Below are positions 1-63,307 of a stretch of 63,307 bases of DNA, piece after piece. The stretch comes from Methanocorpusculaceae archaeon UBA456 (lineage in GTDB: Archaea > Halobacteriota > Methanomicrobia > Methanomicrobiales > Methanocorpusculaceae): positions 1-63,307 of the forward strand of contig DAJQ01000023.1 in the NCBI GenBank assembly GCA_002496395.1, given 5' to 3'. The position numbers and the translations under genes are program-made. How positions within the stretch are numbered: position 1 is the first letter of the stretch; each line of letters starts with the position of its first letter. The notes below the pieces were generated by a model. That model did not search any database. It worked only from the letters and a program-made list of their open reading frames with translations, and had not been told where the DNA came from.

Positions 1-1
1 A

Positions 2-217
2 GAGATCTCCTATATTGTGTATATTCAGGTCTTTAATCCCAAGACAGGTGAACAGATCAGCACATATCTGGTGGCAGTCAGTTATGAGGGCAAAATCACT
101 TCGAAATACTACCCGAATCCGTCAAAAGTCGTCGGCGTCCCGATATCCAATTTCCCAATACCTTCCGCCATATGCCCCTGTTTTCACCACACCGCATCAA
201 TGTCTGCACTCAGGTGA
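2..217 (+). CDS. 3' end of a hypothetical protein (5'-truncated by window edge)
   Basis: Frame is open from base 2 (EISYIVYIQVFNPK...) to TGA at 215-217; no recognisable motif. Confidence 0.35.
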   Translation, partial: EISYIVYIQVFNPKTGEQISTYLVAVSYEGKITSKYYPNPSKVVGVPISNFPIPSAICPCFHHTASMSALR

Positions 218-896
218 CACACGACCAGTTCAGCCCACCGCCCTCAGTCGACGACCTGCGGGTGAAAGCCCGGACCGGAACGGGGACTCGCCCCCTGGTA
301 TCCGCCGGTACCGTCACAGATCCATACAGACGGTAGTCAAGTACCACCAGTTCTATCTCGATTCCCAGCGGGGGAGCGTTGTCCGAGAGCGGTTGGATGC
401 TTTCCGGCACGTATACAAGGGTCAAAGCGTGTGGAGAACATTGGCCTGATCCCTGTGAATCGGGTGCCTTTTCGGATGCATCTATCACTGGTGAGAAGGA
501 GAGTTCGTCACTCGTAATCCCGCCATCATCTACGACTCGTGCCATGGTAAATCCGGCGGAAACATCCGTGAAGTTTGCATCCATCGACTGCAACGCAAGC
601 ATCTTGCCGTCATCTGTCATGACGAGCACCGATTTCCAGTCTCCAAACGTCTTATACTGCACCCTCTCCGCGGGAAAGATCTCGGTCTCTCCGCCAATCA
701 TGGGTAGAGGAACCAGGATATCAGTTCCGGGGCTTCCCCCGTATGATGATACATTGTGAATTCTCACGGTATACTCATACATCTGATACGAGGGCTGGGT
801 GACATGAATATACCAGTTCGCTCCGAGTACTGATACCAGCAGGACGAGACCGAAGACGATCACGACTTTCAGGATAAATAATGAGATTTTTTTCAT
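210..896 (-). CDS. Hypothetical membrane-anchored/exported protein (228 aa)
   Basis: ATG start, N-terminal basic plus hydrophobic segment (MKKISLFILKVVIVFGLVLLVSVLG), soluble remainder. Confidence 0.75.
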   Translation of the reverse strand: MKKISLFILKVVIVFGLVLLVSVLGANWYIHVTQPSYQMYEYTVRIHNVSSYGGSPGTDILVPLPMIGGETEIFPAERVQYKTFGDWKSVLVMTDDGKMLALQSMDANFTDVSAGFTMARVVDDGGITSDELSFSPVIDASEKAPDSQGSGQCSPHALTLVYVPESIQPLSDNAPPLGIEIELVVLDYRLYGSVTVPADTRGRVPVPVRAFTRRSSTEGGGLNWSCVT

Positions 897-912
897 TTGA
901 TCCCCTTCATGA

Positions 913-1143
913 TTATCTCTTTACATAATCGACAAGGCCCATATTGTATCGTGCTCCATGTAAGATGCAATTTTCAGTATACTGATTCAATGTCGGATCA
1001 TCCTGCCAATTGGGATCTTGGTTCATCGCTGTTTCGATGTAATTCAGGTATTAATTGGAGACTGCTGTGGCCGCGGCTACAGGAATGCACAGAGTGCATG
1101 CGATGAGCAGAACGGCAAGTACCTGCACTGCTTTCACGATCAT
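913..1143 (-). pseudogene. Signal-peptide ORF interrupted by an in-frame TAA
   Basis: Manual translation: MIVKAVQVLAVLLIACTLCIPVAAATAVSN*YLNYIETAMNQDPNWQDDPTLNQYTENCILHGARYNMGLVDYVKR*. Internal TAA at 1051-1053; not in the ORF track. Confidence 0.45.
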
Positions 1144-1205
1144 GAGCCCCTCGTCATTCGCCAAGGCATGCAGAACACATCAATCACTCCGCAGGACATC
1201 ATCCC

Positions 1206-1829
1206 TCAGTCCTTTCCCTTCGGGGCAGATCGTCTTTCCCAGACGTAGAGGATGGGAAAAGAAACGACACCAATAAGCACGATTGCCTGGAGGAGGGGAA
1301 GAACAGGATACCCCAGTGCAAGGTAGCGCAGAACAATGATCACGGCTGCCATGAGGTAGAAGACAACTGATCGTGCAAGGGTGACGCGGCGCTCCCCGGC
1401 ATCGATGAAGACGATGCGCATCAGGAGCAGGCCAATGATGACAAGGACAGGGAGCCAGAATACCTGGTTGATGGAGTATGTAAGGGACGCGTAGAGATAG
1501 ATCAGGAAGATCACGACGGCAAGGACGGCATCGGTCACCTTCTCAACGAGGGCTCTTCTCTGCTTCGTCTTCTCCTCTCCCTGTTCTCCCAACCGGAGGG
1601 CGTGATGGAGACTGCTTATGGGGTTGGGGTCGTGCAGATTTTCCTTCCGCCTGTACCACACCATGACACAGAAATATATTGCAGTGAGGATCGCTGCCAG
1701 AGGAAATGCAGAAGCCGTGGATAACGGCAAGTAGCCACCCACGGTGGGAATAGCAATGATGAGAAACAATATCCAGTAGATTGCGAGTGAGCGCAAGAAT
1801 TCCTCTTTGACGATATGATCAATCCTCAT
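1206..1829 (-). CDS. Polytopic membrane protein (207 aa, about 6 TM segments)
   Basis: Several hydrophobic stretches; its ATG overlaps the upstream stop (ATGA at 1826-1829). Confidence 0.75.
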   Translation of the reverse strand: MRIDHIVKEEFLRSLAIYWILFLIIAIPTVGGYLPLSTASAFPLAAILTAIYFCVMVWYRRKENLHDPNPISSLHHALRLGEQGEEKTKQRRALVEKVTDAVLAVVIFLIYLYASLTYSINQVFWLPVLVIIGLLLMRIVFIDAGERRVTLARSVVFYLMAAVIIVLRYLALGYPVLPLLQAIVLIGVVSFPILYVWERRSAPKGKD

Positions 1830-2299
1830 GCGTACACCACCGACGCGCCAGCAGGAATTGCAAAGGTGAATTCATTAAGACAGTACCAATTAACTCCAGT
1901 CGATAGAATCTGATTACTTCCTGTAATATCCGGCCCGGCCGTAATCACAGCCGGAACCTCTACCGAATGGGGCCTGAAATGTTCCGTAACAACATTGTTT
2001 GCCAAATCAAGAGTCCAGACATCCTTTCCATCCGAGATCGTTTCGCTCCCGGAGTCAAACTCCGTCAACTTAAACTTAGCCGGTTTTTTCAGGATATAAT
2101 CTTTAAATTCGAGATATTCAGCTCCGGAGAATTCTGTAGTAATTGTAACTTCCCCTGCCATGTCATTGGTTGCTTCATACTTGGCCAAGGTACGATTGAC
2201 AATCACATCAGCTGTCAGCCCACCATACGCATCGACACATCCTGCAATAACGATGATGGAAACAAGGATTAAACTGAAAACAACTCCACTTCTTACCAT
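1826..2299 (-). CDS. LolA-like lipoprotein (short)
   Basis: Start MVRSG at 2299 after GGTGGTGA; lipobox-like IAGC; KKPAKFKL...ISDGKDVWTLD and C-terminal FTFAIPAGA resemble the LolA/outer-membrane lipoprotein-sorting family. Confidence 0.7.
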   Translation of the reverse strand: MVRSGVVFSLILVSIIVIAGCVDAYGGLTADVIVNRTLAKYEATNDMAGEVTITTEFSGAEYLEFKDYILKKPAKFKLTEFDSGSETISDGKDVWTLDLANNVVTEHFRPHSVEVPAVITAGPDITGSNQILSTGVNWYCLNEFTFAIPAGASVVYA

Positions 2300-2319
2300 A
2301 TTCACCACCCTCTCTAGCA

Positions 2320-2601
2320 TCAAAGTGACGGCATCCTCCCGTAAAAGGCTATCAGGAAGCACGCAACAAAGAGAAAAACCGCCAACAACGACCTATACCA
2401 ACGTCCAACACCAGGATGAATATCGGCAGGAAGTTTAACGGATCGCAGGAATGGAACCGACAGAGCCACTGCCAATGCATACAATACTGACGACAACAAA
2501 TTTGCCTGACCTATGTATTCTGGATACCAAATCGGAACAGCAAAACGGATGACCGTGGAGACCGCAAAAAGGAGCAAAAAAGTGAGGAGGGGTCTCAACA
2601 T
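2320..2601 (-). CDS. Small membrane protein (93 aa, about 3 TM), candidate immunity protein
   Basis: ATG at 2601 overlaps the last codons and stop of the halocin-like gene; almost entirely hydrophobic. Confidence 0.6.
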   Translation of the reverse strand: MLRPLLTFLLLFAVSTVIRFAVPIWYPEYIGQANLLSSVLYALAVALSVPFLRSVKLPADIHPGVGRWYRSLLAVFLFVACFLIAFYGRMPSL

Positions 2602-3326
2602 AGCCCAGCACCTTCACATGCCAACCTTGCATTCCAGTTGCATGCTTCGTAAGCTACAAGGAACTCACATAGTACAAAACAAGAACCGGCACAAATAACA
2701 ATAAATGCCGGGTGCATTGGTTTTAAGCAGAGAGCACCGCAAACCTCCGCGCATGCTCCGGATACAAGACCCGAACATACACCAGAGACTGCCCACATGC
2801 AAAAGTCGCATACAACCCCATCATCCCTCGTCTGGCCTCCACCCATGGGATCGTATCTCAGGTAGGAGACCATGCCATCATGCGCAACAACTGCTCGCGC
2901 ATCTTTCCCGAGCTCGTTACTGGCAAACACTAGGAAGGCTTTTTCATCGGATGCTGTCTTGGTGAGGTGCATTGTTACAAGAGTAGTGGTTACGGTCATA
3001 CTTTCGTTCGTTGTAACACCACTAATAACTCGAATCTGCTCGGTAGAAAGGGTAAATCCATCGCCGAGCAATGCATCCTTCAGGTGCCGAACAGCAGTAT
3101 CCGAGAGTGCCTCTGCAATTGCAGCATTTTTCGCATCTCCAGTGAGCTCATCCGAACTCACTACGGTAGTGGAGTCGTTTGCCACTCCATCGCTCTTAAT
3201 AAACGAACAACCGGGACAGGTTCCCGGTTCAAGAGGCTCGCAAGCCATCGCCGGCACAGTCGCAACACTCACCAGCAGTACTGCCAGGAGCACAGAGAAT
3301 GCCCGCATCCTAAAGTTTTCTTTCAT
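2595..3326 (-). CDS. Halocin C8-like precursor (243 aa: signal peptide, pro-region, 76-aa Cys-rich C-terminal domain)
   Basis: Start MKENFR at 3326 after GGAGG; signal ends AMA|C; last 76 aa (DDGVVCDFC...NARLACEGAGLC) carry 12 Cys and end like halocin C8 (ACNRAGLC, recalled). Confidence 0.8.
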   Translation of the reverse strand: MKENFRMRAFSVLLAVLLVSVATVPAMACEPLEPGTCPGCSFIKSDGVANDSTTVVSSDELTGDAKNAAIAEALSDTAVRHLKDALLGDGFTLSTEQIRVISGVTTNESMTVTTTLVTMHLTKTASDEKAFLVFASNELGKDARAVVAHDGMVSYLRYDPMGGGQTRDDGVVCDFCMWAVSGVCSGLVSGACAEVCGALCLKPMHPAFIVICAGSCFVLCEFLVAYEACNWNARLACEGAGLC

Positions 3327-3534
3327 GTGTTTTCCTCCGGTTTCTTTCCCCGGAAGCAGGTGAAACATACCTACAAGCGTATAGAACGCGTACGTTCCCT
3401 TTGCCTCCGGGCATGCAGGGCGTGTCATCCGGTCGTCAACCAGGGATGGGCAACCCCTGCCTTTTTGCGGCGACATTTCAATGCATCCACACAATGACTT
3501 GAACAGCGATCCATTTAGAAATTCTCTCCAATTC
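3265..3534 (-). repeat. Leader plus signal-peptide duplication, copy 1
   Basis: 3265-3354 matches 4811-4900 and 3401-3534 matches 4946-5080 at high identity, with a diverged core of about 45 nt between the blocks. Confidence 0.9.
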
Positions 3535-3807
3535 CTCGACACATCCGGGACGTCTCTTCATCACGTTAACTCGAATAAATGGTTCCTATGAGTACCCTTC
3601 CGTTCAGATCAGGGGCAAACCCGTCGGGATGGCAGGTATCGGATATATTTTGTCCTTCCTGAATTAGAAGCGATTCTAAAGAGGGATGATCTGTAAATAT
3701 CTTATTATTCGCATACAATCACCAATTGTAAAGATAATTGGCCGAAATAGATGGAAGAAGGATGATTGATAATCTGAGATTACGTAGATGGTATCAATAT
3801 ATCAACT

Positions 3808-4143
3808 TTATTTGTTTTCGCCCTCTCTCCCCCTCCGAATAAGGTAAAATCCAACGACAAACAAGATCGCGACTCCGAGCAGGGTACCTGCCAGAAGAAC
3901 GGGATGATAAAACACGCTAAAAGAATGTGATGAACCATGATATGCCACTGTATCACCATGATTGGACGTCTTCGAAGCTGCGTGTATGGTTTCTTCGTTA
4001 TCTGTCACTGAAAGCCAGACATGTGACGAATCGATCTCACTATCTTCAACCAGACTACCGGATGCATACACTATGCCATTGCTGGCAAAGATACAGCATA
4101 GCAGAATAATGCTGATCATCCATCCTCTACCAGTACTATTCAT
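3808..4143 (-). CDS. Small exported protein with C-terminal TM anchor (111 aa)
   Basis: N-terminal signal; C-terminal GDTVAY..SFSVFYHP, hydrophobic helix, RRGR; paralog at 31912-32262. Confidence 0.7.
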   Translation of the reverse strand: MNSTGRGWMISIILLCCIFASNGIVYASGSLVEDSEIDSSHVWLSVTDNEETIHAASKTSNHGDTVAYHGSSHSFSVFYHPVLLAGTLLGVAILFVVGFYLIRRGREGENK

Positions 4144-4207
4144 AACCCTTCTTGCTCCATTCTTCTTTTTTTATGCGTAATAAACAAGTAAATGACGAAT
4201 CTTCACT

Positions 4208-4872
4208 CTAAGACACATGCATTATATTCGTTTGTGTATGCGATAACGATGGGCTGTAGATAAAACCTGGTGGAGCATAAAAGAGGTGAGCCCCATTGGT
4301 GAAATAGTAACCTGACTCTGTAACCGTTTTACTGCTCTCTGCCTTAAGATTATAGGTCCCTTCATCGTTCTCGTACACATAATCGATAATCGTACCTGTC
4401 TGGCCATTTGGATCAAGCTTGCACAGGGCACTGGTAATCTCGCCGTACGGCATCCGTAAATAGGGAGGGAATACAACCCAGGACTCACTTCGATAGTCGA
4501 TCTCCCGACCACTAGCATCAATATCTGAAATGTGGCGCATCAGTATCGCGTTTCTCGTCGTCAGGATGTCGATAAACAGGGATTCCAGTTTGGATGCATC
4601 ATGCTGTATAACCTGAACCATATCATTTTCGTATTATAATACTCGTTTTGTATCTCAATTGGTAATTTTGAGAATTCTACAGGAGTAATTTTCTCGTAAA
4701 ATTCTCCCATAGAGATGTCCTTCCCCCGAAAATCAGTGACTATCGCAATGGATTCATCACCGGAAAACTCATTGGCTACCTGTGCAGCTACAGTTGGCAC
4801 CACGGCACCCACGCTCACCAGCAGTACTGCCAGAAGCACGGAGAATGCCTGCATTCTAATTTTCTCTTTCAT
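4208..4872 (-). pseudogene. Secreted protein split by a frameshift near 4620
   Basis: MKEKIRMQAFSVLLAVLLVSV... frame ends at 4561; an overlapping frame (QVIQHDASK...IMHVS) continues to 4208. Confidence 0.6.
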
Positions 4873-5080
4873 GTGTTTTCCTCCAGTTTCTTTCCCCGGA
4901 TGCGGAAGAGGCACACGTTTAAGTACGCAGAGTGTGTATCTTTTTTTGCCTCCGGGCATGCAGGGCGTGTCATCCGGTCGTCAATCAGGGATGGGCAACC
5001 CCTGCCTTTTTACAGACTTCATTTCACTGCATCCACACAATGACTTGAACAGCGATCCATTTAGAAATTCTCTCCAATTC
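4811..5080 (-). repeat. Leader plus signal-peptide duplication, copy 2
   Basis: Direct repeat of 3265-3534. Confidence 0.9.
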
Positions 5081-5361
5081 ATTTACACGTCAGCAGGTTT
5101 TTGCCGAAAGTGAACGGTTAAACCCTCCCAGGAAGATGAGGAACGGGAGAGAGCCCATTCTCACGGCGTCATATGCTGTACGGAACGCAAGAAGGCCCAA
5201 ACTGCCGCACTTGCGCACCCCCTGTACCCGAAGACCGGGTTCTGCGGACGGAACAGGCAGGCCTGCCGGCCGATAGCATAAACCCTATCAGCCATGAGCA
5301 ACAGATCAATCAATCTATACGAAAACCTGCCGAAGCCGAAACGCTCTGAACGTGAGATACT

Positions 5362-6048
5362 ATGAAAAAAAGCCGGATTGTCATCTTGAGCATCCTTTTA
5401 GCTCTCGTCTTCGTGCATTATCTCTATATGCCCGAGCAGCCCGAGATCACGAAAGGAACGATGCATATCGACTCCCGGCAATGTCGATCCGGTCTGGTCG
5501 ACCTCTGGAATACGCTTGTACAGGAGCAGGCGTTTTCGAACGAGTCGGCCGTGCTCATCCAGCTGACTCAGTATATCGACAAAGACAGAACAGTGCAGTG
5601 TACCGAACTCTTCCTGATCGGCTACGTAGACGGGGAGGGGCACGCGTACCAGATATATGCCCCCCAGAGCGGCAACGTATACTATAACGACCAGATATTT
5701 GACTTCCCGATGCAGGGGGTACATCCCCTCACCATATTACGCGAGGTTGACAGGATCGAGTTTGACGATATCACTCGCGGAGAATACAATATAACGCTCA
5801 CGACGTTCAAACACGATGGTCCAATGACCTACAACAAAACCCACGGCGACCTGTACATCCTCGCGGACGGATCTCTCCGTCCCCTGAAAGAGGCCGCATT
5901 CTCCTCCGAGGCCTACTGGTACACCATCGAGGTCTCCCCGGAGATCGGGCAGCCGGACAGGATTACGACTGCAGGGGGGATACCTGGTCACCTCATCCTC
6001 TTCCCCGAGCAGGAGATCGCCCGGGCCAACACCGTCGTCTATGCATGA
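5362..6048 (+). CDS. Hypothetical exported protein (228 aa)
   Basis: MKKSRIVILSILLALVF N-terminal anchor; coding-like composition. Confidence 0.75.
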   Translation: MKKSRIVILSILLALVFVHYLYMPEQPEITKGTMHIDSRQCRSGLVDLWNTLVQEQAFSNESAVLIQLTQYIDKDRTVQCTELFLIGYVDGEGHAYQIYAPQSGNVYYNDQIFDFPMQGVHPLTILREVDRIEFDDITRGEYNITLTTFKHDGPMTYNKTHGDLYILADGSLRPLKEAAFSSEAYWYTIEVSPEIGQPDRITTAGGIPGHLILFPEQEIARANTVVYA

Positions 6049-6152
6049 CGTGCAGGCGGCGCCCGAAGATTCTGAACGCATCCTCGATAAGCCGCTGGGT
6101 GATCCGGGAAAAGGGGCAAACGGTGTAATTATGGAGAACTGTCGAACGGCAA

Positions 6153-6926
6153 TCAGATACTGGTACCGGACACACGCCCCTCGGAGAACGCGGGCTTCCA
6201 CGCTCCGTGGGTTTGTACACACTCTTTTGCATCGGCGCAGAGGTAGTAGTGTACGAACCGTCCATTCCTCTCACCTCTGACAATACCGCCCCGGAGCAGC
6301 GGTTTCATATGCCAGGTGATGTTCGCACCCGACATTATAAGGTGGGAAGCGATCTCTTTTCTCGTGCTTCCCGGGTGTTGCAAAACGATATTGAGTATCA
6401 GACTCTTTGACTGCTCGTTGAGATATCCTGCCACCCTTCGTTCCAGATCGGAGCAGGCGGCCGTGTTGGCGTAATATCCCATGCGTCCGCAATTCTGCTC
6501 GGGAACGACCGTTCCCATCCTGCATAACATCTCTAGGTGGTAGCGTAGGGTTCCAATATTCATCCCGAGCAACCGAGAGAGAGAGCTTGTATTGATTCCC
6601 GGATTATCCCGTATGCACAGATATGCTGCATTCCGGGGTTCGTTCTCAAGGACGTTATGGTGCAGGACCCTCTTATGGCCGAAATGCAGCCATGCGAGCA
6701 GCGAGAATACAAGTTGTATCGGGATAAAGAGCGCCGGAGCAAATACGGATACGAGCCTGAGGATCACAATGTTCAGGGGTTCGTTCCAGATGTACACCGG
6801 AGTCAGATCCAAAGTCACCTGCTCAGGATTTACGTCCTGAACAGCAGTAGCAGATGCGACAGACGGCAACAGTACGAGGCAGAAAAAGATCAGAGCAATT
6901 CCGGCAATCCACACCCGCCTGACCAT
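6153..6926 (-). CDS. Membrane-tethered tandem winged-HTH transcriptional regulator
   Basis: Signal plus TM N-terminus, then two wHTH units (IRDNPGINTSSLSRLLGMNIGTLRYHL; LQHPGSTRKEIASHLIMSGANITWHMKPL). Confidence 0.8.
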   Translation of the reverse strand: MVRRVWIAGIALIFFCLVLLPSVASATAVQDVNPEQVTLDLTPVYIWNEPLNIVILRLVSVFAPALFIPIQLVFSLLAWLHFGHKRVLHHNVLENEPRNAAYLCIRDNPGINTSSLSRLLGMNIGTLRYHLEMLCRMGTVVPEQNCGRMGYYANTAACSDLERRVAGYLNEQSKSLILNIVLQHPGSTRKEIASHLIMSGANITWHMKPLLRGGIVRGERNGRFVHYYLCADAKECVQTHGAWKPAFSEGRVSGTSI

Positions 6927-7008
6927 GGATTTACATAAAACCTGTAGTTATAAAAAGATTTGGTTTGATTGGAGTTCGGCTTTGTTGAAATCATGTGAGA
7001 GGCAATCA

Positions 7009-7443
7009 TTAAACATAAGCATTGCAATTCAGAGCATACATAATAGTTCCTGTTACACTCTCTCCATACACTATAAGGCTCCAGGTACCTGATGCAGGGC
7101 TGCTTATATCCACGCGGATTCGTCCATTCAGGTATCCATCATAATTGTCATAGTACGAACCATACAGGCTCCCATCCGGCCTGTAGATCTCCAATCTCAG
7201 GGAATGATCGGGAGTAAACCAATTTAAGTCGACATTCAGGAAGGGCATACCGGCGGGTACATTGAACAGAAGAGTATCAGTTTCCCCCTGCGTGATCGTA
7301 AAAAACTCACGGGTTCCATATCCATCCATCTGCGAGAGAAGTCCCACAGGCCTGTCATTTTCACATCCGATACCTGTAGCTGAAACCATCGGCACGATGA
7401 AGGCGATGACAGCCAGAAGTCCTATAACGCGGCTGATCTTCAT
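7009..7443 (-). CDS. Small secreted protein with a PPC (pre-peptidase C-terminal)-like beta domain
   Basis: Start MKISR at 7443; signal ends VSA; VDLNW...LRLEIYRPDG...PASGTWSLIVYG is typical of PPC-like domains. Confidence 0.7.
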   Translation of the reverse strand: MKISRVIGLLAVIAFIVPMVSATGIGCENDRPVGLLSQMDGYGTREFFTITQGETDTLLFNVPAGMPFLNVDLNWFTPDHSLRLEIYRPDGSLYGSYYDNYDGYLNGRIRVDISSPASGTWSLIVYGESVTGTIMYALNCNAYV

Positions 7444-7754
7444 TAAAATCCACCGATAAGACATCGGAAGACCTCTGTATAAAAATTCTGTCCGATTTCT
7501 TTACACGTTTTATATATGCAGGCTGGACAGTGACTTGGGCAGGGAGAGGGAGTCAGGGTGTTTCCGGAACATCGCGCGAGATCTCGGACATTCAACCGAG
7601 AATCATCCGGATCTGCACCTTCATCGAAGAACAGGTGCAGCAGGGTGATGTTTTGCGCGGCGGGTTTTTGTCCGTTGCGCTGTGCAATCCCCCTGCAACC
7701 GCATGAGCAGCCACCTCCACCCGTCCTTTGTTCTAACTTCAATAACCCTCGCCC

Positions 7755-9104
7755 TTACATCAGGTACTCCTTCATCACGAAGAGTACGCGTGTATCCGCG
7801 TTCAACCGCTCGGCAAACTGCTCCCGCCCGTCACGATCCTGCGGGTATGACTGCATGCGGGCAAACCGTATCTCTTCAAGCGGGAAACCTTCCGCCAGAA
7901 GCAGGTTCTTAATGTCCTCCTCATCCATTTCTGGCGGATTCTGGCCGATGTCCAAAAGCCAGAGTGTACGGTCGTCTATACTCTTTGGGTTTTCGATGAC
8001 ACTCCAGAAAAAAGCATCGCTGGCGCAGAACACCAAAAAGGCTGAGTGATTCTCAAGACGTGCCCGGTACCCGGCAAAATTCGCGGCGCTTGCGTTGAGG
8101 CAGAGCCAGGATCTTCCGGGGCTCGTCCTTATTCCTCCCGGAAGAGAGCCTTCGCCGAGGTGCTCCGCGATGGCGGCAGAGATCTCATCGTCTGAGAGAG
8201 CGGCATCGTAGGCGATGGCGACATCCCATTCCGCCGTCCGCTGCCATTCCTCCAGTTCCCTCTGCTGTGCAATCAACTCTGACTCGGATAGAGGGGTGAC
8301 AGGAGGTGGGGTTCGTGTCGATACGATTTCCCGTTGTCTGAAAAACTCCATATAGGACTCAAAATCATCCTCAGAGAGAATTTGCCGGAGATCGATATCA
8401 TGTCCTTCTGCAAACGAGATTATCTCGTGATAACGTGCATTTATATCTCGCCATACAGCAATCCTGCTCTCGATCTCATCCGGGTCGAGGGTGCGTCCGA
8501 GGTGATCGACGGCTGCACCTTCGTCTGCTGGTTCCCGCTCAACAATCATCCCGGATGCCGGATCTATCAGGAAGAGTTTCTCCGTATCGTTCACCGCCAT
8601 CGCCCATATCAGGACACCGGTGACCGGCGGGGCGTAGCATGGGAGAGCCTCCTGAATGATCCATCCAGGATATGTGCGCTCTGTTGTTGCAACTGCCAGG
8701 CGTATGGCATCATCGGGGTCAAAGGTCGGTGATGTAATCCCATACTCCATCACCGAACCGCCGAGAACCGTCCGGGCTGCGATCGTAATGCTCCCAATCA
8801 CCATGCCACCACTCTTCACCGGGTACTGGTAGACAAAAGGCCTCCCGTTGCGGTCGAAAAAGAGCAGGGACTCTCCCCCAATAGTAGCGCCCCTCCATGC
8901 CTCATCTTCGGCGAGTCCCGGATCCGCAACGATGAATTCGACGAGCGCCGCAGTCGCGTGATCGCGGGCGATCTCCTCAGCGACGAGATATGGATCTACA
9001 GGCTCTGTAATTAGTGGAGGAGGAGTCAAAAAAAGGACGGCACTTGCAAGAATAATGCATGTGACGACAGCAGCAATAACAATTATACGTTCTCTTCGGC
9101 TCAT
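7755..9104 (-). CDS. Hypothetical membrane-anchored exported protein (about 449 aa)
   Basis: Start MSRRERIIVIAAVV at 9104 (ATGA overlap with the upstream small ORF); N-terminal TM, acidic soluble body. Confidence 0.8.
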   Translation of the reverse strand: MSRRERIIVIAAVVTCIILASAVLFLTPPPLITEPVDPYLVAEEIARDHATAALVEFIVADPGLAEDEAWRGATIGGESLLFFDRNGRPFVYQYPVKSGGMVIGSITIAARTVLGGSVMEYGITSPTFDPDDAIRLAVATTERTYPGWIIQEALPCYAPPVTGVLIWAMAVNDTEKLFLIDPASGMIVEREPADEGAAVDHLGRTLDPDEIESRIAVWRDINARYHEIISFAEGHDIDLRQILSEDDFESYMEFFRQREIVSTRTPPPVTPLSESELIAQQRELEEWQRTAEWDVAIAYDAALSDDEISAAIAEHLGEGSLPGGIRTSPGRSWLCLNASAANFAGYRARLENHSAFLVFCASDAFFWSVIENPKSIDDRTLWLLDIGQNPPEMDEEDIKNLLLAEGFPLEEIRFARMQSYPQDRDGREQFAERLNADTRVLFVMKEYLM

Positions 9105-9268
9105 GGCATCACCGTCAGTAACCAACCATAATATGCGTTCATAAACCCATATGGTGCTATTTCAGACTCCACTAAGGGATGATATTCCGACTCATTATTA
9201 ACATTTACTGCTGGCACAACACACATGCACAACAGTAATATGGCAAAAGACACGGAGAGTGCCTGCAT
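9101..9268 (-). CDS. 55-aa signal-peptide-bearing small ORF
   Basis: Manual translation MQALSVSFAILLLCMCVVPAVNVNNESEYHPLVESEIAPYGFMNAYYGWLLTVMP*; N-terminus resembles MQAFSVLLAVLL of the 4872 gene; below the track cutoff. Confidence 0.5.
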   Translation of the reverse strand: MQALSVSFAILLLCMCVVPAVNVNNESEYHPLVESEIAPYGFMNAYYGWLLTVMP

Positions 9269-9364
9269 TGCATTTTTCCATTCATATAACCATTCTCCCG
9301 GTTATGTCGCAGGCACATCATCAAGGCTCACATACTGACTTGTTGACCAGCTAATTTATTATCT

Positions 9365-9392
9365 CTCTCCAATTCCTCGACACATCCGGGAC
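9365..9392 (-). repeat. Third partial copy of the cassette upstream region
   Basis: 28 nt identical to 3524-3551 (ctctccaattcctcgacacatccgggac); weaker similarity continues to about 9420. Confidence 0.85.
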
Positions 9393-9414
9393 ATCCCTTC
9401 CTCACGTAAGCTCG

Positions 9415-9452
9415 AGTCAACTACCCCCTCCGTTAGGTGGGGGTAGTTGACT
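9415..9452. repeat. Perfect 14-bp inverted repeat resembling an IS200/IS605-family end
   Basis: AGTCAACTACCCCC, 10-nt loop, GGGGGTAGTTGACT. Confidence 0.7.
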
Positions 9453-9823
9453 GAATGCTTGGTAATATTCCTGATACTATCGTATTATGTGTGTCTTGTA
9501 CACATTTTTCCAACCTATTTTGTGATAGATGTACACATTTTCCTAACTTAACCTATGAAGAGCCATACTTTGAAAGATCCCCGGATAGAGAACCAAATTT
9601 CCAGCCTGCCTTTTTCTCTCAACATTTCTCACATCCACTCTTCCCACATGAAATATCTGCATTACAGCCTGCTGAATACCTATGCAGGGGGATGGAGAGA
9701 TAGATCCGGGAAACTGAGAGCGAGACGGCGGTGAACAGAGCATCAACACAGGCGATCAACGGAAAATATGAGAAAGAAGGTATTTTCCCAATCAGAGAAG
9801 AAGAATAACAACGGAGAGAATCT

Positions 9824-10713
9824 ATGAAGATACAAACGATTACAGCAGCAACCCTCGTGCTTGCACTCTGTATCCTCTTCACGTGCGGATGCACCACGAC
9901 GACGGAGACAAACCAGCTGCCGCCAGTAACAGCACCCACGGCCCTCTCGTATAATGATATCCCGGTTCAGTATGCCGAGGTGAACGGCATCACGCTCGGG
10001 TATCGTGAATTCGGGGCGGAGAACACCGAACCGCTTCTCATGCTTGTAGGGTTTGGCGAGACGATGAATACCTGGAATCCCACGTTCATCGGTATTCTTG
10101 CAGAAGACTTCCATGTGTATACCTATGACCACCGTGGCATGGGGGAGAGCACCGATGTCGACGCCCAGTAACCATTGCACAGCTTGGAGACGATGCAGCA
10201 GGGCTGATGACCGCACTCGGGTACGACAGCATGAATATCTACGGCGTCTCGATGGGATCGACCGTTTCACAGCAGCTCCTGATCGATCCCCCTGAGAAGG
10301 TGAGAAAGGCCATCCTCTCCTCCGCCACGTACAACGCTTCCATTCCGGAGACCAGTCTGCTGCACCAGTTACTCGAAACGACTGCGGCAGATCCGAATAA
10401 GCCTGACGGCACCCGAAAGGAGGCCATGGCAAACCTCGCATGGGAGGGCAGTTATGACAGCCTCCCGGGGATTACAAATCACGTCATGCTCATCACCGGA
10501 ACCGCTGATATCCTGACTCCGCCATCAGTCGCGATCGAGATGGCAGGCCAGATTGATGGATCATGGCTCATCCGTTTCAAAGATATCCCCCACGGAGGAT
10601 CAAGGTATGCTCCCATCGAATACGGGACTATCACGACGACATTCCTGAAGCTGGACGAATCTCCTGAATATTCTATTCGGGACATTCTCAACTCCACCAA
10701 AATCGCAGAATAG
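9824..10713 (+). pseudogene. Alpha/beta hydrolase lipoprotein, frameshifted near 10165
   Basis: ORFs 9824-10171 and 10207-10713 join if one C is added to CCC at 10164-10166 (DAPVTIAQLGDDAAGLM); nucleophile elbow GVSMG; HGG near the C-terminus. Confidence 0.8.
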
Positions 10714-10752
10714 AAATGCAAATCAGATAAGTCTTCAGAGATCGACAGAAAG

Positions 10753-10939
10753 AACAAACTCCACTTCGCAATACACGGAAATACTGCCGCTGAACTGATA
10801 GTGAATCGTGCAAGATTTCAGGGTTATACAGGACAGGCTGTATGAAAGCGATTTTGATCAAATGATTCAGGAAGCAGAAACAAAAGCCCAAAAGAAGAAT
10901 CCAAAAACAAGCGCAGGAGAGAAGAAGAGTCAGGAGTAA
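10753..10939 (+). pseudogene. Internally deleted remnant of a RhuM-family gene
   Basis: NKLHFAIHGNTAAELIVNRA (10753-10812) abuts, in another frame, QDFRVIQDRLYESDFDQM...* (10811-10939); both match recalled RhuM motifs. Confidence 0.6.
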
Positions 10940-10944
10940 ACACG

Positions 10945-11484
10945 ATGATCCACCCCCACAGAAACATCATCCTGATCGGCATGCCGGGGGCCGGGAAGAG
11001 CACCGTCGGCGTCATACTTGCAAAGACGCTCGGCATGCAGTTCATTGATTGCGACATCCTGATACAGCAGCAGACCGGGAGGAAGCTTCAGGAGATCCTC
11101 GACACAGACGGCCCCGATACATTCCGGACGATCGAGGAGGAGGCGATCCTCTCCCTCGCCGGGCAGGAGGAAAAAGGTCAATCTGACGGCCATTTTTCCG
11201 CCTATGCGGTGATTGCAACCGGCGGGAGCGTCGTCTGGAGCAGGGCGGCGATGGAGCACCTGAAATCACTTGGATTGGTCGTGTACCTGGAGATCTCCTT
11301 TTCAGAGATGGAAAAAAGGATCAGAAACATCACCACACGGGGAATCGTCCTCATGCCGAACCAGACTCTCCGCGGGATGTATGACAGCCGGGTGCCACTC
11401 TATGAGCAGTATGCCGATATCACCATTGCGTGTTCAGATAAGGATCTCGAGTCCGTGGTAAGCGGGATACTTGAGAGGGTGTAA
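10945..11484 (+). CDS. aroK: Shikimate kinase, bacterial/NMP-kinase type
   Basis: GMPGAGKST P-loop, DCD, F(R)..EEE, ATGGSVV, R.PLYE motifs. Confidence 0.85.
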   Translation: MIHPHRNIILIGMPGAGKSTVGVILAKTLGMQFIDCDILIQQQTGRKLQEILDTDGPDTFRTIEEEAILSLAGQEEKGQSDGHFSAYAVIATGGSVVWSRAAMEHLKSLGLVVYLEISFSEMEKRIRNITTRGIVLMPNQTLRGMYDSRVPLYEQYADITIACSDKDLESVVSGILERV

Positions 11485-11656
11485 GTGAACCGGGGGAACA
11501 ATGCTGCCCCACCACCGTATTTCACAGCCCTATGACCAGGAAAGATTATTTCATCCAACAATTTCCCAACTCAAATAGAACCATTTTTCCCGATTATCAG
11601 CACTAATATAACTATTCATTAAGAGAAGGAGAACCCTTCAGGGTACATTGGTGCAA

Positions 11657-12055
11657 ATGGAAGAGTTCACGTTTGAAGAAGTGGTTAGATATCAGATTGC
11701 CATCATTCTCGCAAGTGATAATGATGAGGATCGGGGACTTGAGGGAAAACTACTCAATCCCGGAAATCTTGACTTCGCTCTCAGCTTTTGCATACAATAT
11801 TCCAATCCATTTGACAGAGCTGCGTATATTTTACATAGCCTTGCAACAGGACATCCTTTTGTTCAGGGAAATAAACGAATTGCCTTTCTTCTCGCCGCCC
11901 TCATTCTATTACGGACAGCTGAGCGATACGTCATTATGAGTTCCGATATCGTGAACAATCGTTTTGTACGGGATGTTGCTCAGGGAATAAAAACACAGAA
12001 AGACGTAAAGGACTGGCTCATCTCTATTACAAAAAAGAGCGAGGAACTATTCTGA
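11657..12055 (+). CDS. Fic/Doc-family toxin (Doc-like)
   Basis: HPFVQGNKRIA Fic motif in a protein of about 132 aa; TTG at 11648 is an alternative start. Confidence 0.85.
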   Translation: MEEFTFEEVVRYQIAIILASDNDEDRGLEGKLLNPGNLDFALSFCIQYSNPFDRAAYILHSLATGHPFVQGNKRIAFLLAALILLRTAERYVIMSSDIVNNRFVRDVAQGIKTQKDVKDWLISITKKSEELF

Positions 12056-12367
12056 GAGGAGCTTGAGAGTCTTTTTATGCCGTTTCATGAGCGTGTTGAA
12101 ATCCTCATCCTTTGAAGGATACTTCGGGTTGTCTTGAGAGGCAGTTTGTGATTCTTCCTCAGATTTGCAGGAATTAGATCGTTTTGGATATCCGGATACT
12201 ACCGATTCCCTGACTAAATCAGCAGATCTCTCCGGCAAGAGGGAGGCGTACAGACCATCCGGTTGATTGTGACCTTTTTTCTTATCTGTAACTTCTTTCC
12301 GCGTATACAACAGGATACCCCCCATATTTAGAGTAGTTTTGTACTCTGTACTTTTATATCGTCGCAC
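12047..12367 (-). CDS. Hypothetical protein, possible antitoxin
   Basis: Convergent with Doc, 9-nt 3' overlap; C-terminal helix FNTLMKRHKKTLKLLSE. Confidence 0.55.
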   Translation of the reverse strand: MRRYKSTEYKTTLNMGGILLYTRKEVTDKKKGHNQPDGLYASLLPERSADLVRESVVSGYPKRSNSCKSEEESQTASQDNPKYPSKDEDFNTLMKRHKKTLKLLSE

Positions 12368-12598
12368 TATTAATGTTCAGGTCATGGTAGCCATCAGAGA
12401 AAATACGTATTCATCGCCAAGGCCGAACCTATAGATCCATGCAGAAACAGATTTGCCTCGTCACACTATCCAAAGCCCTGGATCAAACAGGCAGATAATT
12501 ATTTCAGAGGAGACCATGAATTAAGCAGGTAGTCTCTGGCACCGGATCACCGGCTGCCGGTCGAATGGGATCTTTTCATAGGTGTTGGGGTGAAGTGA

Positions 12599-14641
12599 GT
12601 GAATGTTCAAAACCAGATTATCGTCATAATCATCCTGGCAATCGCCTCTCTGATTGTAGGACTCGGTTTTGCTACACACACGCTCATTCTCAACGATTTT
12701 GCCGATCTTGAAGATAATCACCTCGAAGATACGATGGGGAGAACCATCAGATCAATTGAGAGGGAGCAGCAGTTCCTCTCAACAAGTGTTCTGGACTGGT
12801 CTGACTGGGATGACACCTACTGGTTTGTGCAGGGGATGGATTCGGACTATGTGCAGAAGAACCTTGACGATTCTGTATTTGAATATTTTAACCTCAATGC
12901 AATGATCTTCACCGGACCGGATGGTGATGTAGTCTTTGGGCGTGGATTCGACCCGGATGAGGGTGAAGAGAGAGAGGTTCAACCGCAGCTCTATACACTC
13001 CACGACTCCCTCCTCCGATCTGGTGCCGAAGAGCTCTCCGGGATCTTTAAAACAGAAGACGGGCTGATGCTCGTTGCAGTACGACCGATCCGGATGAGCC
13101 AGGGGGAGGGGCCTGCCAGGGGCACTCTCCTCTTTGCACGTGCAATGGATGAAGGATGGATTGCGGATCTCTCGGATCTCACCGGATATCCGATCCAGAT
13201 CACCGATATTCCGGAAGCGCCTCTTCCAGCCGTTGAACCCTCTCTCGCCATTTCAAAGGAGGGAGATACCATCACCGGATCAGCTATACTATCCGATCTC
13301 TTCGGAAAGCCGGTGATGGTGCTCTCGATAACCCAGGATCGAACAATCTACCAGAAAGGGATTCGCGCCTACCAGTCGGGGGTGATGGCGATCCTGGTCT
13401 TCTCGGCCATCACTGCCATCCTCTTCTACCTGCTCATCAACCACTTCTTCCTCAGGAGAATTACCCGGCTGAACCGGGAGGTGCAGAATATCACAAGCAG
13501 TACCTCCACCACTGCATCAGTTGGAATCGACGGTGATGACGAAGTGGCAGAACTCGCAACCTCGATAAACGGTATGCTTGAGTTCATGGAGAAAGATCAG
13601 CAGGTGATCCGTGAAAGCGAAGAGAAATACCGCCTTATCGCCGAGAATACCGCAGATATCATCTATATCTGCGATATGAACCACAATCTCACCTATATCA
13701 GTCCTTCGGTTACGAAGGTGAAAGGTTTCACCATTGAGGAGGCGCTTGCGATGCCGATTGAAGAGAGGAATACTCCCACCTCCATAAAAGAGATCATGGC
13801 ACTCTTTGCTCTGGAGATGGAAAAAGAAGCCTCATGTGCTGCTGATCCGGGCAGAACTGTCACGTTCGAGAGTGAAGAGTACTGCAGGAATGGATCAACC
13901 ATACTGATTGAGAACTCTGTCCGGTTCCTGAGGAATATCGATGGCGAGCCGGTTTCGATTCTGGGTATCGGCCATGATATTACCGAGCGGAAAAGGGCAG
14001 AGGATGCACTCCAGCTCACAAACGCGAAACTCCAGCTCCTCTCCTCCATCACCCGCCATGATATCCTGAACAAGGTGATGATTGTGAAGGGATACCTCGG
14101 GCTGGCAGAGGAGTTACATGGCGAGAGCGTGCAGGCAGAGTACCTGAAAGAGGCACAAAAAGCCACTGAAGCAATCCAGAAACAGATCGAATTCACACGC
14201 GAGTACCAGCAGCTCGGGATACAAAGTCCGGCATGGAAGACCATCATCAGCCTGATCGAATCAATCGATGACAGAGAACTCCCGATCGTCTGTGATTGTG
14301 ACCGGATCTCGATCTATGCCGACCCGATGATCGAGAGGGCCTTCTTCAACCTCTATGAGAACACCCTCCGCCATGCAGAAGGGGCAACCCGTGTGCAGAT
14401 CCGGTGTGAAGAGACCGATTCCGGCCTCCTGATCACCTGGGAGGATGATGGCCCCGGCATCCCGGATAAGGAGAAGGAGGTCATCTTCGAACGCGGGTAT
14501 GGCAAGAACACCGGATTTGGGTTATTCCTTGTCCGAGAGATCCTCGATATCACCGGGATTACCATACTTGAGGATGGGGTTGCCGGGGAAGGCGCACGAT
14601 TCCGGATGCTGGTGCCGGAAGGCGGGTACCGGATCGGATAG
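12599..14641 (+). CDS. Sensor histidine kinase (CHASE4-HAMP-PAS-HisKA-like-HATPase)
   Basis: DWSDWDDTYWFV (CHASE4), GDDEVAELA (HAMP), YRLIAENTADII (PAS), ITRHDILN (H-box), NLYENTLRHA, EDDGPGI, GFGLF. Confidence 0.92.
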   Translation: MNVQNQIIVIIILAIASLIVGLGFATHTLILNDFADLEDNHLEDTMGRTIRSIEREQQFLSTSVLDWSDWDDTYWFVQGMDSDYVQKNLDDSVFEYFNLNAMIFTGPDGDVVFGRGFDPDEGEEREVQPQLYTLHDSLLRSGAEELSGIFKTEDGLMLVAVRPIRMSQGEGPARGTLLFARAMDEGWIADLSDLTGYPIQITDIPEAPLPAVEPSLAISKEGDTITGSAILSDLFGKPVMVLSITQDRTIYQKGIRAYQSGVMAILVFSAITAILFYLLINHFFLRRITRLNREVQNITSSTSTTASVGIDGDDEVAELATSINGMLEFMEKDQQVIRESEEKYRLIAENTADIIYICDMNHNLTYISPSVTKVKGFTIEEALAMPIEERNTPTSIKEIMALFALEMEKEASCAADPGRTVTFESEEYCRNGSTILIENSVRFLRNIDGEPVSILGIGHDITERKRAEDALQLTNAKLQLLSSITRHDILNKVMIVKGYLGLAEELHGESVQAEYLKEAQKATEAIQKQIEFTREYQQLGIQSPAWKTIISLIESIDDRELPIVCDCDRISIYADPMIERAFFNLYENTLRHAEGATRVQIRCEETDSGLLITWEDDGPGIPDKEKEVIFERGYGKNTGFGLFLVREILDITGITILEDGVAGEGARFRMLVPEGGYRIG

Positions 14642-14743
14642 AGAGCCGGAGATCAAGGTACTCATCGCAGGGTACCCGGCCAGTGATTCTCTATCGATCT
14701 CTATCGAGAGGATAAAAGCCACAATCCTCCCATCCCAAAGCCC

Positions 14744-14752
14744 TTATATATA
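14744..14752 (+). promoter_or_regulatory. Putative TATA box of the transglutaminase gene
   Basis: TTATATATA 21-29 nt upstream of the ATG at 14773. Confidence 0.5.
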
Positions 14753-14772
14753 GATACGTTACTTTTACCCCT

Positions 14773-16299
14773 ATGCGAATTGGAATCTCACTTCCCGCAA
14801 TCATCATCCTGGTGATTGCCTTGCTCGCTTTTGCAGGCTGCGTCTCCGATCAGCCGGTGTACCAGGAATCAGGCATCGGCGAGATGGAATATAACAAAGG
14901 GCTTGCCGAATATGAAGCCGGGAACTACCGGGCCGCAGAAGCAGCGTTTGAAGGATCGGCGGCCTGGTACTTTGCCAATGGATACCCGGATGCCGGAATT
15001 GCCTCGCGGAATGCGATGTTTAATGCAATCAGAACCTATGCTGAGTTTTCACTGGATGAAGCCGCTGCACGGGATATCCTCAGGGAGAAAGTACCCGGCA
15101 TCACCGATTCAGAGATAGATGCATGGCTTGCAGACGAAGCCCAGACACTGGTCTCCGACGGCGAGACCCTCTACTTCCATGATGTCGCAAAGAACTACGT
15201 CTATGCCCATCCTGAACTCCTTCAGAAACAAAAGCTGGCATTCACCTTTGCATTTATGTCCCGGTATGCACTGGCAGATGATATCCAGGCAGGCAACCTG
15301 AAGGCCGAGGAGCTCCCCTACAGGAACCCTGTCCACTATGAAGGGACGATGCGGCTGGAGATCGCAGAAGAGGATCTCCCGGCAGGAGGCACCCTGAAGA
15401 TCTGGTATCCGCACCCGATTGCAACCGATATCCAGCGTGATGTTGCTGTCACAAATATGGCATACCCGGAGTATATCGTGAATGGGCCGGATGTCAATCA
15501 CGAGATCGGGATCATCTACTACGAAATACCAGTCAATGCAATACAAGGCGATCTGGTCATCACTGCGGATATCAAATTCACCTCCTATGAGGGGATCTTT
15601 ATTGTCGACCCAGAAACAGTCGGCGAGTACGATACAAGCGATCCGGAGTATATCCTCTATACCAGATCCGAGCGGAACATCGAGGTAAATGACGCGATCA
15701 GAAACAAAGCCCATGAGATCGTCGGAAGCGAGACAAATCCCCATAAGCAGGCGCAGATGATCTACGAACATATCATCACCACCTACCCCTACAGCCATGT
15801 CCCGCATCTCTCGCTTGATACCAGGACTCCCAAAGTCGCCGAGTCGACCCATATGTTCACCACAGGTCGTGGCGACTGCGGCACCCAGAGCATGCTCTTC
15901 TCTGCATTCTGCCGCTCGCTCGGCATTCCTGCACGTGCCACCGGCGGGTACCAGATGATCCTCCAGAATGCGCCAAGCCCCCATTTCTGGGCTGAATACT
16001 ATCTCCCGGGATACGGGTGGGTGCCGGTCGATCCGACCGTTGCCGATGGAGGTGACTGGTTCGATGTCCCCGAAGAGGACAGGGCAGCCTATCAGAGATA
16101 TTATGGAACCAACATCGACCCGACCAGGCTTGTGATCCAGAAGAATGTCGATGCGAAAGTTGAACCGGATTACCCCAAAGATGCCGCGATCTTCAGGCTT
16201 GCCAGGCAGTATCCGGCGATTGTAAGCGATACATCCATGCAGGATATGGAGCTCATTGCAATGGGAAGCTTCAGAATCGATCTTGTGGAGAAGAACTAA
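14773..16299 (+). CDS. Transglutaminase-like domain lipoprotein
   Basis: Lipobox FAGC; GDCGTQS...LGIPAR, HFWAE and WVPVDPT give a Cys-His-Asp triad. Confidence 0.88.
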   Translation: MRIGISLPAIIILVIALLAFAGCVSDQPVYQESGIGEMEYNKGLAEYEAGNYRAAEAAFEGSAAWYFANGYPDAGIASRNAMFNAIRTYAEFSLDEAAARDILREKVPGITDSEIDAWLADEAQTLVSDGETLYFHDVAKNYVYAHPELLQKQKLAFTFAFMSRYALADDIQAGNLKAEELPYRNPVHYEGTMRLEIAEEDLPAGGTLKIWYPHPIATDIQRDVAVTNMAYPEYIVNGPDVNHEIGIIYYEIPVNAIQGDLVITADIKFTSYEGIFIVDPETVGEYDTSDPEYILYTRSERNIEVNDAIRNKAHEIVGSETNPHKQAQMIYEHIITTYPYSHVPHLSLDTRTPKVAESTHMFTTGRGDCGTQSMLFSAFCRSLGIPARATGGYQMILQNAPSPHFWAEYYLPGYGWVPVDPTVADGGDWFDVPEEDRAAYQRYYGTNIDPTRLVIQKNVDAKVEPDYPKDAAIFRLARQYPAIVSDTSMQDMELIAMGSFRIDLVEKN

Positions 16300-16582
16300 T
16301 CCATTTTTTTGAATGAATCCCCAGATCTTCACGCGCCAAATAATGCCGGGCGAGATCAGGATCAAAGATCCAGCAGACTTTGCCATTGGCATCAAGGGCG
16401 ATCTTGTTTGATTCAGTCAGGTACTCGATTGCTGTTTTGAAGGTCTGGTACATCATTTTCCGTGGGAGAGATGACCAGAGAGCTCGCCGCCGGAACTCAC
16501 CGCTATGCTCCTGAACATACTCCTCGATCATCCGGATTGTATCAAGTGTAGGTGAGTGTGCCGATGTACTCGCAGCTGACAT
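16271..16582 (-). CDS. Small archaeal winged-helix-like hypothetical protein
   Basis: SPTLDTIRMIE...LPRKMMYQTF..AIEYL pattern recalled from archaeal hypotheticals; TATA-like sequence upstream. Confidence 0.65.
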   Translation of the reverse strand: MSAASTSAHSPTLDTIRMIEEYVQEHSGEFRRRALWSSLPRKMMYQTFKTAIEYLTESNKIALDANGKVCWIFDPDLARHYLAREDLGIHSKKWISSSPQDRF

Positions 16583-16658
16583 AGAGAATGATGCGTCATA
16601 TAAGTATATATAACCAAAGCTGAACGTGGCCTGAATCAGGAGTCACCCTTCCCACCAC

Positions 16659-17240
16659 CTAATCCCCGCCTTCCTCACGTTCAAGCTCCACAAGAAAAGC
16701 TACAAGGAACGCATGCCTCTCTTCGGCTATCTCTGTTGCAGTCTCCGTGTACATCCGATCCTTCAGCTTCAGCAGCTTCTCATGGAAATGAGCGACCGCA
16801 CCCACAATCCCGGTGCCATCCTCACCCGCCTGCATAAATGTCCGGGCGATGCCGACTGCACCCATCGCATCCAGCTTGTCGGCATCCGAGAGGATCTCCG
16901 CCTCAAGCGTCTCCGGCGCAATCCCCGAGCTGTACCGGTGGGCACGGATTGCATGGGTGATCGGGTAGATCATATCACCGGGATATCCGATTGATCGGAG
17001 ATATGCCTCTGCCATCTCCCCCCCCTGCTCTTCATGGGGGATACCGGTCTCCTCCTCAAGGGGGCGGGCGATATCGTGGAAGAGGGCGGCCGGGATCAGG
17101 ATCGCCATATCCGCACCCTCCCGGATGCCGATAGTCCGGCAGAGGCGGGTGACCCGTGCGGTGTGATCGAACCCGTGCGACCCGGAGTCCTGAAGAAACA
17201 TCCGTACATGACTTGCGATCCCCTCAATCCCGCCATCCAT
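16659..17240 (-). CDS. HD-domain phosphohydrolase
   Basis: HGFDH...ALFHDI...DADKLDAMGAVGIAR; track start 17276 is an alternative. Confidence 0.88.
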   Translation of the reverse strand: MDGGIEGIASHVRMFLQDSGSHGFDHTARVTRLCRTIGIREGADMAILIPAALFHDIARPLEEETGIPHEEQGGEMAEAYLRSIGYPGDMIYPITHAIRAHRYSSGIAPETLEAEILSDADKLDAMGAVGIARTFMQAGEDGTGIVGAVAHFHEKLLKLKDRMYTETATEIAEERHAFLVAFLVELEREEGGD

Positions 17241-17358
17241 GGGATATGGTTCACTGTATGGCAGGAAAAGGATCACCTTTTGATCACCGGATGTGAAAAA
17301 GAGGAGGGAAGGGATACTTTCTCCTCCAGTTGATCCAGCCCCGGATGTTCAACCAGCA

Positions 17359-18435
17359 CTATGTATTCAGTTTGTTCTCAATCACCCGGATCGCACTCGC
17401 CTTGATAGCGGCAACCACATCCATGCCGGGGGAGAGATCAAGATCCTCTGCCGAACGGCTCGTGACGAGGGCAATGATCGGAAAACCGGCATTGAGATGC
17501 ACCTGGGTCAGGGGGCCGCCAAGAGGGATAACAGCAGTGATTGTTGCATTGAAACGATTCTGCGCCGAGCTTGTCTGGTCATCACTTACGTGGAGCGTCA
17601 CATCGGCTGCCCGGAAGGCAATCTCAACAGATCTGCCGGGAGAAACATTTGAAACGGCAATAACACTCACTCCGGCAATATCGATTGAGGCAAGACTCGA
17701 GGTCACAGCTCCCACCACACCAGAGAGAATATTCTCCATACCAATAAACCGGGCAACAGCCGTACTCTCTGGTGCTTCAAATACAGAATCAACAGATCCC
17801 TCCTGCATCCGGACACCATCGATGATCACCGCACAACGGGTTGCCATACGAAGGATCTCTTCCCGTGCGTGTGTCACCTGGACAATCGTGAGATGCCCTT
17901 CCCGGTGGATCCTGAGAAGATCAGCAATGATCTGTTCGCGGGCAATTGGATCAAGTGCGGCGAATGGTTCGTCGAGGAGGAGAATATCGGGATCAGAAGC
18001 AAGAGCACGTGCAATTGCCACACGTTGCTGCTCCCCTCCACTCAGAGTTCCCGGATACCGGTTTCTCAGATGGGAGATCCCAAACTGCATCAGAAGCTCA
18101 TCCACCCGGCGATCAATCTCATCACGAGGGCGTTTCTGCATCTTCATGCCAAACCCGATATTCTTCTCAACCACCATATGAGGGAAGAGCGAGTAATCCT
18201 GGTACACAAGAGAGATCCGGCGTTTCTCCGGGGGAACCATCGTTGTATTCAAGCCATTTATCAGCACTTCACCTTTCTCAGGGAAGTGAAGACCCGCAAT
18301 CGCCTCCAGGATAACGGTCTTTCCTGCACCGGATGGGCCGATGATAAAATAATAATCTCCCCTGTTGATCGTGATACTCACATCACGGAGTGCAAAGTCT
18401 CCAAGTGTAAGGGAGAGATGCCTAAACGCGATCAT
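17359..18435 (-). CDS. wtpC: Tungstate/molybdate ABC transporter ATPase with TOBE domains
   Basis: GPSGAGKT, LSGGEQQR, LLLDEPF, C-terminal TOBE; start MIAFR overlaps wtpB. Confidence 0.9.
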   Translation of the reverse strand: MIAFRHLSLTLGDFALRDVSITINRGDYYFIIGPSGAGKTVILEAIAGLHFPEKGEVLINGLNTTMVPPEKRRISLVYQDYSLFPHMVVEKNIGFGMKMQKRPRDEIDRRVDELLMQFGISHLRNRYPGTLSGGEQQRVAIARALASDPDILLLDEPFAALDPIAREQIIADLLRIHREGHLTIVQVTHAREEILRMATRCAVIIDGVRMQEGSVDSVFEAPESTAVARFIGMENILSGVVGAVTSSLASIDIAGVSVIAVSNVSPGRSVEIAFRAADVTLHVSDDQTSSAQNRFNATITAVIPLGGPLTQVHLNAGFPIIALVTSRSAEDLDLSPGMDVVAAIKASAIRVIENKLNT

Positions 18436-19234
18436 CGTGCCTCCCGATAAAGCGTGACAGGTAACGGAGTACCAAAAAAACTGCAAAGCATGCGACTATC
18501 ATAATGAACGCAATGGTGCTGCTCTCCTTGAGACCCCCGGTTGTGAAGCGGTAATAGAGCAGTGTTGAGATCACCATCGGATAATAGGCGATCATGATGA
18601 TGGCTGCAAATTCACCGATCGCCCGCCCCCATGAGAATATTGCCCCATTATAGATATATCGTGCAGAGAGCGGCAGGACAACGTGCAGGAATGCCGAAAA
18701 CCGGGTTGCACCAAGAGTTCTCGCGACATTCTCAAGATGCACCGGGACTTTCTCAAAACCTTCCCGTGCCGAATTGATGAAATATGGGGAAGAGACAAAG
18801 AGCATCGCAACAACAATCCCTGGGTAAGCATCCTCGAATGAAAACCCAATATCATAGAGAGGCCCCCCGATCAATCCCCGCTTCATGAAGAGGATATACA
18901 CAAGAATTCCTGCAACCGTGTGGGGAAGCATCAGAGGGATATCAACAATCGTCTCGACAAATCTCTTCCCCCGGAAATCTGTCCTGGCAAGTACATAGGC
19001 AAGTGGGATACCAAGGACCACCAGAATTACAATGGCGTTTGCACCGGCTGCCATGGTGAGTATGATCGAGTCGATCACCTTTGAGTCGGCTGCCACCTGT
19101 AGCAGATGGGGAATATCTGAGAGTTCCCGAATCGTCATATTCAGGAGGGCAAGCACGGTGAGCGAAAGAATGAGACCGCCGAGGAGGGAGAAGGAGATAA
19201 GGCAGCGATCACGGAGAACTGGGATTTGAGCCAT
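18422..19234 (-). CDS. wtpB: Tungstate/molybdate ABC transporter permease
   Basis: DIPLMLPHTVAG, EAA-like LENVARTLGA, WGRAIGEF. Confidence 0.9.
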   Translation of the reverse strand: MAQIPVLRDRCLISFSLLGGLILSLTVLALLNMTIRELSDIPHLLQVAADSKVIDSIILTMAAGANAIVILVVLGIPLAYVLARTDFRGKRFVETIVDIPLMLPHTVAGILVYILFMKRGLIGGPLYDIGFSFEDAYPGIVVAMLFVSSPYFINSAREGFEKVPVHLENVARTLGATRFSAFLHVVLPLSARYIYNGAIFSWGRAIGEFAAIIMIAYYPMVISTLLYYRFTTGGLKESSTIAFIMIVACFAVFLVLRYLSRFIGRHDDRV

Positions 19235-19264
19235 AGGTATCGGGCAGAAAAAGAGTTAAGGGTT

Positions 19265-20296
19265 TTAGGCGGTGAGCGCCTTCAATGCTGAAGGTACAGA
19301 GCCAAATCCGCCTGCCGGGACAACCGGGGGCTGGCCCTGGCCATCCATAATAGCCTGCCCGGTTGGGCCGATTAACATCTCGACAAATGCAAGACCTGCA
19401 TCAGGATTCTCTGCATTCTTCGGAACTGTTGCACCGTAGACAATTGGCAGGCCCTTCATCATGCCGCCTTCGGTTTCAATAAGAACAGTGGCATAGTCAG
19501 ACTCGTACTGGATGGATGAGAGATCGATTGCCTCAGGAAGTACGATGAATTTGAGATCGTGCTGCACAGCAACTGACTGGTACTCCCATGCATAGTCAAG
19601 GCCGCCGCTCTGAAGCATCTGGACGAGCTCAACAGATTTCGGACGAATCTGAATGTTGCCTTTTGGATCAGGCGATTTTGCATGGACGGTGAAGATACCA
19701 TTCTCTTCGGTCACCGTAATCGCAGAATTTGCTCCAACGAGCCGGTCAAAGATGGTATCATCGCCATAGTGTGCTTCTGCGAGCTGTATGGTCATCAGAG
19801 AGCGGTACCCGCAGGGGTCGAGATTGGGGTCAGAGAAGGCCCATGCCACATCGGATTTTTCGAGGATTGTATACCAGTTGTCTGCATTGATCTCATCCAC
19901 ATACAGGCTGTCATCTGTATAGCAGAGCACCATCCGGTTCTTGGCAAATGTAACATACCAGTCGGCATGCGATGGAACCAGCAGGCCCGGGATGAGCGTG
20001 TAGTCAGCTGAAGCAAAGACATCGGCACTCTTATCGAGGTCGGTTATATCCTTGGCAAGTTTTGTTGAGCCGGCAGGAACCAGCTGTACAGTGGTACCGG
20101 AATATTCAGCTTCAAATGCAGCCGCCAGCTCCTCGAAAGGAACCGTGAGGCTTCCGGCATGGAAGACCGTTACAACGCCGGAGATCGTCGGCGTGGTTGC
20201 AGGCGCTGCAGGTTCATCCAGGCCCACGCACCCGCAGAGGAATACTGCGGCCACAACAAGAGCCAGAGCGATGAGAATACTCTTCATCTCTTTCAT
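19265..20296 (-). CDS. wtpA: Tungstate/molybdate-binding lipoprotein
   Basis: Lipobox LCGC, FHAGSL, FASADY, DPNLDPCGYR, YAWEYQSVA, PIVYGAT. Confidence 0.9.
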   Translation of the reverse strand: MKEMKSILIALALVVAAVFLCGCVGLDEPAAPATTPTISGVVTVFHAGSLTVPFEELAAAFEAEYSGTTVQLVPAGSTKLAKDITDLDKSADVFASADYTLIPGLLVPSHADWYVTFAKNRMVLCYTDDSLYVDEINADNWYTILEKSDVAWAFSDPNLDPCGYRSLMTIQLAEAHYGDDTIFDRLVGANSAITVTEENGIFTVHAKSPDPKGNIQIRPKSVELVQMLQSGGLDYAWEYQSVAVQHDLKFIVLPEAIDLSSIQYESDYATVLIETEGGMMKGLPIVYGATVPKNAENPDAGLAFVEMLIGPTGQAIMDGQGQPPVVPAGGFGSVPSALKALTA

Positions 20297-20663
20297 ATCA
20301 GGAGATTGACGATCATATAAATTAAATATACCTATTTGTTTTTTAAGTAAATATAGTTTAATTAACTTAATGAACGATAATCGATCAGGATGAACATATT
20401 CAAAGGAGCACTGAGAAAAATGGGCACCATTTTTGCTCCGGAAGAGATACACCAAGAATGTCAGTAGATCCATGATAAGCATTTGTATTATTTCATATGA
20501 AAATTTAAGATTTTGTTCAGATAAAATTATAAAATGAGTTAATTTAATTTAGTTGATTAACTTAAAAATAGTTATTTATTTTATTCAATCAACATCTTAA
20601 TATCTGGTCTTTTCCGGAGATACAACCCCATTACTCGCTTAATGGGAAAAAGGGTGATAGTTT
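20297..20663. promoter_or_regulatory. AT-rich divergent promoter region
   Basis: Strongly AT-rich; imperfect palindromes AGTTTAATTAACT (20355-20367) and AGTTGATTAACT (20551-20562). Confidence 0.6.
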
Positions 20664-23600
20664 ATGACTTTATTGAAGAAGACTGCATTACTATTGTGCA
20701 TGCTGATGGCGCTCCTGCTCATCATCATGCCAGCAGCAGGAGCCACCACTGAGCTCCATATCGTAAAGTATGCTTCAGACGGTGAAACCGTCCTGGAGGA
20801 GACATTAAAAGACTATGCCTGGCTTGAAGAAAACCTGGACGTCCTTGGAGACGGGACAACGCATTATTCTCTCCAGGGGCCGGTCTTTGAGGGAGATCCC
20901 TGGAATCCCGATGAAGATACAAATCTCAAAGATCAGGGTGCTGTACAAGGGACAGATCTGGCGGATATCTGCGATCTGGTCGGCGGGATGTCAACAGGTG
21001 AAACGGTAAAAGTCATCGCTGACGATGGATTTTCAAAGACGTTCCCGTATTCAGTTGTGTATAATCCGGCGCCCAGACAGGGACCAATTGGAATCACATG
21101 GTACCTCGCAGGTGACGGATATGTCCCGGACTATTCCAGCGGAATGAAAGTGATCTTTTTTGCAGATGACGGCGTCTTTGGCGTCAATGATATGAAAGAG
21201 ACCTTCCCGGAGGAGTACTGGTACTACTATGAGCCAGACATCCCGACCACAACAGGTCTCTCGGTTAAATACGTTGAAAAGATTGCTATCATGAGCAATG
21301 AAGATGCACCTGAAGACGATAAGGAGACACTCTTTGATGATACCCTTGTGCTTCAGGATGAGACCTTTTCACTTGAGGCAACATCCGGAACCCCGTATGA
21401 TGTCGAGCGTCTCACCCCGCTTGGTGCACTCGAGGCAACTGGTCTCGACCTTACTGTAAACGACAAGTCATTTGCCACAAAGGGAATTCTTCTGGTTGAT
21501 GGAATCGGCGAATACCTCTATAACAAAGCGGACGGTACAACATGGATCTGCAATGTCAATGGAGAGACCCTTGATGACTTTGGCAACTATGAAACTGAGG
21601 GACTCAATATCTATCAGCTGAATGATGGAGATGTCGTCGAATGTTTCTTTGGTGTAAAACCAGTCACCCCCGAGACTGCAACCGCTTATGTCCGCATTGA
21701 AGTATCAGTTGACGGTGGATCTGCTCCCGGAGACTGGACCCTTGAGCTGGATGGTGCATTAAATGAACTGATTCATCAATCCTACTTCGAACAGGGGATT
21801 AACTGCGGCCATAGCGCAACCTATGAAGATGATGACGGCAACGTCTGGAGCGGAATGCCGCTCTGGTGGCTTGTCGGCTATGTGGATGACGGCAACAAAC
21901 ATGGCAGCGAAGCATTCAATGACGCACTTGCAGAACAGGGATACTCAATCAAAGTCATCGCAGGTGATGATTATAGCATCAACTTCCAGAGTGCAGCAGT
22001 TGCCCGGAACGACAACATCATCGTCGCAAACAAACTCAATGGTGAGCCACTCCCGGCAACCATCGGAGAGAAGAACAAACCCTGTTTCCCACTTCAGCTC
22101 GTCGGATCTGATGTAGCCAGCGGGCAGAAGATCGGCAATATCGTAAAGATTGAACTGATCGGACTCCCGGAACCAGAGACCGAATGGAGTGTCCTGCTGG
22201 ATGGAGCCTTCAAGAGAACCCTGACACAAACCGAATTTGAGGAGGGGGTCGCATGTGGCCATGCAGCACCTTACACAGATGCAAACAACAATGTCTGGAC
22301 AGGTGTTCCGCTCTGGTACATCCTCGCAATCGTGGATGATATCAATGCTGACAATCATTGGAAGTTCAACGATGATCGGTCAGATACCGGATATACCGTC
22401 ACTATCATGGCTGAAGATGGATATTCAAAAACATTCAACAGTGCTGATCTCGCACGGAACAATAACTACATCCTTGCAAACAAGATGAATGCAGCGCCGC
22501 TTTCAGCTGAAGACGGCTACCCGCTCAAACTCCAGGGCCCTGATCTGACCTCGGGTCAGCGTGTTGGCACCATCGCAACCATCAAGCTCAACGGACTCCC
22601 CGAAGGGCCGCAAGAAGGCGAATGGATACTAACTCTCAAAGGGAAACAGATAACAGCAGTCATTTCACAGAGCCTCTTTGAAGAGACTGCTGCCCTCTAC
22701 GCAGAAACCTATGATGATGGTGTCAGCATCTGGACAGGCATACCTCTCTGGCGTCTTGCTGCATTTGTCGATGACGACAAGATGAGAGGCACGAACTCCT
22801 TCAATGAAGAACTTGCAGAGACCGGATATACAGTCATCGTCTCATCCGGCGGTGCATCACCGTACAGCAAGGACTTCACAAGCCAGGAGATGGCAGAGAA
22901 CAAAAACCACTATATCGTTGCAAACACAGTCAATGGAACAGCTATACCAGGCAATTCATTCCCACTCCGTCTTGTCGGGGATGGAGCAAAGGGGAGCAAG
23001 AGCGTCGGTAATATCGAGACCATTGAACTGACTGAATTTGATACACCGACCGAAGCACCAGCTATACGGGTTGTCAAATACGCAGCCGATGGAGTAACGA
23101 TCATCCAGGAAGTGACAAAGGACTACCTCTGGATGAAGGAGAATCTCCCCGTCATTGGTGGCGAAAACGGAGTCCGGCTCCGCTTCCAGGGACCAACCTT
23201 CGACCCGGATGATCTCTGGAACCCTGATGAGACGAAAAATCCAAACAAAGTCGATGAGGTAGTACGTGGCACAGCGATAAAAGACCTCTGTGATCTGGTC
23301 GGCGGAGCCCCCGAAGGCAGTGAGATCATCCTGAAAGCAAAAGATGGATTTAAAACAACACTCAACTATACCAACCTGTATTCACCACTGGATCGCCAGG
23401 GTGAAGCAATTGTCGCATGGTGGACCGAACGCCAGGGATACGTCCCTGAATACTCAGATGAATACCGCAACTTCTTTAATACGCCTGATGGGATCTTCGG
23501 TGCCGATGATATGCGTACCACAATGAAGCAGGATTACTGGCACTACTACTGGGCAGATGGCATACAGTATCCCTCAGCTGCCGGTGTCTCCACGAAAAAC

Positions 23601-24638
23601 ATCGCTACAATCGAAATTCGAACAGGAACCCGGGAGAACTGGGAATTACTGCTGACTGGTGCAATATCAGATACCATTGACAGGGCATACTTTGAATCTG
23701 CAAAATCCTGTGCAATGGCCGGGCAAAGCCATCATGCCACCTGGACTGATGGAGATGATGAATGGTCAGGAATGCCTCTCTGGACATTGGTCGGCTGGGT
23801 CGATGACGAAAACAAGCATGATTTTGGATCTGATCCTTACCGTGATGATCTTGCGGATGAAGGGTACAATGTAACCATCATCGATTATGGTCCGGATGGA
23901 ATCAAAGGAACAGAGGATGATTTCTCCGCAACATTCCACAGCACCGTTGTGAAAAGAAATAACAATATCATCGTGGCCAATGAAATAAACGGCCAGCCAC
24001 TCCCGGCAGATGGTGAGAAACCAACATGGCCTCTCAGGCTGGTCGGATCAGATCTCACCTCTGGTAAACAGCGTGTCGGCAGTATTGATGAGATTGAGTT
24101 AACAAACCTCCCTTCGCAGATTGAGGCAGATGATCTCATTCAGCTCAGAGAAGGCTGGAACTTCATCTCAGTACCAAAACGACTCTCGAATGGGAACAAC
24201 ACCGCTCAGATCTTTGGTTCTGTAGATACAATGGACAGAAGCATCTGGGAATACAATTCCGCTGTGAAGCTCTGGAGAGCGGTCAAACTCACAGATCAGA
24301 TCTCACCCCTGAATGGGTTCTGGATCTACTCGGCTGAGGAATGTGAGATCGCCTTACTCTATGATGAAAACCCCGTCCAGACCCCGCCAACAAGGGAACT
24401 CTACAAAGGATGGAATGCTATAGGCTTTTCAGGTCTCGAACCTGCATCAGCACGGGACACACTCCTTTCACTTGGAGATCTGTGGACACAGGTTATCGGC
24501 TATGATTCAGTGAACCAGAAGTACGAGACTGCAATCATCCGTGGCGGCTCCGGAAGTTACAGCGATATGAAAGAGCTGTATCCCACACATGGATACTGGG
24601 TCTATCTGACCGGGAATGGAGAGCTTGCAAGCCTCTGA
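20664..24638 (+). CDS. Large secreted protein with six sulfite-oxidase-like (molybdopterin-binding fold) repeats, a DUF4430-like domain and a GWN-repeat C-terminus (1324 aa)
   Basis: Four repeats W[ST]G[MVI]PLW...A.D.YS..F...AN..NG.PL...PL.L.G; two repeats QGP.F...WNP.E..N...GT...D.C[D]LVGG; C-terminal LREGWN and LYKGWN. Confidence 0.85.
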   Translation: MTLLKKTALLLCMLMALLLIIMPAAGATTELHIVKYASDGETVLEETLKDYAWLEENLDVLGDGTTHYSLQGPVFEGDPWNPDEDTNLKDQGAVQGTDLADICDLVGGMSTGETVKVIADDGFSKTFPYSVVYNPAPRQGPIGITWYLAGDGYVPDYSSGMKVIFFADDGVFGVNDMKETFPEEYWYYYEPDIPTTTGLSVKYVEKIAIMSNEDAPEDDKETLFDDTLVLQDETFSLEATSGTPYDVERLTPLGALEATGLDLTVNDKSFATKGILLVDGIGEYLYNKADGTTWICNVNGETLDDFGNYETEGLNIYQLNDGDVVECFFGVKPVTPETATAYVRIEVSVDGGSAPGDWTLELDGALNELIHQSYFEQGINCGHSATYEDDDGNVWSGMPLWWLVGYVDDGNKHGSEAFNDALAEQGYSIKVIAGDDYSINFQSAAVARNDNIIVANKLNGEPLPATIGEKNKPCFPLQLVGSDVASGQKIGNIVKIELIGLPEPETEWSVLLDGAFKRTLTQTEFEEGVACGHAAPYTDANNNVWTGVPLWYILAIVDDINADNHWKFNDDRSDTGYTVTIMAEDGYSKTFNSADLARNNNYILANKMNAAPLSAEDGYPLKLQGPDLTSGQRVGTIATIKLNGLPEGPQEGEWILTLKGKQITAVISQSLFEETAALYAETYDDGVSIWTGIPLWRLAAFVDDDKMRGTNSFNEELAETGYTVIVSSGGASPYSKDFTSQEMAENKNHYIVANTVNGTAIPGNSFPLRLVGDGAKGSKSVGNIETIELTEFDTPTEAPAIRVVKYAADGVTIIQEVTKDYLWMKENLPVIGGENGVRLRFQGPTFDPDDLWNPDETKNPNKVDEVVRGTAIKDLCDLVGGAPEGSEIILKAKDGFKTTLNYTNLYSPLDRQGEAIVAWWTERQGYVPEYSDEYRNFFNTPDGIFGADDMRTTMKQDYWHYYWADGIQYPSAAGVSTKNIATIEIRTGTRENWELLLTGAISDTIDRAYFESAKSCAMAGQSHHATWTDGDDEWSGMPLWTLVGWVDDENKHDFGSDPYRDDLADEGYNVTIIDYGPDGIKGTEDDFSATFHSTVVKRNNNIIVANEINGQPLPADGEKPTWPLRLVGSDLTSGKQRVGSIDEIELTNLPSQIEADDLIQLREGWNFISVPKRLSNGNNTAQIFGSVDTMDRSIWEYNSAVKLWRAVKLTDQISPLNGFWIYSAEECEIALLYDENPVQTPPTRELYKGWNAIGFSGLEPASARDTLLSLGDLWTQVIGYDSVNQKYETAIIRGGSGSYSDMKELYPTHGYWVYLTGNGELASL

Positions 24639-24655
24639 TTATGTAAAGGTGTACT

Positions 24656-26023
24656 ATGAAATCCAGAATTCTCATTTTTTTACTTCTTTTCAGTATTTTC
24701 ATCGGAGCAGCGTCAGCAATTCCTCCTCTTCCAGCTGAGTTTTATGGAAGCGTAACAATCGATGGGATTGGCGCAGCACCGGGAACTGTCATCACCGCCA
24801 AGGTCAATTTCAATGAACGCGGTTCATTTACCCTCACAGAATATGGAGTCTATGGAGAAACAGGGATAGCGGGTTCGAGGCTTGTCGTTCAGGCAACTGA
24901 AGATGATATGGCATCAGGCAACCCCCTGGTAACCTTCTGGATCGGCGAGCTCAAAGCCGACCAGGAAGTACCATTTGAGAGCGGGACGACAAAAGAGCTT
25001 GATCTGACAGTCTCAGGTTCGGGAGAACCAGAGGATCAACCTCCTGTTGCATCAGGTGAATCATCCTTTGATGCAGGAGGGATCCAGGTACAGGATATTG
25101 GGAATGCACAGCAGATGACCATCAACCTGCAGGAGACAAATGCAATTGTAACAACAGAAGGAAACAGTATTCTCATGCAGAATGTTGGTAATGGCTGGGA
25201 GCAGATAACAGTCCGGACAAACGGCACGCCAACAGAAGGAGCCCAATCAATCACTGGAATCGTCACAGGAATTACTGCAACCACGACTCCTCTTACAGCG
25301 TCTATTGATGGTACTGTTGGAACAGCACATTCTGAGATTGAAATTGATCTCGGCAATATGCCCCCCTCTGATGCAAAGATAGCATCTACCCTCACCAAAG
25401 AGCCGGATGCAAATGCGCGAAGTGCTTTTCTCCTCACGGCCCAGCAATCTGGACATGGAATCCTTGATGTCGCATATGTCCTGAACATTCAGAAGACCAA
25501 TGTGGCAAATGCCGGAGATGGCGGACTGATACAGTCCGCAAAGATACGAATGGCAGTAAGTCCTGCCTGGGTTACTGCAATGGGAGGGGTTAATCGTGTC
25601 GTTATCATGCGCCGGGCAGATGATGGGAGTACAACCTCACTCACAACCACCATGATCGGCACCAGTAATGCCGGGGATTTCATCTTTGAAGCCAACTCTC
25701 CGGTAGGTCTCTCCTCATTTGCCCTTATGGGCCTTTCCGTTCCTGGAGGGGGAGGAAGTTCAGGTGGCGGCGGTGGATCCTCATCAACACCATCATCTGC
25801 GTTTGTGTATGAAACACAACCTGTCACACCAACACCAACGGAACCGGTGAGTACGCAGGCGCCTGTGGATGAGCGACCCTCACAGGAAGTGATCCCGGGA
25901 GTATCCGGGCAAACTGCAGCTCCAACACAGCCAGCTGAACCAACCCCTCCAAGCAACCTGCCACTATCACCCCTTATCCCGATAATTGCCCTGGGACTGC
26001 TCTTTCTTGTAAGGAGGAGGTAA
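24656..26023 (+). CDS. Cell-surface protein with PGF-pre-PGF-like domain and C-terminal sorting signal
   Basis: Signal; PPLPAEFYGSVTIDG domain; VSPAWV...FEANSP.GLSSFAL; Gly/Ser/Pro/Thr linker; PLSP, TM helix, RRR. Confidence 0.8.
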   Translation: MKSRILIFLLLFSIFIGAASAIPPLPAEFYGSVTIDGIGAAPGTVITAKVNFNERGSFTLTEYGVYGETGIAGSRLVVQATEDDMASGNPLVTFWIGELKADQEVPFESGTTKELDLTVSGSGEPEDQPPVASGESSFDAGGIQVQDIGNAQQMTINLQETNAIVTTEGNSILMQNVGNGWEQITVRTNGTPTEGAQSITGIVTGITATTTPLTASIDGTVGTAHSEIEIDLGNMPPSDAKIASTLTKEPDANARSAFLLTAQQSGHGILDVAYVLNIQKTNVANAGDGGLIQSAKIRMAVSPAWVTAMGGVNRVVIMRRADDGSTTSLTTTMIGTSNAGDFIFEANSPVGLSSFALMGLSVPGGGGSSGGGGGSSSTPSSAFVYETQPVTPTPTEPVSTQAPVDERPSQEVIPGVSGQTAAPTQPAEPTPPSNLPLSPLIPIIALGLLFLVRRR

Positions 26024-26082
26024 GGATTTATTCATCCTTTTTTTACACTGCCAGATACCTGGGATAAGTAACAGGTGTTTTC

Positions 26083-28383
26083 ATGACAAAAACCATTAAA
26101 ACACTATTGTTATGCCTGATTCTTATAGCCGGGCTTTGTATTTCGGTTTCTTCTGCCCAAACTACTGAGGTTCGTCTTATCAGATATGCGGCAGATGGAG
26201 TGACAATTCTCAATGAGAGGACTGTGGATTACAAATGGATGGAATCGAATCTCCCGGTTCTTGGTGATGGATCTACACACTACTACCATCAGGGACCAAT
26301 ATTTGAAGGAGATATCTGGAATCCGGCTGAAGACACAAATCTGAGAGACATGGGTGCAGTAAAAGGAACCGATCTCCGGGATCTCTGTGAACTCGTTGGA
26401 GGGATGTCTGAAGGAGAGACGGTTATCCTACGAGCATCTGATGGTATGAGACGGACATTCCCCTATGAAAATGTCTATAATCCAGAATCCCGCCAGGGAC
26501 AGATGGGGATCACATGGTACCATCATGAAGACGGATATGTCCCGGAATACCAGACAGGCATGCGCCTCATCTTCTTTGCAGACACCTCTACTAATTCAGA
26601 AGGCAAGAATGTCTTTGGTGTTGCAGATAAACGGGCAACCTTCCCCGAGGAATACTGGTATTTTTACAATGGACAGTATCCAACAACAACCGGACTTTCA
26701 GTCCAGTTTGTGAATGAGATTATCATCAACAGCGAAGCAGAACCGACCGGATCCATTCAGATTGATAGTGATCCAATCGGGGCATCAGTCTATCTTGATG
26801 ATCAGGATATGGGGCGATACACACCCTGTACGCTGACAGATATTGAGACAGGAATGTATACCGTCTCTGTTCGTCTTGAGGGATATGAGATCCCGGATGA
26901 GAAATGGGTCACAGTTACCCACAAAGATGTTGAGATAGTGCATTTCAATCTCACAAAGATTGGAGGTAACATCGAGATCACATCCCTCCCAACCGGTGCA
27001 CAGATTTTTCTTGATGATGAAGATACCGGCCTTATCACCGATGCTGTGCTGGAATTGGTTGATCCTGGCGAACGAATCATCACCCTCGTCAAGGAGGGAT
27101 ATGAAAATGAAACCATCACTATCGATGTAATTGAGGATGAAACAATTTACATTGATGCTATCTTCATCCCACAATCAGAACGGACTAAAAATGTAACTGC
27201 CATCTCATCAGATGAAACCGAGATCCAGAGAACCCCGGTAAATGGTGTTTCGGGGGATGAACCGGATATTACCAGTCAGAAGGAGGGCAGGACAGATACT
27301 GAAGATATCATAACCGAAAAACAGATTGGAGAACAGGGTTTTTTCGGCACGATCATCTCATTCTTTGGTACTTTATGGAGCAGCATACTCTCCATTATTG
27401 GTTTTGAAACGGGGACTGAAGAAGAGGCAGTTATAAATCCCCGGATAGAAGGAGAGGAGATCACAATCGAAACGAGAAAGGAGACAGAATCAGATTGCAT
27501 AGAAAAAGTCAATCGGAACCGTTCAGGAGGTCTCTACATAGAATCGTATCCTCAGGGAAGGGAGATTGTACTTGATAATCGGAAAACGGTATACCAAACG
27601 CCTATTCTCCTCTATGGTATCCGTGAAGGATTGCACAACATCAGGTTTGAAGCAAACAGCAAGTATGATGCCACACCAAACCAGAGGGTCTGGGTCAATG
27701 CTGATGCCATAATGCCCATCAGAATCGATACGATTGGACACAGGCATCTGAGGAGCATTACGATAGAGTCCACTGATTTTGACGGGGAACAATTCACAGT
27801 AAACGGCATGTACCCATCATATTCTATGCCCAATACCGTCGAAGTTGAAGGGGATAATGCATGGATTACCATTCAGTCCAATGGATCGCACTACTCCTTT
27901 TCCATACCCAATAAAATCCTGAGCGGGGAAGTGCTTTTTATACAGAAAGAAGAGAGAGCCGATGCTTACCTTCTCGTCGAATCAGTACCTGAAGGAGCAT
28001 CTGTCTTTATCAATGGGTATCCGGTGCCCGATACTACCCCTGCAATTATAGAAAATCTCAGCCCTGGAAAACACCGTATCGTGGTTTCAAAGCCAGGATA
28101 CCTTCCGGCAAGTGATGAGATTACCATTCTGCCCAAAACCACCGGATCTGCTGGCACGATCAGAACACGCCTCACTCCATATGAGAGCGGTTCACTCCTG
28201 GTAAATAGCACCCCAACAGGACAGAGAATCTACCTGTACGAGAGATATACCGGAGAGACGACTCCGCATGTCTTTGAGCATATGCGGATTGGAACCTATG
28301 AAGTTAAGATTCAGGGTCCGGATGAAACGATCTCACGAATGATGACTGTTATTCCAGACAGATTAACAGAATGTATGGTATAA
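26083..28383 (+). CDS. Secreted protein with molybdopterin-fold-like N-domain and multiple PEGA domains
   Basis: HYYHQGPIF...DLCELVGG domain; PEGA repeats (SDPIGASVYLD, SLPTGAQIFLD, SVPEGASVFING, STPTGQRIYL). Confidence 0.85.
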   Translation: MTKTIKTLLLCLILIAGLCISVSSAQTTEVRLIRYAADGVTILNERTVDYKWMESNLPVLGDGSTHYYHQGPIFEGDIWNPAEDTNLRDMGAVKGTDLRDLCELVGGMSEGETVILRASDGMRRTFPYENVYNPESRQGQMGITWYHHEDGYVPEYQTGMRLIFFADTSTNSEGKNVFGVADKRATFPEEYWYFYNGQYPTTTGLSVQFVNEIIINSEAEPTGSIQIDSDPIGASVYLDDQDMGRYTPCTLTDIETGMYTVSVRLEGYEIPDEKWVTVTHKDVEIVHFNLTKIGGNIEITSLPTGAQIFLDDEDTGLITDAVLELVDPGERIITLVKEGYENETITIDVIEDETIYIDAIFIPQSERTKNVTAISSDETEIQRTPVNGVSGDEPDITSQKEGRTDTEDIITEKQIGEQGFFGTIISFFGTLWSSILSIIGFETGTEEEAVINPRIEGEEITIETRKETESDCIEKVNRNRSGGLYIESYPQGREIVLDNRKTVYQTPILLYGIREGLHNIRFEANSKYDATPNQRVWVNADAIMPIRIDTIGHRHLRSITIESTDFDGEQFTVNGMYPSYSMPNTVEVEGDNAWITIQSNGSHYSFSIPNKILSGEVLFIQKEERADAYLLVESVPEGASVFINGYPVPDTTPAIIENLSPGKHRIVVSKPGYLPASDEITILPKTTGSAGTIRTRLTPYESGSLLVNSTPTGQRIYLYERYTGETTPHVFEHMRIGTYEVKIQGPDETISRMMTVIPDRLTECMV

Positions 28384-28404
28384 AACCAATTTGAGTGATT
28401 TTTT

Positions 28405-29238
28405 ATGACACAACACCTAAAAAAAGCAACTCTGCTCGTATTGCTCCTGCTGTTAACGGCGGGAGTAGTTCATGCAGCCCCCACAACAAGTGTATATGTG
28501 GCAAAGATTGCCCCCGATCAGACGACGATACTTGATGATACAATGATTGATTATCAATGGATGGAAGCACATCTGCCGGTTCTTGGCGACGGAGAGACAC
28601 GATACTATCACCAGGGACCTGTCTTTGATGGAGATAAATGGGATCCTGAAGAGACGACAAACTTCAAGGATCGTGGAGCTGTGAAAGGAACGGATGTCCG
28701 TGATCTCTGTGACCTTGTTGGGGGTGCAGAATCCGGGGACGACATTATGATCCGGGCCACTGATGGTTACCATGTGGTGTATCCATATGCCAACGTCTAT
28801 ACGCCCGATCCCCGTCAGGGACCAATTGGTATCTGCTGGTATAATGGAGCTGATTCCGGAGCTGGTGAAAGGCAGGGGACAGGATACGTTCCTGACTACT
28901 ATATGGGGATGCGGGTTGTCTTCTTTGCGGATAATTCAACAAATGACGAGGGACTGCATGTGTATGGAAATTATGATATGCACGAGACTCTCCCTGATTC
29001 AGCACAGCATTTCTACGATCTCCTACCGTCAACCAGTGGGCTTTCCATCAAATGGGTCGATGAGATCCGGATTTACCAGGGAGGTTTCACCGGGGATCGT
29101 GGGAGTCTGGCATCATCACTGATAGAGAAGCCGGTGCCCAAAGCGGCAACTCCTGCCCCAACAGAGGCTCCCCTCTCAATGATTGTGGTCTTTGGAGGAG
29201 CCTGTATCGGACTCTGCATTGCATTGCGCAGGACGTGA
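28405..29238 (+). CDS. Surface-anchored single molybdopterin-fold-like domain protein
   Basis: Signal; RYYHQGPVF...DLCDLVGG; C-terminal APLS, TM helix, RR. Confidence 0.85.
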   Translation: MTQHLKKATLLVLLLLLTAGVVHAAPTTSVYVAKIAPDQTTILDDTMIDYQWMEAHLPVLGDGETRYYHQGPVFDGDKWDPEETTNFKDRGAVKGTDVRDLCDLVGGAESGDDIMIRATDGYHVVYPYANVYTPDPRQGPIGICWYNGADSGAGERQGTGYVPDYYMGMRVVFFADNSTNDEGLHVYGNYDMHETLPDSAQHFYDLLPSTSGLSIKWVDEIRIYQGGFTGDRGSLASSLIEKPVPKAATPAPTEAPLSMIVVFGGACIGLCIALRRT

Positions 29239-29242
29239 AACA

Positions 29243-29800
29243 ATGCAAATTCACACTTTTTTCATCTGTGCCGTACTGATCGCAGCACTTTCCATCTGTG
29301 GTTGTATGAGTGCTCCGTTTGAATCGACCGATGATCGGATCTGGAATCTAACCCTCATCGGTGATACTGAAGAGGTGCTCACTCTTCAGGAGCTCAGATC
29401 GCTTCCCTCTGTCGAAGGATATGGATATGGCATCTCCACCGTAGGGATCAAAGTGGGTCCAAATACCTATCGTGGAGTGTTAATCTCTGATCTTATCGAG
29501 AGGGTTGGAGGCATGGGACAAAATGATCTCGTCTATATTTCAGCAGATGATGGCTATCTCTGGGTGTTTGGTGCGGACCAGATCAAGGGAGAAGGTTTCA
29601 TGACCCTGAATGAAGATCTCAAGGAGATCCCATCCCCCGGTCTTTCAGTTATCTGTGCATATGAGCGGGATGGCGAGATCATTGATGAAGAATGGGGAGG
29701 TCCTCTCAGGGTGATTATCATCTCGAATCAGGAGAATACCATCGTCGAAGCAAGCTCATGGGTAAAATGGGTTGATAGCATTGAGGTTAAGCGGCGGTGA
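29243..29800 (+). CDS. Lipoprotein with molybdopterin-dependent oxidoreductase-like domain
   Basis: ICGC lipobox; YRGVLISDL...ISADDGY...ICAYERDG...GGPLRV...WVKWVDSI. Confidence 0.8.
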   Translation: MQIHTFFICAVLIAALSICGCMSAPFESTDDRIWNLTLIGDTEEVLTLQELRSLPSVEGYGYGISTVGIKVGPNTYRGVLISDLIERVGGMGQNDLVYISADDGYLWVFGADQIKGEGFMTLNEDLKEIPSPGLSVICAYERDGEIIDEEWGGPLRVIIISNQENTIVEASSWVKWVDSIEVKRR

Positions 29801-29803
29801 ATA

Positions 29804-30784
29804 ATGCGGTTTCTGCTGCTTTGTACTGTGTTCCTCCTGCTTTGTGCAGGATGTATGGATCAATCAGAAGAGCAGGTGACGATCCGGGTTGTTTCAGCTG
29901 GCAGTATGCTTGTTCCTCTTGAGGGAATTGAAGAGGCATACGAGGATCAGCATCCAGGGGTTGACATTCAGGTTGAAGGTCATGGGAGCATCCAGGCAGT
30001 CAGGCAGATAACTGATCTAAACCGCAGGTTTGATCTGGTGTTGGTAGCGGACCAGGCTCTTATTCCGGATATGATGTACCGGGAGAGGGAGAATGAGGAG
30101 GGACAGTATACAGATTCATTTGTTCCTTTTGCAACCAATCAGATCGTGATTGCTTATACGGACAAGAGCAGGTATGCTGATGAGATAAACGCGGATAACT
30201 GGTATCAGATCCTTGCAAGGCCGGATGTTCACATCGGTTTTTCAAATCCCATGCTCGATGCGTGTGGATACCGGGCACTGATGGTGACAGCGCTTGCCGG
30301 GGAATACTATGGCGATGATGGACTCTTTGACAGGATGATCGGAGATCATATTAATCCCAGGGCAACTGTGGAGAGATACGGGGATGATATCTCCATCGTA
30401 CTTCCGGAACTCCTACTCCCGAAAGGGGACAAAGTGAGCATACGATCGGGGAGCATCTATCTTCTGGCACTCTTAGATGCCGGGGGTATCGATTATGCTT
30501 TTGAATACAGGAGTGTGGCACGCGATCACGGCCTTCACTGGATAGATCTGCCTCCTGAAATCGATCTCTCGGATCCAGACTTTCAGGATAATTATAAAAG
30601 AGTCCAGGTAAATCTCGGATATCAACGTTTTGAATCGATTGACAATATCCGGGTTGGGGAGCAGATCGTCTATGCTGCGACAATTCCAAATAATGCAGAG
30701 AATCCGGAGCACGCTGAACAGTTTATGGATTTCATGCTCAAAGCCATTCAAAACAGGGAGTATGGCGGCCCTGAACCGCTGTGA
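29804..30784 (+). CDS. wtpA: Second WtpA/ModA-like oxyanion-binding lipoprotein
   Basis: CAGC lipobox, SAGSM, GHGSIQAVRQITD, SNPMLDACGYR, YAFEYRSVA, IVYAATI. Confidence 0.85.
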   Translation: MRFLLLCTVFLLLCAGCMDQSEEQVTIRVVSAGSMLVPLEGIEEAYEDQHPGVDIQVEGHGSIQAVRQITDLNRRFDLVLVADQALIPDMMYRERENEEGQYTDSFVPFATNQIVIAYTDKSRYADEINADNWYQILARPDVHIGFSNPMLDACGYRALMVTALAGEYYGDDGLFDRMIGDHINPRATVERYGDDISIVLPELLLPKGDKVSIRSGSIYLLALLDAGGIDYAFEYRSVARDHGLHWIDLPPEIDLSDPDFQDNYKRVQVNLGYQRFESIDNIRVGEQIVYAATIPNNAENPEHAEQFMDFMLKAIQNREYGGPEPL

Positions 30785-30939
30785 TGAGGAGGGTTTTTAT
30801 AGGCTCGCGATACCTGCACACCGGCATGGGTATTTTGTTTTGTCCCCATACTTTCTCTTTGATGACGGGGAACATGAGTTTATTTTTTATCCGGGTAATA
30901 CTCTGAAGACGGCATCAGGCAGATAAGAAGCCATCGCCA

Positions 30940-31284
30940 TTACTCTCTCCGTCGATTCGAAGACGATCGTTGGTTCCCCCAGATTGGATCGCACCCGTAC
31001 TGATCCATCCAGGCGCTATCATATCCATTCTCACCCTCCTGTATCCCGTCTTTATCAGAGAAGGGGATCTGGTAGCGCAAACAATAATGAATCAGCACTT
31101 CATATGCCTCATTCAGTCGAACCATGCCATTGTGCGTTTCATCGGATCCATACCCTGAAACATCCGGGTGCCACTCCAAAACCAGGGCATGATAGCGGGA
31201 GCGTATCTGGTTGATGCTCGCCGCATCACCAATACCCAGAATATCCGCAGCCTCCCTGGGAGAAAGGCACTTCCGTGCAGCCAT
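30940..31284 (-). CDS. DnaJ (J-domain) protein
   Basis: AADILG...IRSRY..LVLEWHPD...LNEAYEVL. Confidence 0.8.
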   Translation of the reverse strand: MAARKCLSPREAADILGIGDAASINQIRSRYHALVLEWHPDVSGYGSDETHNGMVRLNEAYEVLIHYCLRYQIPFSDKDGIQEGENGYDSAWMDQYGCDPIWGNQRSSSNRRRE

Positions 31285-31312
31285 ATGATACCATGTGACC
31301 AGAGGACGATAA

Positions 31313-31891
31313 ATGAACCCATTGCGACAGACCTTTGAAGACAACGCCGGTGAATATGACCGCTGGTTCGACGATCATCCCCATACCTATTCCGCCCAGC
31401 TCTCGATGTTGCGGGATGCGGTGCCGGCAGGAGGGCTTTCGCTTGAGATAGGCGTTGGGTCTGGACGTTTTGCAGCCCCTCTTGGCATATCCCTTGGTAT
31501 CGACCCGTCCTTTGGAATGGCAGCAATCGCGAGGGCGAGGGGAATTGAGACAATTATAGGAGTTGGCGAGCATCTCCCGTTCCGCGACACCACCTGTGAT
31601 ACCATCCTGATGATGACCGTCATCTGCTTCCTGGATCAACCGCTGCCCGTCTTTTGGGAGGCATACCGCCTCCTGAAACCAGGGGGAACCCTCGTGCTCG
31701 GCTTTATCGAGCCGGACGGGGCAATCGCACGTAAATATCAGAGTGAAGAGATAAAAGGGCGTTTTCTCAGGTATGCCACTTATTACTCAGTCGATGAGGT
31801 CTTCGCATTCTACAGGGATGCTGGATTTTCTGAGCTTGCAGTCACACAAACTGCACGAGGGTTTTCGGTGATTATCGGGAAGAAGCGGTAA
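31313..31891 (+). CDS. Class I SAM-dependent methyltransferase
   Basis: LEIGVGSGRF, GIDPS, EHLPF, LLKPGG. Confidence 0.88.
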   Translation: MNPLRQTFEDNAGEYDRWFDDHPHTYSAQLSMLRDAVPAGGLSLEIGVGSGRFAAPLGISLGIDPSFGMAAIARARGIETIIGVGEHLPFRDTTCDTILMMTVICFLDQPLPVFWEAYRLLKPGGTLVLGFIEPDGAIARKYQSEEIKGRFLRYATYYSVDEVFAFYRDAGFSELAVTQTARGFSVIIGKKR

Positions 31892-31911
31892 GAACACAAA
31901 TCCTCCTCCGG

Positions 31912-32262
31912 CTATTCCCCATCTCCATTTCCGCACCTCCGCCTGTATGCATAGAGAACACCACCGGCTACAAGCAGCAGCAGAATTCCTGCGATAAGAT
32001 ACAGAAGAGACGGGTGATACGCCACTGAAAAGGTGGATCCTGCTCCCGGCCCTATATAAGGAACCGTATCTCCGGTTTCTGGTATTTCAAGGAGATCCCC
32101 ACGTTGATTCTCTTCAGCAAGTTCTCTCTCAGATCCAGCGGTTTCCAATTCCATTGCATCCCCGCCACCCTGAGATGCACCGGCGCCCACACAACAGGCA
32201 ACAACGCACAGGAGGAGTGTGAACCAGAAGATACTGCTTCTCTGCATCGTCATGTCAATCAT
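31912..32262 (-). CDS. Small exported protein with C-terminal TM anchor
   Basis: Signal; GDTVPY...TFSVAYHP, TM helix, RRR; paralog of 3808-4143. Confidence 0.7.
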   Translation of the reverse strand: MIDMTMQRSSIFWFTLLLCVVACCVGAGASQGGGDAMELETAGSERELAEENQRGDLLEIPETGDTVPYIGPGAGSTFSVAYHPSLLYLIAGILLLLVAGGVLYAYRRRCGNGDGE

Positions 32263-32285
32263 ACCTCATTCCACTACAGAGCAGT

Positions 32286-33599
32286 TCACACCTGCAGGTA
32301 CCCATCCATATACTCCAGGAACCGCTCCACCGTCTCTGTTGAATACGGCCCTTCTTCATAGGCAGTCATAAGGGTAAGCTCTCCCCTGAAAGTATAGGCC
32401 ACCACCAGGAACCCGTACGGCCAGCAGATGCAGGGGATGAAATGGAACCGTTCAAGGGAGAGAGCAGTTCCGTCTTTTCCAGGCATGGGAAGATAGTCAT
32501 CCGGGCTGATGATTCCAAGGTTTGCAAAGACCGGGTTCTTCTCACCATCTGTTGTATACCGCGTGAGCATCCCGTCAAAGAACGCCTCCACCGCATCTAT
32601 CCCGCCTGCATAGATCTTCTCATAGAAGTGAATACAGCCGGGGCCGATCCTGCCGTCCTTTTTGCTTTTCATGAACGCCGTCACTTTCGGAAGAATATCC
32701 CAAACTGTTGCCCCGGATTCAACCTCAAGTGTCAGTTCAAAGGCAACCGAGAGGTTCATCGGCGGCAGGCGTTCGTTCCCCGGAAGGAGGCGGCGCATAT
32801 CAGCGGATGTCAGGATGCCACGGGGTGCGCCGCGATCAGTGGGATCATCCCGGATTGCTATAAACGCCAAAAAGAACGCAGCAATTAAGACATCATTCAC
32901 GGTAGCACCATACCGCTTACCAATCCCCTTGATCTCTGCGAGCCGCTCCACCGGGAGCGTCCGGTATGCAGCCCGCTGCCTGCCGCGGCCGATCCACTCA
33001 GCCGGGAAATGCCAGCGGTCGACAAAAGGCTCTTCTTCTGCGATCACCAGCCTGCACTCCTCGTCGGTATAGAGGGAGAGAATGCGGTCAGTGGTACGGT
33101 CATAGATCCCGGTGGAGGGGGGGCGGTATCCGGGATCCTGCATAACCCCCCGATATGCCGAACAGAGATCCTCAGCCATCGTGAGGATGCCCTTTGCATC
33201 GCAGAACCCGTGGTGGCAGGTGACGCAGATCGTATCCCCACCCGATCCGCGGTAGAGCGTCACCCGAACCTGCGGGCCTGCCCGGACATCGGGTGAGGGA
33301 GGGAGAATGACAGGCGGAGGGGCGTCATCCTCCCCCGAATGAACGAGAACAAACGCCCTCTCCCACTCCTCTTCCGGGATCTCCTCCCAGACCGGCCGCC
33401 CCTCCACAAGTGCGAAACGCGATCTGATATAGGGATTGCTTGCGATCAGCCTCAGTGTCGCTCTCTTCAGGAGCTGCTCATCGACCTGCCCGTCAAGGGA
33501 GAGGACGACCGTCATCGTCGGATCATAGATCCGCTCGAAGAGGACATTGAAGAGATCAAATGCGGGCACGGGATGGTGGGGGGGAGGAACAGTCATCAC
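32286..33599 (-). CDS. Stand-alone condensation-domain / CoA-dependent acyltransferase-fold protein
   Basis: LIASNPYIRSRF, CHHGFCDAKG (HHxxxD), GATVNDVLIAA, SADMRR, NLG, FRGELTL. Confidence 0.8.
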   Translation of the reverse strand: MMTVPPPHHPVPAFDLFNVLFERIYDPTMTVVLSLDGQVDEQLLKRATLRLIASNPYIRSRFALVEGRPVWEEIPEEEWERAFVLVHSGEDDAPPPVILPPSPDVRAGPQVRVTLYRGSGGDTICVTCHHGFCDAKGILTMAEDLCSAYRGVMQDPGYRPPSTGIYDRTTDRILSLYTDEECRLVIAEEEPFVDRWHFPAEWIGRGRQRAAYRTLPVERLAEIKGIGKRYGATVNDVLIAAFFLAFIAIRDDPTDRGAPRGILTSADMRRLLPGNERLPPMNLSVAFELTLEVESGATVWDILPKVTAFMKSKKDGRIGPGCIHFYEKIYAGGIDAVEAFFDGMLTRYTTDGEKNPVFANLGIISPDDYLPMPGKDGTALSLERFHFIPCICWPYGFLVVAYTFRGELTLMTAYEEGPYSTETVERFLEYMDGYLQV

Positions 33600-33701
33600 C
33601 TGAATACTTCTCCCCGTGATGTTATTGCTCTTTTCACCGGGGCTGAAGAAGAGTTAAGCCGACCGGATCTTTTTTTACTCACCGGTTCCATCCCTTGTGG
33701 G

Positions 33702-34352
33702 ATGACAGGTGACGTGAATATTCTTCAGGAAACGATTCGCCATGCCCTCCGGCTCGGGGCGGACGTTGCAGGCACCGTCCCCGCAGCAGAGCTCATCAAC
33801 TGTCCCTCAGCTCTAAAAGACGGCAGAAAGGGCTCAGAGAGAGATCATGGCACCTACATCATCCTCGGCCTCTACCATGATCCCGCCACGCCGGAGATGG
33901 ACCACTGGGAAGAGGGACGTGGCACACCGGGGGACAGGCAGCTTGGAGCCATAGGCAGAGAGCTCGCAGGATGGCTTCACAGGACACATGGAATCGGGGC
34001 TAAATTAATTCCCTACCAGCTCTATGACGGCGGGATCTATCTCAAAGATGCCGCAGTACTCGCAGGAATCGGCATCATGGGAAGAAACAACCTGATACTG
34101 GTACCCGGATTTGGGCCGAGGATTCGGTTCCGGGCAGTCTGGGCAGATATCGAATCCGAACCGCCGGCACCCATGACTATCACTCCTCCCTGCACAGAAT
34201 GCCCCGGGTACTGCATCAGCACCTGCCCAAGGGGGGCATTTGAGGCCGGAACATACAGCCGGGAGCGGTGCATGGAACGGATGAATGCGGATAAAAGCAG
34301 AAAAGACGAAATGATCGAACACTGCCGGGGATGCGAGCTCGCCTGCCCCTAA
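33702..34352 (+). CDS. QueG-like (epoxyqueuosine reductase family) Fe-S protein
   Basis: KDAAVLAGIG.MGRNNL...GPRIRF, CTECPGYCISTCP, CRGCELACP. Confidence 0.75.
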   Translation: MTGDVNILQETIRHALRLGADVAGTVPAAELINCPSALKDGRKGSERDHGTYIILGLYHDPATPEMDHWEEGRGTPGDRQLGAIGRELAGWLHRTHGIGAKLIPYQLYDGGIYLKDAAVLAGIGIMGRNNLILVPGFGPRIRFRAVWADIESEPPAPMTITPPCTECPGYCISTCPRGAFEAGTYSRERCMERMNADKSRKDEMIEHCRGCELACP

Positions 34353-34846
34353 CGCCCCTCCGCTCGCAGCTCTTCGAGCCTGGCAAGCACCTCTTCCACA
34401 TGCCCCTTCACCTTCACCTTCCGCCAGATATGAGCGATATTTCCATCAGGATCAATGATGAAGGTGCTCCGTTCAACCCCCATATACTCCCTGCCGTACA
34501 TCTTCTTCTGCTTCCAGGCACCATACGCCTCGATCACCAGGTGTTCGGGATCTGAGAGGAGAGTGACGGTGAGCTGCTGCTTCTCAGCGAAACGCCGGTG
34601 GCTTGCGATCGAGTCCGGGCTGATCCCAAATACCGGCGTATTATCACGGGCAAACGTCTCCATCGCATCCGAGAAGGAGCGTGCCTCAAGGGTGCATCCT
34701 GAAGAGTTATCTTTTGGATAGAAGTAGACGATGGAAAAGACGCCCCGCTGCTCGGCGAGGCAGACCATATGTTCATCGATATCAGGGAGGCAGAAATCGG
34801 GTGCCTTCATCCCGACAGTTAGTTCAGTCATGAGAGAATCTGGCAT
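34349..34846 (-). CDS. bcp: Peroxiredoxin, BCP type
   Basis: YFYPKDNSSGCTLEA, RSTFIIDPDG. Confidence 0.9.
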   Translation of the reverse strand: MPDSLMTELTVGMKAPDFCLPDIDEHMVCLAEQRGVFSIVYFYPKDNSSGCTLEARSFSDAMETFARDNTPVFGISPDSIASHRRFAEKQQLTVTLLSDPEHLVIEAYGAWKQKKMYGREYMGVERSTFIIDPDGNIAHIWRKVKVKGHVEEVLARLEELRAEGR

Positions 34847-34923
34847 CGGTCAGACGATAAGAATATCGCCGGATCATCCACAGGGTCATATATTTCTTCC
34901 ATCCAGCCCAATGTATACCCACG

Positions 34924-35286
34924 ATGAGAGAGCCCCCCGAATTTACCTGGAAACAATGCCTGATCGTCAGGGACGACGTGAAGATGAGCTGCGGGAAGAA
35001 ATGCGCCCAGCTTGCCCATGCAGCCGTCGGCGCCTATGAGAAGGCCAGTGCCGCCTCGAAACGTGCATGGATGGATGAGGGGCAGAAGAAAGTCGCCCTG
35101 AAGGTGAGCGGTGAGCGGGCGCTCTATGAACTGAAGGTGGTCGCAGAAGCAAACGGAATCCCCGCATGCATCATCCAGGATGCAGGCCTCACCGAGATCC
35201 CGCCGGGAACCGTTACCGCCCTCGGCCTTGGACCCGCCAAATCCGAACTCCTCGATCGGGTCACCTCAGATCTTAAACTCCTATGA
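34924..35286 (+). CDS. pth2: Peptidyl-tRNA hydrolase Pth2
   Basis: KQCLIVR.D, AQLAHA, GQKKVALK, DAGLTEI.PGTVT.LGLGP. Confidence 0.95.
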   Translation: MREPPEFTWKQCLIVRDDVKMSCGKKCAQLAHAAVGAYEKASAASKRAWMDEGQKKVALKVSGERALYELKVVAEANGIPACIIQDAGLTEIPPGTVTALGLGPAKSELLDRVTSDLKLL

Positions 35287-36548
35287 TCCCAAGTCCCTAT
35301 CCCCTGGAACATGAGTTGCAGATGCGGTACTATGGAGATGACCATCCCGGCATCGGCGGAAAGCTGAGGACTGTTCCTGAAGATTTTGTTGTCGGAGAGA
35401 TCCCAAAACCATTCACCGGGAGCGGGCCGTTCCTGATCTGCACTGTCACCCGCCGCTCATGGGAGCACCAGCACGCCATTCAGGAGATCGCAAAGCGGCT
35501 TGGGATCAGCAGGAAGCGGATTGGCTGGGCCGGCACAAAGGACAGAAATGCTGTTGCCACCCATTATATCTCGCTCTACAAGGTCGAAGCAGACCAGGTC
35601 AGGGCACTCTCATTCAAGGATATGACAGTCGAGCCGGTCGGTCAGCATCAGTTCGGCCTCTCGCTGGGGGATCTTGAAGGGAACCGTTTCTCTCTTCTGA
35701 TCCGAAACTGTGATCGGGAGAATCTCAGCTATCTTCCGCAGATAGCAGAGACTGTACAAACGGGCATCCCGAACTACTTCGGTCTCCAGCGGTTCGGTGC
35801 CCAGAAGCCGGTCACCCACCGGGTCGGATCAGCGATCCTCCGCGGCGAGTACCGGGAGGCGGTGGATATCTACATCGGCGATCCCTTCCCAAATGAAGAT
35901 GATGAGGTAAAAGCTGCCCGGGCGGCATTCAGGGAGACCGGTGATGCCGCTGCAGCATTGTATGCGCTCCCGGTGCGGCTTGGATTCGAACGGGCGATGC
36001 TTGACTATCTCTCAAAACACGATAGTGACTATAAGGGAGCTCTCAAAGTCCTCGCCCCGAAACTCCTTACCATGTTCGTCTCGGCATGGCAGTCCTACCT
36101 CTTCAATGCCGCCATCTCGGATCGCTTTGACCACGGCATCCCCCTGCATGAACCGCAGGCCGGAGACACGCTCATCTACCAAAACGGGAGAACCGACCGG
36201 GCAACAGAGAAGAACCTCCCGACTGCACGGCAGCACATCAAACGGGGCAGGGCGATGATTGCTGCATTCATGCCGGGAGGAAGATCCATTCCAAACCCCG
36301 GCCCGATGGAGGAGTATATGCTCCGGCTCTCGGAAGAGGCCGGGATCGGACCTGATGCATTCAGGGAGGCAGCAGAGTACCTCGAAACCGCATTCGACGG
36401 ATCAATCCGGCCGATCATCCTGAGAACAGAGATACAGACAGAGATCGAAGACGATGCGGCCCGGCTCACCTTCACACTCCCCCCCGGCCACTATGCAACA
36501 TCAGTCTGCCGGGAGTTCATGAAGGGCGATCCGGTATCCCTCGTCTGA
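35283..36548 (+). CDS. truD: tRNA pseudouridine(13) synthase
   Basis: PEDFVV, AGTKDRNA, PNYFGLQRFG, LPPGHYATSVCRE. Confidence 0.95.
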   Translation: MIPSPYPLEHELQMRYYGDDHPGIGGKLRTVPEDFVVGEIPKPFTGSGPFLICTVTRRSWEHQHAIQEIAKRLGISRKRIGWAGTKDRNAVATHYISLYKVEADQVRALSFKDMTVEPVGQHQFGLSLGDLEGNRFSLLIRNCDRENLSYLPQIAETVQTGIPNYFGLQRFGAQKPVTHRVGSAILRGEYREAVDIYIGDPFPNEDDEVKAARAAFRETGDAAAALYALPVRLGFERAMLDYLSKHDSDYKGALKVLAPKLLTMFVSAWQSYLFNAAISDRFDHGIPLHEPQAGDTLIYQNGRTDRATEKNLPTARQHIKRGRAMIAAFMPGGRSIPNPGPMEEYMLRLSEEAGIGPDAFREAAEYLETAFDGSIRPIILRTEIQTEIEDDAARLTFTLPPGHYATSVCREFMKGDPVSLV

Positions 36549-36579
36549 TCCTCTGTGCGCGGTTGAATCCAGAAAAAAA

Positions 36580-37368
36580 TCAACGGGAACCGGCGATCTG
36601 CCGGGCCCCGGCGATCGCATCCTGAAGATTGCCAATCTCGTCAACAAGCCCGATCTCAAGGGCCTGTTCGCCACGGATCAAACGGGCATCCTCAATTGAC
36701 TCACGGGTGATATTTCGCTGACTGCTGATATCTGCAAAGAACCGGTTGAAACTTGCATCAACGAGATCCTGGGCAACTTCCTCCTCATCTGAGGTGAGCC
36801 CGCGATACGAATGGGTCATATCCTTCATCTCACCGGACTTGACGACATCTATCTCAAGCCCCTCTTTCGTGAGCTGATCGCTTGTATCATAGAAGATCCA
36901 TATCACCCCGATGCCCCCGGTCATGGTATCATAGCTGGAATAGATCCGGTCAGCATATGAGGCGACATAGTATGCACCAGAGGTCGCAATATCACCCATA
37001 GAGACGACAACCGGCTTCCTCTCCTTTGCATAGATGATATCCCTGATGATCTCCTGGGCTGCTGCCGGGGTGCCGCCACCGGAATCTATCCTGAGCACGA
37101 TTGCCCGTGTCAGGGGATCATCAGCGGCCTTTCGAATCTGGCCGCCGACATATTCACTCCCGGTATAGCCGCCGGATCGTGCTTCTCCGGTGATCATCGT
37201 CCCTTCAATTCGGATCACCGGGACGTCGGTCCCGCCAATTGGATCGATGAGGCTGAAGATACCGACAATGGCGAAGATACCAAGTATCAGGAAGAGAAGA
37301 ATAAGGCCTCCTTTTTTGAGCTGCCTGATCCTCTGCTGCTTTTTAATCTGATGTTCAATATAATTCAT
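36580..37368 (-). CDS. sppA: Signal peptide peptidase SppA (S49)
   Basis: LRIDSGGG, SMGDIATSGAYYVAS, KSGEMKD, GLVDEIG. Confidence 0.9.
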   Translation of the reverse strand: MNYIEHQIKKQQRIRQLKKGGLILLFLILGIFAIVGIFSLIDPIGGTDVPVIRIEGTMITGEARSGGYTGSEYVGGQIRKAADDPLTRAIVLRIDSGGGTPAAAQEIIRDIIYAKERKPVVVSMGDIATSGAYYVASYADRIYSSYDTMTGGIGVIWIFYDTSDQLTKEGLEIDVVKSGEMKDMTHSYRGLTSDEEEVAQDLVDASFNRFFADISSQRNITRESIEDARLIRGEQALEIGLVDEIGNLQDAIAGARQIAGSR

Positions 37369-38054
37369 GATTCTGGCGGATAGAGTACATCATATTCAGT
37401 GATGAGGTTGGTGCCGCAGAGATAATGGGTGCGGAGTTCAAGTCGGATCATCTCGTCTTCGGTCTCGATATGCATGCCTCCGACAAGCGAAGGCGTATCA
37501 TCACCACCAACGATGAAAGGCAGATGAATGAGCCGGATCTCATCGACAAGACAGTGATGCAGCATATGGTAGTTGAGGGTCGGTCCGCCCTCTACCATCA
37601 TCTTCCGGACACCATACTGCTCATAGAGTATCTCGAGGAGAAGGACAAGATCCACTTCGACCTCTCCGCAGACAACTACCTCGGCACCTGTTGCCTGGAT
37701 CGCCTCGATGCGTTCGCTGGATGCAATTTCAGAGACGGCAATAACAGTCAGTGCATCCGGCCTGAAGATATTGGCAGTGAGCGGCAGATCGCCCCTGCTG
37801 TTTGGGATGACACGAATCGGGCTCTTGCCGGGAACTTTCCTGACCGTCAGAAATGAGTTGTCGATCCGGATGGTGCGGGATCCGACCATAATCGCATCGC
37901 ACTCTGCCCGTGTCGTATGGAGAAGGGTCTCGGTCTCCTCTGCCATATATTTCATCAGGATCTTGCTTGATGCATCCTTTTTTAATGTCAGCTTGCCATC
38001 TGCTGTGATCTCGGACATCATCAGGACCTGTGGTTTTTTCGGATGCGCTCTCAT
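37365..38054 (-). CDS. RibD C-terminal (pyrimidine reductase) family protein
   Basis: TADGKL, DAIMVG.RTIRIDN, MVEGGPTL, LVDEI. Confidence 0.88.
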   Translation of the reverse strand: MRAHPKKPQVLMMSEITADGKLTLKKDASSKILMKYMAEETETLLHTTRAECDAIMVGSRTIRIDNSFLTVRKVPGKSPIRVIPNSRGDLPLTANIFRPDALTVIAVSEIASSERIEAIQATGAEVVVCGEVEVDLVLLLEILYEQYGVRKMMVEGGPTLNYHMLHHCLVDEIRLIHLPFIVGGDDTPSLVGGMHIETEDEMIRLELRTHYLCGTNLITEYDVLYPPES

Positions 38055-38130
38055 ACTGATCCTCTCGATTGATATATCTCTTCGAATACCTTAAGAATAT
38101 AGGGTTAATCACAAGCGGGTTTGGTGAAGA

Positions 38131-38763
38131 ATGAACATTACCACATTACGTCCACACTGCATGCGATACTTAGAACCGATCGCAAACCTCTGTGTACGTC
38201 TGGGTCTCTCTCCCAACCAGATCACCATACTCTCGCTTATTTTCGGAATAGGGTGTGCTGTATCCTTTGTTCACCAGCAGTTCATCCTGGGATCCCTCCT
38301 CCTCTTCATCTCCGCGATCCTCGATCTCGTGGATGGGAGTGTCGCGCGTAAAACCAACCATGACAGCAATTTCGGCGCGGTTCTCGACTGGATTGTCGAC
38401 AAATATATCGATGTGCTGGCACTCCTTGGTGTCGGCCTCTCAGGAATTGCTATTATATCCGGGTTCACCACGCTCCCCCCGATAGCAGATTTCGGGGTTG
38501 TCGCACTCGCCATCATCGGCTCCATGATGAACACCTTCATCAAGCCGGTCGTCTATGCCGAGGTCGGCTATTCAGATCGTGTCTGCGGAAAAATTGACGA
38601 TCCGCTCGAAGGGGTCGGGTTCTTTGGAAGACCCGAGACCCTTCTTGTGCTGATTCTCGGTGGCGTCACCGGATTCATCTGGGTCTCGGTCATCATCATC
38701 GCGGTCTGCACAAATCTCTCGGCAATCCAGCGGATCATCTACCTTTCAGGAAGACTTGCCTGA
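38131..38763 (+). CDS. CDP-alcohol phosphatidyltransferase
   Basis: SPNQIT, DLVDGSVAR...GAVLDWIVD signature. Confidence 0.92.
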   Translation: MNITTLRPHCMRYLEPIANLCVRLGLSPNQITILSLIFGIGCAVSFVHQQFILGSLLLFISAILDLVDGSVARKTNHDSNFGAVLDWIVDKYIDVLALLGVGLSGIAIISGFTTLPPIADFGVVALAIIGSMMNTFIKPVVYAEVGYSDRVCGKIDDPLEGVGFFGRPETLLVLILGGVTGFIWVSVIIIAVCTNLSAIQRIIYLSGRLA

Positions 38764-39565
38764 TATCCCGGATATACTGGGAGACCAGCTTCTCTGCCAA
38801 CACCCCAAGATCAGGGATCAGGCGGAAGAGACCATAGGCGATTGCAATCAGGATGGCAAGTGCAAGAAGCTCACAAAAGACATTGTGTGCCCAGAAGAAA
38901 CTCTCATACCCGTAGTTTCCATTTCCAACAACTTCAGGCAGCCAGGGGTACCACTGGCCGGTATATGCCATGATCACATAGGCATTCCTGAAGAGATTCA
39001 ACAGATAAATTGTCGGTGCAATCAGGAGGAATGAGAGGATCTTCTGTCTGGTTGTCGTCGGCACCATATTTGCAACCGCGAGCATGATCGCAATGCTGGT
39101 GATTCCGGTGCATCCGAGGATGATCTCGACACGAAACCCGATATCAAAGCCCGGTATCGATCCCGCCATTATTGTGTTCCATTCATACAGTGTCACCGGA
39201 TACCGCAGGAGTTCCAGCACCCAGACCGTCTGGTTGACGACGACTCCGATCAGCCAGTTCTTCAGTGGCTCATAAAAACCAAATGGAGCATAGATCAAAA
39301 AGGAGAAGGCAGCCGCCCGGGTCAGGCTTCCTGTAACAGGATCCTTCATCAGAAGGCGCCGTGCCGTAAGATAGACAAACGGTACCGAGAGGATGCCAAG
39401 GATCGGATAGAGGAAATTATTGATCTGAAGAAATCCCGGTAATTCAAGGAGGAGGAGAAGGGATATCGATGCCCATCCGACTATCCCTGCATACCAGTTA
39501 TATCTGTGTGGTAGAAGAAAAAGGAGAAAACCAATACAGGAGAGAAGAACCAGGTATTCGTTCAT
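38735..39565 (-). CDS. artA: Archaeosortase A
   Basis: Multi-TM; EIILGCTGITS (Cys), LNLFRN (Arg), SFFWAHN (His). Confidence 0.88.
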   Translation of the reverse strand: MNEYLVLLSCIGFLLFLLPHRYNWYAGIVGWASISLLLLLELPGFLQINNFLYPILGILSVPFVYLTARRLLMKDPVTGSLTRAAAFSFLIYAPFGFYEPLKNWLIGVVVNQTVWVLELLRYPVTLYEWNTIMAGSIPGFDIGFRVEIILGCTGITSIAIMLAVANMVPTTTRQKILSFLLIAPTIYLLNLFRNAYVIMAYTGQWYPWLPEVVGNGNYGYESFFWAHNVFCELLALAILIAIAYGLFRLIPDLGVLAEKLVSQYIRDIRQVFLKGR

Positions 39566-39665
39566 TACATTATATTGAACGGGGGATCAGAAAAAGGATG
39601 AGGAAGAAGCCATTGATGTATCAGAATGGCGGAGTCTTTAAAGATCGAGTGCATATAGTATAGTC

Positions 39666-39980
39666 ATGCGTTTCTGCCCAGAATGTAAGAGCCTTATGAT
39701 CGCCAGATCCGGAAAGATGCACTGCCGGAGATGTGACTATTCTGAAGAGATTACCGACTCTGAATCTCTCAAGGTGACAAAAACCAGAGTAGAAAAAGAG
39801 ATTGTGATCGTTGACGAAGATGATGCCATCCCAACACTCCCAACCTGTGCTATACGATGCCCTGAGTGTGATCATAACGTTGCGTACTGGTGGCTCAGGC
39901 AGCTTCGGTCCGCGGATGAAAGTGAAGTCCGGTTCTTCAGGTGTGTTTCCTGTTCTCACACATGGAGACAATACGACTAA
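39666..39980 (+). CDS. tfs: Transcription factor S
   Basis: FCPECKSL...CPEC...QLRSADESEVRFFRC. Confidence 0.93.
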   Translation: MRFCPECKSLMIARSGKMHCRRCDYSEEITDSESLKVTKTRVEKEIVIVDEDDAIPTLPTCAIRCPECDHNVAYWWLRQLRSADESEVRFFRCVSCSHTWRQYD

Positions 39981-40139
39981 ATCAGAACAGAAATCAATCA
40001 CTTCTGCCCAATCAGGGAGAGAAATAAATACCCTCCCACATATTCCCGGGTCAAAATCCCGGAATACCATGTTTTTATATGATGCCGGAGAACCGGATCT
40101 ATCATTCTACACAATTAATCATGTCAATTTGGAGGAACC

Positions 40140-42026
40140 ATGTCCGAGAAACAGGTGACATTGAGCACAAAGAAGTACATGCCCGATCCGGATTATCGGA
40201 AAGAGGCATGGTGCAAGGATGCCGAGCATGCATACCAGGGATATATCACTGATCCGGATGGATTCTGGGCACGAATCAGCCACGAGCTTGAATGGTTCCA
40301 GCCCTGGGAGACCGTGAAAGAGTGGAAACATCCCTTTGCCAGATGGTTCATCAATGGAAAGACCAATATCAGCTATAACTGTCTGGATCGGCATATCACC
40401 GGGCACCGAAGAAATAAGGTCGCTGTCTTCTGGCAGGGTGACGATGGATCGACGAAAACCCTGACATACTGGCAGCTCCTCCGCGAGGTGGAGCGGTTTG
40501 CAAACGGTCTGAAAACTCTCGGTGTTGGAAAGGGCGATACCGTCTGCATCTATATGCCAAATGTCCCCGAGCAGATCATCGCCATGCTCGCCTGCGCACG
40601 TATCGGTGCAGTCCATTCCGTTGTCTTTGCCGGATTTGGATCAGATGCCCTGCATGCACGGATCACCGGTGCCGGTGCCAAAGTCGTGATCACCGCTGAT
40701 GCAAGCATCAGGCGTGGAAAGACGATCCCCCTCAAGCCGATCCTGGAAGAGGCGCTGATCAATGCAACAACCGTCGATCATGTCGTTGTGCTCAGGACAC
40801 AGAAGCCGAAAATCAGCCTCCTCTCCGAATTTGAAAGAGATTTCTATGAGCTGATGGAGGAGAGCGAGAAGAACTGTGCACCCGAATCTATGGATGCAGA
40901 AGATCCGCTCTTCATCCTCTATACCTCCGGGACAACCGGCCAGCCGAAAGGAATCGTGCATACCACCGGCGGGTACATGGTCGGGACATATTATACCTGC
41001 AAATATATTCTTGACATCAAGGATTCTGATGTCTACTGGTGCACAGCGGACCCCGGCTGGATCACCGGCCACTCCTACATCGTCTATGGCCCGCTTCTGA
41101 TGGGTGCGACCATCTTCATCACCGAAGGCACCCCGGACTATCCGGATGCCGGGATCTGGTGGAAGTACGTTGAGAAGTTCGGAATATCCATCATGTATAC
41201 CGCACCGACTGCCATTCGGATGTTCATGCGGTTTGGCGAGGAGTACCCGAACAAATACGACCTCTCTACCCTCCGCCTCCTCGGTTCAGTCGGCGAGCCG
41301 CTAAACCCCGAGGCATTTGAGTGGTTCTATCACACCATCGGGAAAGGCAAACTCCCGATTGTCGATACCTGGTGGCAGACCGAGACCGGGATGCATATGA
41401 TCACCACGATGATCGGGGAGCCGATGAAACCCGGGTTTGCCGGAAAGCCGATCCCCGGAGTTCTCGTTGATATCGTTGACAAAGAAGGAAATCCAGTACC
41501 GCCAGGGATATCCGGCCAGTTGATCATCAAGGAGCCCTGGCCCTCAATGGTGCGGATGGTTCACCAGAACGAGGAGCGATACCGGATGTACTGGAGCGGA
41601 CCTGAAAACACCTTCACTGCAAGCGATCTTGCTGTCCGTGACGAAGAGGGCTATATCATGATCCTGGGTAGATCAGATGATCTGATCATCGTCTCCGGGC
41701 ATAACATCGGGACAGCCGAGGTCGAGAGCGCACTGGTTGCCCACAAGGCTGTTGCCGAAGCGGCGGTCGTCGGCATCCCTGACGAGATGAAAGGCAACCG
41801 GATACTGGCCTTTGTCCTCCTGAGACAAGGGTTCATCGAGACCCCGAAACTGAAACAGGATCTCCTCTATCATGTGAGGATCACCCTCGGGCCGATCGCG
41901 GTTCCATCCGAGATCAGGGTTGTCGACTCACTCCCAAAGACACGGAGCGGCAAGATCATGAGACGGGTGCTCCGTGCAACTGAGCTCGGGGAAGATCCAG
42001 GCGACCTCTCCACCATCGAAGAGTAA
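40140..42026 (+). CDS. acs: Acetyl-CoA synthetase (AMP-forming)
   Basis: YTSGTTGQPKG, DTWWQTETG, LPKTRSGKIMRR. Confidence 0.95.
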   Translation: MSEKQVTLSTKKYMPDPDYRKEAWCKDAEHAYQGYITDPDGFWARISHELEWFQPWETVKEWKHPFARWFINGKTNISYNCLDRHITGHRRNKVAVFWQGDDGSTKTLTYWQLLREVERFANGLKTLGVGKGDTVCIYMPNVPEQIIAMLACARIGAVHSVVFAGFGSDALHARITGAGAKVVITADASIRRGKTIPLKPILEEALINATTVDHVVVLRTQKPKISLLSEFERDFYELMEESEKNCAPESMDAEDPLFILYTSGTTGQPKGIVHTTGGYMVGTYYTCKYILDIKDSDVYWCTADPGWITGHSYIVYGPLLMGATIFITEGTPDYPDAGIWWKYVEKFGISIMYTAPTAIRMFMRFGEEYPNKYDLSTLRLLGSVGEPLNPEAFEWFYHTIGKGKLPIVDTWWQTETGMHMITTMIGEPMKPGFAGKPIPGVLVDIVDKEGNPVPPGISGQLIIKEPWPSMVRMVHQNEERYRMYWSGPENTFTASDLAVRDEEGYIMILGRSDDLIIVSGHNIGTAEVESALVAHKAVAEAAVVGIPDEMKGNRILAFVLLRQGFIETPKLKQDLLYHVRITLGPIAVPSEIRVVDSLPKTRSGKIMRRVLRATELGEDPGDLSTIEE

Positions 42027-42054
42027 GCAGATCACTTCTCTTTTTTCAGAATAG

Positions 42055-42062
42055 TTTATATA
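42055..42062 (+). promoter_or_regulatory. Putative TATA box of tbp
   Basis: TTTATATA 23-30 nt before the ATG at 42085, just after the T-rich tract that follows acs. Confidence 0.55.
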
Positions 42063-42084
42063 GTGAATAGTGTTAGTTATAAAC

Positions 42085-42645
42085 ATGACATTCAATCCCG
42101 AGGATTCGCTCAAGATTGAAAATATCGTAGCATCAGCCAAGGTTACAGAGTCTCTTGATCTCCCTTCACTCGCTGCTGAGATAAAGGGTGCCGAATACAA
42201 TAAAAAACGGTTCCCGGGTGTTGTTCTGAGGATGCAGGATCCAAAGATCGCCGCCCTCGTCTTTGGATCTGGAAAAGTGGTCCTCACCGGTGCTAAGAGT
42301 GTCGAGAGCCTAAGCCGTGGGCTTGAGATCCTCGGGGGACTTCTCCGGGATCTCAAGATCGATATCCCCGACGAACTGACCTACAAGATCCAGAATATCG
42401 TCACATCCGCCGATCTCGGGACACCAATCAACTTAAACAAGATTGCAGTCGGCTTCAACCTTGACCGCATCGAATACGAACCCGAACAGTTCCCCGGCCT
42501 TGTCTACCGGCTTGAAGAGCCGAAGGTTGTTGTTCTGCTCTTTGGATCGGGAAAACTGATCATCACCGGTGGAAAAGTACCTGAAGATGCAAAAGGGGCA
42601 GTAAAGAAGATCCTAAATGACCTCTCGAATCTCGGGATGCTCTGA
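42085..42645 (+). CDS. tbp: TATA-box-binding protein
   Basis: IENIVAS...FPGVV...VFGSGKVVLTGAK and second repeat IQNIVTS...YEPEQFPGLVYR. Confidence 0.97.
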   Translation: MTFNPEDSLKIENIVASAKVTESLDLPSLAAEIKGAEYNKKRFPGVVLRMQDPKIAALVFGSGKVVLTGAKSVESLSRGLEILGGLLRDLKIDIPDELTYKIQNIVTSADLGTPINLNKIAVGFNLDRIEYEPEQFPGLVYRLEEPKVVVLLFGSGKLIITGGKVPEDAKGAVKKILNDLSNLGML

Positions 42646-42753
42646 GTATACTAAATACCTTTTCTTTTCTCTCGCTCGAAGAACATTCATCAATCTGAAT
42701 GGAAGCCCTTTTATATTATAGATAATAAATAATAGTTACGAGGAGAAAATAAC

Positions 42754-43131
42754 ATGGATAACGGAACTTTCGGAACGTTAACACCAAAACAGGAAGAACT
42801 GGTCAGTCTGTTGAATGGGATCGGGATGAAGAGAAATGTCGCAAAAGTACTTGTCTTTCTCTCTGAGCTGCCTGAAGCCAGCTCCCGTGAGATCGAACGC
42901 GGCACCGATCTCCGTCAGCCCGAAGTGAGCATCGCAATGCGGGACCTAAAAGAGCAGGCATGGGTCACCTGCCGGGAGAGTAAGACTGAAAATAAAGGGC
43001 GTCCGGTAAAGATCTACTCTATCGCCCTTGGACTGGGTGAGATTACCAATATTCTGGAAGAGAAGAAACGGCAGGAAGCCGAGAACCAGATATCCATGAT
43101 CAACCGGATGCGCGAGTGCATCAAATCCTGA
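42754..43131 (+). CDS. HTH transcriptional regulator (ArsR/MarR/TrmB-like)
   Basis: SSREIERGTDLRQPEVSIAMRDL...GRPVKIY. Confidence 0.85.
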   Translation: MDNGTFGTLTPKQEELVSLLNGIGMKRNVAKVLVFLSELPEASSREIERGTDLRQPEVSIAMRDLKEQAWVTCRESKTENKGRPVKIYSIALGLGEITNILEEKKRQEAENQISMINRMRECIKS

Positions 43132-43791
43132 TCATTCCTTTTTCCCGACAATCAACTCTGTTTTACCGGTATACCGTGTGAAAAGACCGGATTCTATAAT
43201 TCCCGGGATAGCAGCAAGTTTCATCTCAAGCTCCTCCGGGGAGGGTATCTCCGTGAATGTGCAGTCGATGATCAGGTTCCCGTTATCTGAGATGACCGGA
43301 CCATCCTTTCCCGAGCCTGTTCTTATCTCTCCCGATCCCCCGAGATCAGTGATCCTCCTGAGTACCGGCGCACATGCAAATGATAACACCTCGACCGGGA
43401 CTTTACCGCTGAGATGAGTGACACACTTCGACTCGTCAACGATAACAAGAAATGTCTCTGCAGCATCCACAACGCACTTCTCCCGGAGATGGGCACCGCC
43501 ACGCCCTTTGATCATCCTGAGCGCTGGATCGACCTGATCAGCACCATCAATTGCCAGATCGAGGCGTGGGTGTGCATCAAGGGTGGTGAGTGGAATATCC
43601 ATCTCAACAGCCCTGTAGGCTGTCTGGTAGGAGGTCGGGACTCCGAGAATGGTCAGTTTCTCCTCATACATCCTCTGCTGCAGACGTTCCATTGCATACA
43701 GCACTGTTGAGCCGGTGCCAATCCCAATGACATCACCGTCACGGATACGATCGGCTGCCCGGCATCCAGCCTCCTGTTTGGCGCTGTCCAT
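43132..43791 (-). CDS. rpiA: Ribose-5-phosphate isomerase A
   Basis: GIGTGST, DGADQV, IKGRGGAHLREK, SDNGNLIID. Confidence 0.95.
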   Translation of the reverse strand: MDSAKQEAGCRAADRIRDGDVIGIGTGSTVLYAMERLQQRMYEEKLTILGVPTSYQTAYRAVEMDIPLTTLDAHPRLDLAIDGADQVDPALRMIKGRGGAHLREKCVVDAAETFLVIVDESKCVTHLSGKVPVEVLSFACAPVLRRITDLGGSGEIRTGSGKDGPVISDNGNLIIDCTFTEIPSPEELEMKLAAIPGIIESGLFTRYTGKTELIVGKKE

Positions 43792-43841
43792 GTGATCTGG
43801 TATGATTGAAAGGGGTATGTAGCTTTGTATGCACCAGAATC

Positions 43842-44624
43842 TTATGCCGGGAACTGCCTTTTAACACCATCAAAGGCGGCAGGGGCAGTGCAGTCCAGTG
43901 TCACGGGGGTGATGGAGATCCTCCCCTCCCGTACTGCATGGACATCGGTTCCCTCTTCGGCATCCTGAACAAAGGGGCCGTCGATCCAGTAGTATGGCCT
44001 CCCTCGCGGATCGAAACGCTCCTCAACTCCCGTATGGAAGAGCTTGTGTGCAAGCCGGGTCACCTCGTACCCCCCACGAATCTCGGACGGAATATTGACA
44101 TTTAAGACATGGCACTGTTTTGGGAATCCCTGATCGAAGATGCGAGAACAGACATCGGTTATAATATCCCCGATCGAATCGTCTTCCAGAAGCGCTGATC
44201 GTGGATCATCGAATTTCCGACCCTGATCGCTCACCTGGAGGGAGAATGCAACCGCAGGCGTTCCCTGGTTTGCCGCTTCAAGTGCGGCACCGACAGTGCC
44301 CGAAGTCATGATGGACTCGAAACTGAGGTTCTCCCCGATATTGATCCCGGAGACGACGAGGTCGGGTTTCAGCTTAAGGGCATACAGCCCGATGATTACG
44401 GCATCGGTCGGCTTTCCATCGACTGCATAGGCGGGGGATCCGTTGATATTCACCTTATGCACCCGGATCGGCTCAAAGATAGAGATCGATCTCCCCACCG
44501 CGCTCTGCTGGGTGGATGGGGCGACGACCGTCACATCGGCGATCTCCGAAAGAGCTGCATATGCAGCCCATATGCCCCCTGATGAGACGCCATCGTCGTT
44601 TGTGAGCAGGACAGTCGGTTTCAT
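43842..44624 (-). CDS. surE: 5'/3'-nucleotidase SurE
   Basis: LLTNDDG, QSAVGRS, DGKPTDAV, SGINIGEN, SGTVGAA. Confidence 0.95.
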   Translation of the reverse strand: MKPTVLLTNDDGVSSGGIWAAYAALSEIADVTVVAPSTQQSAVGRSISIFEPIRVHKVNINGSPAYAVDGKPTDAVIIGLYALKLKPDLVVSGINIGENLSFESIMTSGTVGAALEAANQGTPAVAFSLQVSDQGRKFDDPRSALLEDDSIGDIITDVCSRIFDQGFPKQCHVLNVNIPSEIRGGYEVTRLAHKLFHTGVEERFDPRGRPYYWIDGPFVQDAEEGTDVHAVREGRISITPVTLDCTAPAAFDGVKRQFPA

Positions 44625-44703
44625 GATTATGAGTCGTCGCCTGGGAGAGAAATACCCTCGTATCGGCAAAGCCTCTTCTCCGTTTGGGATCAACCTTCAC
44701 TGT

Positions 44704-45588
44704 ATGAAGGTACTCCTCGCAGAGTATACCCTGCACCATGATCCAAAGCTCGCACCTGAAGGCGAAGCGATGTACAGGACACTGAAGCGTAGTTTCGAAC
44801 ACCTTGGATATGAAGTAGTCTCTCCCGGGAAGGGAGATTTTGGCGATGAGATCGAACGCCTTGCACCAGATTGCCGATACGGGCTTGTGATCGCACCCGA
44901 TCACCTCCTTGCAGAATTCACCCGCAGGATGGAGGGGATCACCCACAATGTCGGAACAGACAGTACCAATGCAGCTGTCTGCGCCAACAAGCGGCTCACC
45001 GCCCGCCTCCTTGCAGAGCATGGTATTGATGTGCCACAGGAAGTAGCTGCCGGGATGAGGGTGATCAAGCCGATCAGGGGATCAGGTTCGGTTAATGTCC
45101 GGATAGGAGATGAGGAGCCGGGGGATGGCGAGTTTGGCCAGGAGATCCTCACAGGCGATCTCCTCTCAGTATCGGTGATCGGATCCCGCGTCGTCGGTGA
45201 TGTATGCAGTTTCTATAGCGGGGCACCGCCGTTTGTTCTTGCAATCAACCGGCAGATAATCGAGAATAATAGCGGCAGAATCACCTACCTCGGCGGCGAA
45301 ACTCCGGTTGATCATCCCCGTGCAGAGGAGATCAGGGAGATTGCAAAGAAGGTTGTCACAACCCTTGGGTGCCAGGGCTACATCGGGATCGATATGATTG
45401 TCGGAGACCGGATCACCGTCATCGATGTCAATCCCCGGATCACAACGAGCCTGATCGGAATAGCAGCGGTGATGGAAGAGGAGATCGCCGATCTGCTGAT
45501 CAAGGCGTCTGAGGGGATTGATCCTGAGCCGGTTCACCTGAATGGATCCGTACACTTTGATACACACGGTGGGATCACAAGGCAATGA
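44704..45588 (+). CDS. mfnD: ATP-grasp tyramine-L-glutamate ligase (methanofuran biosynthesis)
   Basis: MKVLLAEY...EGEAM, LVIAPD, YIGID...IDVNPRITTS; coupled to mfnF. Confidence 0.8.
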   Translation: MKVLLAEYTLHHDPKLAPEGEAMYRTLKRSFEHLGYEVVSPGKGDFGDEIERLAPDCRYGLVIAPDHLLAEFTRRMEGITHNVGTDSTNAAVCANKRLTARLLAEHGIDVPQEVAAGMRVIKPIRGSGSVNVRIGDEEPGDGEFGQEILTGDLLSVSVIGSRVVGDVCSFYSGAPPFVLAINRQIIENNSGRITYLGGETPVDHPRAEEIREIAKKVVTTLGCQGYIGIDMIVGDRITVIDVNPRITTSLIGIAAVMEEEIADLLIKASEGIDPEPVHLNGSVHFDTHGGITRQ

Positions 45589-46493
45589 TCGGGATCGATA
45601 TCGGGGGAGCAAACACCAAGATCGTGGACGGCGATGAGGTGATCATCCGGTACTGTCCACTCTGGAAAGAGGCGCCGATCACAGAGATCCTCTCCGGGTT
45701 TGACGGCGAGGCTGCGGTCGTGATGAGCGGGGAGCTTGCTGACTGTTTTTATTCAAAAGCCGAGGGGATCAGATTCATCGTCAACGCGGTTCTTGAGGTA
45801 CTTCCGGAGGCACAGTTCTATGGAACTGACGGGCGGTTCCATACTGATCCGGTGCCAGAACTTGCTGCGGCAAACTGGCTGGCATCTGCTGATCTCCTCA
45901 GGGAACAATATCCTGATTCGGTGCTGATTGATTTTGGAAGCACCACCACCGATATCATACCGCTCTCCCCTTTTAGTGAGCTTCTCGGAGAGACCGATCT
46001 CTCCCGTCTCAGGAAGAACTATCTCATCTACTCCGGGATGCTCAGGACACCGGTTGCCTCGCTCCTCCGTTCAGTTGCAATTGATGGGGTAGAGACGCCA
46101 CTCTCAACCGAGTACTTTGCATCTGCCGGGGATGCACACCTCGTCCTCGGCCATATCACCCCTGAAGAGTATACGACTCCGACACCGGATGGAAAAGAGG
46201 CGGCCCGTGATCTGAGCCTTGCACGCCTCGCACGCTCTGTCTGTGCGGATCTGGATGAGATCGGTGAGGCAGGAGCGGTCGCGATTGCAGAGGCGTTCTG
46301 GGGCACCCAGAGAAGCCTTATCAAAGGATCGCTTCAGCGGATCGGAGAGCGGCCCCTGCTTGCGGGCGGGATCGGGTCGCGTCTTATCAGGAGTACCTTC
46401 GGAGGATCCGATCTCTTCGATGAGATCGGGCACTTTGCAGACGCACTCCCGGCATATGCAGTGAGAGAGGTGGCAGAACGAAACGGTATATGA
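45585..46493 (+). CDS. mfnF: Hydantoinase-A-like methanofuran biosynthesis protein
   Basis: IGIDIGGANTK, VMSGELADCF, AAANW, DFGSTTTDIIP. Confidence 0.82.
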   Translation: MIGIDIGGANTKIVDGDEVIIRYCPLWKEAPITEILSGFDGEAAVVMSGELADCFYSKAEGIRFIVNAVLEVLPEAQFYGTDGRFHTDPVPELAAANWLASADLLREQYPDSVLIDFGSTTTDIIPLSPFSELLGETDLSRLRKNYLIYSGMLRTPVASLLRSVAIDGVETPLSTEYFASAGDAHLVLGHITPEEYTTPTPDGKEAARDLSLARLARSVCADLDEIGEAGAVAIAEAFWGTQRSLIKGSLQRIGERPLLAGGIGSRLIRSTFGGSDLFDEIGHFADALPAYAVREVAERNGI

Positions 46494-46699
46494 TCCCGCT
46501 CCTCCTCCTTGCCGGATCGGTTGCGATCACGGCTCTCTCATTTCTCTTCGGGTATCCATTCTTCTTTCTGCTATTCTTCTTCCCGCTCTTCTTTCTCAGG
46601 CGGCGGGGAACGAGGAAGTGCCCTGTCTGCGGGTGGGAGGCGAAGGGCGGCGAGCAGTTCTGCCCCTTTGACGGAACGCCCCTCTGCGATGAGCCCTGA
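46490..46699 (+). CDS. Small membrane protein with zinc ribbon
   Basis: Hydrophobic N-terminus, CPVCG...FCPFDG; ATGA overlap with mfnF. Confidence 0.7.
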   Translation: MIPLLLLAGSVAITALSFLFGYPFFFLLFFFPLFFLRRRGTRKCPVCGWEAKGGEQFCPFDGTPLCDEP

Positions 46700-47158
46700 A
46701 AGTGAGATAATCCGGTTTGGAATGGGGATTCCATACATCTCAGTAGAGTCTACCGAGAAACGGGCCGCATAGTTTCTGACTGTACCCCGGTCGATCCTGA
46801 TACCAAGCGCCTCAAAAATGCGTGCTGTTCTGTGGAATGGATATTTTTTCGCAATCGCAGTTGCAAGATCAACGAGTATAACCCCATGGCGGGTATCGGG
46901 ATAGAAGGGCTCATCTGCATACCAGAGCCTCCCACACCCACTGCACCGGTACCGTGCCACCTTCACGAATACCAGTGTGATAATCTCGTCAACATAAAGG
47001 GTTGCAAACCGTTTCTTTTTGAGATCGTGTCTTCGTAGAGTAGAGGCACAGATACTGCATTGCAAGGGGATCTCCGTGAATTCCACTCCATCAAAGAGGG
47101 TGATCGCGGATCTGATCATCTCCGAAAGGAAGGGGGGGATCATCTGTCTTCGAACCAT
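46571..47158 (-). CDS. Zinc-ribbon plus HTH hypothetical protein
   Basis: CSIC...RYRCSGCGR, C-terminal FHRTARIFEALGIRIDRGTVRNY; start uncertain. Confidence 0.65.
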   Translation of the reverse strand: MVRRQMIPPFLSEMIRSAITLFDGVEFTEIPLQCSICASTLRRHDLKKKRFATLYVDEIITLVFVKVARYRCSGCGRLWYADEPFYPDTRHGVILVDLATAIAKKYPFHRTARIFEALGIRIDRGTVRNYAARFSVDSTEMYGIPIPNRIISLSGLIAEGRSVKGAELLAALRLPPADRALPRSPPPEKEEREEE

Positions 47159-47510
47159 CTGCAACTCACGTACCAAAGCATTGGGCACGTAGGTAGTTAA
47201 TCTGTCCTTTGCCGGGGCGGTATTCTGCGCGCAAGCAGAGAGATTCGGAAAAAATGATGAATGAATAGGAAAAGGAGGGAGATGTAATGAGTTGAATATA
47301 AACAAAATGGTTAAGGTTTTCAATACAACTGGATTGAGTATTTATAAGTATCTAAAATCCGGTTTTTCGGGCTTTGTGAAAATACGCTCTACCAGAAACT
47401 ATTTAGAAATGTTTTAATATCTTACCTTAAAATCATCAACTATGCCTATTCCGAAATGATCAGTTCGTTTCGGGTGATAGGTAGGACATTTAAAAGAGGT
47501 GTGTAGAAAT

Positions 47511-48368
47511 ATGGTATTTCATCCTCCAGTGCAGATTGTTGCAAAGGCGGGAGATGCAGGCAAGTATAAGGTAGGCCTGCCCGCCTGGAACATGATCATG
47601 CGTGGATTCATGTCCGGGGCATATATCGCCATGGGAGCAGGTCTTGCTACAGTCTGTAGCACAGGCGTTGCTGATTCCCTTGGCCCCGGCTTTGCAGCAC
47701 TCGTTCGTGGTGCTGTCTTCCCTGTCGGACTTATTATCACAATCCTGACAGGTGCTGAACTGTTTACCGGCGACGCAATGCTCGCTCCAATGGCTGCCTT
47801 TATCCATAAGATCAGCTGGATGCAGATCCTGAATCTCTGGGTCTGGGTCTATGTTGGAAACTTCATTGGATCAGTCGTTTATGCGTATATTATGGCATAC
47901 GGCCCGTACACAAGCTGGGATGCAGCTGGTGCAGTCACCGTCAATGCCTTCGGTATGACGGCGTTAGGAATAGCAAAAGGAAAGATTTCCTATGCGGGTG
48001 GAGCCGCCATGTGGTCACTCTTCCTGAAGGCCATCGGCTGTAACTGGCTCGTCAACCTGGCTGTGCTGCTCGGAATATGTGCAGATGACCTCATCGGCAA
48101 GTTCTTCGGCATCTGGTTCCCGATCATGGCCTTCGTCTCCAGCGGACTCGAACACAGTATCGCGAATATGATGTTCATCCCTGCAGGGATATTCGTGAAT
48201 GGGTTCTTAGGCCCCGAACACGCATCCTATGTCGCTAACCTGAGCTGGGTCACCATGTGGACAAACAACGTCATACTGGTCACCATAGGCAACATTGTCG
48301 GCGGTATGGTCTTCGTAGGTGTCATCTACTGGGTAGCATTCCGCAAAGAGATCGCGGCACTGAAGTAA
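47511..48368 (+). CDS. fdhC: Formate/nitrite transporter
   Basis: FPVGLI...GAELFTG, GNFIGS, AIGCNWLV.LA, LEHSIANM, VTIGNIVGG. Confidence 0.9.
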   Translation: MVFHPPVQIVAKAGDAGKYKVGLPAWNMIMRGFMSGAYIAMGAGLATVCSTGVADSLGPGFAALVRGAVFPVGLIITILTGAELFTGDAMLAPMAAFIHKISWMQILNLWVWVYVGNFIGSVVYAYIMAYGPYTSWDAAGAVTVNAFGMTALGIAKGKISYAGGAAMWSLFLKAIGCNWLVNLAVLLGICADDLIGKFFGIWFPIMAFVSSGLEHSIANMMFIPAGIFVNGFLGPEHASYVANLSWVTMWTNNVILVTIGNIVGGMVFVGVIYWVAFRKEIAALK

Positions 48369-48387
48369 GTACTGGTAGTGTTATCAC

Positions 48388-48927
48388 ATGAAGATCGGAA
48401 ATATAACGGTTAGAGTAACGATCATCCATCTGGGTGTCTTCCTCTTCTTCACCGCTATTTTCCTCTTCTCAATTTTTTCATCAGATAACTTCAGGATGCT
48501 CATCTGGGGCATCCCGACACTGATACTCATTCTCACCATTCCAATGGCAATGAACTACATGAGCCAGAGCCATTACAGAAGCCTGCGGCCGATCTACGAA
48601 GCTGAGGCACGGCCGATCCGGGCAAACCAGATCACCGATGGAAGTCTTGGGAAGGTCGTTCGGTATGAAGGGCTCATTGAACATGTTCACTTCAAGTTCC
48701 TCAACAGACCTCAGTACATCATCGCTGATCGGACCGGAGAAGTGGCAGTGAAGATGTTTACGTCACCTGAGGAAGATGTCGGGAAGGGGGATGTGGTTGA
48801 AGTGCTTGGCTCAATTATGCGCCGGTACATCATCACCGGAGATCCGGTTATCAATTGTGTTTCTATCAGAAAGAAGGTGAAGGAAACACAGGCTGAACCG
48901 GAAAAGAAAGAAAAGAAGAAGAGATAA
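48388..48927 (+). CDS. Membrane protein with OB-fold domain
   Basis: Two TM helices, then IADRTGEVAVKMF...GDVVEVLG. Confidence 0.75.
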   Translation: MKIGNITVRVTIIHLGVFLFFTAIFLFSIFSSDNFRMLIWGIPTLILILTIPMAMNYMSQSHYRSLRPIYEAEARPIRANQITDGSLGKVVRYEGLIEHVHFKFLNRPQYIIADRTGEVAVKMFTSPEEDVGKGDVVEVLGSIMRRYIITGDPVINCVSIRKKVKETQAEPEKKEKKKR

Positions 48928-50526
48928 TTACACAAAACTATTCTTCAGACCATCCCTCAAAGGATTGGTCTTCTTCATATCATCCTGTTTGATATATCGA
49001 TCAAATGCATGGATCCGGCAGCTGATCGGGAACGGGACCGAGAGGGTGCTGATCACCGCTTCTCCCCGTTCCAGGGTCTGGATCTCACTATCCAGCGGAG
49101 TTAAATCCTGTTTTGCGCTTGAAGCGATCATCGCCCGATCTGTTTTATCCGAGAGTCCAAGGACAACAAAGGTGTTGATCTGGGCAAGGATCCGGGGATC
49201 GATATTCTTTGGCTGCTGGGTGATCACACAGAGGCCGATCCCAAACTTCCTGCCTTCCATCGCGCACTCACGGAAGACAGCGGTTCCCCTGCCGGGTCCA
49301 AGCACACGCTGCGCCTCTTCGATTGCGATGAGGATCTGGCCTGCCGGAGCGGTTTCATCTGCCCCAAACCCGTCATTTCTCCGTTCATTCAGAAATGTCC
49401 GTGTGAGGAGGGAGAGGATAAAGAGTTCAGACTGTTCACGCATGCCTGGGATATCAATTAAGACCACCTTCTGCTCTTCGAGGGCTCTTCTGATCCCATT
49501 AAGGGATGAGCCGGATCTCCGGAAGAAGGTGTTGTGTCTTGTCAGGATCTCAAGTTTCCGCTTGATAGATCTGAGAGATGCTTCATGGAACTCCTTTAAT
49601 CGGCGGGCGAGCTGGGGGTTTGTGCCGGCATAGGTGTCATACCAGTCCTCGGTAAAGTCGGTTGCATGGAAGAAGTCAATCAGGAGCGACCCTGAGATGT
49701 CACTCAGAGTCTCCAGGATCTCGCTCTGCGCTTCTGAGAACTCGAAGATCGGATAGAGATCAGATGGCCTGAAATCATCGTAGGCGATGCTCAGCGTGGA
49801 TGCACCATATCGTTTGATCGACTGTTCATCCCGTGTCGAGAAGATCGCTAACCCGCCTCTTCCTTCCCGGTAGTGGGTGAGGCCGGGATTTTCTCCTCCC
49901 CCGGGTGTCGGCCTCCCCTTGAGATATTCGCCATGCGGATCGACCATCAGAAGTCCAAATGGCTGCTCTTTCATGCAGGATGCCGAGAAGACCTTCATGA
50001 AGTTGCTCTTCCCCATCCCGGTGGTTGCAAAGACACCCATATGCTGGTTTAAGTCATGAGGGTGAAGACCGACTTTTGCAGTTGCAATGGTGCCGGTTCC
50101 GTTCCTGACAAGCCCGACCTCGATCTTCCCCATGTACTTCTCCAGAAATGCAAAATCCTCTTCTTCTGCTATCCTGACCGCCGAGAATTTTGTGGGAACA
50201 GTCTTTGGGCGGCGGAAGTTGCCGTCCGGATCAAGGTAGCCAAGCGGGGTTGCTTCAAGCAGGAGAAAGACATCCTCCCCGAGATTATAGAAATGGGAGG
50301 TATGGGGGCGGGTATCCCAGTTGGCATCGGCAAAGTTGCTTGCATGCTGGATCCCGGTCACTTTTGCATAGAAGGTGAACTGTTTCTGGCTGTCATGGAT
50401 TGCCAGCAGATCACCTAAAAAGATCTCGCTTGAATAGGGGATTGCACACTTATAGCTTGAGTGCGTCTGGCCAATCAGGCGGAATTTTGCTGCATCGGCT
50501 GTATCAATATCGATTAAGTTCGTCAT
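48928..50526 (-). CDS. herA: HerA helicase/translocase
   Basis: FATTGMGKS, VDPHGEY, IEEAQ, EGRKFGIGLCVITQQP; track start 50556 is an alternative. Confidence 0.9.
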   Translation of the reverse strand: MTNLIDIDTADAAKFRLIGQTHSSYKCAIPYSSEIFLGDLLAIHDSQKQFTFYAKVTGIQHASNFADANWDTRPHTSHFYNLGEDVFLLLEATPLGYLDPDGNFRRPKTVPTKFSAVRIAEEEDFAFLEKYMGKIEVGLVRNGTGTIATAKVGLHPHDLNQHMGVFATTGMGKSNFMKVFSASCMKEQPFGLLMVDPHGEYLKGRPTPGGGENPGLTHYREGRGGLAIFSTRDEQSIKRYGASTLSIAYDDFRPSDLYPIFEFSEAQSEILETLSDISGSLLIDFFHATDFTEDWYDTYAGTNPQLARRLKEFHEASLRSIKRKLEILTRHNTFFRRSGSSLNGIRRALEEQKVVLIDIPGMREQSELFILSLLTRTFLNERRNDGFGADETAPAGQILIAIEEAQRVLGPGRGTAVFRECAMEGRKFGIGLCVITQQPKNIDPRILAQINTFVVLGLSDKTDRAMIASSAKQDLTPLDSEIQTLERGEAVISTLSVPFPISCRIHAFDRYIKQDDMKKTNPLRDGLKNSFV

Positions 50527-51478
50527 GGTAATCTCCAAGAATCTCTTCATATCCATCGTAATTGATCGACTGGGTCGAACATCCGGCGATGATATCGTGT
50601 CTGATCCGGTGCACCTGGTCAGATCGGATCACCGCCTGGCGATGGGCATCCATCAGGGGGTACGGATACCCGACCACCCGGCCGTCACCTGCATAGGAGG
50701 CGAGTGCCGAAAAGACGGCGGCAACCTCTTCTTCAGAATAACCGTGTGGCAGCGTTACCAGAAACGCACGTTCTGCACGGGGGTGGAGGCAGGCAACATA
50801 TCCTTCCTCTATCCTCAGGTACCAGGGTGGCCTGATGCCGAGCTCTCCTGCAGCTCTCATCGCCGCCGGGACAATCGGATGCACCCCGTCCCAGGTGGCG
50901 CCTGCGTTCTTGGTGACGGCGGCAAGGAGGAGGCCGCGTTCCCGGCAGATACCTTTGATCTCCTCAAGGATCGCGGTGTGAGAGGAGTGTTCCGCATAGA
51001 GTGCGCCGTCGAGGAGGAGGAGGGTGCCGGGTTTTGATTCGCGGGCGGCGATTACGGCGAGGCCGTACTCGATGGTGTCGCGGAAGGCCGCCTCTGCGGC
51101 AAGGGTATTCCCTGTTTCAAGACCCGCATCCGGGGCCCGCCCGAAATAGTCGGAATAGAGTTCGATATAATCCTCATCCTGCCCCTCGCCTATCCGGAAG
51201 ATCCGCCATGAGGTGAGCCTGAGAGAGCTTCTCTTCTGGTCCTGATAGCCGGGCATCGCACCCCGGCAGACGATCAGGTTGAAGAAGGGGGTCGAATAGA
51301 CGGTCGCATTGCTCCCGTCGATCGCGGTGACAGGCCGATCTGCTGCGGGTGTGATCGGGATAAAGTCAGCCTTTTGGATCTGTTTTGCAGAAAGGAATGA
51401 CTCCCCATCACCCTCTCCACGCCGCCGTCTGATCTCGGCAACCACCCGGATTAAGTCCTGGATATAGGTGCCGTTCAC
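50504..51478 (-). CDS. nurA: NurA nuclease
   Basis: TAIDGS, LLLDGAL, GYPYPLMDAH; GTGA overlap with rad50. Confidence 0.88.
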   Translation of the reverse strand: MNGTYIQDLIRVVAEIRRRRGEGDGESFLSAKQIQKADFIPITPAADRPVTAIDGSNATVYSTPFFNLIVCRGAMPGYQDQKRSSLRLTSWRIFRIGEGQDEDYIELYSDYFGRAPDAGLETGNTLAAEAAFRDTIEYGLAVIAARESKPGTLLLLDGALYAEHSSHTAILEEIKGICRERGLLLAAVTKNAGATWDGVHPIVPAAMRAAGELGIRPPWYLRIEEGYVACLHPRAERAFLVTLPHGYSEEEVAAVFSALASYAGDGRVVGYPYPLMDAHRQAVIRSDQVHRIRHDIIAGCSTQSINYDGYEEILGDYHDELNRY

Positions 51479-54400
51479 TGCTCCACCTCCACTGCGAGAC
51501 TGGTGAGATCGGGCTGCTCCTCCACCCTGATGACGGTCTGGCATTCCTCCTGCACCCCTTCGATATGGGAGATCAGGAGGATCTGGGGGAAGTAGGGCTC
51601 CTGTTTCCTGAGGGCTGTCACCAGGTTCCTCCTCCGCTCCTCATCCTGGCTCCCGAAGATCTCATCAAAGATCAGAACAGTCGCATCCCGGATACGGTGG
51701 GTTGCCGCGATATGGCGGGAGAGGGCGATCCTGAGGGCAACAGCGATATCATCCTGTTCCCCGCCTGAGAACCGGGATGCCGGGTAATCATCGCCTGCCT
51801 CATGCACCCGGATCGAGAAGTCGTCATCAATGGTGACATACTCATACCTCCCATCAGTGATGAGGGAGAGGATCTCCCCCACCTCGCCCTCGATCCGGCC
51901 CCGGACAGAGCCGATTAAGTGGTCGGCAAACTGTTTCATGATCGTACCCGTCGTCTCCAGGAGGGCTTTCTCAGAGAGGAGAGTTGCCTGTTCCTTCTCA
52001 TATGCTGCTGCTTTTGCGATAGATTCCCTGATCCTCTCCCTTTTCACCCGGACGCCACCCAGAAGGCCGGTGATCTCGCGTATCCGGGCATCACATCCCT
52101 TCTTCTCTTCCTGAAGCGAGTCTGCCTGCTTCCGGATCGCCTCAAGCTCCTGCGGGATAGATCCATACCCTGCAATCTTCTCTTCGATTCGGGCGATTGC
52201 AGCCTCCTGAAGCGACTTCTCTTCGGAGATTCGTCTGATATCTGCCTCAATGAACGGTATCCGCTCGATCTTTCCTTTCAGGGAGAGGTACCGGTCATGG
52301 TTCTCTGTTGCCATTGCCAGCTCTTCCTCGGCTTTCTGGTACTGCACCTCATCAAAACCGATCTCTTGGATCTCCTGCTGGATGAGAGCAGACTGTTTTT
52401 GTAGCTTTTCGATCTCTGCTGTTTCAGCCCTGAGGTTCTCTTCGATCGCCTCTCTCCCACGGGCAACAACCGATGCTTCCCGGAACTCTTCATAGAGGGG
52501 ATCGAGTGTCTTCTGAACAGAATCGATCTCCCTGAGGGCATCTTCAGAATACCCTGATTGTTCGCGGAGGTGTGACACCTCCTCCATCCGTGAGAAGAGA
52601 CGCTCGGCACGGCCTGCAAGCGTCTTCTGTTCTGCCTCAATCTCAGGGATCCGCCTGAGTGCGCCTGCGATCTCGTCCCTCTTCCGGGTAAGTGACTGGA
52701 ACTCCTCGACCTGCCGGTTGATCTCATCGCAACTGATAGCCGGAAGCGCCAGTGCGGCGACTGCCTCCTGTTTCTGAAGGACGAGTGAAGCGAGCCGCTC
52801 CATCTCTTTTGTCCGCTCATGTATCCGCGCCTCGATCCCGGCAAGGTTCCGTTCCGCTTCCATGCAGCGGGCGATCTGATCGTCCTTCTCCCTGATCGCC
52901 TGTTCCGTCTCTTTGATCAGGAGTTCGCCAGAAGCGAGGCGCTCCCTCTTCGATTGAATATCAGAGGTGAATCCTGCGATCTGGTCGAGGAGGAGGGTGC
53001 GGGCATCGTCATACCGTTCCTTCAGGGGCTGGCCGCAGGTCGGGCAGCTGCTCTCCTCCCCGGCGGCGTCGAGTTCCGCAAGATGCCGTTCTGATTCGCT
53101 GCGGGCGGTCTCTGCATGGGCAATTCCCGATCTGAGTGTGGCAATCTCGCCCCGGATCTGATCAGCGGTCTTCCGTGCTGCTGCCAGACTCCCGGCTGCC
53201 TCCTCTTTCATCTCCACAAGAGAAAGAAGAGGGGCGGCTTTTTCGCGAAGTAACCGGATATCCGCATCAATTGCCGGGATCTGATCCTGCAGGAGCAGGC
53301 ACTCCTTCTTCAGCCGTTCACCCTCATGGAAACGCTCCCTGAGAGCGGGGACTCCGTTTCGGGATATGATCTCATCGTGTATCCGGGTGCATTCAGCTTC
53401 GAGTGCTGCGAGCCGCTCCCGCTCTTCCCTGAGTACCTGCACCTGCTCCTTCAGCACCCGGATCTCGGATTCAAGCGAGGCGAGCTCCTTTCCCGTGCGG
53501 TGATAGACCTCCTGCGCCTCTTCAAGTGACCGGCGACGGGCAATCAGCTGGTCCCGCTCTGCCGGAATATGGGCAAGGCGTGACAGAACGGCTTCTGCAT
53601 CCCTTGCATGGGAAAGCTGCTCTTCAAGCCGTGCCTGTGAACGCGAGAGCTCCCTGAGCCGTGTATTGGCTTCATTGAGCCGGGTTGTGGCATCCCGGTG
53701 CGCCTCCCGCGCCTTCCGGAGCGAAAATGAGCGGGTTTTAATCTCCTCATAGCGGGCCTCCTGCACCTCTGCTGCTTCGAAGTGAACCAGATCAGCCCTG
53801 AGCAGAACGAGCTCTTTCTCTGCTTCCTCAAGCTGGCGGCTGAGTTTTGTAAGCGCCTCCTGCCTCCCCGTCCGGTCTGAAGAGAGAGCGGAGAGCTCCT
53901 GCATCTTCTGCTGGAGCACCTCTTTCTCTTTTGCATTAGTCTTCTCAGCCGACTGGAGCGCCTCGAGTGCGGCTGTTGCTTTGGCAAGGGAGGCGGAATA
54001 ATGCTTCTCCTTCTGCTCCTCCTCATCGTCGGCAACCTTCAGGTGGTCAGAGTCGATCTCCTCAAGCCTCCCTGCGAGGGTTGCGATCCGCTCTTCGAGT
54101 CCCCTGATCTCTGTCCTGATCGCCTCCCATGATGCGTCACGGATCCGCTCGATCCCAAGCGCCCGCATGAACCAGCGTTTTCGTTCGACAGGGTTCTTAT
54201 CGAGAAGCGCCAGCAGATCCCGCTGCGGCGCATAGATGGTAGTTCTGAAGTCAGAGGGGCCCATCCTCAGGATCTGCTGCACCGCTTCCCGCACAGGACT
54301 GACGCCGGTTGCGATCAGCCGCCCGTCCCCGAAATTGAGCTGAGCATCATGGTGGGTCGTCTGGCCTTTCCGGAACGAGCGGACGATCGTGTAGCCTTCT

Positions 54401-54642
54401 CCGCCTGTCTGGAAGGAGAACCGGACCTCGCACTTCTCTTTCGGCCCTGCTCCGGCGGAAACCACATACTCCGCATCGATCCCCGAGCCGGAGATCCCGT
54501 ACAGTGCAAAGACGATCGCTTCCATGATCGTGCTCTTCCCGGCACCGTTGCTCCCGACTATGGCGGTGATCCCATCCCTGAAGGTGAAGGTCTGGTCCCG
54601 GTACCGCTTGAAGTTCTTCAGGGTCAGCTCCTCGAGGATCAT
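51475..54642 (-). CDS. rad50: Rad50 SMC-family ATPase
   Basis: GSNGAGKST, long coiled coil, CPTC zinc hook, FSGGEQ, IFDEIF. Confidence 0.93.
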   Translation of the reverse strand: MILEELTLKNFKRYRDQTFTFRDGITAIVGSNGAGKSTIMEAIVFALYGISGSGIDAEYVVSAGAGPKEKCEVRFSFQTGGEGYTIVRSFRKGQTTHHDAQLNFGDGRLIATGVSPVREAVQQILRMGPSDFRTTIYAPQRDLLALLDKNPVERKRWFMRALGIERIRDASWEAIRTEIRGLEERIATLAGRLEEIDSDHLKVADDEEEQKEKHYSASLAKATAALEALQSAEKTNAKEKEVLQQKMQELSALSSDRTGRQEALTKLSRQLEEAEKELVLLRADLVHFEAAEVQEARYEEIKTRSFSLRKAREAHRDATTRLNEANTRLRELSRSQARLEEQLSHARDAEAVLSRLAHIPAERDQLIARRRSLEEAQEVYHRTGKELASLESEIRVLKEQVQVLREERERLAALEAECTRIHDEIISRNGVPALRERFHEGERLKKECLLLQDQIPAIDADIRLLREKAAPLLSLVEMKEEAAGSLAAARKTADQIRGEIATLRSGIAHAETARSESERHLAELDAAGEESSCPTCGQPLKERYDDARTLLLDQIAGFTSDIQSKRERLASGELLIKETEQAIREKDDQIARCMEAERNLAGIEARIHERTKEMERLASLVLQKQEAVAALALPAISCDEINRQVEEFQSLTRKRDEIAGALRRIPEIEAEQKTLAGRAERLFSRMEEVSHLREQSGYSEDALREIDSVQKTLDPLYEEFREASVVARGREAIEENLRAETAEIEKLQKQSALIQQEIQEIGFDEVQYQKAEEELAMATENHDRYLSLKGKIERIPFIEADIRRISEEKSLQEAAIARIEEKIAGYGSIPQELEAIRKQADSLQEEKKGCDARIREITGLLGGVRVKRERIRESIAKAAAYEKEQATLLSEKALLETTGTIMKQFADHLIGSVRGRIEGEVGEILSLITDGRYEYVTIDDDFSIRVHEAGDDYPASRFSGGEQDDIAVALRIALSRHIAATHRIRDATVLIFDEIFGSQDEERRRNLVTALRKQEPYFPQILLISHIEGVQEECQTVIRVEEQPDLTSLAVEVEQ

Positions 54643-55772
54643 TCGGTATCTGCCTCCTCCACAATCGAGGAGAGGATGCCTGATCCCTTCCCGAGGATGA
54701 ATGACTCGGTCTTCTCCGGGAGCCCCCGGCCTTTCACAAAGGCGATGAATTCTTCCTGGATATTGAAGGCTGAATCGCTCTGCCTCCGCTCCGGGACGAT
54801 CTCGCCGGGAGAGATGGTTTTGATCCGGAGATCAAGCACCTGTTCCCGGATACGTGCCATCTCCCTGCCCGATAGAGCGCGGGCTGTCTCCTTTCTGATC
54901 CCCTCAAGGGTGATCTGTGCCATCGGGGGAGTATGGGAGGAGATCGCCTCGATCCGTGACTCGATCTCTTCGATGATCTCACCCGCTGAGAGATCTTCTG
55001 CGAGCAGCGAGCCGAGATCGATCATCGGGGTCTTTGGGAGGGGGAGGGGGTCAACGCTCCTCGTTGCAGTATCGACGATGAGCCCGCCTTTCTTCTCATG
55101 GATCTCGCCATAGGTGAGATGCTCGATCGATCCCGAGTACCAGGCATGGGGCCCGACCTGGCTCTGGTTATGGTAATGGCCAAGGGCAATGTAATCAAAG
55201 TCGGCGATCGTCATGGTGGCGTCGATCTCATGTTCTGCAACCGTTGCCAGCCGCTTATCAGTGATGCTGCTGGCAAGCCCGTGGGTGACCAGCACGTTGT
55301 TGTGGGCGGGGGAGCGTTCGACCTCATCGTATGCCTCCCGGTACTGGTCGGGGTTGAGCATGTTCGGTATCAGGTGGAAGACTGTGTCCCCGCACTCGAC
55401 GGACTCATACCGAAACCGGTATGCCATATGGACGGTGCCCGGGTGATATTCAAAGAGCGAGAAGGGCGCGCGGGTGTACCGGGTCTTTGGAATACTGTGG
55501 TTGCCTGCGATCATGATCAGGGGGATACCGGCATCCGAGAGGAGTTCCAGCGCCTCAAATGCGGTGACATACGCCTGTGTCCGGGGCTTCACCGAGTCGA
55601 AGAGATCTCCTGCGTGAAGGAGTGCATCAGGCCGCAATCTACAGATTTCTTCTATTGATGCAAGAAAATTCTGATAAATCTGCGTCTCCCGGAGATTCAT
55701 GCCGGTCTCCGGATCAACACGGGAGAAGGCGGCGACACCGAGATGGGTATCGGCGATATGGATGATCTTCAT
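54639..55772 (-). CDS. mre11: Mre11 nuclease
   Basis: HIADTHLG, HAGDLFD, AGNHS, VTHG, ALGHYH, YSGSIE. Confidence 0.93.
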   Translation of the reverse strand: MKIIHIADTHLGVAAFSRVDPETGMNLRETQIYQNFLASIEEICRLRPDALLHAGDLFDSVKPRTQAYVTAFEALELLSDAGIPLIMIAGNHSIPKTRYTRAPFSLFEYHPGTVHMAYRFRYESVECGDTVFHLIPNMLNPDQYREAYDEVERSPAHNNVLVTHGLASSITDKRLATVAEHEIDATMTIADFDYIALGHYHNQSQVGPHAWYSGSIEHLTYGEIHEKKGGLIVDTATRSVDPLPLPKTPMIDLGSLLAEDLSAGEIIEEIESRIEAISSHTPPMAQITLEGIRKETARALSGREMARIREQVLDLRIKTISPGEIVPERRQSDSAFNIQEEFIAFVKGRGLPEKTESFILGKGSGILSSIVEEADTE

Positions 55773-55857
55773 TGATCGTATCTTCTACCTCCAGAGAATT
55801 AAGTGCTGGGAGTGGAGGGTGAAAGTAAAAGGGAAGGCGGCACAATGATCCTGTACC

Positions 55858-56037
55858 ATGTCACAACGTGCAACTGATGCACTCTTTCAGTCACTCTTTC
55901 TCCTGACCGATATCAGGGTGATGCTCCGGGAGTCAGCACCCCTCCATCAGCTGAGTGCTGAAGAGAAGGAAAAAGCCGGGAAACTGCTCAAGAGCGTGCG
56001 GCGCCAGATCGATATCCTTGAAGAGGAGCTGATCTGA
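55858..56037 (+). CDS. 59-aa hypothetical protein directly upstream of pscS
   Basis: Manual translation MSQRATDALFQSLFLLTDIRVMLRESAPLHQLSAEEKEKAGKLLKSVRRQIDILEEELI*; stop is 1 nt before the pscS ATG. Confidence 0.65.
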   Translation: MSQRATDALFQSLFLLTDIRVMLRESAPLHQLSAEEKEKAGKLLKSVRRQIDILEEELI

Positions 56038-56038
56038 G

Positions 56039-57220
56039 ATGCGGTGTGCAGGCGATATCGAAGCCCGGCAGGTGGATGAGACCGCAATCAACATCGATCC
56101 GATCCAGGTGGGCGGCCGGCTCACGGCTGATGCGATGAAGGCGGTGATCGCATACGGCGACGGCTATTCGGTCTGTGACAACTGCCGCAAGCCTTTCCGG
56201 CTCGACTATATCAAAAAACCGCCGATTGCAGACTTCCATGCCGATCTCGCCACCTGGCTTGAGATGGATGCCTGCCGGGTTGTCCCCGGTGCACGGCGCG
56301 GGTTCCAGGCGGTCTGCCAGGGGATGGTGCAGAAGGGCGATCCGGTGATCCTGACCGCACTCTCCCACTATACCGAGTTCATTGCAACCGAATCTGTGGG
56401 AGCGGTCCCGCGTGAGATCCCAAAGGATGAGAAGAACCATATCACCCCGGATGCTGCCGCAGAGACGATCGAGCGGGTGATCAGAACAGAAGGCAAAACT
56501 CCGGCACTTCTCTTCGTCGAGGGGGTGGACTACCAGTTCGGAAACCACCATGACATCAGGGGGATCGCTAAAGTAGCCCACAGCTACGATATCCCGGTAC
56601 TCTATAATGGTGCATATACGGTCGGTATCCTCCCGGTATCCGGAAGAGAGCTTGGTGTCGATTTTGTGATAGGCTCAGGCCACAAGTCGATGGCGGCACC
56701 GGCACCCTCGGGCCTCGTTGCAACGACAGCAGAATATGCTGAGAGGATCTTTGCCACCACCGCAGTGAAGGGCGACCAGACCGGCAGGACATTTGGGATC
56801 AAGGAGGTCGCGATGATGGGCTGCACCTTGATGGGCGTCACCGTGATGGGGATGATGGCGTCATTCCCCCATGTGAAGGAGCGGGTGCTTGCCTGGGATG
56901 AGGAGCTTCGGAAGGCAAAGATCGTAATAGATTCCCTCCTTGCAATCGAAGGGACAAAAATCCTCTCGGATATGCCACGGGAGCACACCCTGACCCGGAT
57001 CGACACGCGGGAGTCGTTTGACCGTGTTGCGGAGACGCATAAGAAACGCGGGTTCTTCTTCACGAGTGCGCTTGGAAAGAAAGGAATTACCGGAGTGATT
57101 CCGGGGGCAACCAAGATCTGGAAGTTCAATACCTACGGGATGACGGAGAGCCAGGCAGAATATACTGCGAACGTCTTCCTTGATATCGCACGTGAGAACG
57201 GCTTAACCGTCAATGACTGA
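56039..57220 (+). CDS. pscS: O-phosphoseryl-tRNA:Cys-tRNA synthase (SepCysS)
   Basis: NIDPIQVGG, YSVCDNC, SGHKSMAA (PLP lysine), MMGCTL. Confidence 0.93.
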   Translation: MRCAGDIEARQVDETAINIDPIQVGGRLTADAMKAVIAYGDGYSVCDNCRKPFRLDYIKKPPIADFHADLATWLEMDACRVVPGARRGFQAVCQGMVQKGDPVILTALSHYTEFIATESVGAVPREIPKDEKNHITPDAAAETIERVIRTEGKTPALLFVEGVDYQFGNHHDIRGIAKVAHSYDIPVLYNGAYTVGILPVSGRELGVDFVIGSGHKSMAAPAPSGLVATTAEYAERIFATTAVKGDQTGRTFGIKEVAMMGCTLMGVTVMGMMASFPHVKERVLAWDEELRKAKIVIDSLLAIEGTKILSDMPREHTLTRIDTRESFDRVAETHKKRGFFFTSALGKKGITGVIPGATKIWKFNTYGMTESQAEYTANVFLDIARENGLTVND

Positions 57221-58378
57221 CCCTGAGAGCGCGGTCCTTATGACTGCGCTTTCGACTGCTTTTTGTATCAGATCATCCATCGGGAGCTTCGCTTCCTCCT
57301 CTTCAATCTGGTGGATCGTCGCTGCGGTGGCGGGCTTCTTCGGCACCATCCGGCAGGCGTGATCGCCGGGGCGGGCGATGAATGTCCTGATCTTTTTGGC
57401 AAGGTTGACGATCTCCTCCTTATCATAGGTGATGAGGGGGCGGAGTACGGGGAGTGTGGCAGCCGGGGTGACGGTTGCCAGATTCTCGAGTGTCTGGGAT
57501 GCGACCTGCCCGAGATTATCACCATTCACAATGGCAGAGCATTGGTATTCTTCCCCGATCCGGCTCGCCACACGGTGCATGAACCGCTTGCAGAGGATAC
57601 AGCGAAACCGCGGTTCCTTCAGTGTGAGCAGTGCCGAGAAGAACGGCTCCATATCGACCTCGATGATTCCGATCGGCATTCCCATGCAGTGTGTCGAGAG
57701 GGTTTTTGCATGGGCAAAGGCATCGTCCCGCGTGGCGGCGCCTGCGTGCCTCCCGCCATTCATATGGAGGAGAAGGAGATCAGTCCCCCTGCGCATCATC
57801 AGCCACGCGGCAACCGGCGAGTCGATTCCAGCCGAGATGAGGCAGATTGCTCGTCCCTGTGTGCCGAGCGGCAGGCCCCCGGGACCGGGAGAGAAGGAGT
57901 CGGTGACAAAACCCCCGTAATGGCGGGCTTCAACAAAGACCTCATACTCCGGGTTCGTGAGATCGACTCTAAAATCCGGGTAGGCATCAAGGATCTCTGA
58001 TCCGACGAATGCCCCGAGCTCCTGGCTGGTGAAGCCTTTGACCGCCTCCCGCCGTGCCCGGACCGCAAAAGAGCCATTCCGCCTGCCTGATGCTGATACC
58101 CGTTCCACTGCCGCCGCAGCAATCGCCTCCATCGTCGGATCTGTCCGGGTGACGACCGAGGTGTCCACGACCCCAAAGACACGGGCGGCCTCTGCTGCGC
58201 GAGCCGGATCGTCGCAGTTGATATAGAGCCGCCCCCGGTGCTCCTCCATTGTATGGGCAAGCCCTACCGCCTCAAGAGCCCGTCCAATGTTCCGGGTGAG
58301 AATCCTGATGTAGTGGTGCATGACCGATTCGCTCTTCAGGAAGAGTTCCCCGTACCGCACCATCACCTGCTGCTGCAT
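57203..58378 (-). CDS. thiI: tRNA sulfurtransferase ThiI
   Basis: VRYGELFLKS, THUMP domain, GGLPLG, SAGIDSPVA, CILCKR, GDNLGQVASQT, LRPLI. Confidence 0.93.
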   Translation of the reverse strand: MQQQVMVRYGELFLKSESVMHHYIRILTRNIGRALEAVGLAHTMEEHRGRLYINCDDPARAAEAARVFGVVDTSVVTRTDPTMEAIAAAAVERVSASGRRNGSFAVRARREAVKGFTSQELGAFVGSEILDAYPDFRVDLTNPEYEVFVEARHYGGFVTDSFSPGPGGLPLGTQGRAICLISAGIDSPVAAWLMMRRGTDLLLLHMNGGRHAGAATRDDAFAHAKTLSTHCMGMPIGIIEVDMEPFFSALLTLKEPRFRCILCKRFMHRVASRIGEEYQCSAIVNGDNLGQVASQTLENLATVTPAATLPVLRPLITYDKEEIVNLAKKIRTFIARPGDHACRMVPKKPATAATIHQIEEEEAKLPMDDLIQKAVESAVIRTALSGSVIDG

Positions 58379-58455
58379 AAGGTACTAGTGGGACTCAATA
58401 GCAGATGAGAGGAGCGGTAACCTCTTTAAAGATCTGAGTAGGATGGTACAATGAA

Positions 58456-59076
58456 ATGGCGCGGAAGAAGAGTGAAGCAAAGAAAGAAGAGCCGATGAAG
58501 CTCTTCTATATCTTCTATAATCAGGAACGATGGGATAACTGGCTCACAACGCTTTCAGGTGCAGACTTTGAGGGCGATGGCGAGGAGATGCCTGAAGGCT
58601 TCCGGCTGCTTGAGAACTTCAGCGAGGATATCACGCTCGCCGTCCTGAAGATCATCAAACTCTGGCAGAACGAGCGGATCTCTCTTGAGGATGCCGCAGA
58701 GAAGCTCGCTGAGGTAGAGGCGATTGTGATGGGGCCGGTTCCCGAGGATGAGCTTGGCGAGATCATCGGATCGGTCCAGATCGCGATGATGGTCGTCTTC
58801 GCCTCATGCCGGAACTTCCTTGCCGGCATCACTGATGCGGATATCAAGGCCCTTGTGAAAGACGGGAAGAAGGCAGCAGACAAGGATCCCGAAGAGACGC
58901 TTCGGATTGCAGCTGAGATCGGATCGGCCGTCATCGGCGGTGCTGCCTGCTGTGCCCGGTACGTGAAGGATACGGATGACCCGACGATCTTTGACGAGTG
59001 GCTTGCGGCTGTCGAGAAGATGGGCGAGGCGATGAAGTCCCTGAAGAAATTCGATGAGGAAGTCGGAGAAGCCTGA
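58456..59076 (+). CDS. Conserved methanogen protein (DUF2150-like)
   Basis: FYIFYNQERWDNW...EDITLAVLKI pattern, recalled. Confidence 0.75.
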   Translation: MARKKSEAKKEEPMKLFYIFYNQERWDNWLTTLSGADFEGDGEEMPEGFRLLENFSEDITLAVLKIIKLWQNERISLEDAAEKLAEVEAIVMGPVPEDELGEIIGSVQIAMMVVFASCRNFLAGITDADIKALVKDGKKAADKDPEETLRIAAEIGSAVIGGAACCARYVKDTDDPTIFDEWLAAVEKMGEAMKSLKKFDEEVGEA

Positions 59077-59529
59077 GTGATCGCAAGTAAAGCAAGGCTC
59101 CGTGCGGTTCGCAAGATTCAGCGGGTTGCCGGGTACCGCCTGCCTGATTTCGCCTTCCATGGTGCGAACCTGGAGATGATTGATGGCGGGATCAATTACG
59201 AGCAGCTCGATTCCACACTCCGGGAACAGCTCCTCCGGTTCCAGAAGGACTTTCTGGACTGCAACTGCAAAGGGAGGCCTCTCTGCGGATGCCCGGAGCA
59301 GAAGTTCGTCCTCATCCTCATCGAGCTCCGGACACTTGGCCTCGACCACCGCGAGATCCATGCCCATCTCCTCGACGAGTACGGGATCGACCTCTTCCCC
59401 GCCGATATCCTCTCATTCCTCGAAGACGCCGTCCACCGGCTCGAGGCAATCCGCGCAGTCGCCGAGCTCGAGGGGCAGCATGAGCTCGCGAAGAGGACGG
59501 AAGCGGCGATTAAGGGGATTGAGCAGTAA
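59077..59529 (+). CDS. Conserved archaeal protein (DUF5814-like)
   Basis: DFLDCNCKGRPLCGCPE...YGIDLFPADI. Confidence 0.7.
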   Translation: MIASKARLRAVRKIQRVAGYRLPDFAFHGANLEMIDGGINYEQLDSTLREQLLRFQKDFLDCNCKGRPLCGCPEQKFVLILIELRTLGLDHREIHAHLLDEYGIDLFPADILSFLEDAVHRLEAIRAVAELEGQHELAKRTEAAIKGIEQ

Positions 59530-59580
59530 GATTATTTTCGAAACCTGCTCCCAATCCCACATCACTCCTTTTCCTTTCTT

Positions 59581-60783
59581 TTACACTCCAATCTCCGCGG
59601 CTTTTGGCGAAATCGATCGGGAAAGCCAGGCAAATGCCCCCAATGCCGCGATCTGCATCAGGATGAGGTATCCGATCAGGATCCCGATATTGAACTCATA
59701 GAGCAGGCCGACGATGATGCTCCCGATGAACCAGCCACCTCCATAGAGTGTATTGAAGATCCCATACGCAGTTCCCCGTTTTGAGAGGGAGGTGAGGTCA
59801 GCCAGAGCCGCCCTGAGAACGGTCTCCTGGGATCCCATCGAGAGGCCCCAGAGGATGACCGCGAGAAGGGCAAACAGATAGTGGGAGGAGAATACCAGCA
59901 GTGCAATCGGGATATTGACAAGCGGGATGACAATCAGTATACCAAGGCCGATCCGATCATAGAGAACACCGATAATGAGCGCAAAGAAGGCATCGGCAGC
60001 CATTGCAATTGCATAGAAGATGGGGATCTGCGCCTCAGGGACGACCGAGGCCGAAGAGAAGTGGAATGCAATCAGCGGAAAGACTGCAAAGCCAGCCATC
60101 GTCAGGAAGGTGAATGTGCCATAGGGGAGCATAAGCTGTGGAAGCTTTCCGATATGCAGATGATCCCGTTTCACGGAATCAGCCTCCAGTGATACAGGAT
60201 CCGGGATCGTCCGGTATGCAACCAAGAGCGAGATTACGAGCAATATAAACGGAATTGAGAGCAGAGCAAAACCTGTTTGATATCCTCCCGATACCGCAAT
60301 CGAGAGGGCAAAGACGAGAGGTCCCGCAACAGCACCGATCTGATCCATCGCTTCGTGAATACCAAATCCGGTTCCGCGGCCAATCCTGTGCGCAGCATGG
60401 GAGAGGATGGTATCTTTTGCCGGTGACCGGATGCCTTTTCCCAGCCGTTCAAGAATGATGAGAATTGCCGCAATTTCCCATGCATGGGCAAAGACGAGGA
60501 GCGGTATCGCACCGATCATGAGATAGCCGATGATCGCGAAACTCCAGTAGGAGCCGGTCCGATCAGCAATATACCCGGATAGAAGGCGTACTGCATACCC
60601 GATGAACTCCGCAAATCCTGCAATAAATGCAACAACAAAGGCAGTCGCCCCGAGATAGAAGAGGAAAGGGCCTGTGATACTCCTTCCCGCTTCATACACC
60701 ATATCCCCAAAGAGGCTGACGATACCAAGAAGGAGGATCAGCTTAAGGGCTGGATTGCGTCTGAGGGAGAGGAGTAGGGTCAT
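59581..60783 (-). CDS. MFS transporter
   Basis: About 12 TM; SGYIADRTG, ERLGKGIRSP, GVLYDRIG. Confidence 0.9.
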   Translation of the reverse strand: MTLLLSLRRNPALKLILLLGIVSLFGDMVYEAGRSITGPFLFYLGATAFVVAFIAGFAEFIGYAVRLLSGYIADRTGSYWSFAIIGYLMIGAIPLLVFAHAWEIAAILIILERLGKGIRSPAKDTILSHAAHRIGRGTGFGIHEAMDQIGAVAGPLVFALSIAVSGGYQTGFALLSIPFILLVISLLVAYRTIPDPVSLEADSVKRDHLHIGKLPQLMLPYGTFTFLTMAGFAVFPLIAFHFSSASVVPEAQIPIFYAIAMAADAFFALIIGVLYDRIGLGILIVIPLVNIPIALLVFSSHYLFALLAVILWGLSMGSQETVLRAALADLTSLSKRGTAYGIFNTLYGGGWFIGSIIVGLLYEFNIGILIGYLILMQIAALGAFAWLSRSISPKAAEIGV

Positions 60784-60966
60784 CTGCGTTTCACGTTATT
60801 CTGAACTGCAACTCAACTGCATTTAAGCCTTGAGATATTATCAAAAGGAGTTTTTTGTATATGAATTTATCAAATTATCCACAATCAATTTACGTACCAT
60901 TGAAAAATATCATGGCAATATCAGATTCTTGAAACGTTTTTGTGTTTTAAGAACAGAAAAAGGGTC

Positions 60967-61770
60967 CTATCCCCCACTCTGCTCCACCATATCCGCAACC
61001 GTCACATCAGGATGATGGTACCGCCGCTTTCCCCGTGTCCTGCCCCCGATCTCGACTGCCGCCTGCGGGCACCAGTGGATGCAGGCATAGCACTGGGTGC
61101 AGTTTCTGCCCCAGGTGACAGCACTGTCAGTGACAGTGATGTTCTCTGTCGGGCAGATCCGGGTGCAGATCCCGCACCGGTTGCAGCGATCAGTTGCATG
61201 GAGCCGCCGGGTGGTGCCATAGACGGATGTTGCGAGGAAGCGGAAGAAGGACGCCACGATCCGGTACGGTGTTGAGTCCGATCCTTCGAGTGGGATCTCC
61301 CTTCTCCCGCGAATCAGCTCAGCAATCTCCGGGATCCGATCCCGTGCCGTTGAAAGTATCCCCTCAACCTTCTCCACCGGCTCCATCAGATCCATCGGCC
61401 CGACATAGTTCTCGGGCATAATGAGAGCAGCGCCAAGGGAGAGATGAGTACCTTTCTCCTTCAGGAGAGCATTCAGGTTATAGAGAGCACCCCCGGGCCG
61501 CTCGCCACAGGTGGCAATACCGAAGATATAGGGATTGCCGTTAAGCTGAAGTTCGCGGACAAAATCCTGCACAATCAGAGGCATATCCACATAATAAATC
61601 GGGAATGCGATCCCGATCGCATCTGCCGTCTCTGCCTCCGGCGGGAGGGGCCCGGCTTTCATCGCCCGCGTGATCGGAATGATGGTCGTATCGCCAAGAG
61701 CGTCTGCAAGCTGGCGGGCAACCGCGAGGGTGTTGCCGGTGCCGGTAAAGGAATAGATGATTGTTGTCAT
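60967..61770 (-). CDS. EFR1-family flavodoxin-ferredoxin protein
   Basis: YSFTGTGNT, FPIY, two CxxCxxCxxxCP motifs. Confidence 0.9.
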   Translation of the reverse strand: MTTIIYSFTGTGNTLAVARQLADALGDTTIIPITRAMKAGPLPPEAETADAIGIAFPIYYVDMPLIVQDFVRELQLNGNPYIFGIATCGERPGGALYNLNALLKEKGTHLSLGAALIMPENYVGPMDLMEPVEKVEGILSTARDRIPEIAELIRGRREIPLEGSDSTPYRIVASFFRFLATSVYGTTRRLHATDRCNRCGICTRICPTENITVTDSAVTWGRNCTQCYACIHWCPQAAVEIGGRTRGKRRYHHPDVTVADMVEQSGG

Positions 61771-61788
61771 GGTGTCATTTCAGAGGTA

Positions 61789-61830
61789 TTCAGTCAGGGG
61801 TTTTCAGTCAGGGGTTTTCAGTCAGGGGTA
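61789..61830. repeat. 14-nt tandem repeat, 3 copies
   Basis: TTCAGTCAGGGGTT twice plus TTCAGTCAGGGGTA. Confidence 0.9.
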
Positions 61831-61978
61831 CCCGGGATACAGAGAGGATTCACCTGCACCCATTCCCCTCCATTCATTCTCCCTGGAGTACAGTCCGGCA
61901 TAAAGGTATCCACACAGAGATCGCTCAGATCCCGTATGCCGCGAGGGAGGGGAGGGAAAGGGAAGGAGGAGAAGGAGG

Positions 61979-62191
61979 AATTCTGCCGCAAACGAAAAGA
62001 CACGGGCACTTGTGCGGCACTTCATCGATGAGTTCACCGAAAAGAACGGATCAATCAACTGCACCCGACTCCTCGGATATGACCTGAGCAAACAGGATGA
62101 ATATGAACAGTCACAGGCAGAGAACCTCTTCAAAACAAAATGCCCGCAGTATGTGAAAGATGCTACGCTGATCCTTGAGAGGATGGTGTAA
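61979..62191 (+). pseudogene. C-terminal remnant of a C-GCAxxG-C-C family protein
   Basis: ...FIDEFTEKNGSINCTRLLGYDL...KTKCPQYVKDATLIL*; no in-frame ATG upstream before a TAA at 61901. Confidence 0.65.
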
Positions 62192-62337
62192 TGACCAGAT
62201 ACCTACGACATACGAATAATAATCCCATCGTTTACCAACAGACTGGATATCCGAGCTGATCTGATCATTTTTCAGAAACCTGCACCCCCCAGAAACCACT
62301 ATATCGTTTTACTGTTAATATACTGGAGAATCTTCTC

Positions 62338-62410
62338 ACTCCCGTAGTGTAGGGGTCAATCATGCAGGACTTTGGATCCGGCGACGGCGGTTCGAATCCG
62401 CCCGGGAGTA
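62338..62410 (+). tRNA. tRNA-Gln (TTG)
   Basis: Acceptor ACTCCCG/CGGGAGT plus A, T-arm GGCGG-TTCGAAT-CCGCC, anticodon TTG at 62372-62374, A1-U72 pair. Confidence 0.93.
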
Positions 62411-62634
62411 TGAAAATAAACCAAATATTCTTTCTTTTCCCAATAGAGTCCAATAATCAACAATTCTGATTGAGAGCTCGTTCTTTACACTCCAAGAGTG
62501 CGGCCGTCGGACCAGATTGTATGGGGAATCGTTTTCTAAGCTATTGGAGGTCAGGTATCATCTCCTGTACAGAAGATCAGAAAGTTAACCTAACAATACT
62601 CTTTTATCATAATAAAACATATTTTGGATTATCC

Positions 62635-63307
62635 ATGCCTTCACTCTCAATAAAGACAATAAAGGGCAATAGATACCTCTACATACAGGATAGAGTAAAA
62701 GTTAACGCTAAATCCATTTCTATACAGAAATATTGCGGAAGATGTGAAAAAACAACCATTGATGACGTTATATCAAAACTCTCAGAACTGGAAGATCTGA
62801 GGTTAACAGTATTCCTCGACTACCGGCTCAGCCACTACCCATATACCATCCTTGATACCACCGGGGCAACCGCACTTGAAACAATCCGCTATTACTACCA
62901 ACGTTTCAAGGAGCGCTATCCCGATGAGAGCGACCGTTACCGTGACGCGATGTATATCCGGTACGTTCAGGGCACAACCGCCATAGAAGGAAACACGATC
63001 ACCCTCAGGGAAGCAGAGGAGCTTCTGGAACATGACATCTCACCTTCCGGCAAGAAGATGGAGGAGATATATGAGATCCACAACTTCATCACACTCAGAA
63101 GGTACCTTGAGAACTATTCCGGGGATATCACCGAGACGCTTATTAAGAAGATCCATGAACTGCTCCTACGCGGCATCCTCCATAGTCCCGGAGAGTACCG
63201 GAATATCCAGGTGGGAATTGAGAAGGCGGCATTTGAACCACCTCCGGCAATTCTTGTCCCTGATGAGATGAAGAAGCTGATCACATGGTATAGGAAGAAC
63301 CGGAAAA
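62635..63307 (+). CDS. Fic-family protein (3'-truncated by window edge)
   Basis: Frame is open from ATG 62635 to the window end: GTTAIEGNTITLRE...IHELLL...PGEYRNIQV; absent from the track because it has no stop. Confidence 0.8.
   Translation, partial: MPSLSIKTIKGNRYLYIQDRVKVNAKSISIQKYCGRCEKTTIDDVISKLSELEDLRLTVFLDYRLSHYPYTILDTTGATALETIRYYYQRFKERYPDESDRYRDAMYIRYVQGTTAIEGNTITLREAEELLEHDISPSGKKMEEIYEIHNFITLRRYLENYSGDITETLIKKIHELLLRGILHSPGEYRNIQVGIEKAAFEPPPAILVPDEMKKLITWYRKNRK

Follow-up and report, generated by a model that had tools for sequence, protein, structure and literature searches.

Halocin C8 (ProC8 of Natrinema sp. AS7092; TIGR04449, halocin_C8_dom) is made as a ~250-280-aa precursor with an N-terminal export signal of the Tat type, a ~140-aa pro-region and a hydrophobic, Cys-rich C-terminal peptide of ~70 aa; the HalC8 peptide contains 10 Cys, and its neighbours include halR, halU and the ABC-transporter genes halT1-3. 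A preprint (bioRxiv 10.64898/2026.07.27.741052, citing Makarova et al. 2019) describes the family as already known beyond the haloarchaea. In bacterial polymorphic toxins (Rhs/YD, CDI, LXG) a constant 5' part meets variable payloads at a sharp boundary, payloads are replaced from strain to strain by recombination, truncated and displaced cassettes are present, and a small membrane protein can lie directly downstream; the constant part is a delivery domain that is kept on the toxin. In Mycoplasma vsp and vlp loci and in the conotoxin superfamilies the 5' untranslated region and signal peptide are conserved as a recombination handle, and the mature regions – variants of one protein type – diverge or are exchanged, in antigenic variation or venom diversification.

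The locus described here has something of each. It occupies positions 1-9451 of the 63,307-nt stretch of DNA that we analysed (the window), the end of an island of ~16 kb that lies in a Methanocalculus genome (2.07 Mb, 99% complete). The island encodes secreted or membrane proteins in an array, and copies of one portable module front several of the genes. Boundary, payload replacement and displaced cassettes are as in polymorphic toxins, and so, for one payload, is a small membrane protein encoded directly downstream. The differences are that promoter, RNA leader and cleaved signal peptide make up the constant part, that each payload is a complete protein and the families are unrelated (mostly hydrolase-like or unknown), and that toxin-immunity pairing is not general. 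The unrelated payload families also differ from the vsp/vlp and conotoxin systems, and the window locus showed no site-specific switch or phase-variation element. We read it, with a probability of roughly 0.7, as an acquired island that combines a portable expression and export module, recombining payloads and one halocin C8-like operon.

The shared module

The module consists of a promoter box, a structured 5' leader of ~173 nt and a 28-residue Sec signal peptide. Alignment of four boxes gives the consensus RAYGTGT..GAAT.GGA.AGA, followed by a TATA-like element. Box and leader lie on the minus strand at 3318..3545 in unit 1 and at 4864..5091 in unit 2 (box at about 5046-5091), and over 282 nt the segments 3265-3545 and 4811-5091 share 84.8% identity, rising to 99% in a 67-nt core. 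The third copy, that of unit 3, is partial and in two parts. One (9329-9415, minus strand) has the promoter box and TATA-like element without the structured leader and is 79% identical to 3488-3574, with a 23-nt exact word (0 expected, 100 shuffles; by eye, the exact run extends to ~29 nt); the other (9220-9285) is 76% identical to the signal-peptide part of unit 2. The upstream sharing put forward in the original prediction is confirmed by these alignments, and no further copies of this DNA are present elsewhere in the 2.07-Mb genome. The signal peptides MKENFRMRAFSVLLAVLLVSV (ATG at 3326), MKEKIRMQAFSVLLAVLLVSV (4872) and MQALSVSFAILLL (9268) are related at the DNA and protein levels, and the mature parts show no relatedness among them by blastp, as had been noted. 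At least four related units had been counted; these three stand, and the fourth peptide, MIVKAVQVLAVLLIA at 1143, has no DNA similarity to the other three signal peptides and belongs to a recombination scar.

An RNA model of the leader and the conserved signal-peptide start (R1, ~160-175 nt) matches 3318-3490 (145.9 bits) and 4864-5036 (139.1 bits), including the ATG in both cases, and gives no match in the unit 3 partial module at 9329..9415. The leader is absent from Rfam 15. In 37 distinct sequences, paired cells make up 82.3% (38-48% with slid partners), and both sides change in 31 of 51 pairs (9-19 in slid controls), as counted on a model-fitted alignment with a structure itself derived from member sequences; none of 500 shuffles reached the pairing and covariation values, and the single-sequence folds are mutually consistent. 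Within the leader, the anti-Shine-Dalgarno stretch GCCUCCGGG has two possible partners, the upstream pseudo-SD CCCGGAGGC and the real SD, and the leader probably controls translation through this choice.

Of 201 Methanomicrobiales genomes, 69 contain R1 matches, spread over 18 of 40 genera; some genomes have at least 13 leader copies (up to 13 scored, genus g6). A search of the leader-signal block against this order had been proposed; within the window genome it returned nothing beyond this locus, which holds both of that genome's R1 copies, and an R1 search of the other Methanocalculus genomes found none (0/8). The leader's presence here, on an island gained by horizontal transfer, departs from its usual host range. 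Across the Methanomicrobiales the module precedes a transglutaminase-like protease, an M12-like metallopeptidase, a DUF6345 payload and numerous unknown proteins; payloads elsewhere than in the window are mostly hydrolases or unknown. The module would give whatever lies behind it common expression control and export.

Payloads and their neighbours

All payload genes and followers described in this section are on the minus strand. The original prediction had described one unit as an intact halocin-like precursor and the others as frameshifted, nonsense-interrupted or tiny, each closely followed by a different membrane-anchored or lipoprotein gene; both the states (unit 1 intact, unit 2 frameshifted, unit 3 a short ORF, the fourth stop-interrupted) and the neighbours agree with our analysis. 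The unit 1 gene (2595..3326) encodes a 243-aa halocin C8-like precursor, assigned by TIGR04449, a family alignment and a model. Its Sec signal is predicted to be cleaved after PAMA; a pro-domain follows, and the C-terminus is a hydrophobic peptide of 71 aa containing 12 Cys. TIGR04449 aligns over its whole length (1-69 of 69) at 20.9 and 24.4 bits, borderline against the cut-off of 24, and all eight full-length homologues of the precursor match it. Besides the Sec-type signal and the additional Cys residues, the unit departs from halocin C8 in its non-halophilic methanogen host, in the shared leader module that fronts the gene for expression, and in its neighbours: halR, halU and halT1-3 are lacking at the window locus, the HalI domain PF22862 was not detected there (Pfam), and their place is taken by genes for a coupled membrane protein of 93 aa, a LolA-like lipoprotein and a polytopic membrane protein.

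The 93-aa protein (2320..2601) has three predicted membrane helices, and the ATG of its gene overlaps the last halocin codons, a 7-nt overlap that is kept in L075, L079 and L080. It follows the halocin gene in 10 of 10 loci examined (it lies downstream in L002-L006 and L075-L080) and is a candidate immunity or export partner; in contigs with halocins 92% identical it is only 44% identical, which is odd for a strictly cognate pair. Next come the lipoprotein (1826..2320; lipobox IAGC, weak LolA matches), conserved in L002, L004, L005 and L006 and absent in L075-L080, and the last gene of the operon, an ORF for a 207-aa polytopic membrane protein (1206..1829; weak bestrophin-like match), a 69%-identical remnant of which adjoins the decayed halocin locus of G046. 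The operon would thus comprise the precursor, a translationally coupled 93-aa candidate immunity protein, the lipoprotein and the polytopic protein; the mature peptide may be antimicrobial, and an antagonistic function of the locus is plausible. At 90% nt identity, the same halocin gene also turns up in other surroundings: MCM adjoins it in L002, and its neighbours in L075-L080 are HicAB and AddAB-like genes. The module-plus-halocin unit occurs in unrelated neighbourhoods in four other lineages.

The unit 2 payload (4208..4872), a secreted protein of ~229 aa, is a pseudogene in the window, where a 28-nt deletion near 4620, between short GGTT repeats, causes a frameshift relative to the intact copy in the sister contig (L071); it is also intact in G014 (227 aa, 53% identity). 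The gene that follows it here and in L071-L074 (3808..4143) encodes a 111-aa protein that has a signal peptide and is membrane-anchored at its C-terminus. This gene is not the neighbour of the unit 2 homologues in G014 and G044, and the neighbours of the unit 2 family differ in more distant genomes. Unit 3 is a 55-aa ORF (9101..9268; ORF and DNA similarity) that starts with the shared signal peptide and is split in L071 by a ~165-nt insert with inverted ends; it is probably a vestige, or an upstream ORF before the following gene. That gene (7755..9104) encodes a 449-aa protein with an N-terminal membrane anchor, from a small Methanomicrobiales family (8 homologues) without Pfam domains; its own anchor is present in 7 of 7 homologues. 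The scar (913..1143) consists of a short hydrophobic ORF (1054-1143) that ends in a stop, after which the last ~45 codons of the gene that is 210 aa long in L071 continue in the same frame, with homology to L071 from window 1067. Beyond it, a 228-aa N-terminally anchored protein (210..896) is common to L071, where it follows a different payload.

Island borders and payload exchange

In L072, a near-identical contig, a ~20-nt direct repeat at each end flanks ~16 kb, and the congener G006 has an empty site with the repeat present once. Alignments of G006 and G102, both congeners, to the window start at 9451 with nothing before, and here lies the att-like repeat (GGAATATTACCAAGCATTCAG on the minus strand, 9451..9472) at which homology to other Methanocalculus genomes begins. 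A hairpin with a 13-bp stem (GTCAACTACCCCC / GGGGGTAGTTGAC; 9416..9451), conserved in L072, sits just within the edge. The island, whose visible end is 1-9451, was most likely acquired from the Methanomicrobiaceae: the halocin protein and that of MAG UBA206 share 87% identity, versus 68-70% for MCM and RFC, and the island's regulator is 76-80% identical to genus g6 orthologues, same-genus paralogues matching only at E ~1e-22. Precomputed Pfam hits revealed no integrase or recombinase on the island, and GC content is no marker of it (0.50 vs 0.52).

The sister contig L071/L072 (93-97% nt identity in the parts shared with the window; ~29 kb read) is collinear with window 10743-4809 and then has other genes behind the same modules (95+210 aa, 376 aa and 391 aa), none of which occurs anywhere in the 99%-complete window genome; conversely, the halocin operon is not in the ~29 kb. 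Homology breaks off where the signal peptide is cleaved, at the GCT codon of the PAMA / SAMA motif, so the payloads have really been exchanged, and from this comparison we conclude that close strains exchanged genes behind module copies. The leader module acts as the breakpoint of cassette exchange between near strains. At 1067 the junction lies outside any repeat and the 3' end of the replaced gene has been kept. Breakpoints coincide with repeats, where metagenome assemblers also mis-join strains. The difference in gene content and the 1067 junction are independent of such mis-joins. Since the module copies are 85-93% identical, they would serve as substrates for homologous recombination, which would delete, replace and shuffle what lies behind the cleavage site. 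A recombination-fed locus with decayed cassettes had been predicted, and the synteny comparison proposed as a check finds the payload swapping that it sought.

An ordinary regulon of paralogous surface or secreted proteins, with likeness inherited or gene-converted and with swapping largely an artefact of mixed-strain assembly, would fit the location of all breakpoints but one in a repeated module, the interruption of 6/6 halocin-bearing metagenome contigs 350-590 nt upstream of the halocin gene, and the end of the window contig exactly where L071 runs into another repeat copy. We consider it quite unlikely, as gene content and not order alone differs, with the L071 payloads missing from one genome and the halocin operon from the ~29 kb of the other, as the 1067 junction is in no repeat and cuts a gene, and as the module-plus-halocin unit recurs in those four other lineages.

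A true archaeal polymorphic toxin-immunity locus, in which the N-terminus is for delivery, the payloads are toxins, the neighbours are immunity proteins and silent or decayed cassettes are a reservoir that feeds recombination, was the core of the original prediction and accounts for close-strain exchange at a fixed boundary, for a payload homologous to an archaeocin, for the small membrane protein always coupled to the halocin gene, and for the decay of unit 2, the scar at 913-1143, L010 and L015. This reading is unlikely nonetheless. The constant part is non-coding DNA plus 28 residues of ordinary Sec signal, domain searches find no RHS/YD, LXG, filamentous or other trafficking or delivery domain, and the payloads elsewhere (the transglutaminase-like protease, M12-like peptidase, DUF6345 and unknowns) have no recognised toxin domain. 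Nor does each unit have its adjacent immunity gene, as had been supposed: a conserved partner exists for the halocin only, the partner of the unit 2 family varies between genomes, and the 449-aa protein encoded behind unit 3 belongs to a separate family and brings an N-terminal anchor of its own. The further suggestion of signalling, with the short ORFs as exported peptides sensed by the winged-helix regulator and its PPC partner, draws on two independent loci (here and L003) in which a ~55-aa ORF with the shared signal precedes a membrane protein, and on a membrane-bound one-component regulator on the island. We regard it as very improbable and find nothing that supports the claim as first made, given that the mature parts of the two ORFs are unrelated, that the window ORF is split in the sister contig, and that both are more simply vestiges of module duplication.

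Regulator and adjacent genes

Between units 2 and 3, a membrane-tethered regulator with two winged-helix domains (HTH_24 and HTH_HVO_0163_N; 6153..6926, minus strand) is a candidate regulator of the promoter box, through which it would probably exert the common control of the payloads. A box related to those of units 1-3 (7465..7509, minus strand; repeat family at 83%, four-box alignment) precedes the PPC and regulator genes, and in 8 of 11 of the closest regulator orthologues (genus g6) a leader copy lies 1.1 kb away. On the plus strand, 5362..6048 encodes a 228-aa AF_1575-like protein, which has no match in the local Pfam copy and is assigned from PF27293 on its L071 orthologue (precomputed). 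The secreted 151-aa protein (7009..7464, minus strand) has a pre-peptidase C-terminal (PPC) domain (PF04151, E = 1.3e-5), and its homologues adjoin halocin clusters in L004 and L005.

The shared leader and signal-peptide module

Three minus-strand genes with start codons at 3326 (unit 1), 4872 (unit 2) and 9268 (unit 3) share upstream DNA and a signal peptide, which confirms the original prediction of cassettes with common N-termini. The repeats it described are real: positions 3265-3545 and 4811-5091 are 84.8% identical across 282 nt (with a 67-nt core at 99%), and a partial third copy at 9329-9415 has the distal ~90 nt in common (79% identity), with a 23-nt exact word unexpected by chance; separately, the signal-peptide coding part at 9220-9285 is 76% identical. 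A search of the whole genome (2.07 Mb in 53 contigs, 99% complete) finds no further copies of this block. Units 1 and 2 resemble each other over ~200 nt before the ATG and through the first 21-28 codons, but no further: the shared coding sequence stops at codon 28, the signal-peptidase site, and the mature parts have no relation to each other. At the DNA level the predicted fourth unit (1143) does not resemble units 1-3.

Alignment of the upstream regions of the window and of relatives reached via the halocin family identifies a conserved leader of ~173 nt that separates a promoter-like box from the ATG. Single-sequence folds concur on three elements, a 5' hairpin (P1), an extended hairpin (P2) and a long helix (P3) in which CCCGGAGGCAAAG pairs with CUCUUUUGCCUCCGGG, and these helices and an anti-Shine-Dalgarno stretch lie directly before the conserved start of the signal peptide. 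Complementarity of the 3' strand of P3 extends to the Shine-Dalgarno region (C.GGAGG) as well, so that the ribosome-binding site could be either freed or sequestered by the leader. When 41 instances are realigned with R1, a covariance model of the leader, 82.3% of cells form a standard pair (38-48% with the partners slid) and 31 of 51 pairs are changed on both sides (9-19 with the partners slid); none of 500 shuffles equals the observed values, which come from an alignment that is itself fitted to the model. R1 scores are 145.9 bits for unit 1 and 139.1 bits for unit 2, and units 3 and 4 have no match. Rfam 15 gives no leader family within positions 1-12000 at E ≤ 0.1, its sole match being a spurious lncRNA.

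R1 matches are present in 69 of 201 Methanomicrobiales genomes and in 18 of 40 genera, with up to 13 scored copies per genome in one genus (g6) and none in eight other Methanocalculus genomes. The genes behind these leaders begin with a near-identical signal peptide (MNGNIGMRALSALFAVLLVSVGVVPAMA), and those at 28 leader loci represent at least 13 unrelated families, including Transglut_core, Reprolysin-like M12 and DUF6345 proteins and a second Cys-rich halocin-like family. The shared N-terminus is therefore a general module for secreted-protein genes in the Methanomicrobiales and no peculiarity of a toxin locus.

The promoter box of units 1-3 also fronts a gene with a pre-peptidase C-terminal (PPC) domain and a gene for a membrane-tethered double winged-helix regulator. 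The closest orthologues of the regulator are in genus g6 (76-80% identity), and 8 of 11 orthologues have an R1 leader at a distance of 1.1 kb, as the window regulator does. The box before these two genes and the proximity of the orthologues to leaders support, without proving, a role of the putative regulator in acting on the box.

Payload exchange and decay

A near-identical sister of the locus is available in L071/L072, a JGI metagenome contig of 111.7 kb that is 93-97% identical to the window in the shared parts. L071 is collinear with window positions 10743-4809, through a 449-aa gene, the PPC gene, the regulator, an AF_1575-like gene and the first module, and departs from the window directly after the signal peptide of that module. 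Here the sister has a 95+210-aa payload, followed by a segment equivalent to window 1067-1, a second module that precedes an undamaged unit-2 payload gene and the 111-aa gene, a third module with a 376-aa protein and a 391-aa paralogue in place of the window's halocin operon, and a fourth module further along. The payloads specific to L071 are absent from the entire window genome. The window halocin unit is homologous to the third L071 unit only as far as the GCT codon in the cleavage motif (PAMA versus SAMA), and window unit 2 joins the N-terminal variant of the first L071 module (MK.K.RMQAF) to the payload of the second, a mixed composition that a crossover within the signal-peptide coding region would produce. 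Two near-identical strains with identical modules and different payloads thus constitute a natural experiment, and their comparison indicates that a non-coding leader plus signal peptide can serve as an exchange point for secreted genes. Part of the rearrangement may stem from assembly across the repeats.

The halocin operon is joined at window position 1067 to the final ~45 codons of L071's 210-aa gene, and this junction is outside any repeat. This 3' remnant explains the predicted fourth unit, which we reject as a cassette and regard as a recombination scar. Unit 2 is a pseudogene through the loss of 28 nt between GGTT repeats, and its family is intact in L071 and in the more distant genome G014. 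The window contig ends exactly where L071 runs into the next repeat copy, and the array probably extends past position 1.

Two assignments in this region were discarded. A fusion of the 55-aa and 449-aa open reading frames is rejected as all homologues of the 449-aa protein begin with their own anchor, and a reading of the 210-aa L071 payload as similar to a zinc phospholipase C obtains no support from Pfam. We also note a ~165-nt insert in L071 (9737-9904, near window 9262) with inverted ends (GGGTCTGTCTAAA ... TTTAGACAGTCCC) that splits the unit-3 signal-peptide reading frame; it looks like a miniature transposable element, and there is no copy in the window genome.

The halocin-like operon and the nature of the locus

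Unit 1 encodes a 243-aa halocin-like precursor (2595-3326, minus strand) whose ~70-residue Cys-rich hydrophobic C-terminus (residues 173-243) covers positions 1-69 of the 69-position halocin C8 profile TIGR04449. It scores 24.4 bits in a six-frame genome search and 20.9 bits with hmmscan, relative to a cut-off of 24, and is itself a borderline member of the family. All eight of its full-length homologues match TIGR04449 (best E = 8.8e-6), and scores of 26-35 bits are obtained for three less closely related proteins (P0018, P0022 and P0065). When 1.84 billion cluster representatives are searched with a profile, 97 relatives emerge, which have in common a signal peptide and a conserved pro-domain (EL.G..KNKAIAEALS..V..L), with Cys-rich hydrophobic C-termini of several differing patterns. 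An AlphaFold2 model of the precursor, of moderate confidence (mean pLDDT 60.9; 70-85 in the pro-domain), has a helix-loop-helix and beta-sheet pro-domain and a C-terminal helical hairpin; Foldseek finds no match to it in the PDB below E = 0.2.

The window halocin gene is accompanied by genes for a 93-aa membrane protein, a LolA-like lipoprotein and a 207-aa membrane protein. A small three-helix protein corresponding to the first of these follows the precursor at 10 of 10 loci examined (among L002-L006 and L075-L080), its start codon overlapping the final precursor codons, and the LolA-like lipoprotein is next in four of them. In L075-L080 identity to the window is 92% for the halocin but only 44% for the small membrane protein. 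At other neighbourhoods in which the halocin gene is 90% identical at the nucleotide level, all of the contigs break within the leader.

The halocin C8 precursor is a 283-aa protein exported by the Tat pathway, with a HalI domain, a 76-aa peptide and halR, halU and halT neighbours (bioRxiv 10.64898/2026.07.27.741052). The TIGR04449 C-terminal domain is common to both systems, but the window precursor has a different, conserved pro-domain (EL.G..KNKAIAEALS) and, like nine relatives, no Pfam match to HalI (PF22862, Hac8_like_N) at E ≤ 1, its signal is Sec-type without a twin-arginine motif, and halR, halU and halT1-3 are missing at the locus. According to the same preprint, in its citation of Makarova et al. 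2019, the halocin C8 family reaches beyond the haloarchaea, and the methanogen gene therefore adds to a known family and is not a novel kind.

The original prediction also likened the locus to the polymorphic toxin-immunity arrays of bacteria. The replacement of payloads between strains and the displaced remnants seen here (window versus L071/L072; window 913-1067; loci L010 and L015) are features of both, and the payload exchange together with the TIGR04449 match supports the more general proposal of a recombination-fed locus containing an archaeocin, the activity of which is predicted. However, in polymorphic toxins a conserved delivery domain is fused to the toxin, whereas here Pfam and NCBIfam detect no delivery or trafficking domain and the shared coding region ends at codon 28. 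The only recognisable toxin-type domain is halocin-like; other payloads either match Transglut_core, Reprolysin-like or DUF6345 profiles or match none (the payloads of unit 2 and of L071 are without a match in Pfam and NCBIfam, as are the 449-aa protein, the 111-aa protein and two of 228 aa), and their partners are not conserved. The toxin-immunity reading is not supported: the constant part serves regulation and export, the majority of payloads cannot be recognised as toxins, and only the halocin has a conserved partner. A more speculative reading, less likely than not at a probability of roughly 0.3, is that promoter, leader and signal peptide would form a dedicated, portable express-and-export adaptor of the Methanomicrobiales, with control by a sensor and a translational switch, that doubles as a recombination handle for an extracellular arsenal. 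Were this adaptor reading correct, any gene placed behind the module would come under a membrane-tethered one-component sensor and a pseudo-SD/anti-SD switch, lineages would trade archaeocins and peptidases through it, and it would be an archaeal functional counterpart of polymorphic-toxin or integron-like cassettes in which an RNA leader replaces the protein domain or attC site.

To our knowledge, antagonism and the control of secretion in methanogens are almost unexplored. The locus provides an archaeocin candidate outside the haloarchaea with conserved accessory genes unlike those of the halC8 cluster, the antimicrobial activity and peptide release being predictions from sequence. It makes testable whether methanogens kill relatives with HalC8-like peptides, what the widespread leader RNA senses or does, and whether the membrane-tethered winged-helix protein, a candidate regulator, controls it.

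Several related loci have features of their own. In L075-L080, from another lineage, a HicA/HicB-like pair and an AddAB-like helicase-nuclease lie downstream of the halocin and membrane-protein pair, and a recombination breakpoint falls within the membrane-protein gene (window 2468). CcdA/DsbD-like thiol-disulfide membrane proteins adjoin halocin-like clusters in two MAGs (L003 1-727 and L005 12140-13228), consistent with a requirement for oxidation of the many cysteines; no homologue exists in the window genome. L010 (G046:C1:1261620-1261778) is a decayed halocin gene, a 58-aa reading frame in which the signal peptide and first ~25 mature residues are joined straight to the last five (GAGLC), and a leader-fronted remnant of the 207-aa membrane protein is 1.8 kb away. 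L004 (JAGLZA010000417.1), a 4.7-kb contig labelled candidate division WOR-3, has halocin-like, small membrane protein, LolA-like and PPC genes and two R1 matches as in the methanogen loci, and is probably archaeal and mis-binned; a WOR-3 homologue, not necessarily this one, is listed in a 2026 preprint as a possible bacterial acquisition of halocin C8. Finally, L005, from a distant AT-rich methanogen MAG, has three ~620-nt repeats (5128-5767, 9405-10046 and 13210-13848; 89% column identity) preceding PPC-like, halocin-like and LolA-like genes. In each repeat the box AGTTAGAGA.ATTGGCCGGAA plus TATA is present twice, in inverted orientation, and these inverted pairs suggest divergent promoters.

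The genomic island

Two other Methanocalculus genomes (G006 and G102) align with the window only from 9451 rightwards, and to the left of this point they have common sequence that is missing from the window genome. L071/L072 carries the same insertion, of ~16 kb, with a ~20-nt direct repeat at both ends in L072 that is single in the empty site of G006; one end only of the island falls inside the window. The precomputed Pfam hits for L071/L072 include no integrase or recombinase, several reading frames being without annotation, and an AAA_14/DUF4143 ATPase is the only mobile-element-like gene among them on the island. There is no tRNA gene in positions 1-20000 as an integration target. The regulator is 80% identical to g6 orthologues, the halocin is 87% identical to that of MAG UBA206 whereas MCM and RFC are 68-70%, and the leader is otherwise absent from the genus; these comparisons point to the Methanomicrobiaceae as the likely source, such that a leader and signal peptide can cross between methanogen families on an island.

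Immediately outside the island border, window 9483-9548 contains two tandem 33-nt units (TATTATGTGTGTCTTGTACACATTTTTCCAACC), relatives of which adjoin the attachment-like repeat of G006 and, in L072, occur close to the opposite end of the island. Also beside the island is an alpha/beta-hydrolase lipoprotein gene (9824-10713, plus strand) that is split into 115- and 168-aa reading frames by a 1-nt deletion (CAGTA-ACC versus CAGTATACC); in G006 and L071 the gene is intact and encodes 296 aa.

What the first reader, a model, noticed from the sequence alone, without database searches (positions are those of the whole stretch)
2595..3326. Halocin C8-like antimicrobial precursor in a methanogen
Seen: 243 aa made of a Sec-type signal (28 aa, no twin-Arg), a pro-region of about 139 aa, and a 76-aa hydrophobic tail (2598-2825) with 12 Cys ending ARLACEGAGLC. 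Known (recalled): halocin C8 of Natrinema is the 76-aa, 10-Cys C-terminus of ProC8, ends ACNRAGLC, is Tat-exported, and its N-terminal part confers immunity. Inference: a disulfide-rich archaeocin. How six possible disulfides would form in a strict anaerobe, and the switch from Tat to Sec export, are both unexplained.
Basis: partly seen in the sequence, partly recalled or inferred. Interest (0 to 1): 0.85.

Follow-up and report, generated by a model that had tools for sequence, protein, structure and literature searches.

The report
Halocin C8-type peptide precursor in methanogen
This methanogen gene encodes a secreted precursor that is a true but divergent relative of the haloarchaeal antimicrobial peptide halocin C8, in an operon with a small membrane protein; it is a new variant of a known archaeal weapon, and its activity is untested.

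Summary
Window 2595-3326(-) is an intact 243-aa ORF with a Sec-type signal, a 139-aa pro-region and a 76-aa hydrophobic tail with 12 Cys.

The halocin C8 reading is supported. TIGR04449 matches end to end at the curated cut-off (20.9 and 24.4 bits; cut-off 24). A profile-profile comparison with haloarchaeal ProC8 gives 98.5% probability (E 2.6e-15) from the HalI helix-loop-helix to the last Cys.

The Tat-to-Sec switch is explained, because the 99%-complete genome has no TatC.

Cys gains and losses across 53 C8 domains fall in four nested pairs (184-229, 192-220, 196-216, 200-212). AlphaFold2 predicts two long helices (pLDDT 79). Together these indicate a helical hairpin stapled by a disulfide ladder, and this subfamily adds the rung 196-216.

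The gene heads a translationally coupled operon: a 93-aa three-segment membrane protein, a shortened LolA-like lipoprotein and a 207-aa membrane protein. The operon recurs in other methanogens. There it also includes a thioredoxin-DsbD fusion, which this genome lacks.

Halocin C8 homologs in methanogens, including a Methanoculleaceae MAG, are already listed in a 2026 preprint supplement. Processing, disulfides and killing activity are untested.

The parts
2595..3326 (-). Precursor CDS (243 aa plus stop), halocin C8 family
3334..3338 (-). GGAGG ribosome-binding site, 7 nt upstream of the ATG
   Evidence: read from the sequence
3243..3326 (-). Sec-type signal peptide, aa 1-28, with predicted cleavage AMA|C; no twin-Arg
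   Evidence: TatC absent from the genome; cleavage site inferred
2826..3242 (-). Pro-region aa 29-167, a HalI-like domain: N-terminal Cys motif C29..C37PGC40, helix-loop-helix aa 63-88, then a six-strand sheet
   Evidence: hhalign to ProC8 starts at aa 58; AF2 pLDDT 70-87 over aa 55-160; Pfam PF22862 itself does not match
2598..2825 (-). C-terminal C8-type domain aa 168-243: 12 Cys, predicted helix 170-200, loop LKPMH 201-205, helix 206-240
2320..2601 (-). 93-aa basic membrane protein with three hydrophobic segments; its ATG overlaps the precursor stop (ATGTTGA); candidate cognate immunity or partner protein
   Evidence: found directly downstream in every subfamily locus
1826..2320 (-). Shortened LolA-like lipoprotein (164 aa from the ATG at 2320; lipobox-like IAGC); its start overlaps the 93-aa stop (TGATG)
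   Evidence: full-length relatives are 332-341 aa with LolA_like plus DUF4367
1206..1829 (-). 207-aa polytopic membrane protein joined by an ATGA overlap
   Evidence: conserved in L037 (64%), L038 and L041
3327..3600 (-). Upstream leader and promoter region, duplicated at 4873-5091 (84%) and partly at 9329-9415
   Evidence: no Rfam match
6153..6926 (-). Membrane-tethered double winged-helix regulator (HTH_HVO_0163_N plus HTH_24) that recurs next to C8 loci
7009..7464 (-). Small secreted PPC-domain protein, paired with the regulator, that recurs next to C8 loci

Best explanation
The gene encodes a pre-pro-peptide of the halocin C8 family.

Shown:
- It is homologous to haloarchaeal ProC8 from the HalI helix-loop-helix through the C-terminal Cys-rich domain.
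- Its leader is Sec-type, and the host has no Tat pathway.
- The C-terminal Cys co-vary as nested pairs.
- It heads a four-gene, translationally coupled operon that is conserved in other methanogens.

Inferred:
1. After Sec export and signal cleavage (AMA|C), the HalI-like pro-domain keeps the very hydrophobic tail soluble and inactive.
2. The tail folds into an antiparallel helical hairpin stapled by a ladder of up to six disulfides: 200-212, 196-216, 192-220, 184-229, then 176-237 and 173-243.
3. An unknown protease cuts near R167/D168 and releases a peptide of about 7.8 kDa.
4. Like halocin C8, this peptide attacks the envelope or membrane of competing archaea, most likely related methanogens.
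5. The producer is protected by the pro-domain and/or by the co-translated 93-aa membrane protein. The LolA-like lipoprotein would chaperone the hydrophobic peptide.

I put family membership at about 0.93. The full mechanism, a secreted, processed, disulfide-stapled antimicrobial, I put at about 0.6.
For: Homology:
- TIGR04449 matches positions 1-69 of 69 at 20.9 and 24.4 bits.
- An independent HMM built from 19 canonical C8 domains scores 23.4 bits, E 2.8e-7.
- hhalign of A2 against A5 gives 98.5%, E 2.6e-15, over 178 columns from aa 58 to 243.
- The subfamily profile finds 95 representatives; of the 78 scanned, 25 hit TIGR04449 and one hits NF040679 halocin_of_epi.

Tail properties and structure:
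- All ten framework Cys of the Natrinema-type peptide are present.
- Size, GRAVY and pI are similar to that peptide.
- Four nested co-varying Cys pairs, all with i+j = 412-413, have Fisher p from 5e-11 to 4e-4. All other pairs have p > 0.08.
- AF2 gives a helix-loop-helix with pLDDT 79.

Export, selection and context:
- TatC is absent while the controls are positive.
- dN/dS is 0.26.
- The precursor-plus-small-membrane-protein pair with overlapping stop and start is found in all subfamily loci. In the multi-precursor locus L041 each precursor has its own small membrane protein.
- A Trx-DsbD_TM fusion sits inside the operon in L004, L041 and L042, and a LolA-glutaredoxin/thioredoxin fusion in L030.
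- Halocin C8 biology (HalI immunity, the 76-aa peptide, lysis of sensitive cells) is taken.
Against:
- Both curated models sit at or below threshold: TIGR04449 is 20.9 bits on the protein, and PF22862 gives no hit.
- This genome lacks DsbD/CcdA, VKOR and the Trx-DsbD fusion that sister loci carry, and its LolA-like gene is shortened. Maturation may therefore be impaired or different here.
- Disulfides are hard to maintain at methanogenic redox potential.
- The Cys co-variation statistics are not corrected for phylogeny.
- The pairing of 173, 176, 237 and 243 is extrapolated, because those positions never vary.
- Foldseek found no significant structural relative.
- No methanogen archaeocin has been demonstrated, to my knowledge.
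Confidence: 0.6

Rival explanations
1. The protein belongs to the same family but is not a weapon. It stays on the producer as a surface or membrane protein, with the C-terminal hydrophobic hairpin serving as a membrane anchor or envelope-inserted module. Alternatively the released peptide is a signal or self-recognition factor rather than a toxin.
For: The tail is as hydrophobic as a transmembrane hairpin: GRAVY 1.08, with 19-residue Kyte-Doolittle windows up to 2.4. The locus carries a membrane-tethered regulator plus a small secreted PPC protein that recurs beside C8 loci, which would fit a sensing circuit. The mode of action of halocin C8 itself is unresolved. Nothing here demonstrates cleavage.
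Against: The only characterised family member is a released, lytic peptide with pro-domain immunity. The loci have several divergent precursors, each with its own small membrane protein, and fast-evolving tails (tail dN is nine times pro-domain dN in L004/L036). That pattern is typical of toxin-immunity diversification. Nested Cys pairing with acidic residues in both helices fits a soluble stapled hairpin better than a lipid-embedded anchor.
Confidence: 0.2
2. The cassette is a decaying remnant of a horizontally acquired archaeocin cluster and no longer makes an active product in this organism.
For: The cassette is sporadic: none of the 8 other same-genus genomes and only 5 of 201 genomes of the order carry a C8 domain. 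The LolA-like gene keeps only its N-terminal half, and the Trx-DsbD gene present in sister clusters is missing. The copies in UBA206 (L001) and in L002/L009 are frameshifted, and many database members are fragments. In L001 the cassette has 50-53% GC against flanks of 61-72% GC, most of them above 62%.
Against: The precursor ORF, its ribosome-binding site and the overlapping start/stop junctions of all four genes are intact. The same four-gene arrangement, with a 99%-identical precursor, occurs in an independent metagenome (L038). dN/dS is 0.26 and all 12 Cys are kept. The frameshifts in MAG contigs may be assembly errors.
Confidence: 0.12
3. The tail Cys bind metal or an iron-sulfur cluster, or stay as free thiols, instead of forming disulfides. 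The domain would then be a redox or metal module of a secreted protein.
For: The organism is a strict anaerobe. No DsbD/CcdA or VKOR gene was found in the genome. DsbD-type partners in sister loci deliver reducing power, not oxidising power (family knowledge for PF02683).
Against: Cys are gained and lost strictly in nested pairs with constant i+j. That is the signature of pairwise cross-links across a hairpin, not of four-Cys metal sites. There is no His/Asp ligand pattern and no CxxC...CxxC knuckle arrangement. The family prototype is known for its stability (recalled, not checked here).
Confidence: 0.05

Closest known systems
Halocin C8 precursor ProC8 (HalI plus HalC8) of Natrinema sp. AS7092 / N. 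altunense (TIGR04449 halocin_C8_dom plus Pfam PF22862 Hac8_like_N)
   Same: Same order of parts: signal, helix-loop-helix-containing pro-domain, and a Cys-rich hydrophobic peptide of about 76 aa ending ...AC-x-x-AGLC. All ten framework Cys are conserved. Profile-profile homology runs from the helix-loop-helix to the C-terminus. Tail size, hydrophobicity and pI are similar.
   Different: It has a Sec signal, not Tat, and the host lacks TatC. It has 12 Cys, not 10; the extra pair is 196-216. The acidic linker of about 60 aa between pro-domain and peptide is missing. Pfam PF22862 does not match and TIGR04449 sits only at the cut-off. The neighbours differ: there are no halT-type ABC transporters, and there is a small membrane protein, a LolA-like protein and a 207-aa membrane protein instead. 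None of these were found by tblastn in the Natrinema-type locus L039.
Sec-type halocin C8 homologues of methanogens and bacteria listed in preprint 10.64898/2026.07.27.741052, Table S2 (Methanoculleaceae UBA207, Methanosarcina, Methanolobus, Methanococcoides, Methanoperedens, the 'WOR-3' MAG, Staphylococcus epidermidis NF040679)
   Same: The window protein belongs to the clade that contains the listed 'WOR-3' entry (L003, 40% identity). It very probably also contains the UBA207 entry; that entry was not fetched, and the closest fetched relative is UBA206 at 87%. They share Sec export and the N-terminal domain of HalI size.
   Different: The preprint only lists these proteins. It does not describe the 12-Cys subfamily, the conserved methanogen gene cluster or the Cys pairing, and it reports no conserved neighbourhood for the bacterial copies.
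Cystine-stapled helical hairpins: saposin-like proteins (NK-lysin, amoebapores), plant alpha-hairpinins, CHCH twin-Cx9C domains
   Same: An antiparallel helix pair cross-linked by nested disulfides, about 80 aa long and lipid- or membrane-active. The best Foldseek hits of the tail model are open-form saposins.
   Different: The similarity is not significant (E 0.4, TM 0.39) and there is no sequence relation. Saposins have three disulfides and four or five helices. This is an analogy for the mechanism, not family membership.
Unmodified (class II) bacteriocin operons with a small membrane immunity protein directly downstream
   Same: A secreted peptide gene is co-translated with a small, basic, multi-pass membrane protein. 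Multi-cassette loci have one such protein per precursor.
   Different: There is no double-glycine leader and no dedicated ABC exporter. The large pro-domain is N-terminal and is itself an immunity factor in the prototype. The family is archaeal.

Membership tests
Halocin C8 family (ProC8-like precursors) | C-terminal halocin_C8_dom (NCBIfam TIGR04449) above the curated cut-off of 24 bits | tested here: inconclusive
   20.9 bits (E 5e-4) on the protein, covering model positions 1-69 of 69. 24.4 bits in the six-frame genome scan, just over the cut-off.
Halocin C8 family (ProC8-like precursors) | Significant profile-level homology to bona fide haloarchaeal ProC8 | tested here: met
   hhalign gives 98.5%, E 2.6e-15, over 178 columns. 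The subfamily profile retrieves canonical C8 proteins, 25 of the 78 hits scanned, with best TIGR04449 E 6e-13. An independent C8 HMM gives E 2.8e-7.
Halocin C8 family (ProC8-like precursors) | Ten-Cys framework of the mature peptide, including the C-terminal ...C-x5-C | tested here: met
   All ten framework columns are Cys, plus two extra at 196 and 216.
Halocin C8 family (ProC8-like precursors) | N-terminal HalI-type domain (Pfam PF22862 Hac8_like_N) with the helix-loop-helix | tested here: inconclusive
   Pfam gives no hit even at E <= 10, whereas the Natrinema-type protein scores 164 bits. However, the hhalign alignment begins at the helix-loop-helix (aa 58-88) and AF2 predicts two helices at 63-88.
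Halocin C8 family (ProC8-like precursors) | Twin-arginine (Tat) signal peptide | tested here: not met
   There is no RR in this protein or its subfamily, and no TatC in the genome. This is not strictly defining, because bacterial members use Sec.
Halocin C8 family (ProC8-like precursors) | Proteolytic release of a peptide of about 76 aa; antimicrobial activity; immunity from the pro-region | not testable with these tools
   This needs mass spectrometry and bioassays.
Halocin C8 family (ProC8-like precursors) | halU-halR-halC8-halT1-3 gene neighbourhood of Natrinema | tested here: not met
   No ABC transporter lies within 10 kb. The methanogen neighbours have no tblastn match in the Natrinema-type locus L039. 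A regulator is present, but it is a membrane-tethered double winged-helix type; halR itself was not compared.
Saposin-like / cystine-stapled helical hairpin peptides | Significant structural match to a solved member | tested here: not met
   Best Foldseek hit has E 0.4 and TM 0.39.

The most novel reading that the evidence does not exclude
The HalI-like pro-domain is a general carrier for interchangeable Cys-ladder peptides in methanogens. It sits in multi-precursor loci: a PPC protein plus a membrane regulator, then precursor / small membrane protein pairs, a LolA-like lipoprotein and a thioredoxin-DsbD fusion. These would form a polymorphic toxin-immunity system that makes disulfide-stapled peptides under strictly anoxic conditions.

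Support here:
- About 30 of the profile hits carry the same pro-domain with a tail that shows no detectable relation to the C8 domain and that often begins W-x-C (hhalign probability 0.25%).
- One genome (L041) holds three precursors, each with its own small membrane protein, around an IS element.
- The window would be a reduced version of such a system.
Probability: 0.35. Interest if true: 0.7.

Novelty: new variant of a known kind. Interest (0 to 1): 0.45.

Why it matters
To my knowledge, no antimicrobial peptide made by a methanogen has ever been demonstrated. A working halocin C8-type system would show how methanogens compete in anoxic communities such as digesters, sediments and guts. It could also give a narrow-spectrum tool against methanogens.

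The nested Cys pairing derived here gives a concrete connectivity for the whole halocin C8 family that mass spectrometry can test. To my knowledge that connectivity has not been determined experimentally.

The operon-encoded thioredoxin-DsbD fusions in sister loci make the question of how an obligate anaerobe handles a peptide with 10-12 Cys outside the cell experimentally approachable.

The practical point for annotation is that the current Pfam and NCBIfam thresholds miss this subfamily.

Tried and rejected
Searches that gave nothing:
- Pfam scan of the precursor gave no family.
- PDB sequence search gave nothing relevant.
- Foldseek of the full model and of the tail model against PDB gave no hit with E < 0.1. 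The saposin and StART-like top hits are noted only as analogies.
- Rfam on 2300-5300, including the duplicated leader, gave no match.
- The sigma-70 promoter and terminator scan was uninformative for an archaeon.

Genome searches:
- There is no second pro-domain or C8 copy in the genome.
- Three searches for the Trx-DsbD fusion or its DsbD_TM domain in the genome found nothing: a protein search, a custom HMM on six frames and PF02683.
- VKOR is absent.
- GC content of the locus is 0.50 against 0.52 for the genome, so it gives no clear sign of recent transfer into this genome.

Tools and papers not available:
- Makarova et al. 2019 (mBio) and Mei et al. 2008 (J Bacteriol) are not held. What I say about them is recollection or comes through the preprint.

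Ideas considered and rejected:
- A lipobox reading of PAMAC was not adopted, because positions -3 and -2 are non-canonical. It was not tested.
- The 315-aa GTG start at 3542 was rejected in favour of the ATG at 3326, because of the ribosome-binding site and the N-termini of the homologues.
- The idea that the W-x-C tails are divergent C8 domains was tested and rejected (hhalign probability 0.25%).
Full report
**1. Observation**

Window 2595-3326 on the minus strand translates to a 243-aa protein ending ARLACEGAGLC. A GGAGG lies 7 nt before the ATG, and all full-length homologues begin at the same Met. The longer GTG frame listed by the ORF finder is therefore unlikely.

The N-terminus MKENFRMRAFSVLLAVLLVSVATVPAMA|C looks like a Sec signal with an A-x-A site. 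Neither it nor any subfamily member has a twin-Arg. The haloarchaeal relatives I fetched carry NRR[NKS][VF]L.

The last 76 residues (D168-C243, nt 2598-2825) hold 12 Cys, and three more sit at 29, 37 and 40. The tail is 7.85 kDa, GRAVY 1.08, pI 4.2. A Natrinema-type halocin C8 peptide found here (L013...DIDITGCSACKYAAGQVC...ACNRAGLC) is 7.44 kDa, 0.89 and 4.1.

The cleavage positions are set by analogy only.

**2. Family**

Curated models are marginal.
- Pfam finds nothing.
- NCBIfam TIGR04449 (halocin_C8_dom) matches residues 173-243 over the whole model at 20.9 bits, below the 24-bit cut-off. It scores 24.4 bits in the six-frame genome scan.

Three further tests settle the homology.
- A profile of ten subfamily members (A2), compared by hhalign with nine Tat-type haloarchaeal ProC8 sequences (A5), gives 98.5% probability and E 2.6e-15 over 178 columns. 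The alignment runs from residue 58 to 243, so it covers the HalI helix-loop-helix, the beta domain and the C8 domain.
- The same profile, searched against 1.84 billion representative proteins, finds 95 proteins at E <= 1e-3. I scanned 78 of them: 25 hit TIGR04449 (best 6e-13) and one hits the Staphylococcus 'halocin_of_epi' model.
- An HMM I built from 19 canonical C8 domains scores the window protein 23.4 bits.

The protein is a divergent member of the halocin C8 family. Pfam's HalI model PF22862 recognises the Natrinema-type protein at 164 bits but none of the methanogen proteins.

**3. Distribution**

The close subfamily has only about ten 90%-identity clusters among 5.8 billion proteins. 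Named records place it as follows:
- Methanomicrobiaceae UBA206 (87% identity)
- a Methanomicrobiales MAG (75%)
- two 'Methanobacteriota' MAGs (40%)
- a 'WOR-3 bacterium' MAG (40%)

In whole genomes, a C8 domain occurs in 5 of 201 Methanomicrobiales, in none of the 8 other genomes of the same genus, and in 23 of 401 genomes of the phylum. It is a sporadic accessory gene.

The cassette in UBA206 has 50-53% GC inside flanks of 61-72% GC, most of them above 62%, and it is frameshifted. That suggests lateral movement.

The preprint 10.64898/2026.07.27.741052 already lists C8 homologues in Methanoculleaceae UBA207, Methanoperedens, Methanococcoides, Methanolobus, two Methanosarcina, Thermococcus, Thermoplasmata, Metallosphaera and the same WOR-3 MAG. 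'Halocin C8 in a methanogen' is therefore catalogued, though not analysed.

**4. Tat versus Sec**

TatC (PF00902) is absent from this 99.4%-complete genome, while the control search rings in 11 of 14 reference genomes. Sec export is therefore the only option. Sec-type leaders are also reported for bacterial homologues.

**5. The cysteines**

I aligned 53 non-identical C8 domains and scored presence or absence of Cys at the 12 window positions.

| Pair | Both Cys | Neither | One only | Fisher p |
|---|---|---|---|---|
| 196-216 | 29 | 20 | 4 | 5e-11 |
| 184-229 | 43 | 9 | 1 | 2e-9 |
| 200-212 | 47 | 5 | 1 | 2e-6 |
| 192-220 | 48 | 3 | 2 | 4e-4 |

Every other pair has p > 0.08. All four pairs have i+j = 412-413, which is the register of an antiparallel hairpin. 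Positions 173, 176, 237 and 243 never vary; 176+237 = 413.

AlphaFold2 on the tail with 26 sequences gives pLDDT 79 and two long helices, at residues 170-200 and 206-240, around the loop LKPMH. The full-length model agrees at lower confidence.

I conclude that the C8 domain is a helical hairpin stapled by a ladder of nested cross-links. This subfamily adds one rung, 196-216, to the canonical five. Some Methanosarcinales-type members have swapped the rung 200-212 for it.

The statistics are not corrected for phylogeny. However, the losses occur in several unrelated branches, in both methanogen and haloarchaeal sequences. Pairwise behaviour argues for disulfides and against multi-Cys metal sites.

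**6. How disulfides are handled**

In sister methanogen loci the operon contains a secreted thioredoxin-fold domain (CxDC) fused to a DsbD_TM/CcdA membrane domain (PF02683 at 39 bits). This includes loci of this same subfamily, L004 and L041. In another locus the LolA-like protein carries a CPHC glutaredoxin/thioredoxin domain. A dedicated extracytoplasmic thiol-redox partner is thus part of the ancestral cluster.

The window's genome has none. My HMM of the fusion finds nothing, and the PF02683 scan finds nothing in this genome, although 20 of the 41 genomes scanned (this genome and its relatives) have a DsbD_TM match. VKOR is absent too. The source of oxidising power in this organism remains open.

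**7. Gene context**

The precursor stop overlaps the ATG of a 93-aa basic protein with three hydrophobic segments (ATGTTGA). That gene's stop overlaps the ATG of a LolA-like lipoprotein (TGATG), and that gene's end overlaps a 207-aa polytopic protein (ATGA).

The 93-aa gene follows the precursor in every subfamily locus, again with overlap. The LolA-like gene follows in all loci long enough to show it. It is 332-341 aa there (LolA_like plus DUF4367) but only 164 aa here, after an internal deletion relative to L037. An independent metagenome contig has the same four genes with a 99%-identical precursor.

Other archaeal C8 genes are also followed by a small hydrophobic ORF of 49-151 aa that BLAST does not relate to the 93-aa protein.

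In genome G400 (L041) one 15-kb locus holds, in order:
1. a PPC protein
2. a membrane double winged-helix regulator
3. precursor 1, a 97-aa membrane protein, a LolA-like protein and a Trx-DsbD fusion
4. a third precursor with a non-C8 tail and its own 126-aa membrane protein
5. an IS element
6. precursor 2, a 114-aa membrane protein, a LolA-like protein and the 207-aa-type protein

One small membrane protein per precursor is the pattern expected of toxin-immunity pairs.

The PPC-regulator pair of the window (6153-7464) occurs only twice in this genome. Even so, it lies beside C8 loci in four or five other genomes, including a canonical signal-less C8 gene of a complete Methanomicrobiales genome. 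None of these neighbours is found in the Natrinema-type locus.

**8. Selection**

Against L037 (67% identity), dN/dS is 0.26 overall: 0.24 for the pro-domain and 0.14 for the tail, with dS saturated. In the pair L004/L036 the tail's dN is nine times that of the pro-domain (0.30 against 0.033), while the Cys are kept. The gene is under constraint, and the tails can diversify quickly.

**9. Mechanism and rivals**

The best-supported reading is a Sec-exported pre-pro-peptide. Its HalI-like domain shields a disulfide-stapled hydrophobic hairpin until an unknown protease releases it to act on the envelope of competitors. Protection of the producer would come from the pro-domain and/or the 93-aa protein.

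Homology, export route, Cys pairing and operon structure are shown. Cleavage, disulfides, target and immunity are inferred from the prototype and from the gene arrangement.

The rivals are:
- a non-weapon role as a surface anchor or signal
- a decaying cassette
- metal binding

Each is weighed in its own section of this report.

**10. Novelty**

This is a new variant of a known kind. It has the same architecture and ancestry as ProC8. It differs in having a Sec leader, no acidic linker, a sixth Cys pair, a different and conserved accessory gene set, and scores below the thresholds of the current models.

Earlier notes of this scan describe similar C8-like cassettes in other lineages. I used them as leads only.

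Noticed in passing
window 3255-3600, 4801-5091, 9215-9420 (minus strand): A block of about 330 nt (upstream leader plus signal-peptide coding) is repeated three times on this contig and nowhere else in the genome. Copies 1 and 2 are 84-99% identical. There is no Rfam match.
   Followed up: partly
window 4208-4959 (minus strand): A second unit with the same leader and signal peptide encodes two overlapping ORFs (132 aa at 4561-4959 and 137 aa at 4208-4621). It has no HalI-like domain and no Cys-rich tail. It is either a frameshifted gene or two genes, and its function is unknown.
   Followed up: no
window 6153-7464; also C19:777-2350 of the same genome; L004 1893-3111; L041 3493-4729; L042 9167-10391; L040 8967-10016: A small secreted PPC-domain protein paired with a membrane-tethered double winged-helix regulator forms a two-gene module. 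It has only two copies in this genome but recurs next to halocin C8-type loci in several methanogens.
   Followed up: partly
L003 (JAGLZA010000417.1, 'candidate division WOR-3 bacterium'): This 4.7-kb contig has the archaeal cassette in the same order (PPC protein, precursor, small membrane protein, LolA-like). Its precursor is 84% identical to that of an archaeal MAG (L005), with similar GC (0.41 against 0.43). It may be a mis-binned archaeal contig rather than a transfer into bacteria, as the 2026 preprint suggests.
   Followed up: partly
L001 7801-9207 (Methanomicrobiaceae UBA206): The cassette has 50-53% GC against flanks of 61-72% GC (most above 62%), is 83% identical in DNA to the window, and its precursor is frameshifted. 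This is either recent lateral transfer or a chimeric assembly.
   Followed up: partly
proteins P0013, P0030, P0036, P0037, P0062, P0070, P0086, P0094, P0098 and others; L041 10203-10817: About 30 profile hits share the signal, Cys motif and HalI-like pro-domain but end in different Cys-rich hydrophobic tails of 45-75 aa with 8-18 Cys, often beginning W-x-C. These tails show no profile similarity to the C8 domain (hhalign probability 0.25%).
   Followed up: partly
L007 and L008 (Methanomicrobiales genomes G186 and G139): These canonical C8-domain proteins (58 bits) of 183 aa have no signal peptide at all. Each is followed at once by a 59-aa ORF with two hydrophobic segments. How they would be exported is unclear.
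   Followed up: no
alignment A3 (hits): Two of the proteins that match the subfamily profile also match rhodanese-domain models (for example NF045521 at 4.8e-19). I did not look at them.
   Followed up: no
L041 12240-13275: An IS-type transposase pair sits between precursor cassettes of the three-precursor locus. This fits cassette shuffling.
   Followed up: no
window 1826-2320: The LolA-like gene keeps only the N-terminal half of the 341-aa form in L037. Its last 15 residues match sequence beyond the L037 gene end, which indicates an internal deletion of about 740 bp. That deletion may also have removed a downstream gene.
   Followed up: partly
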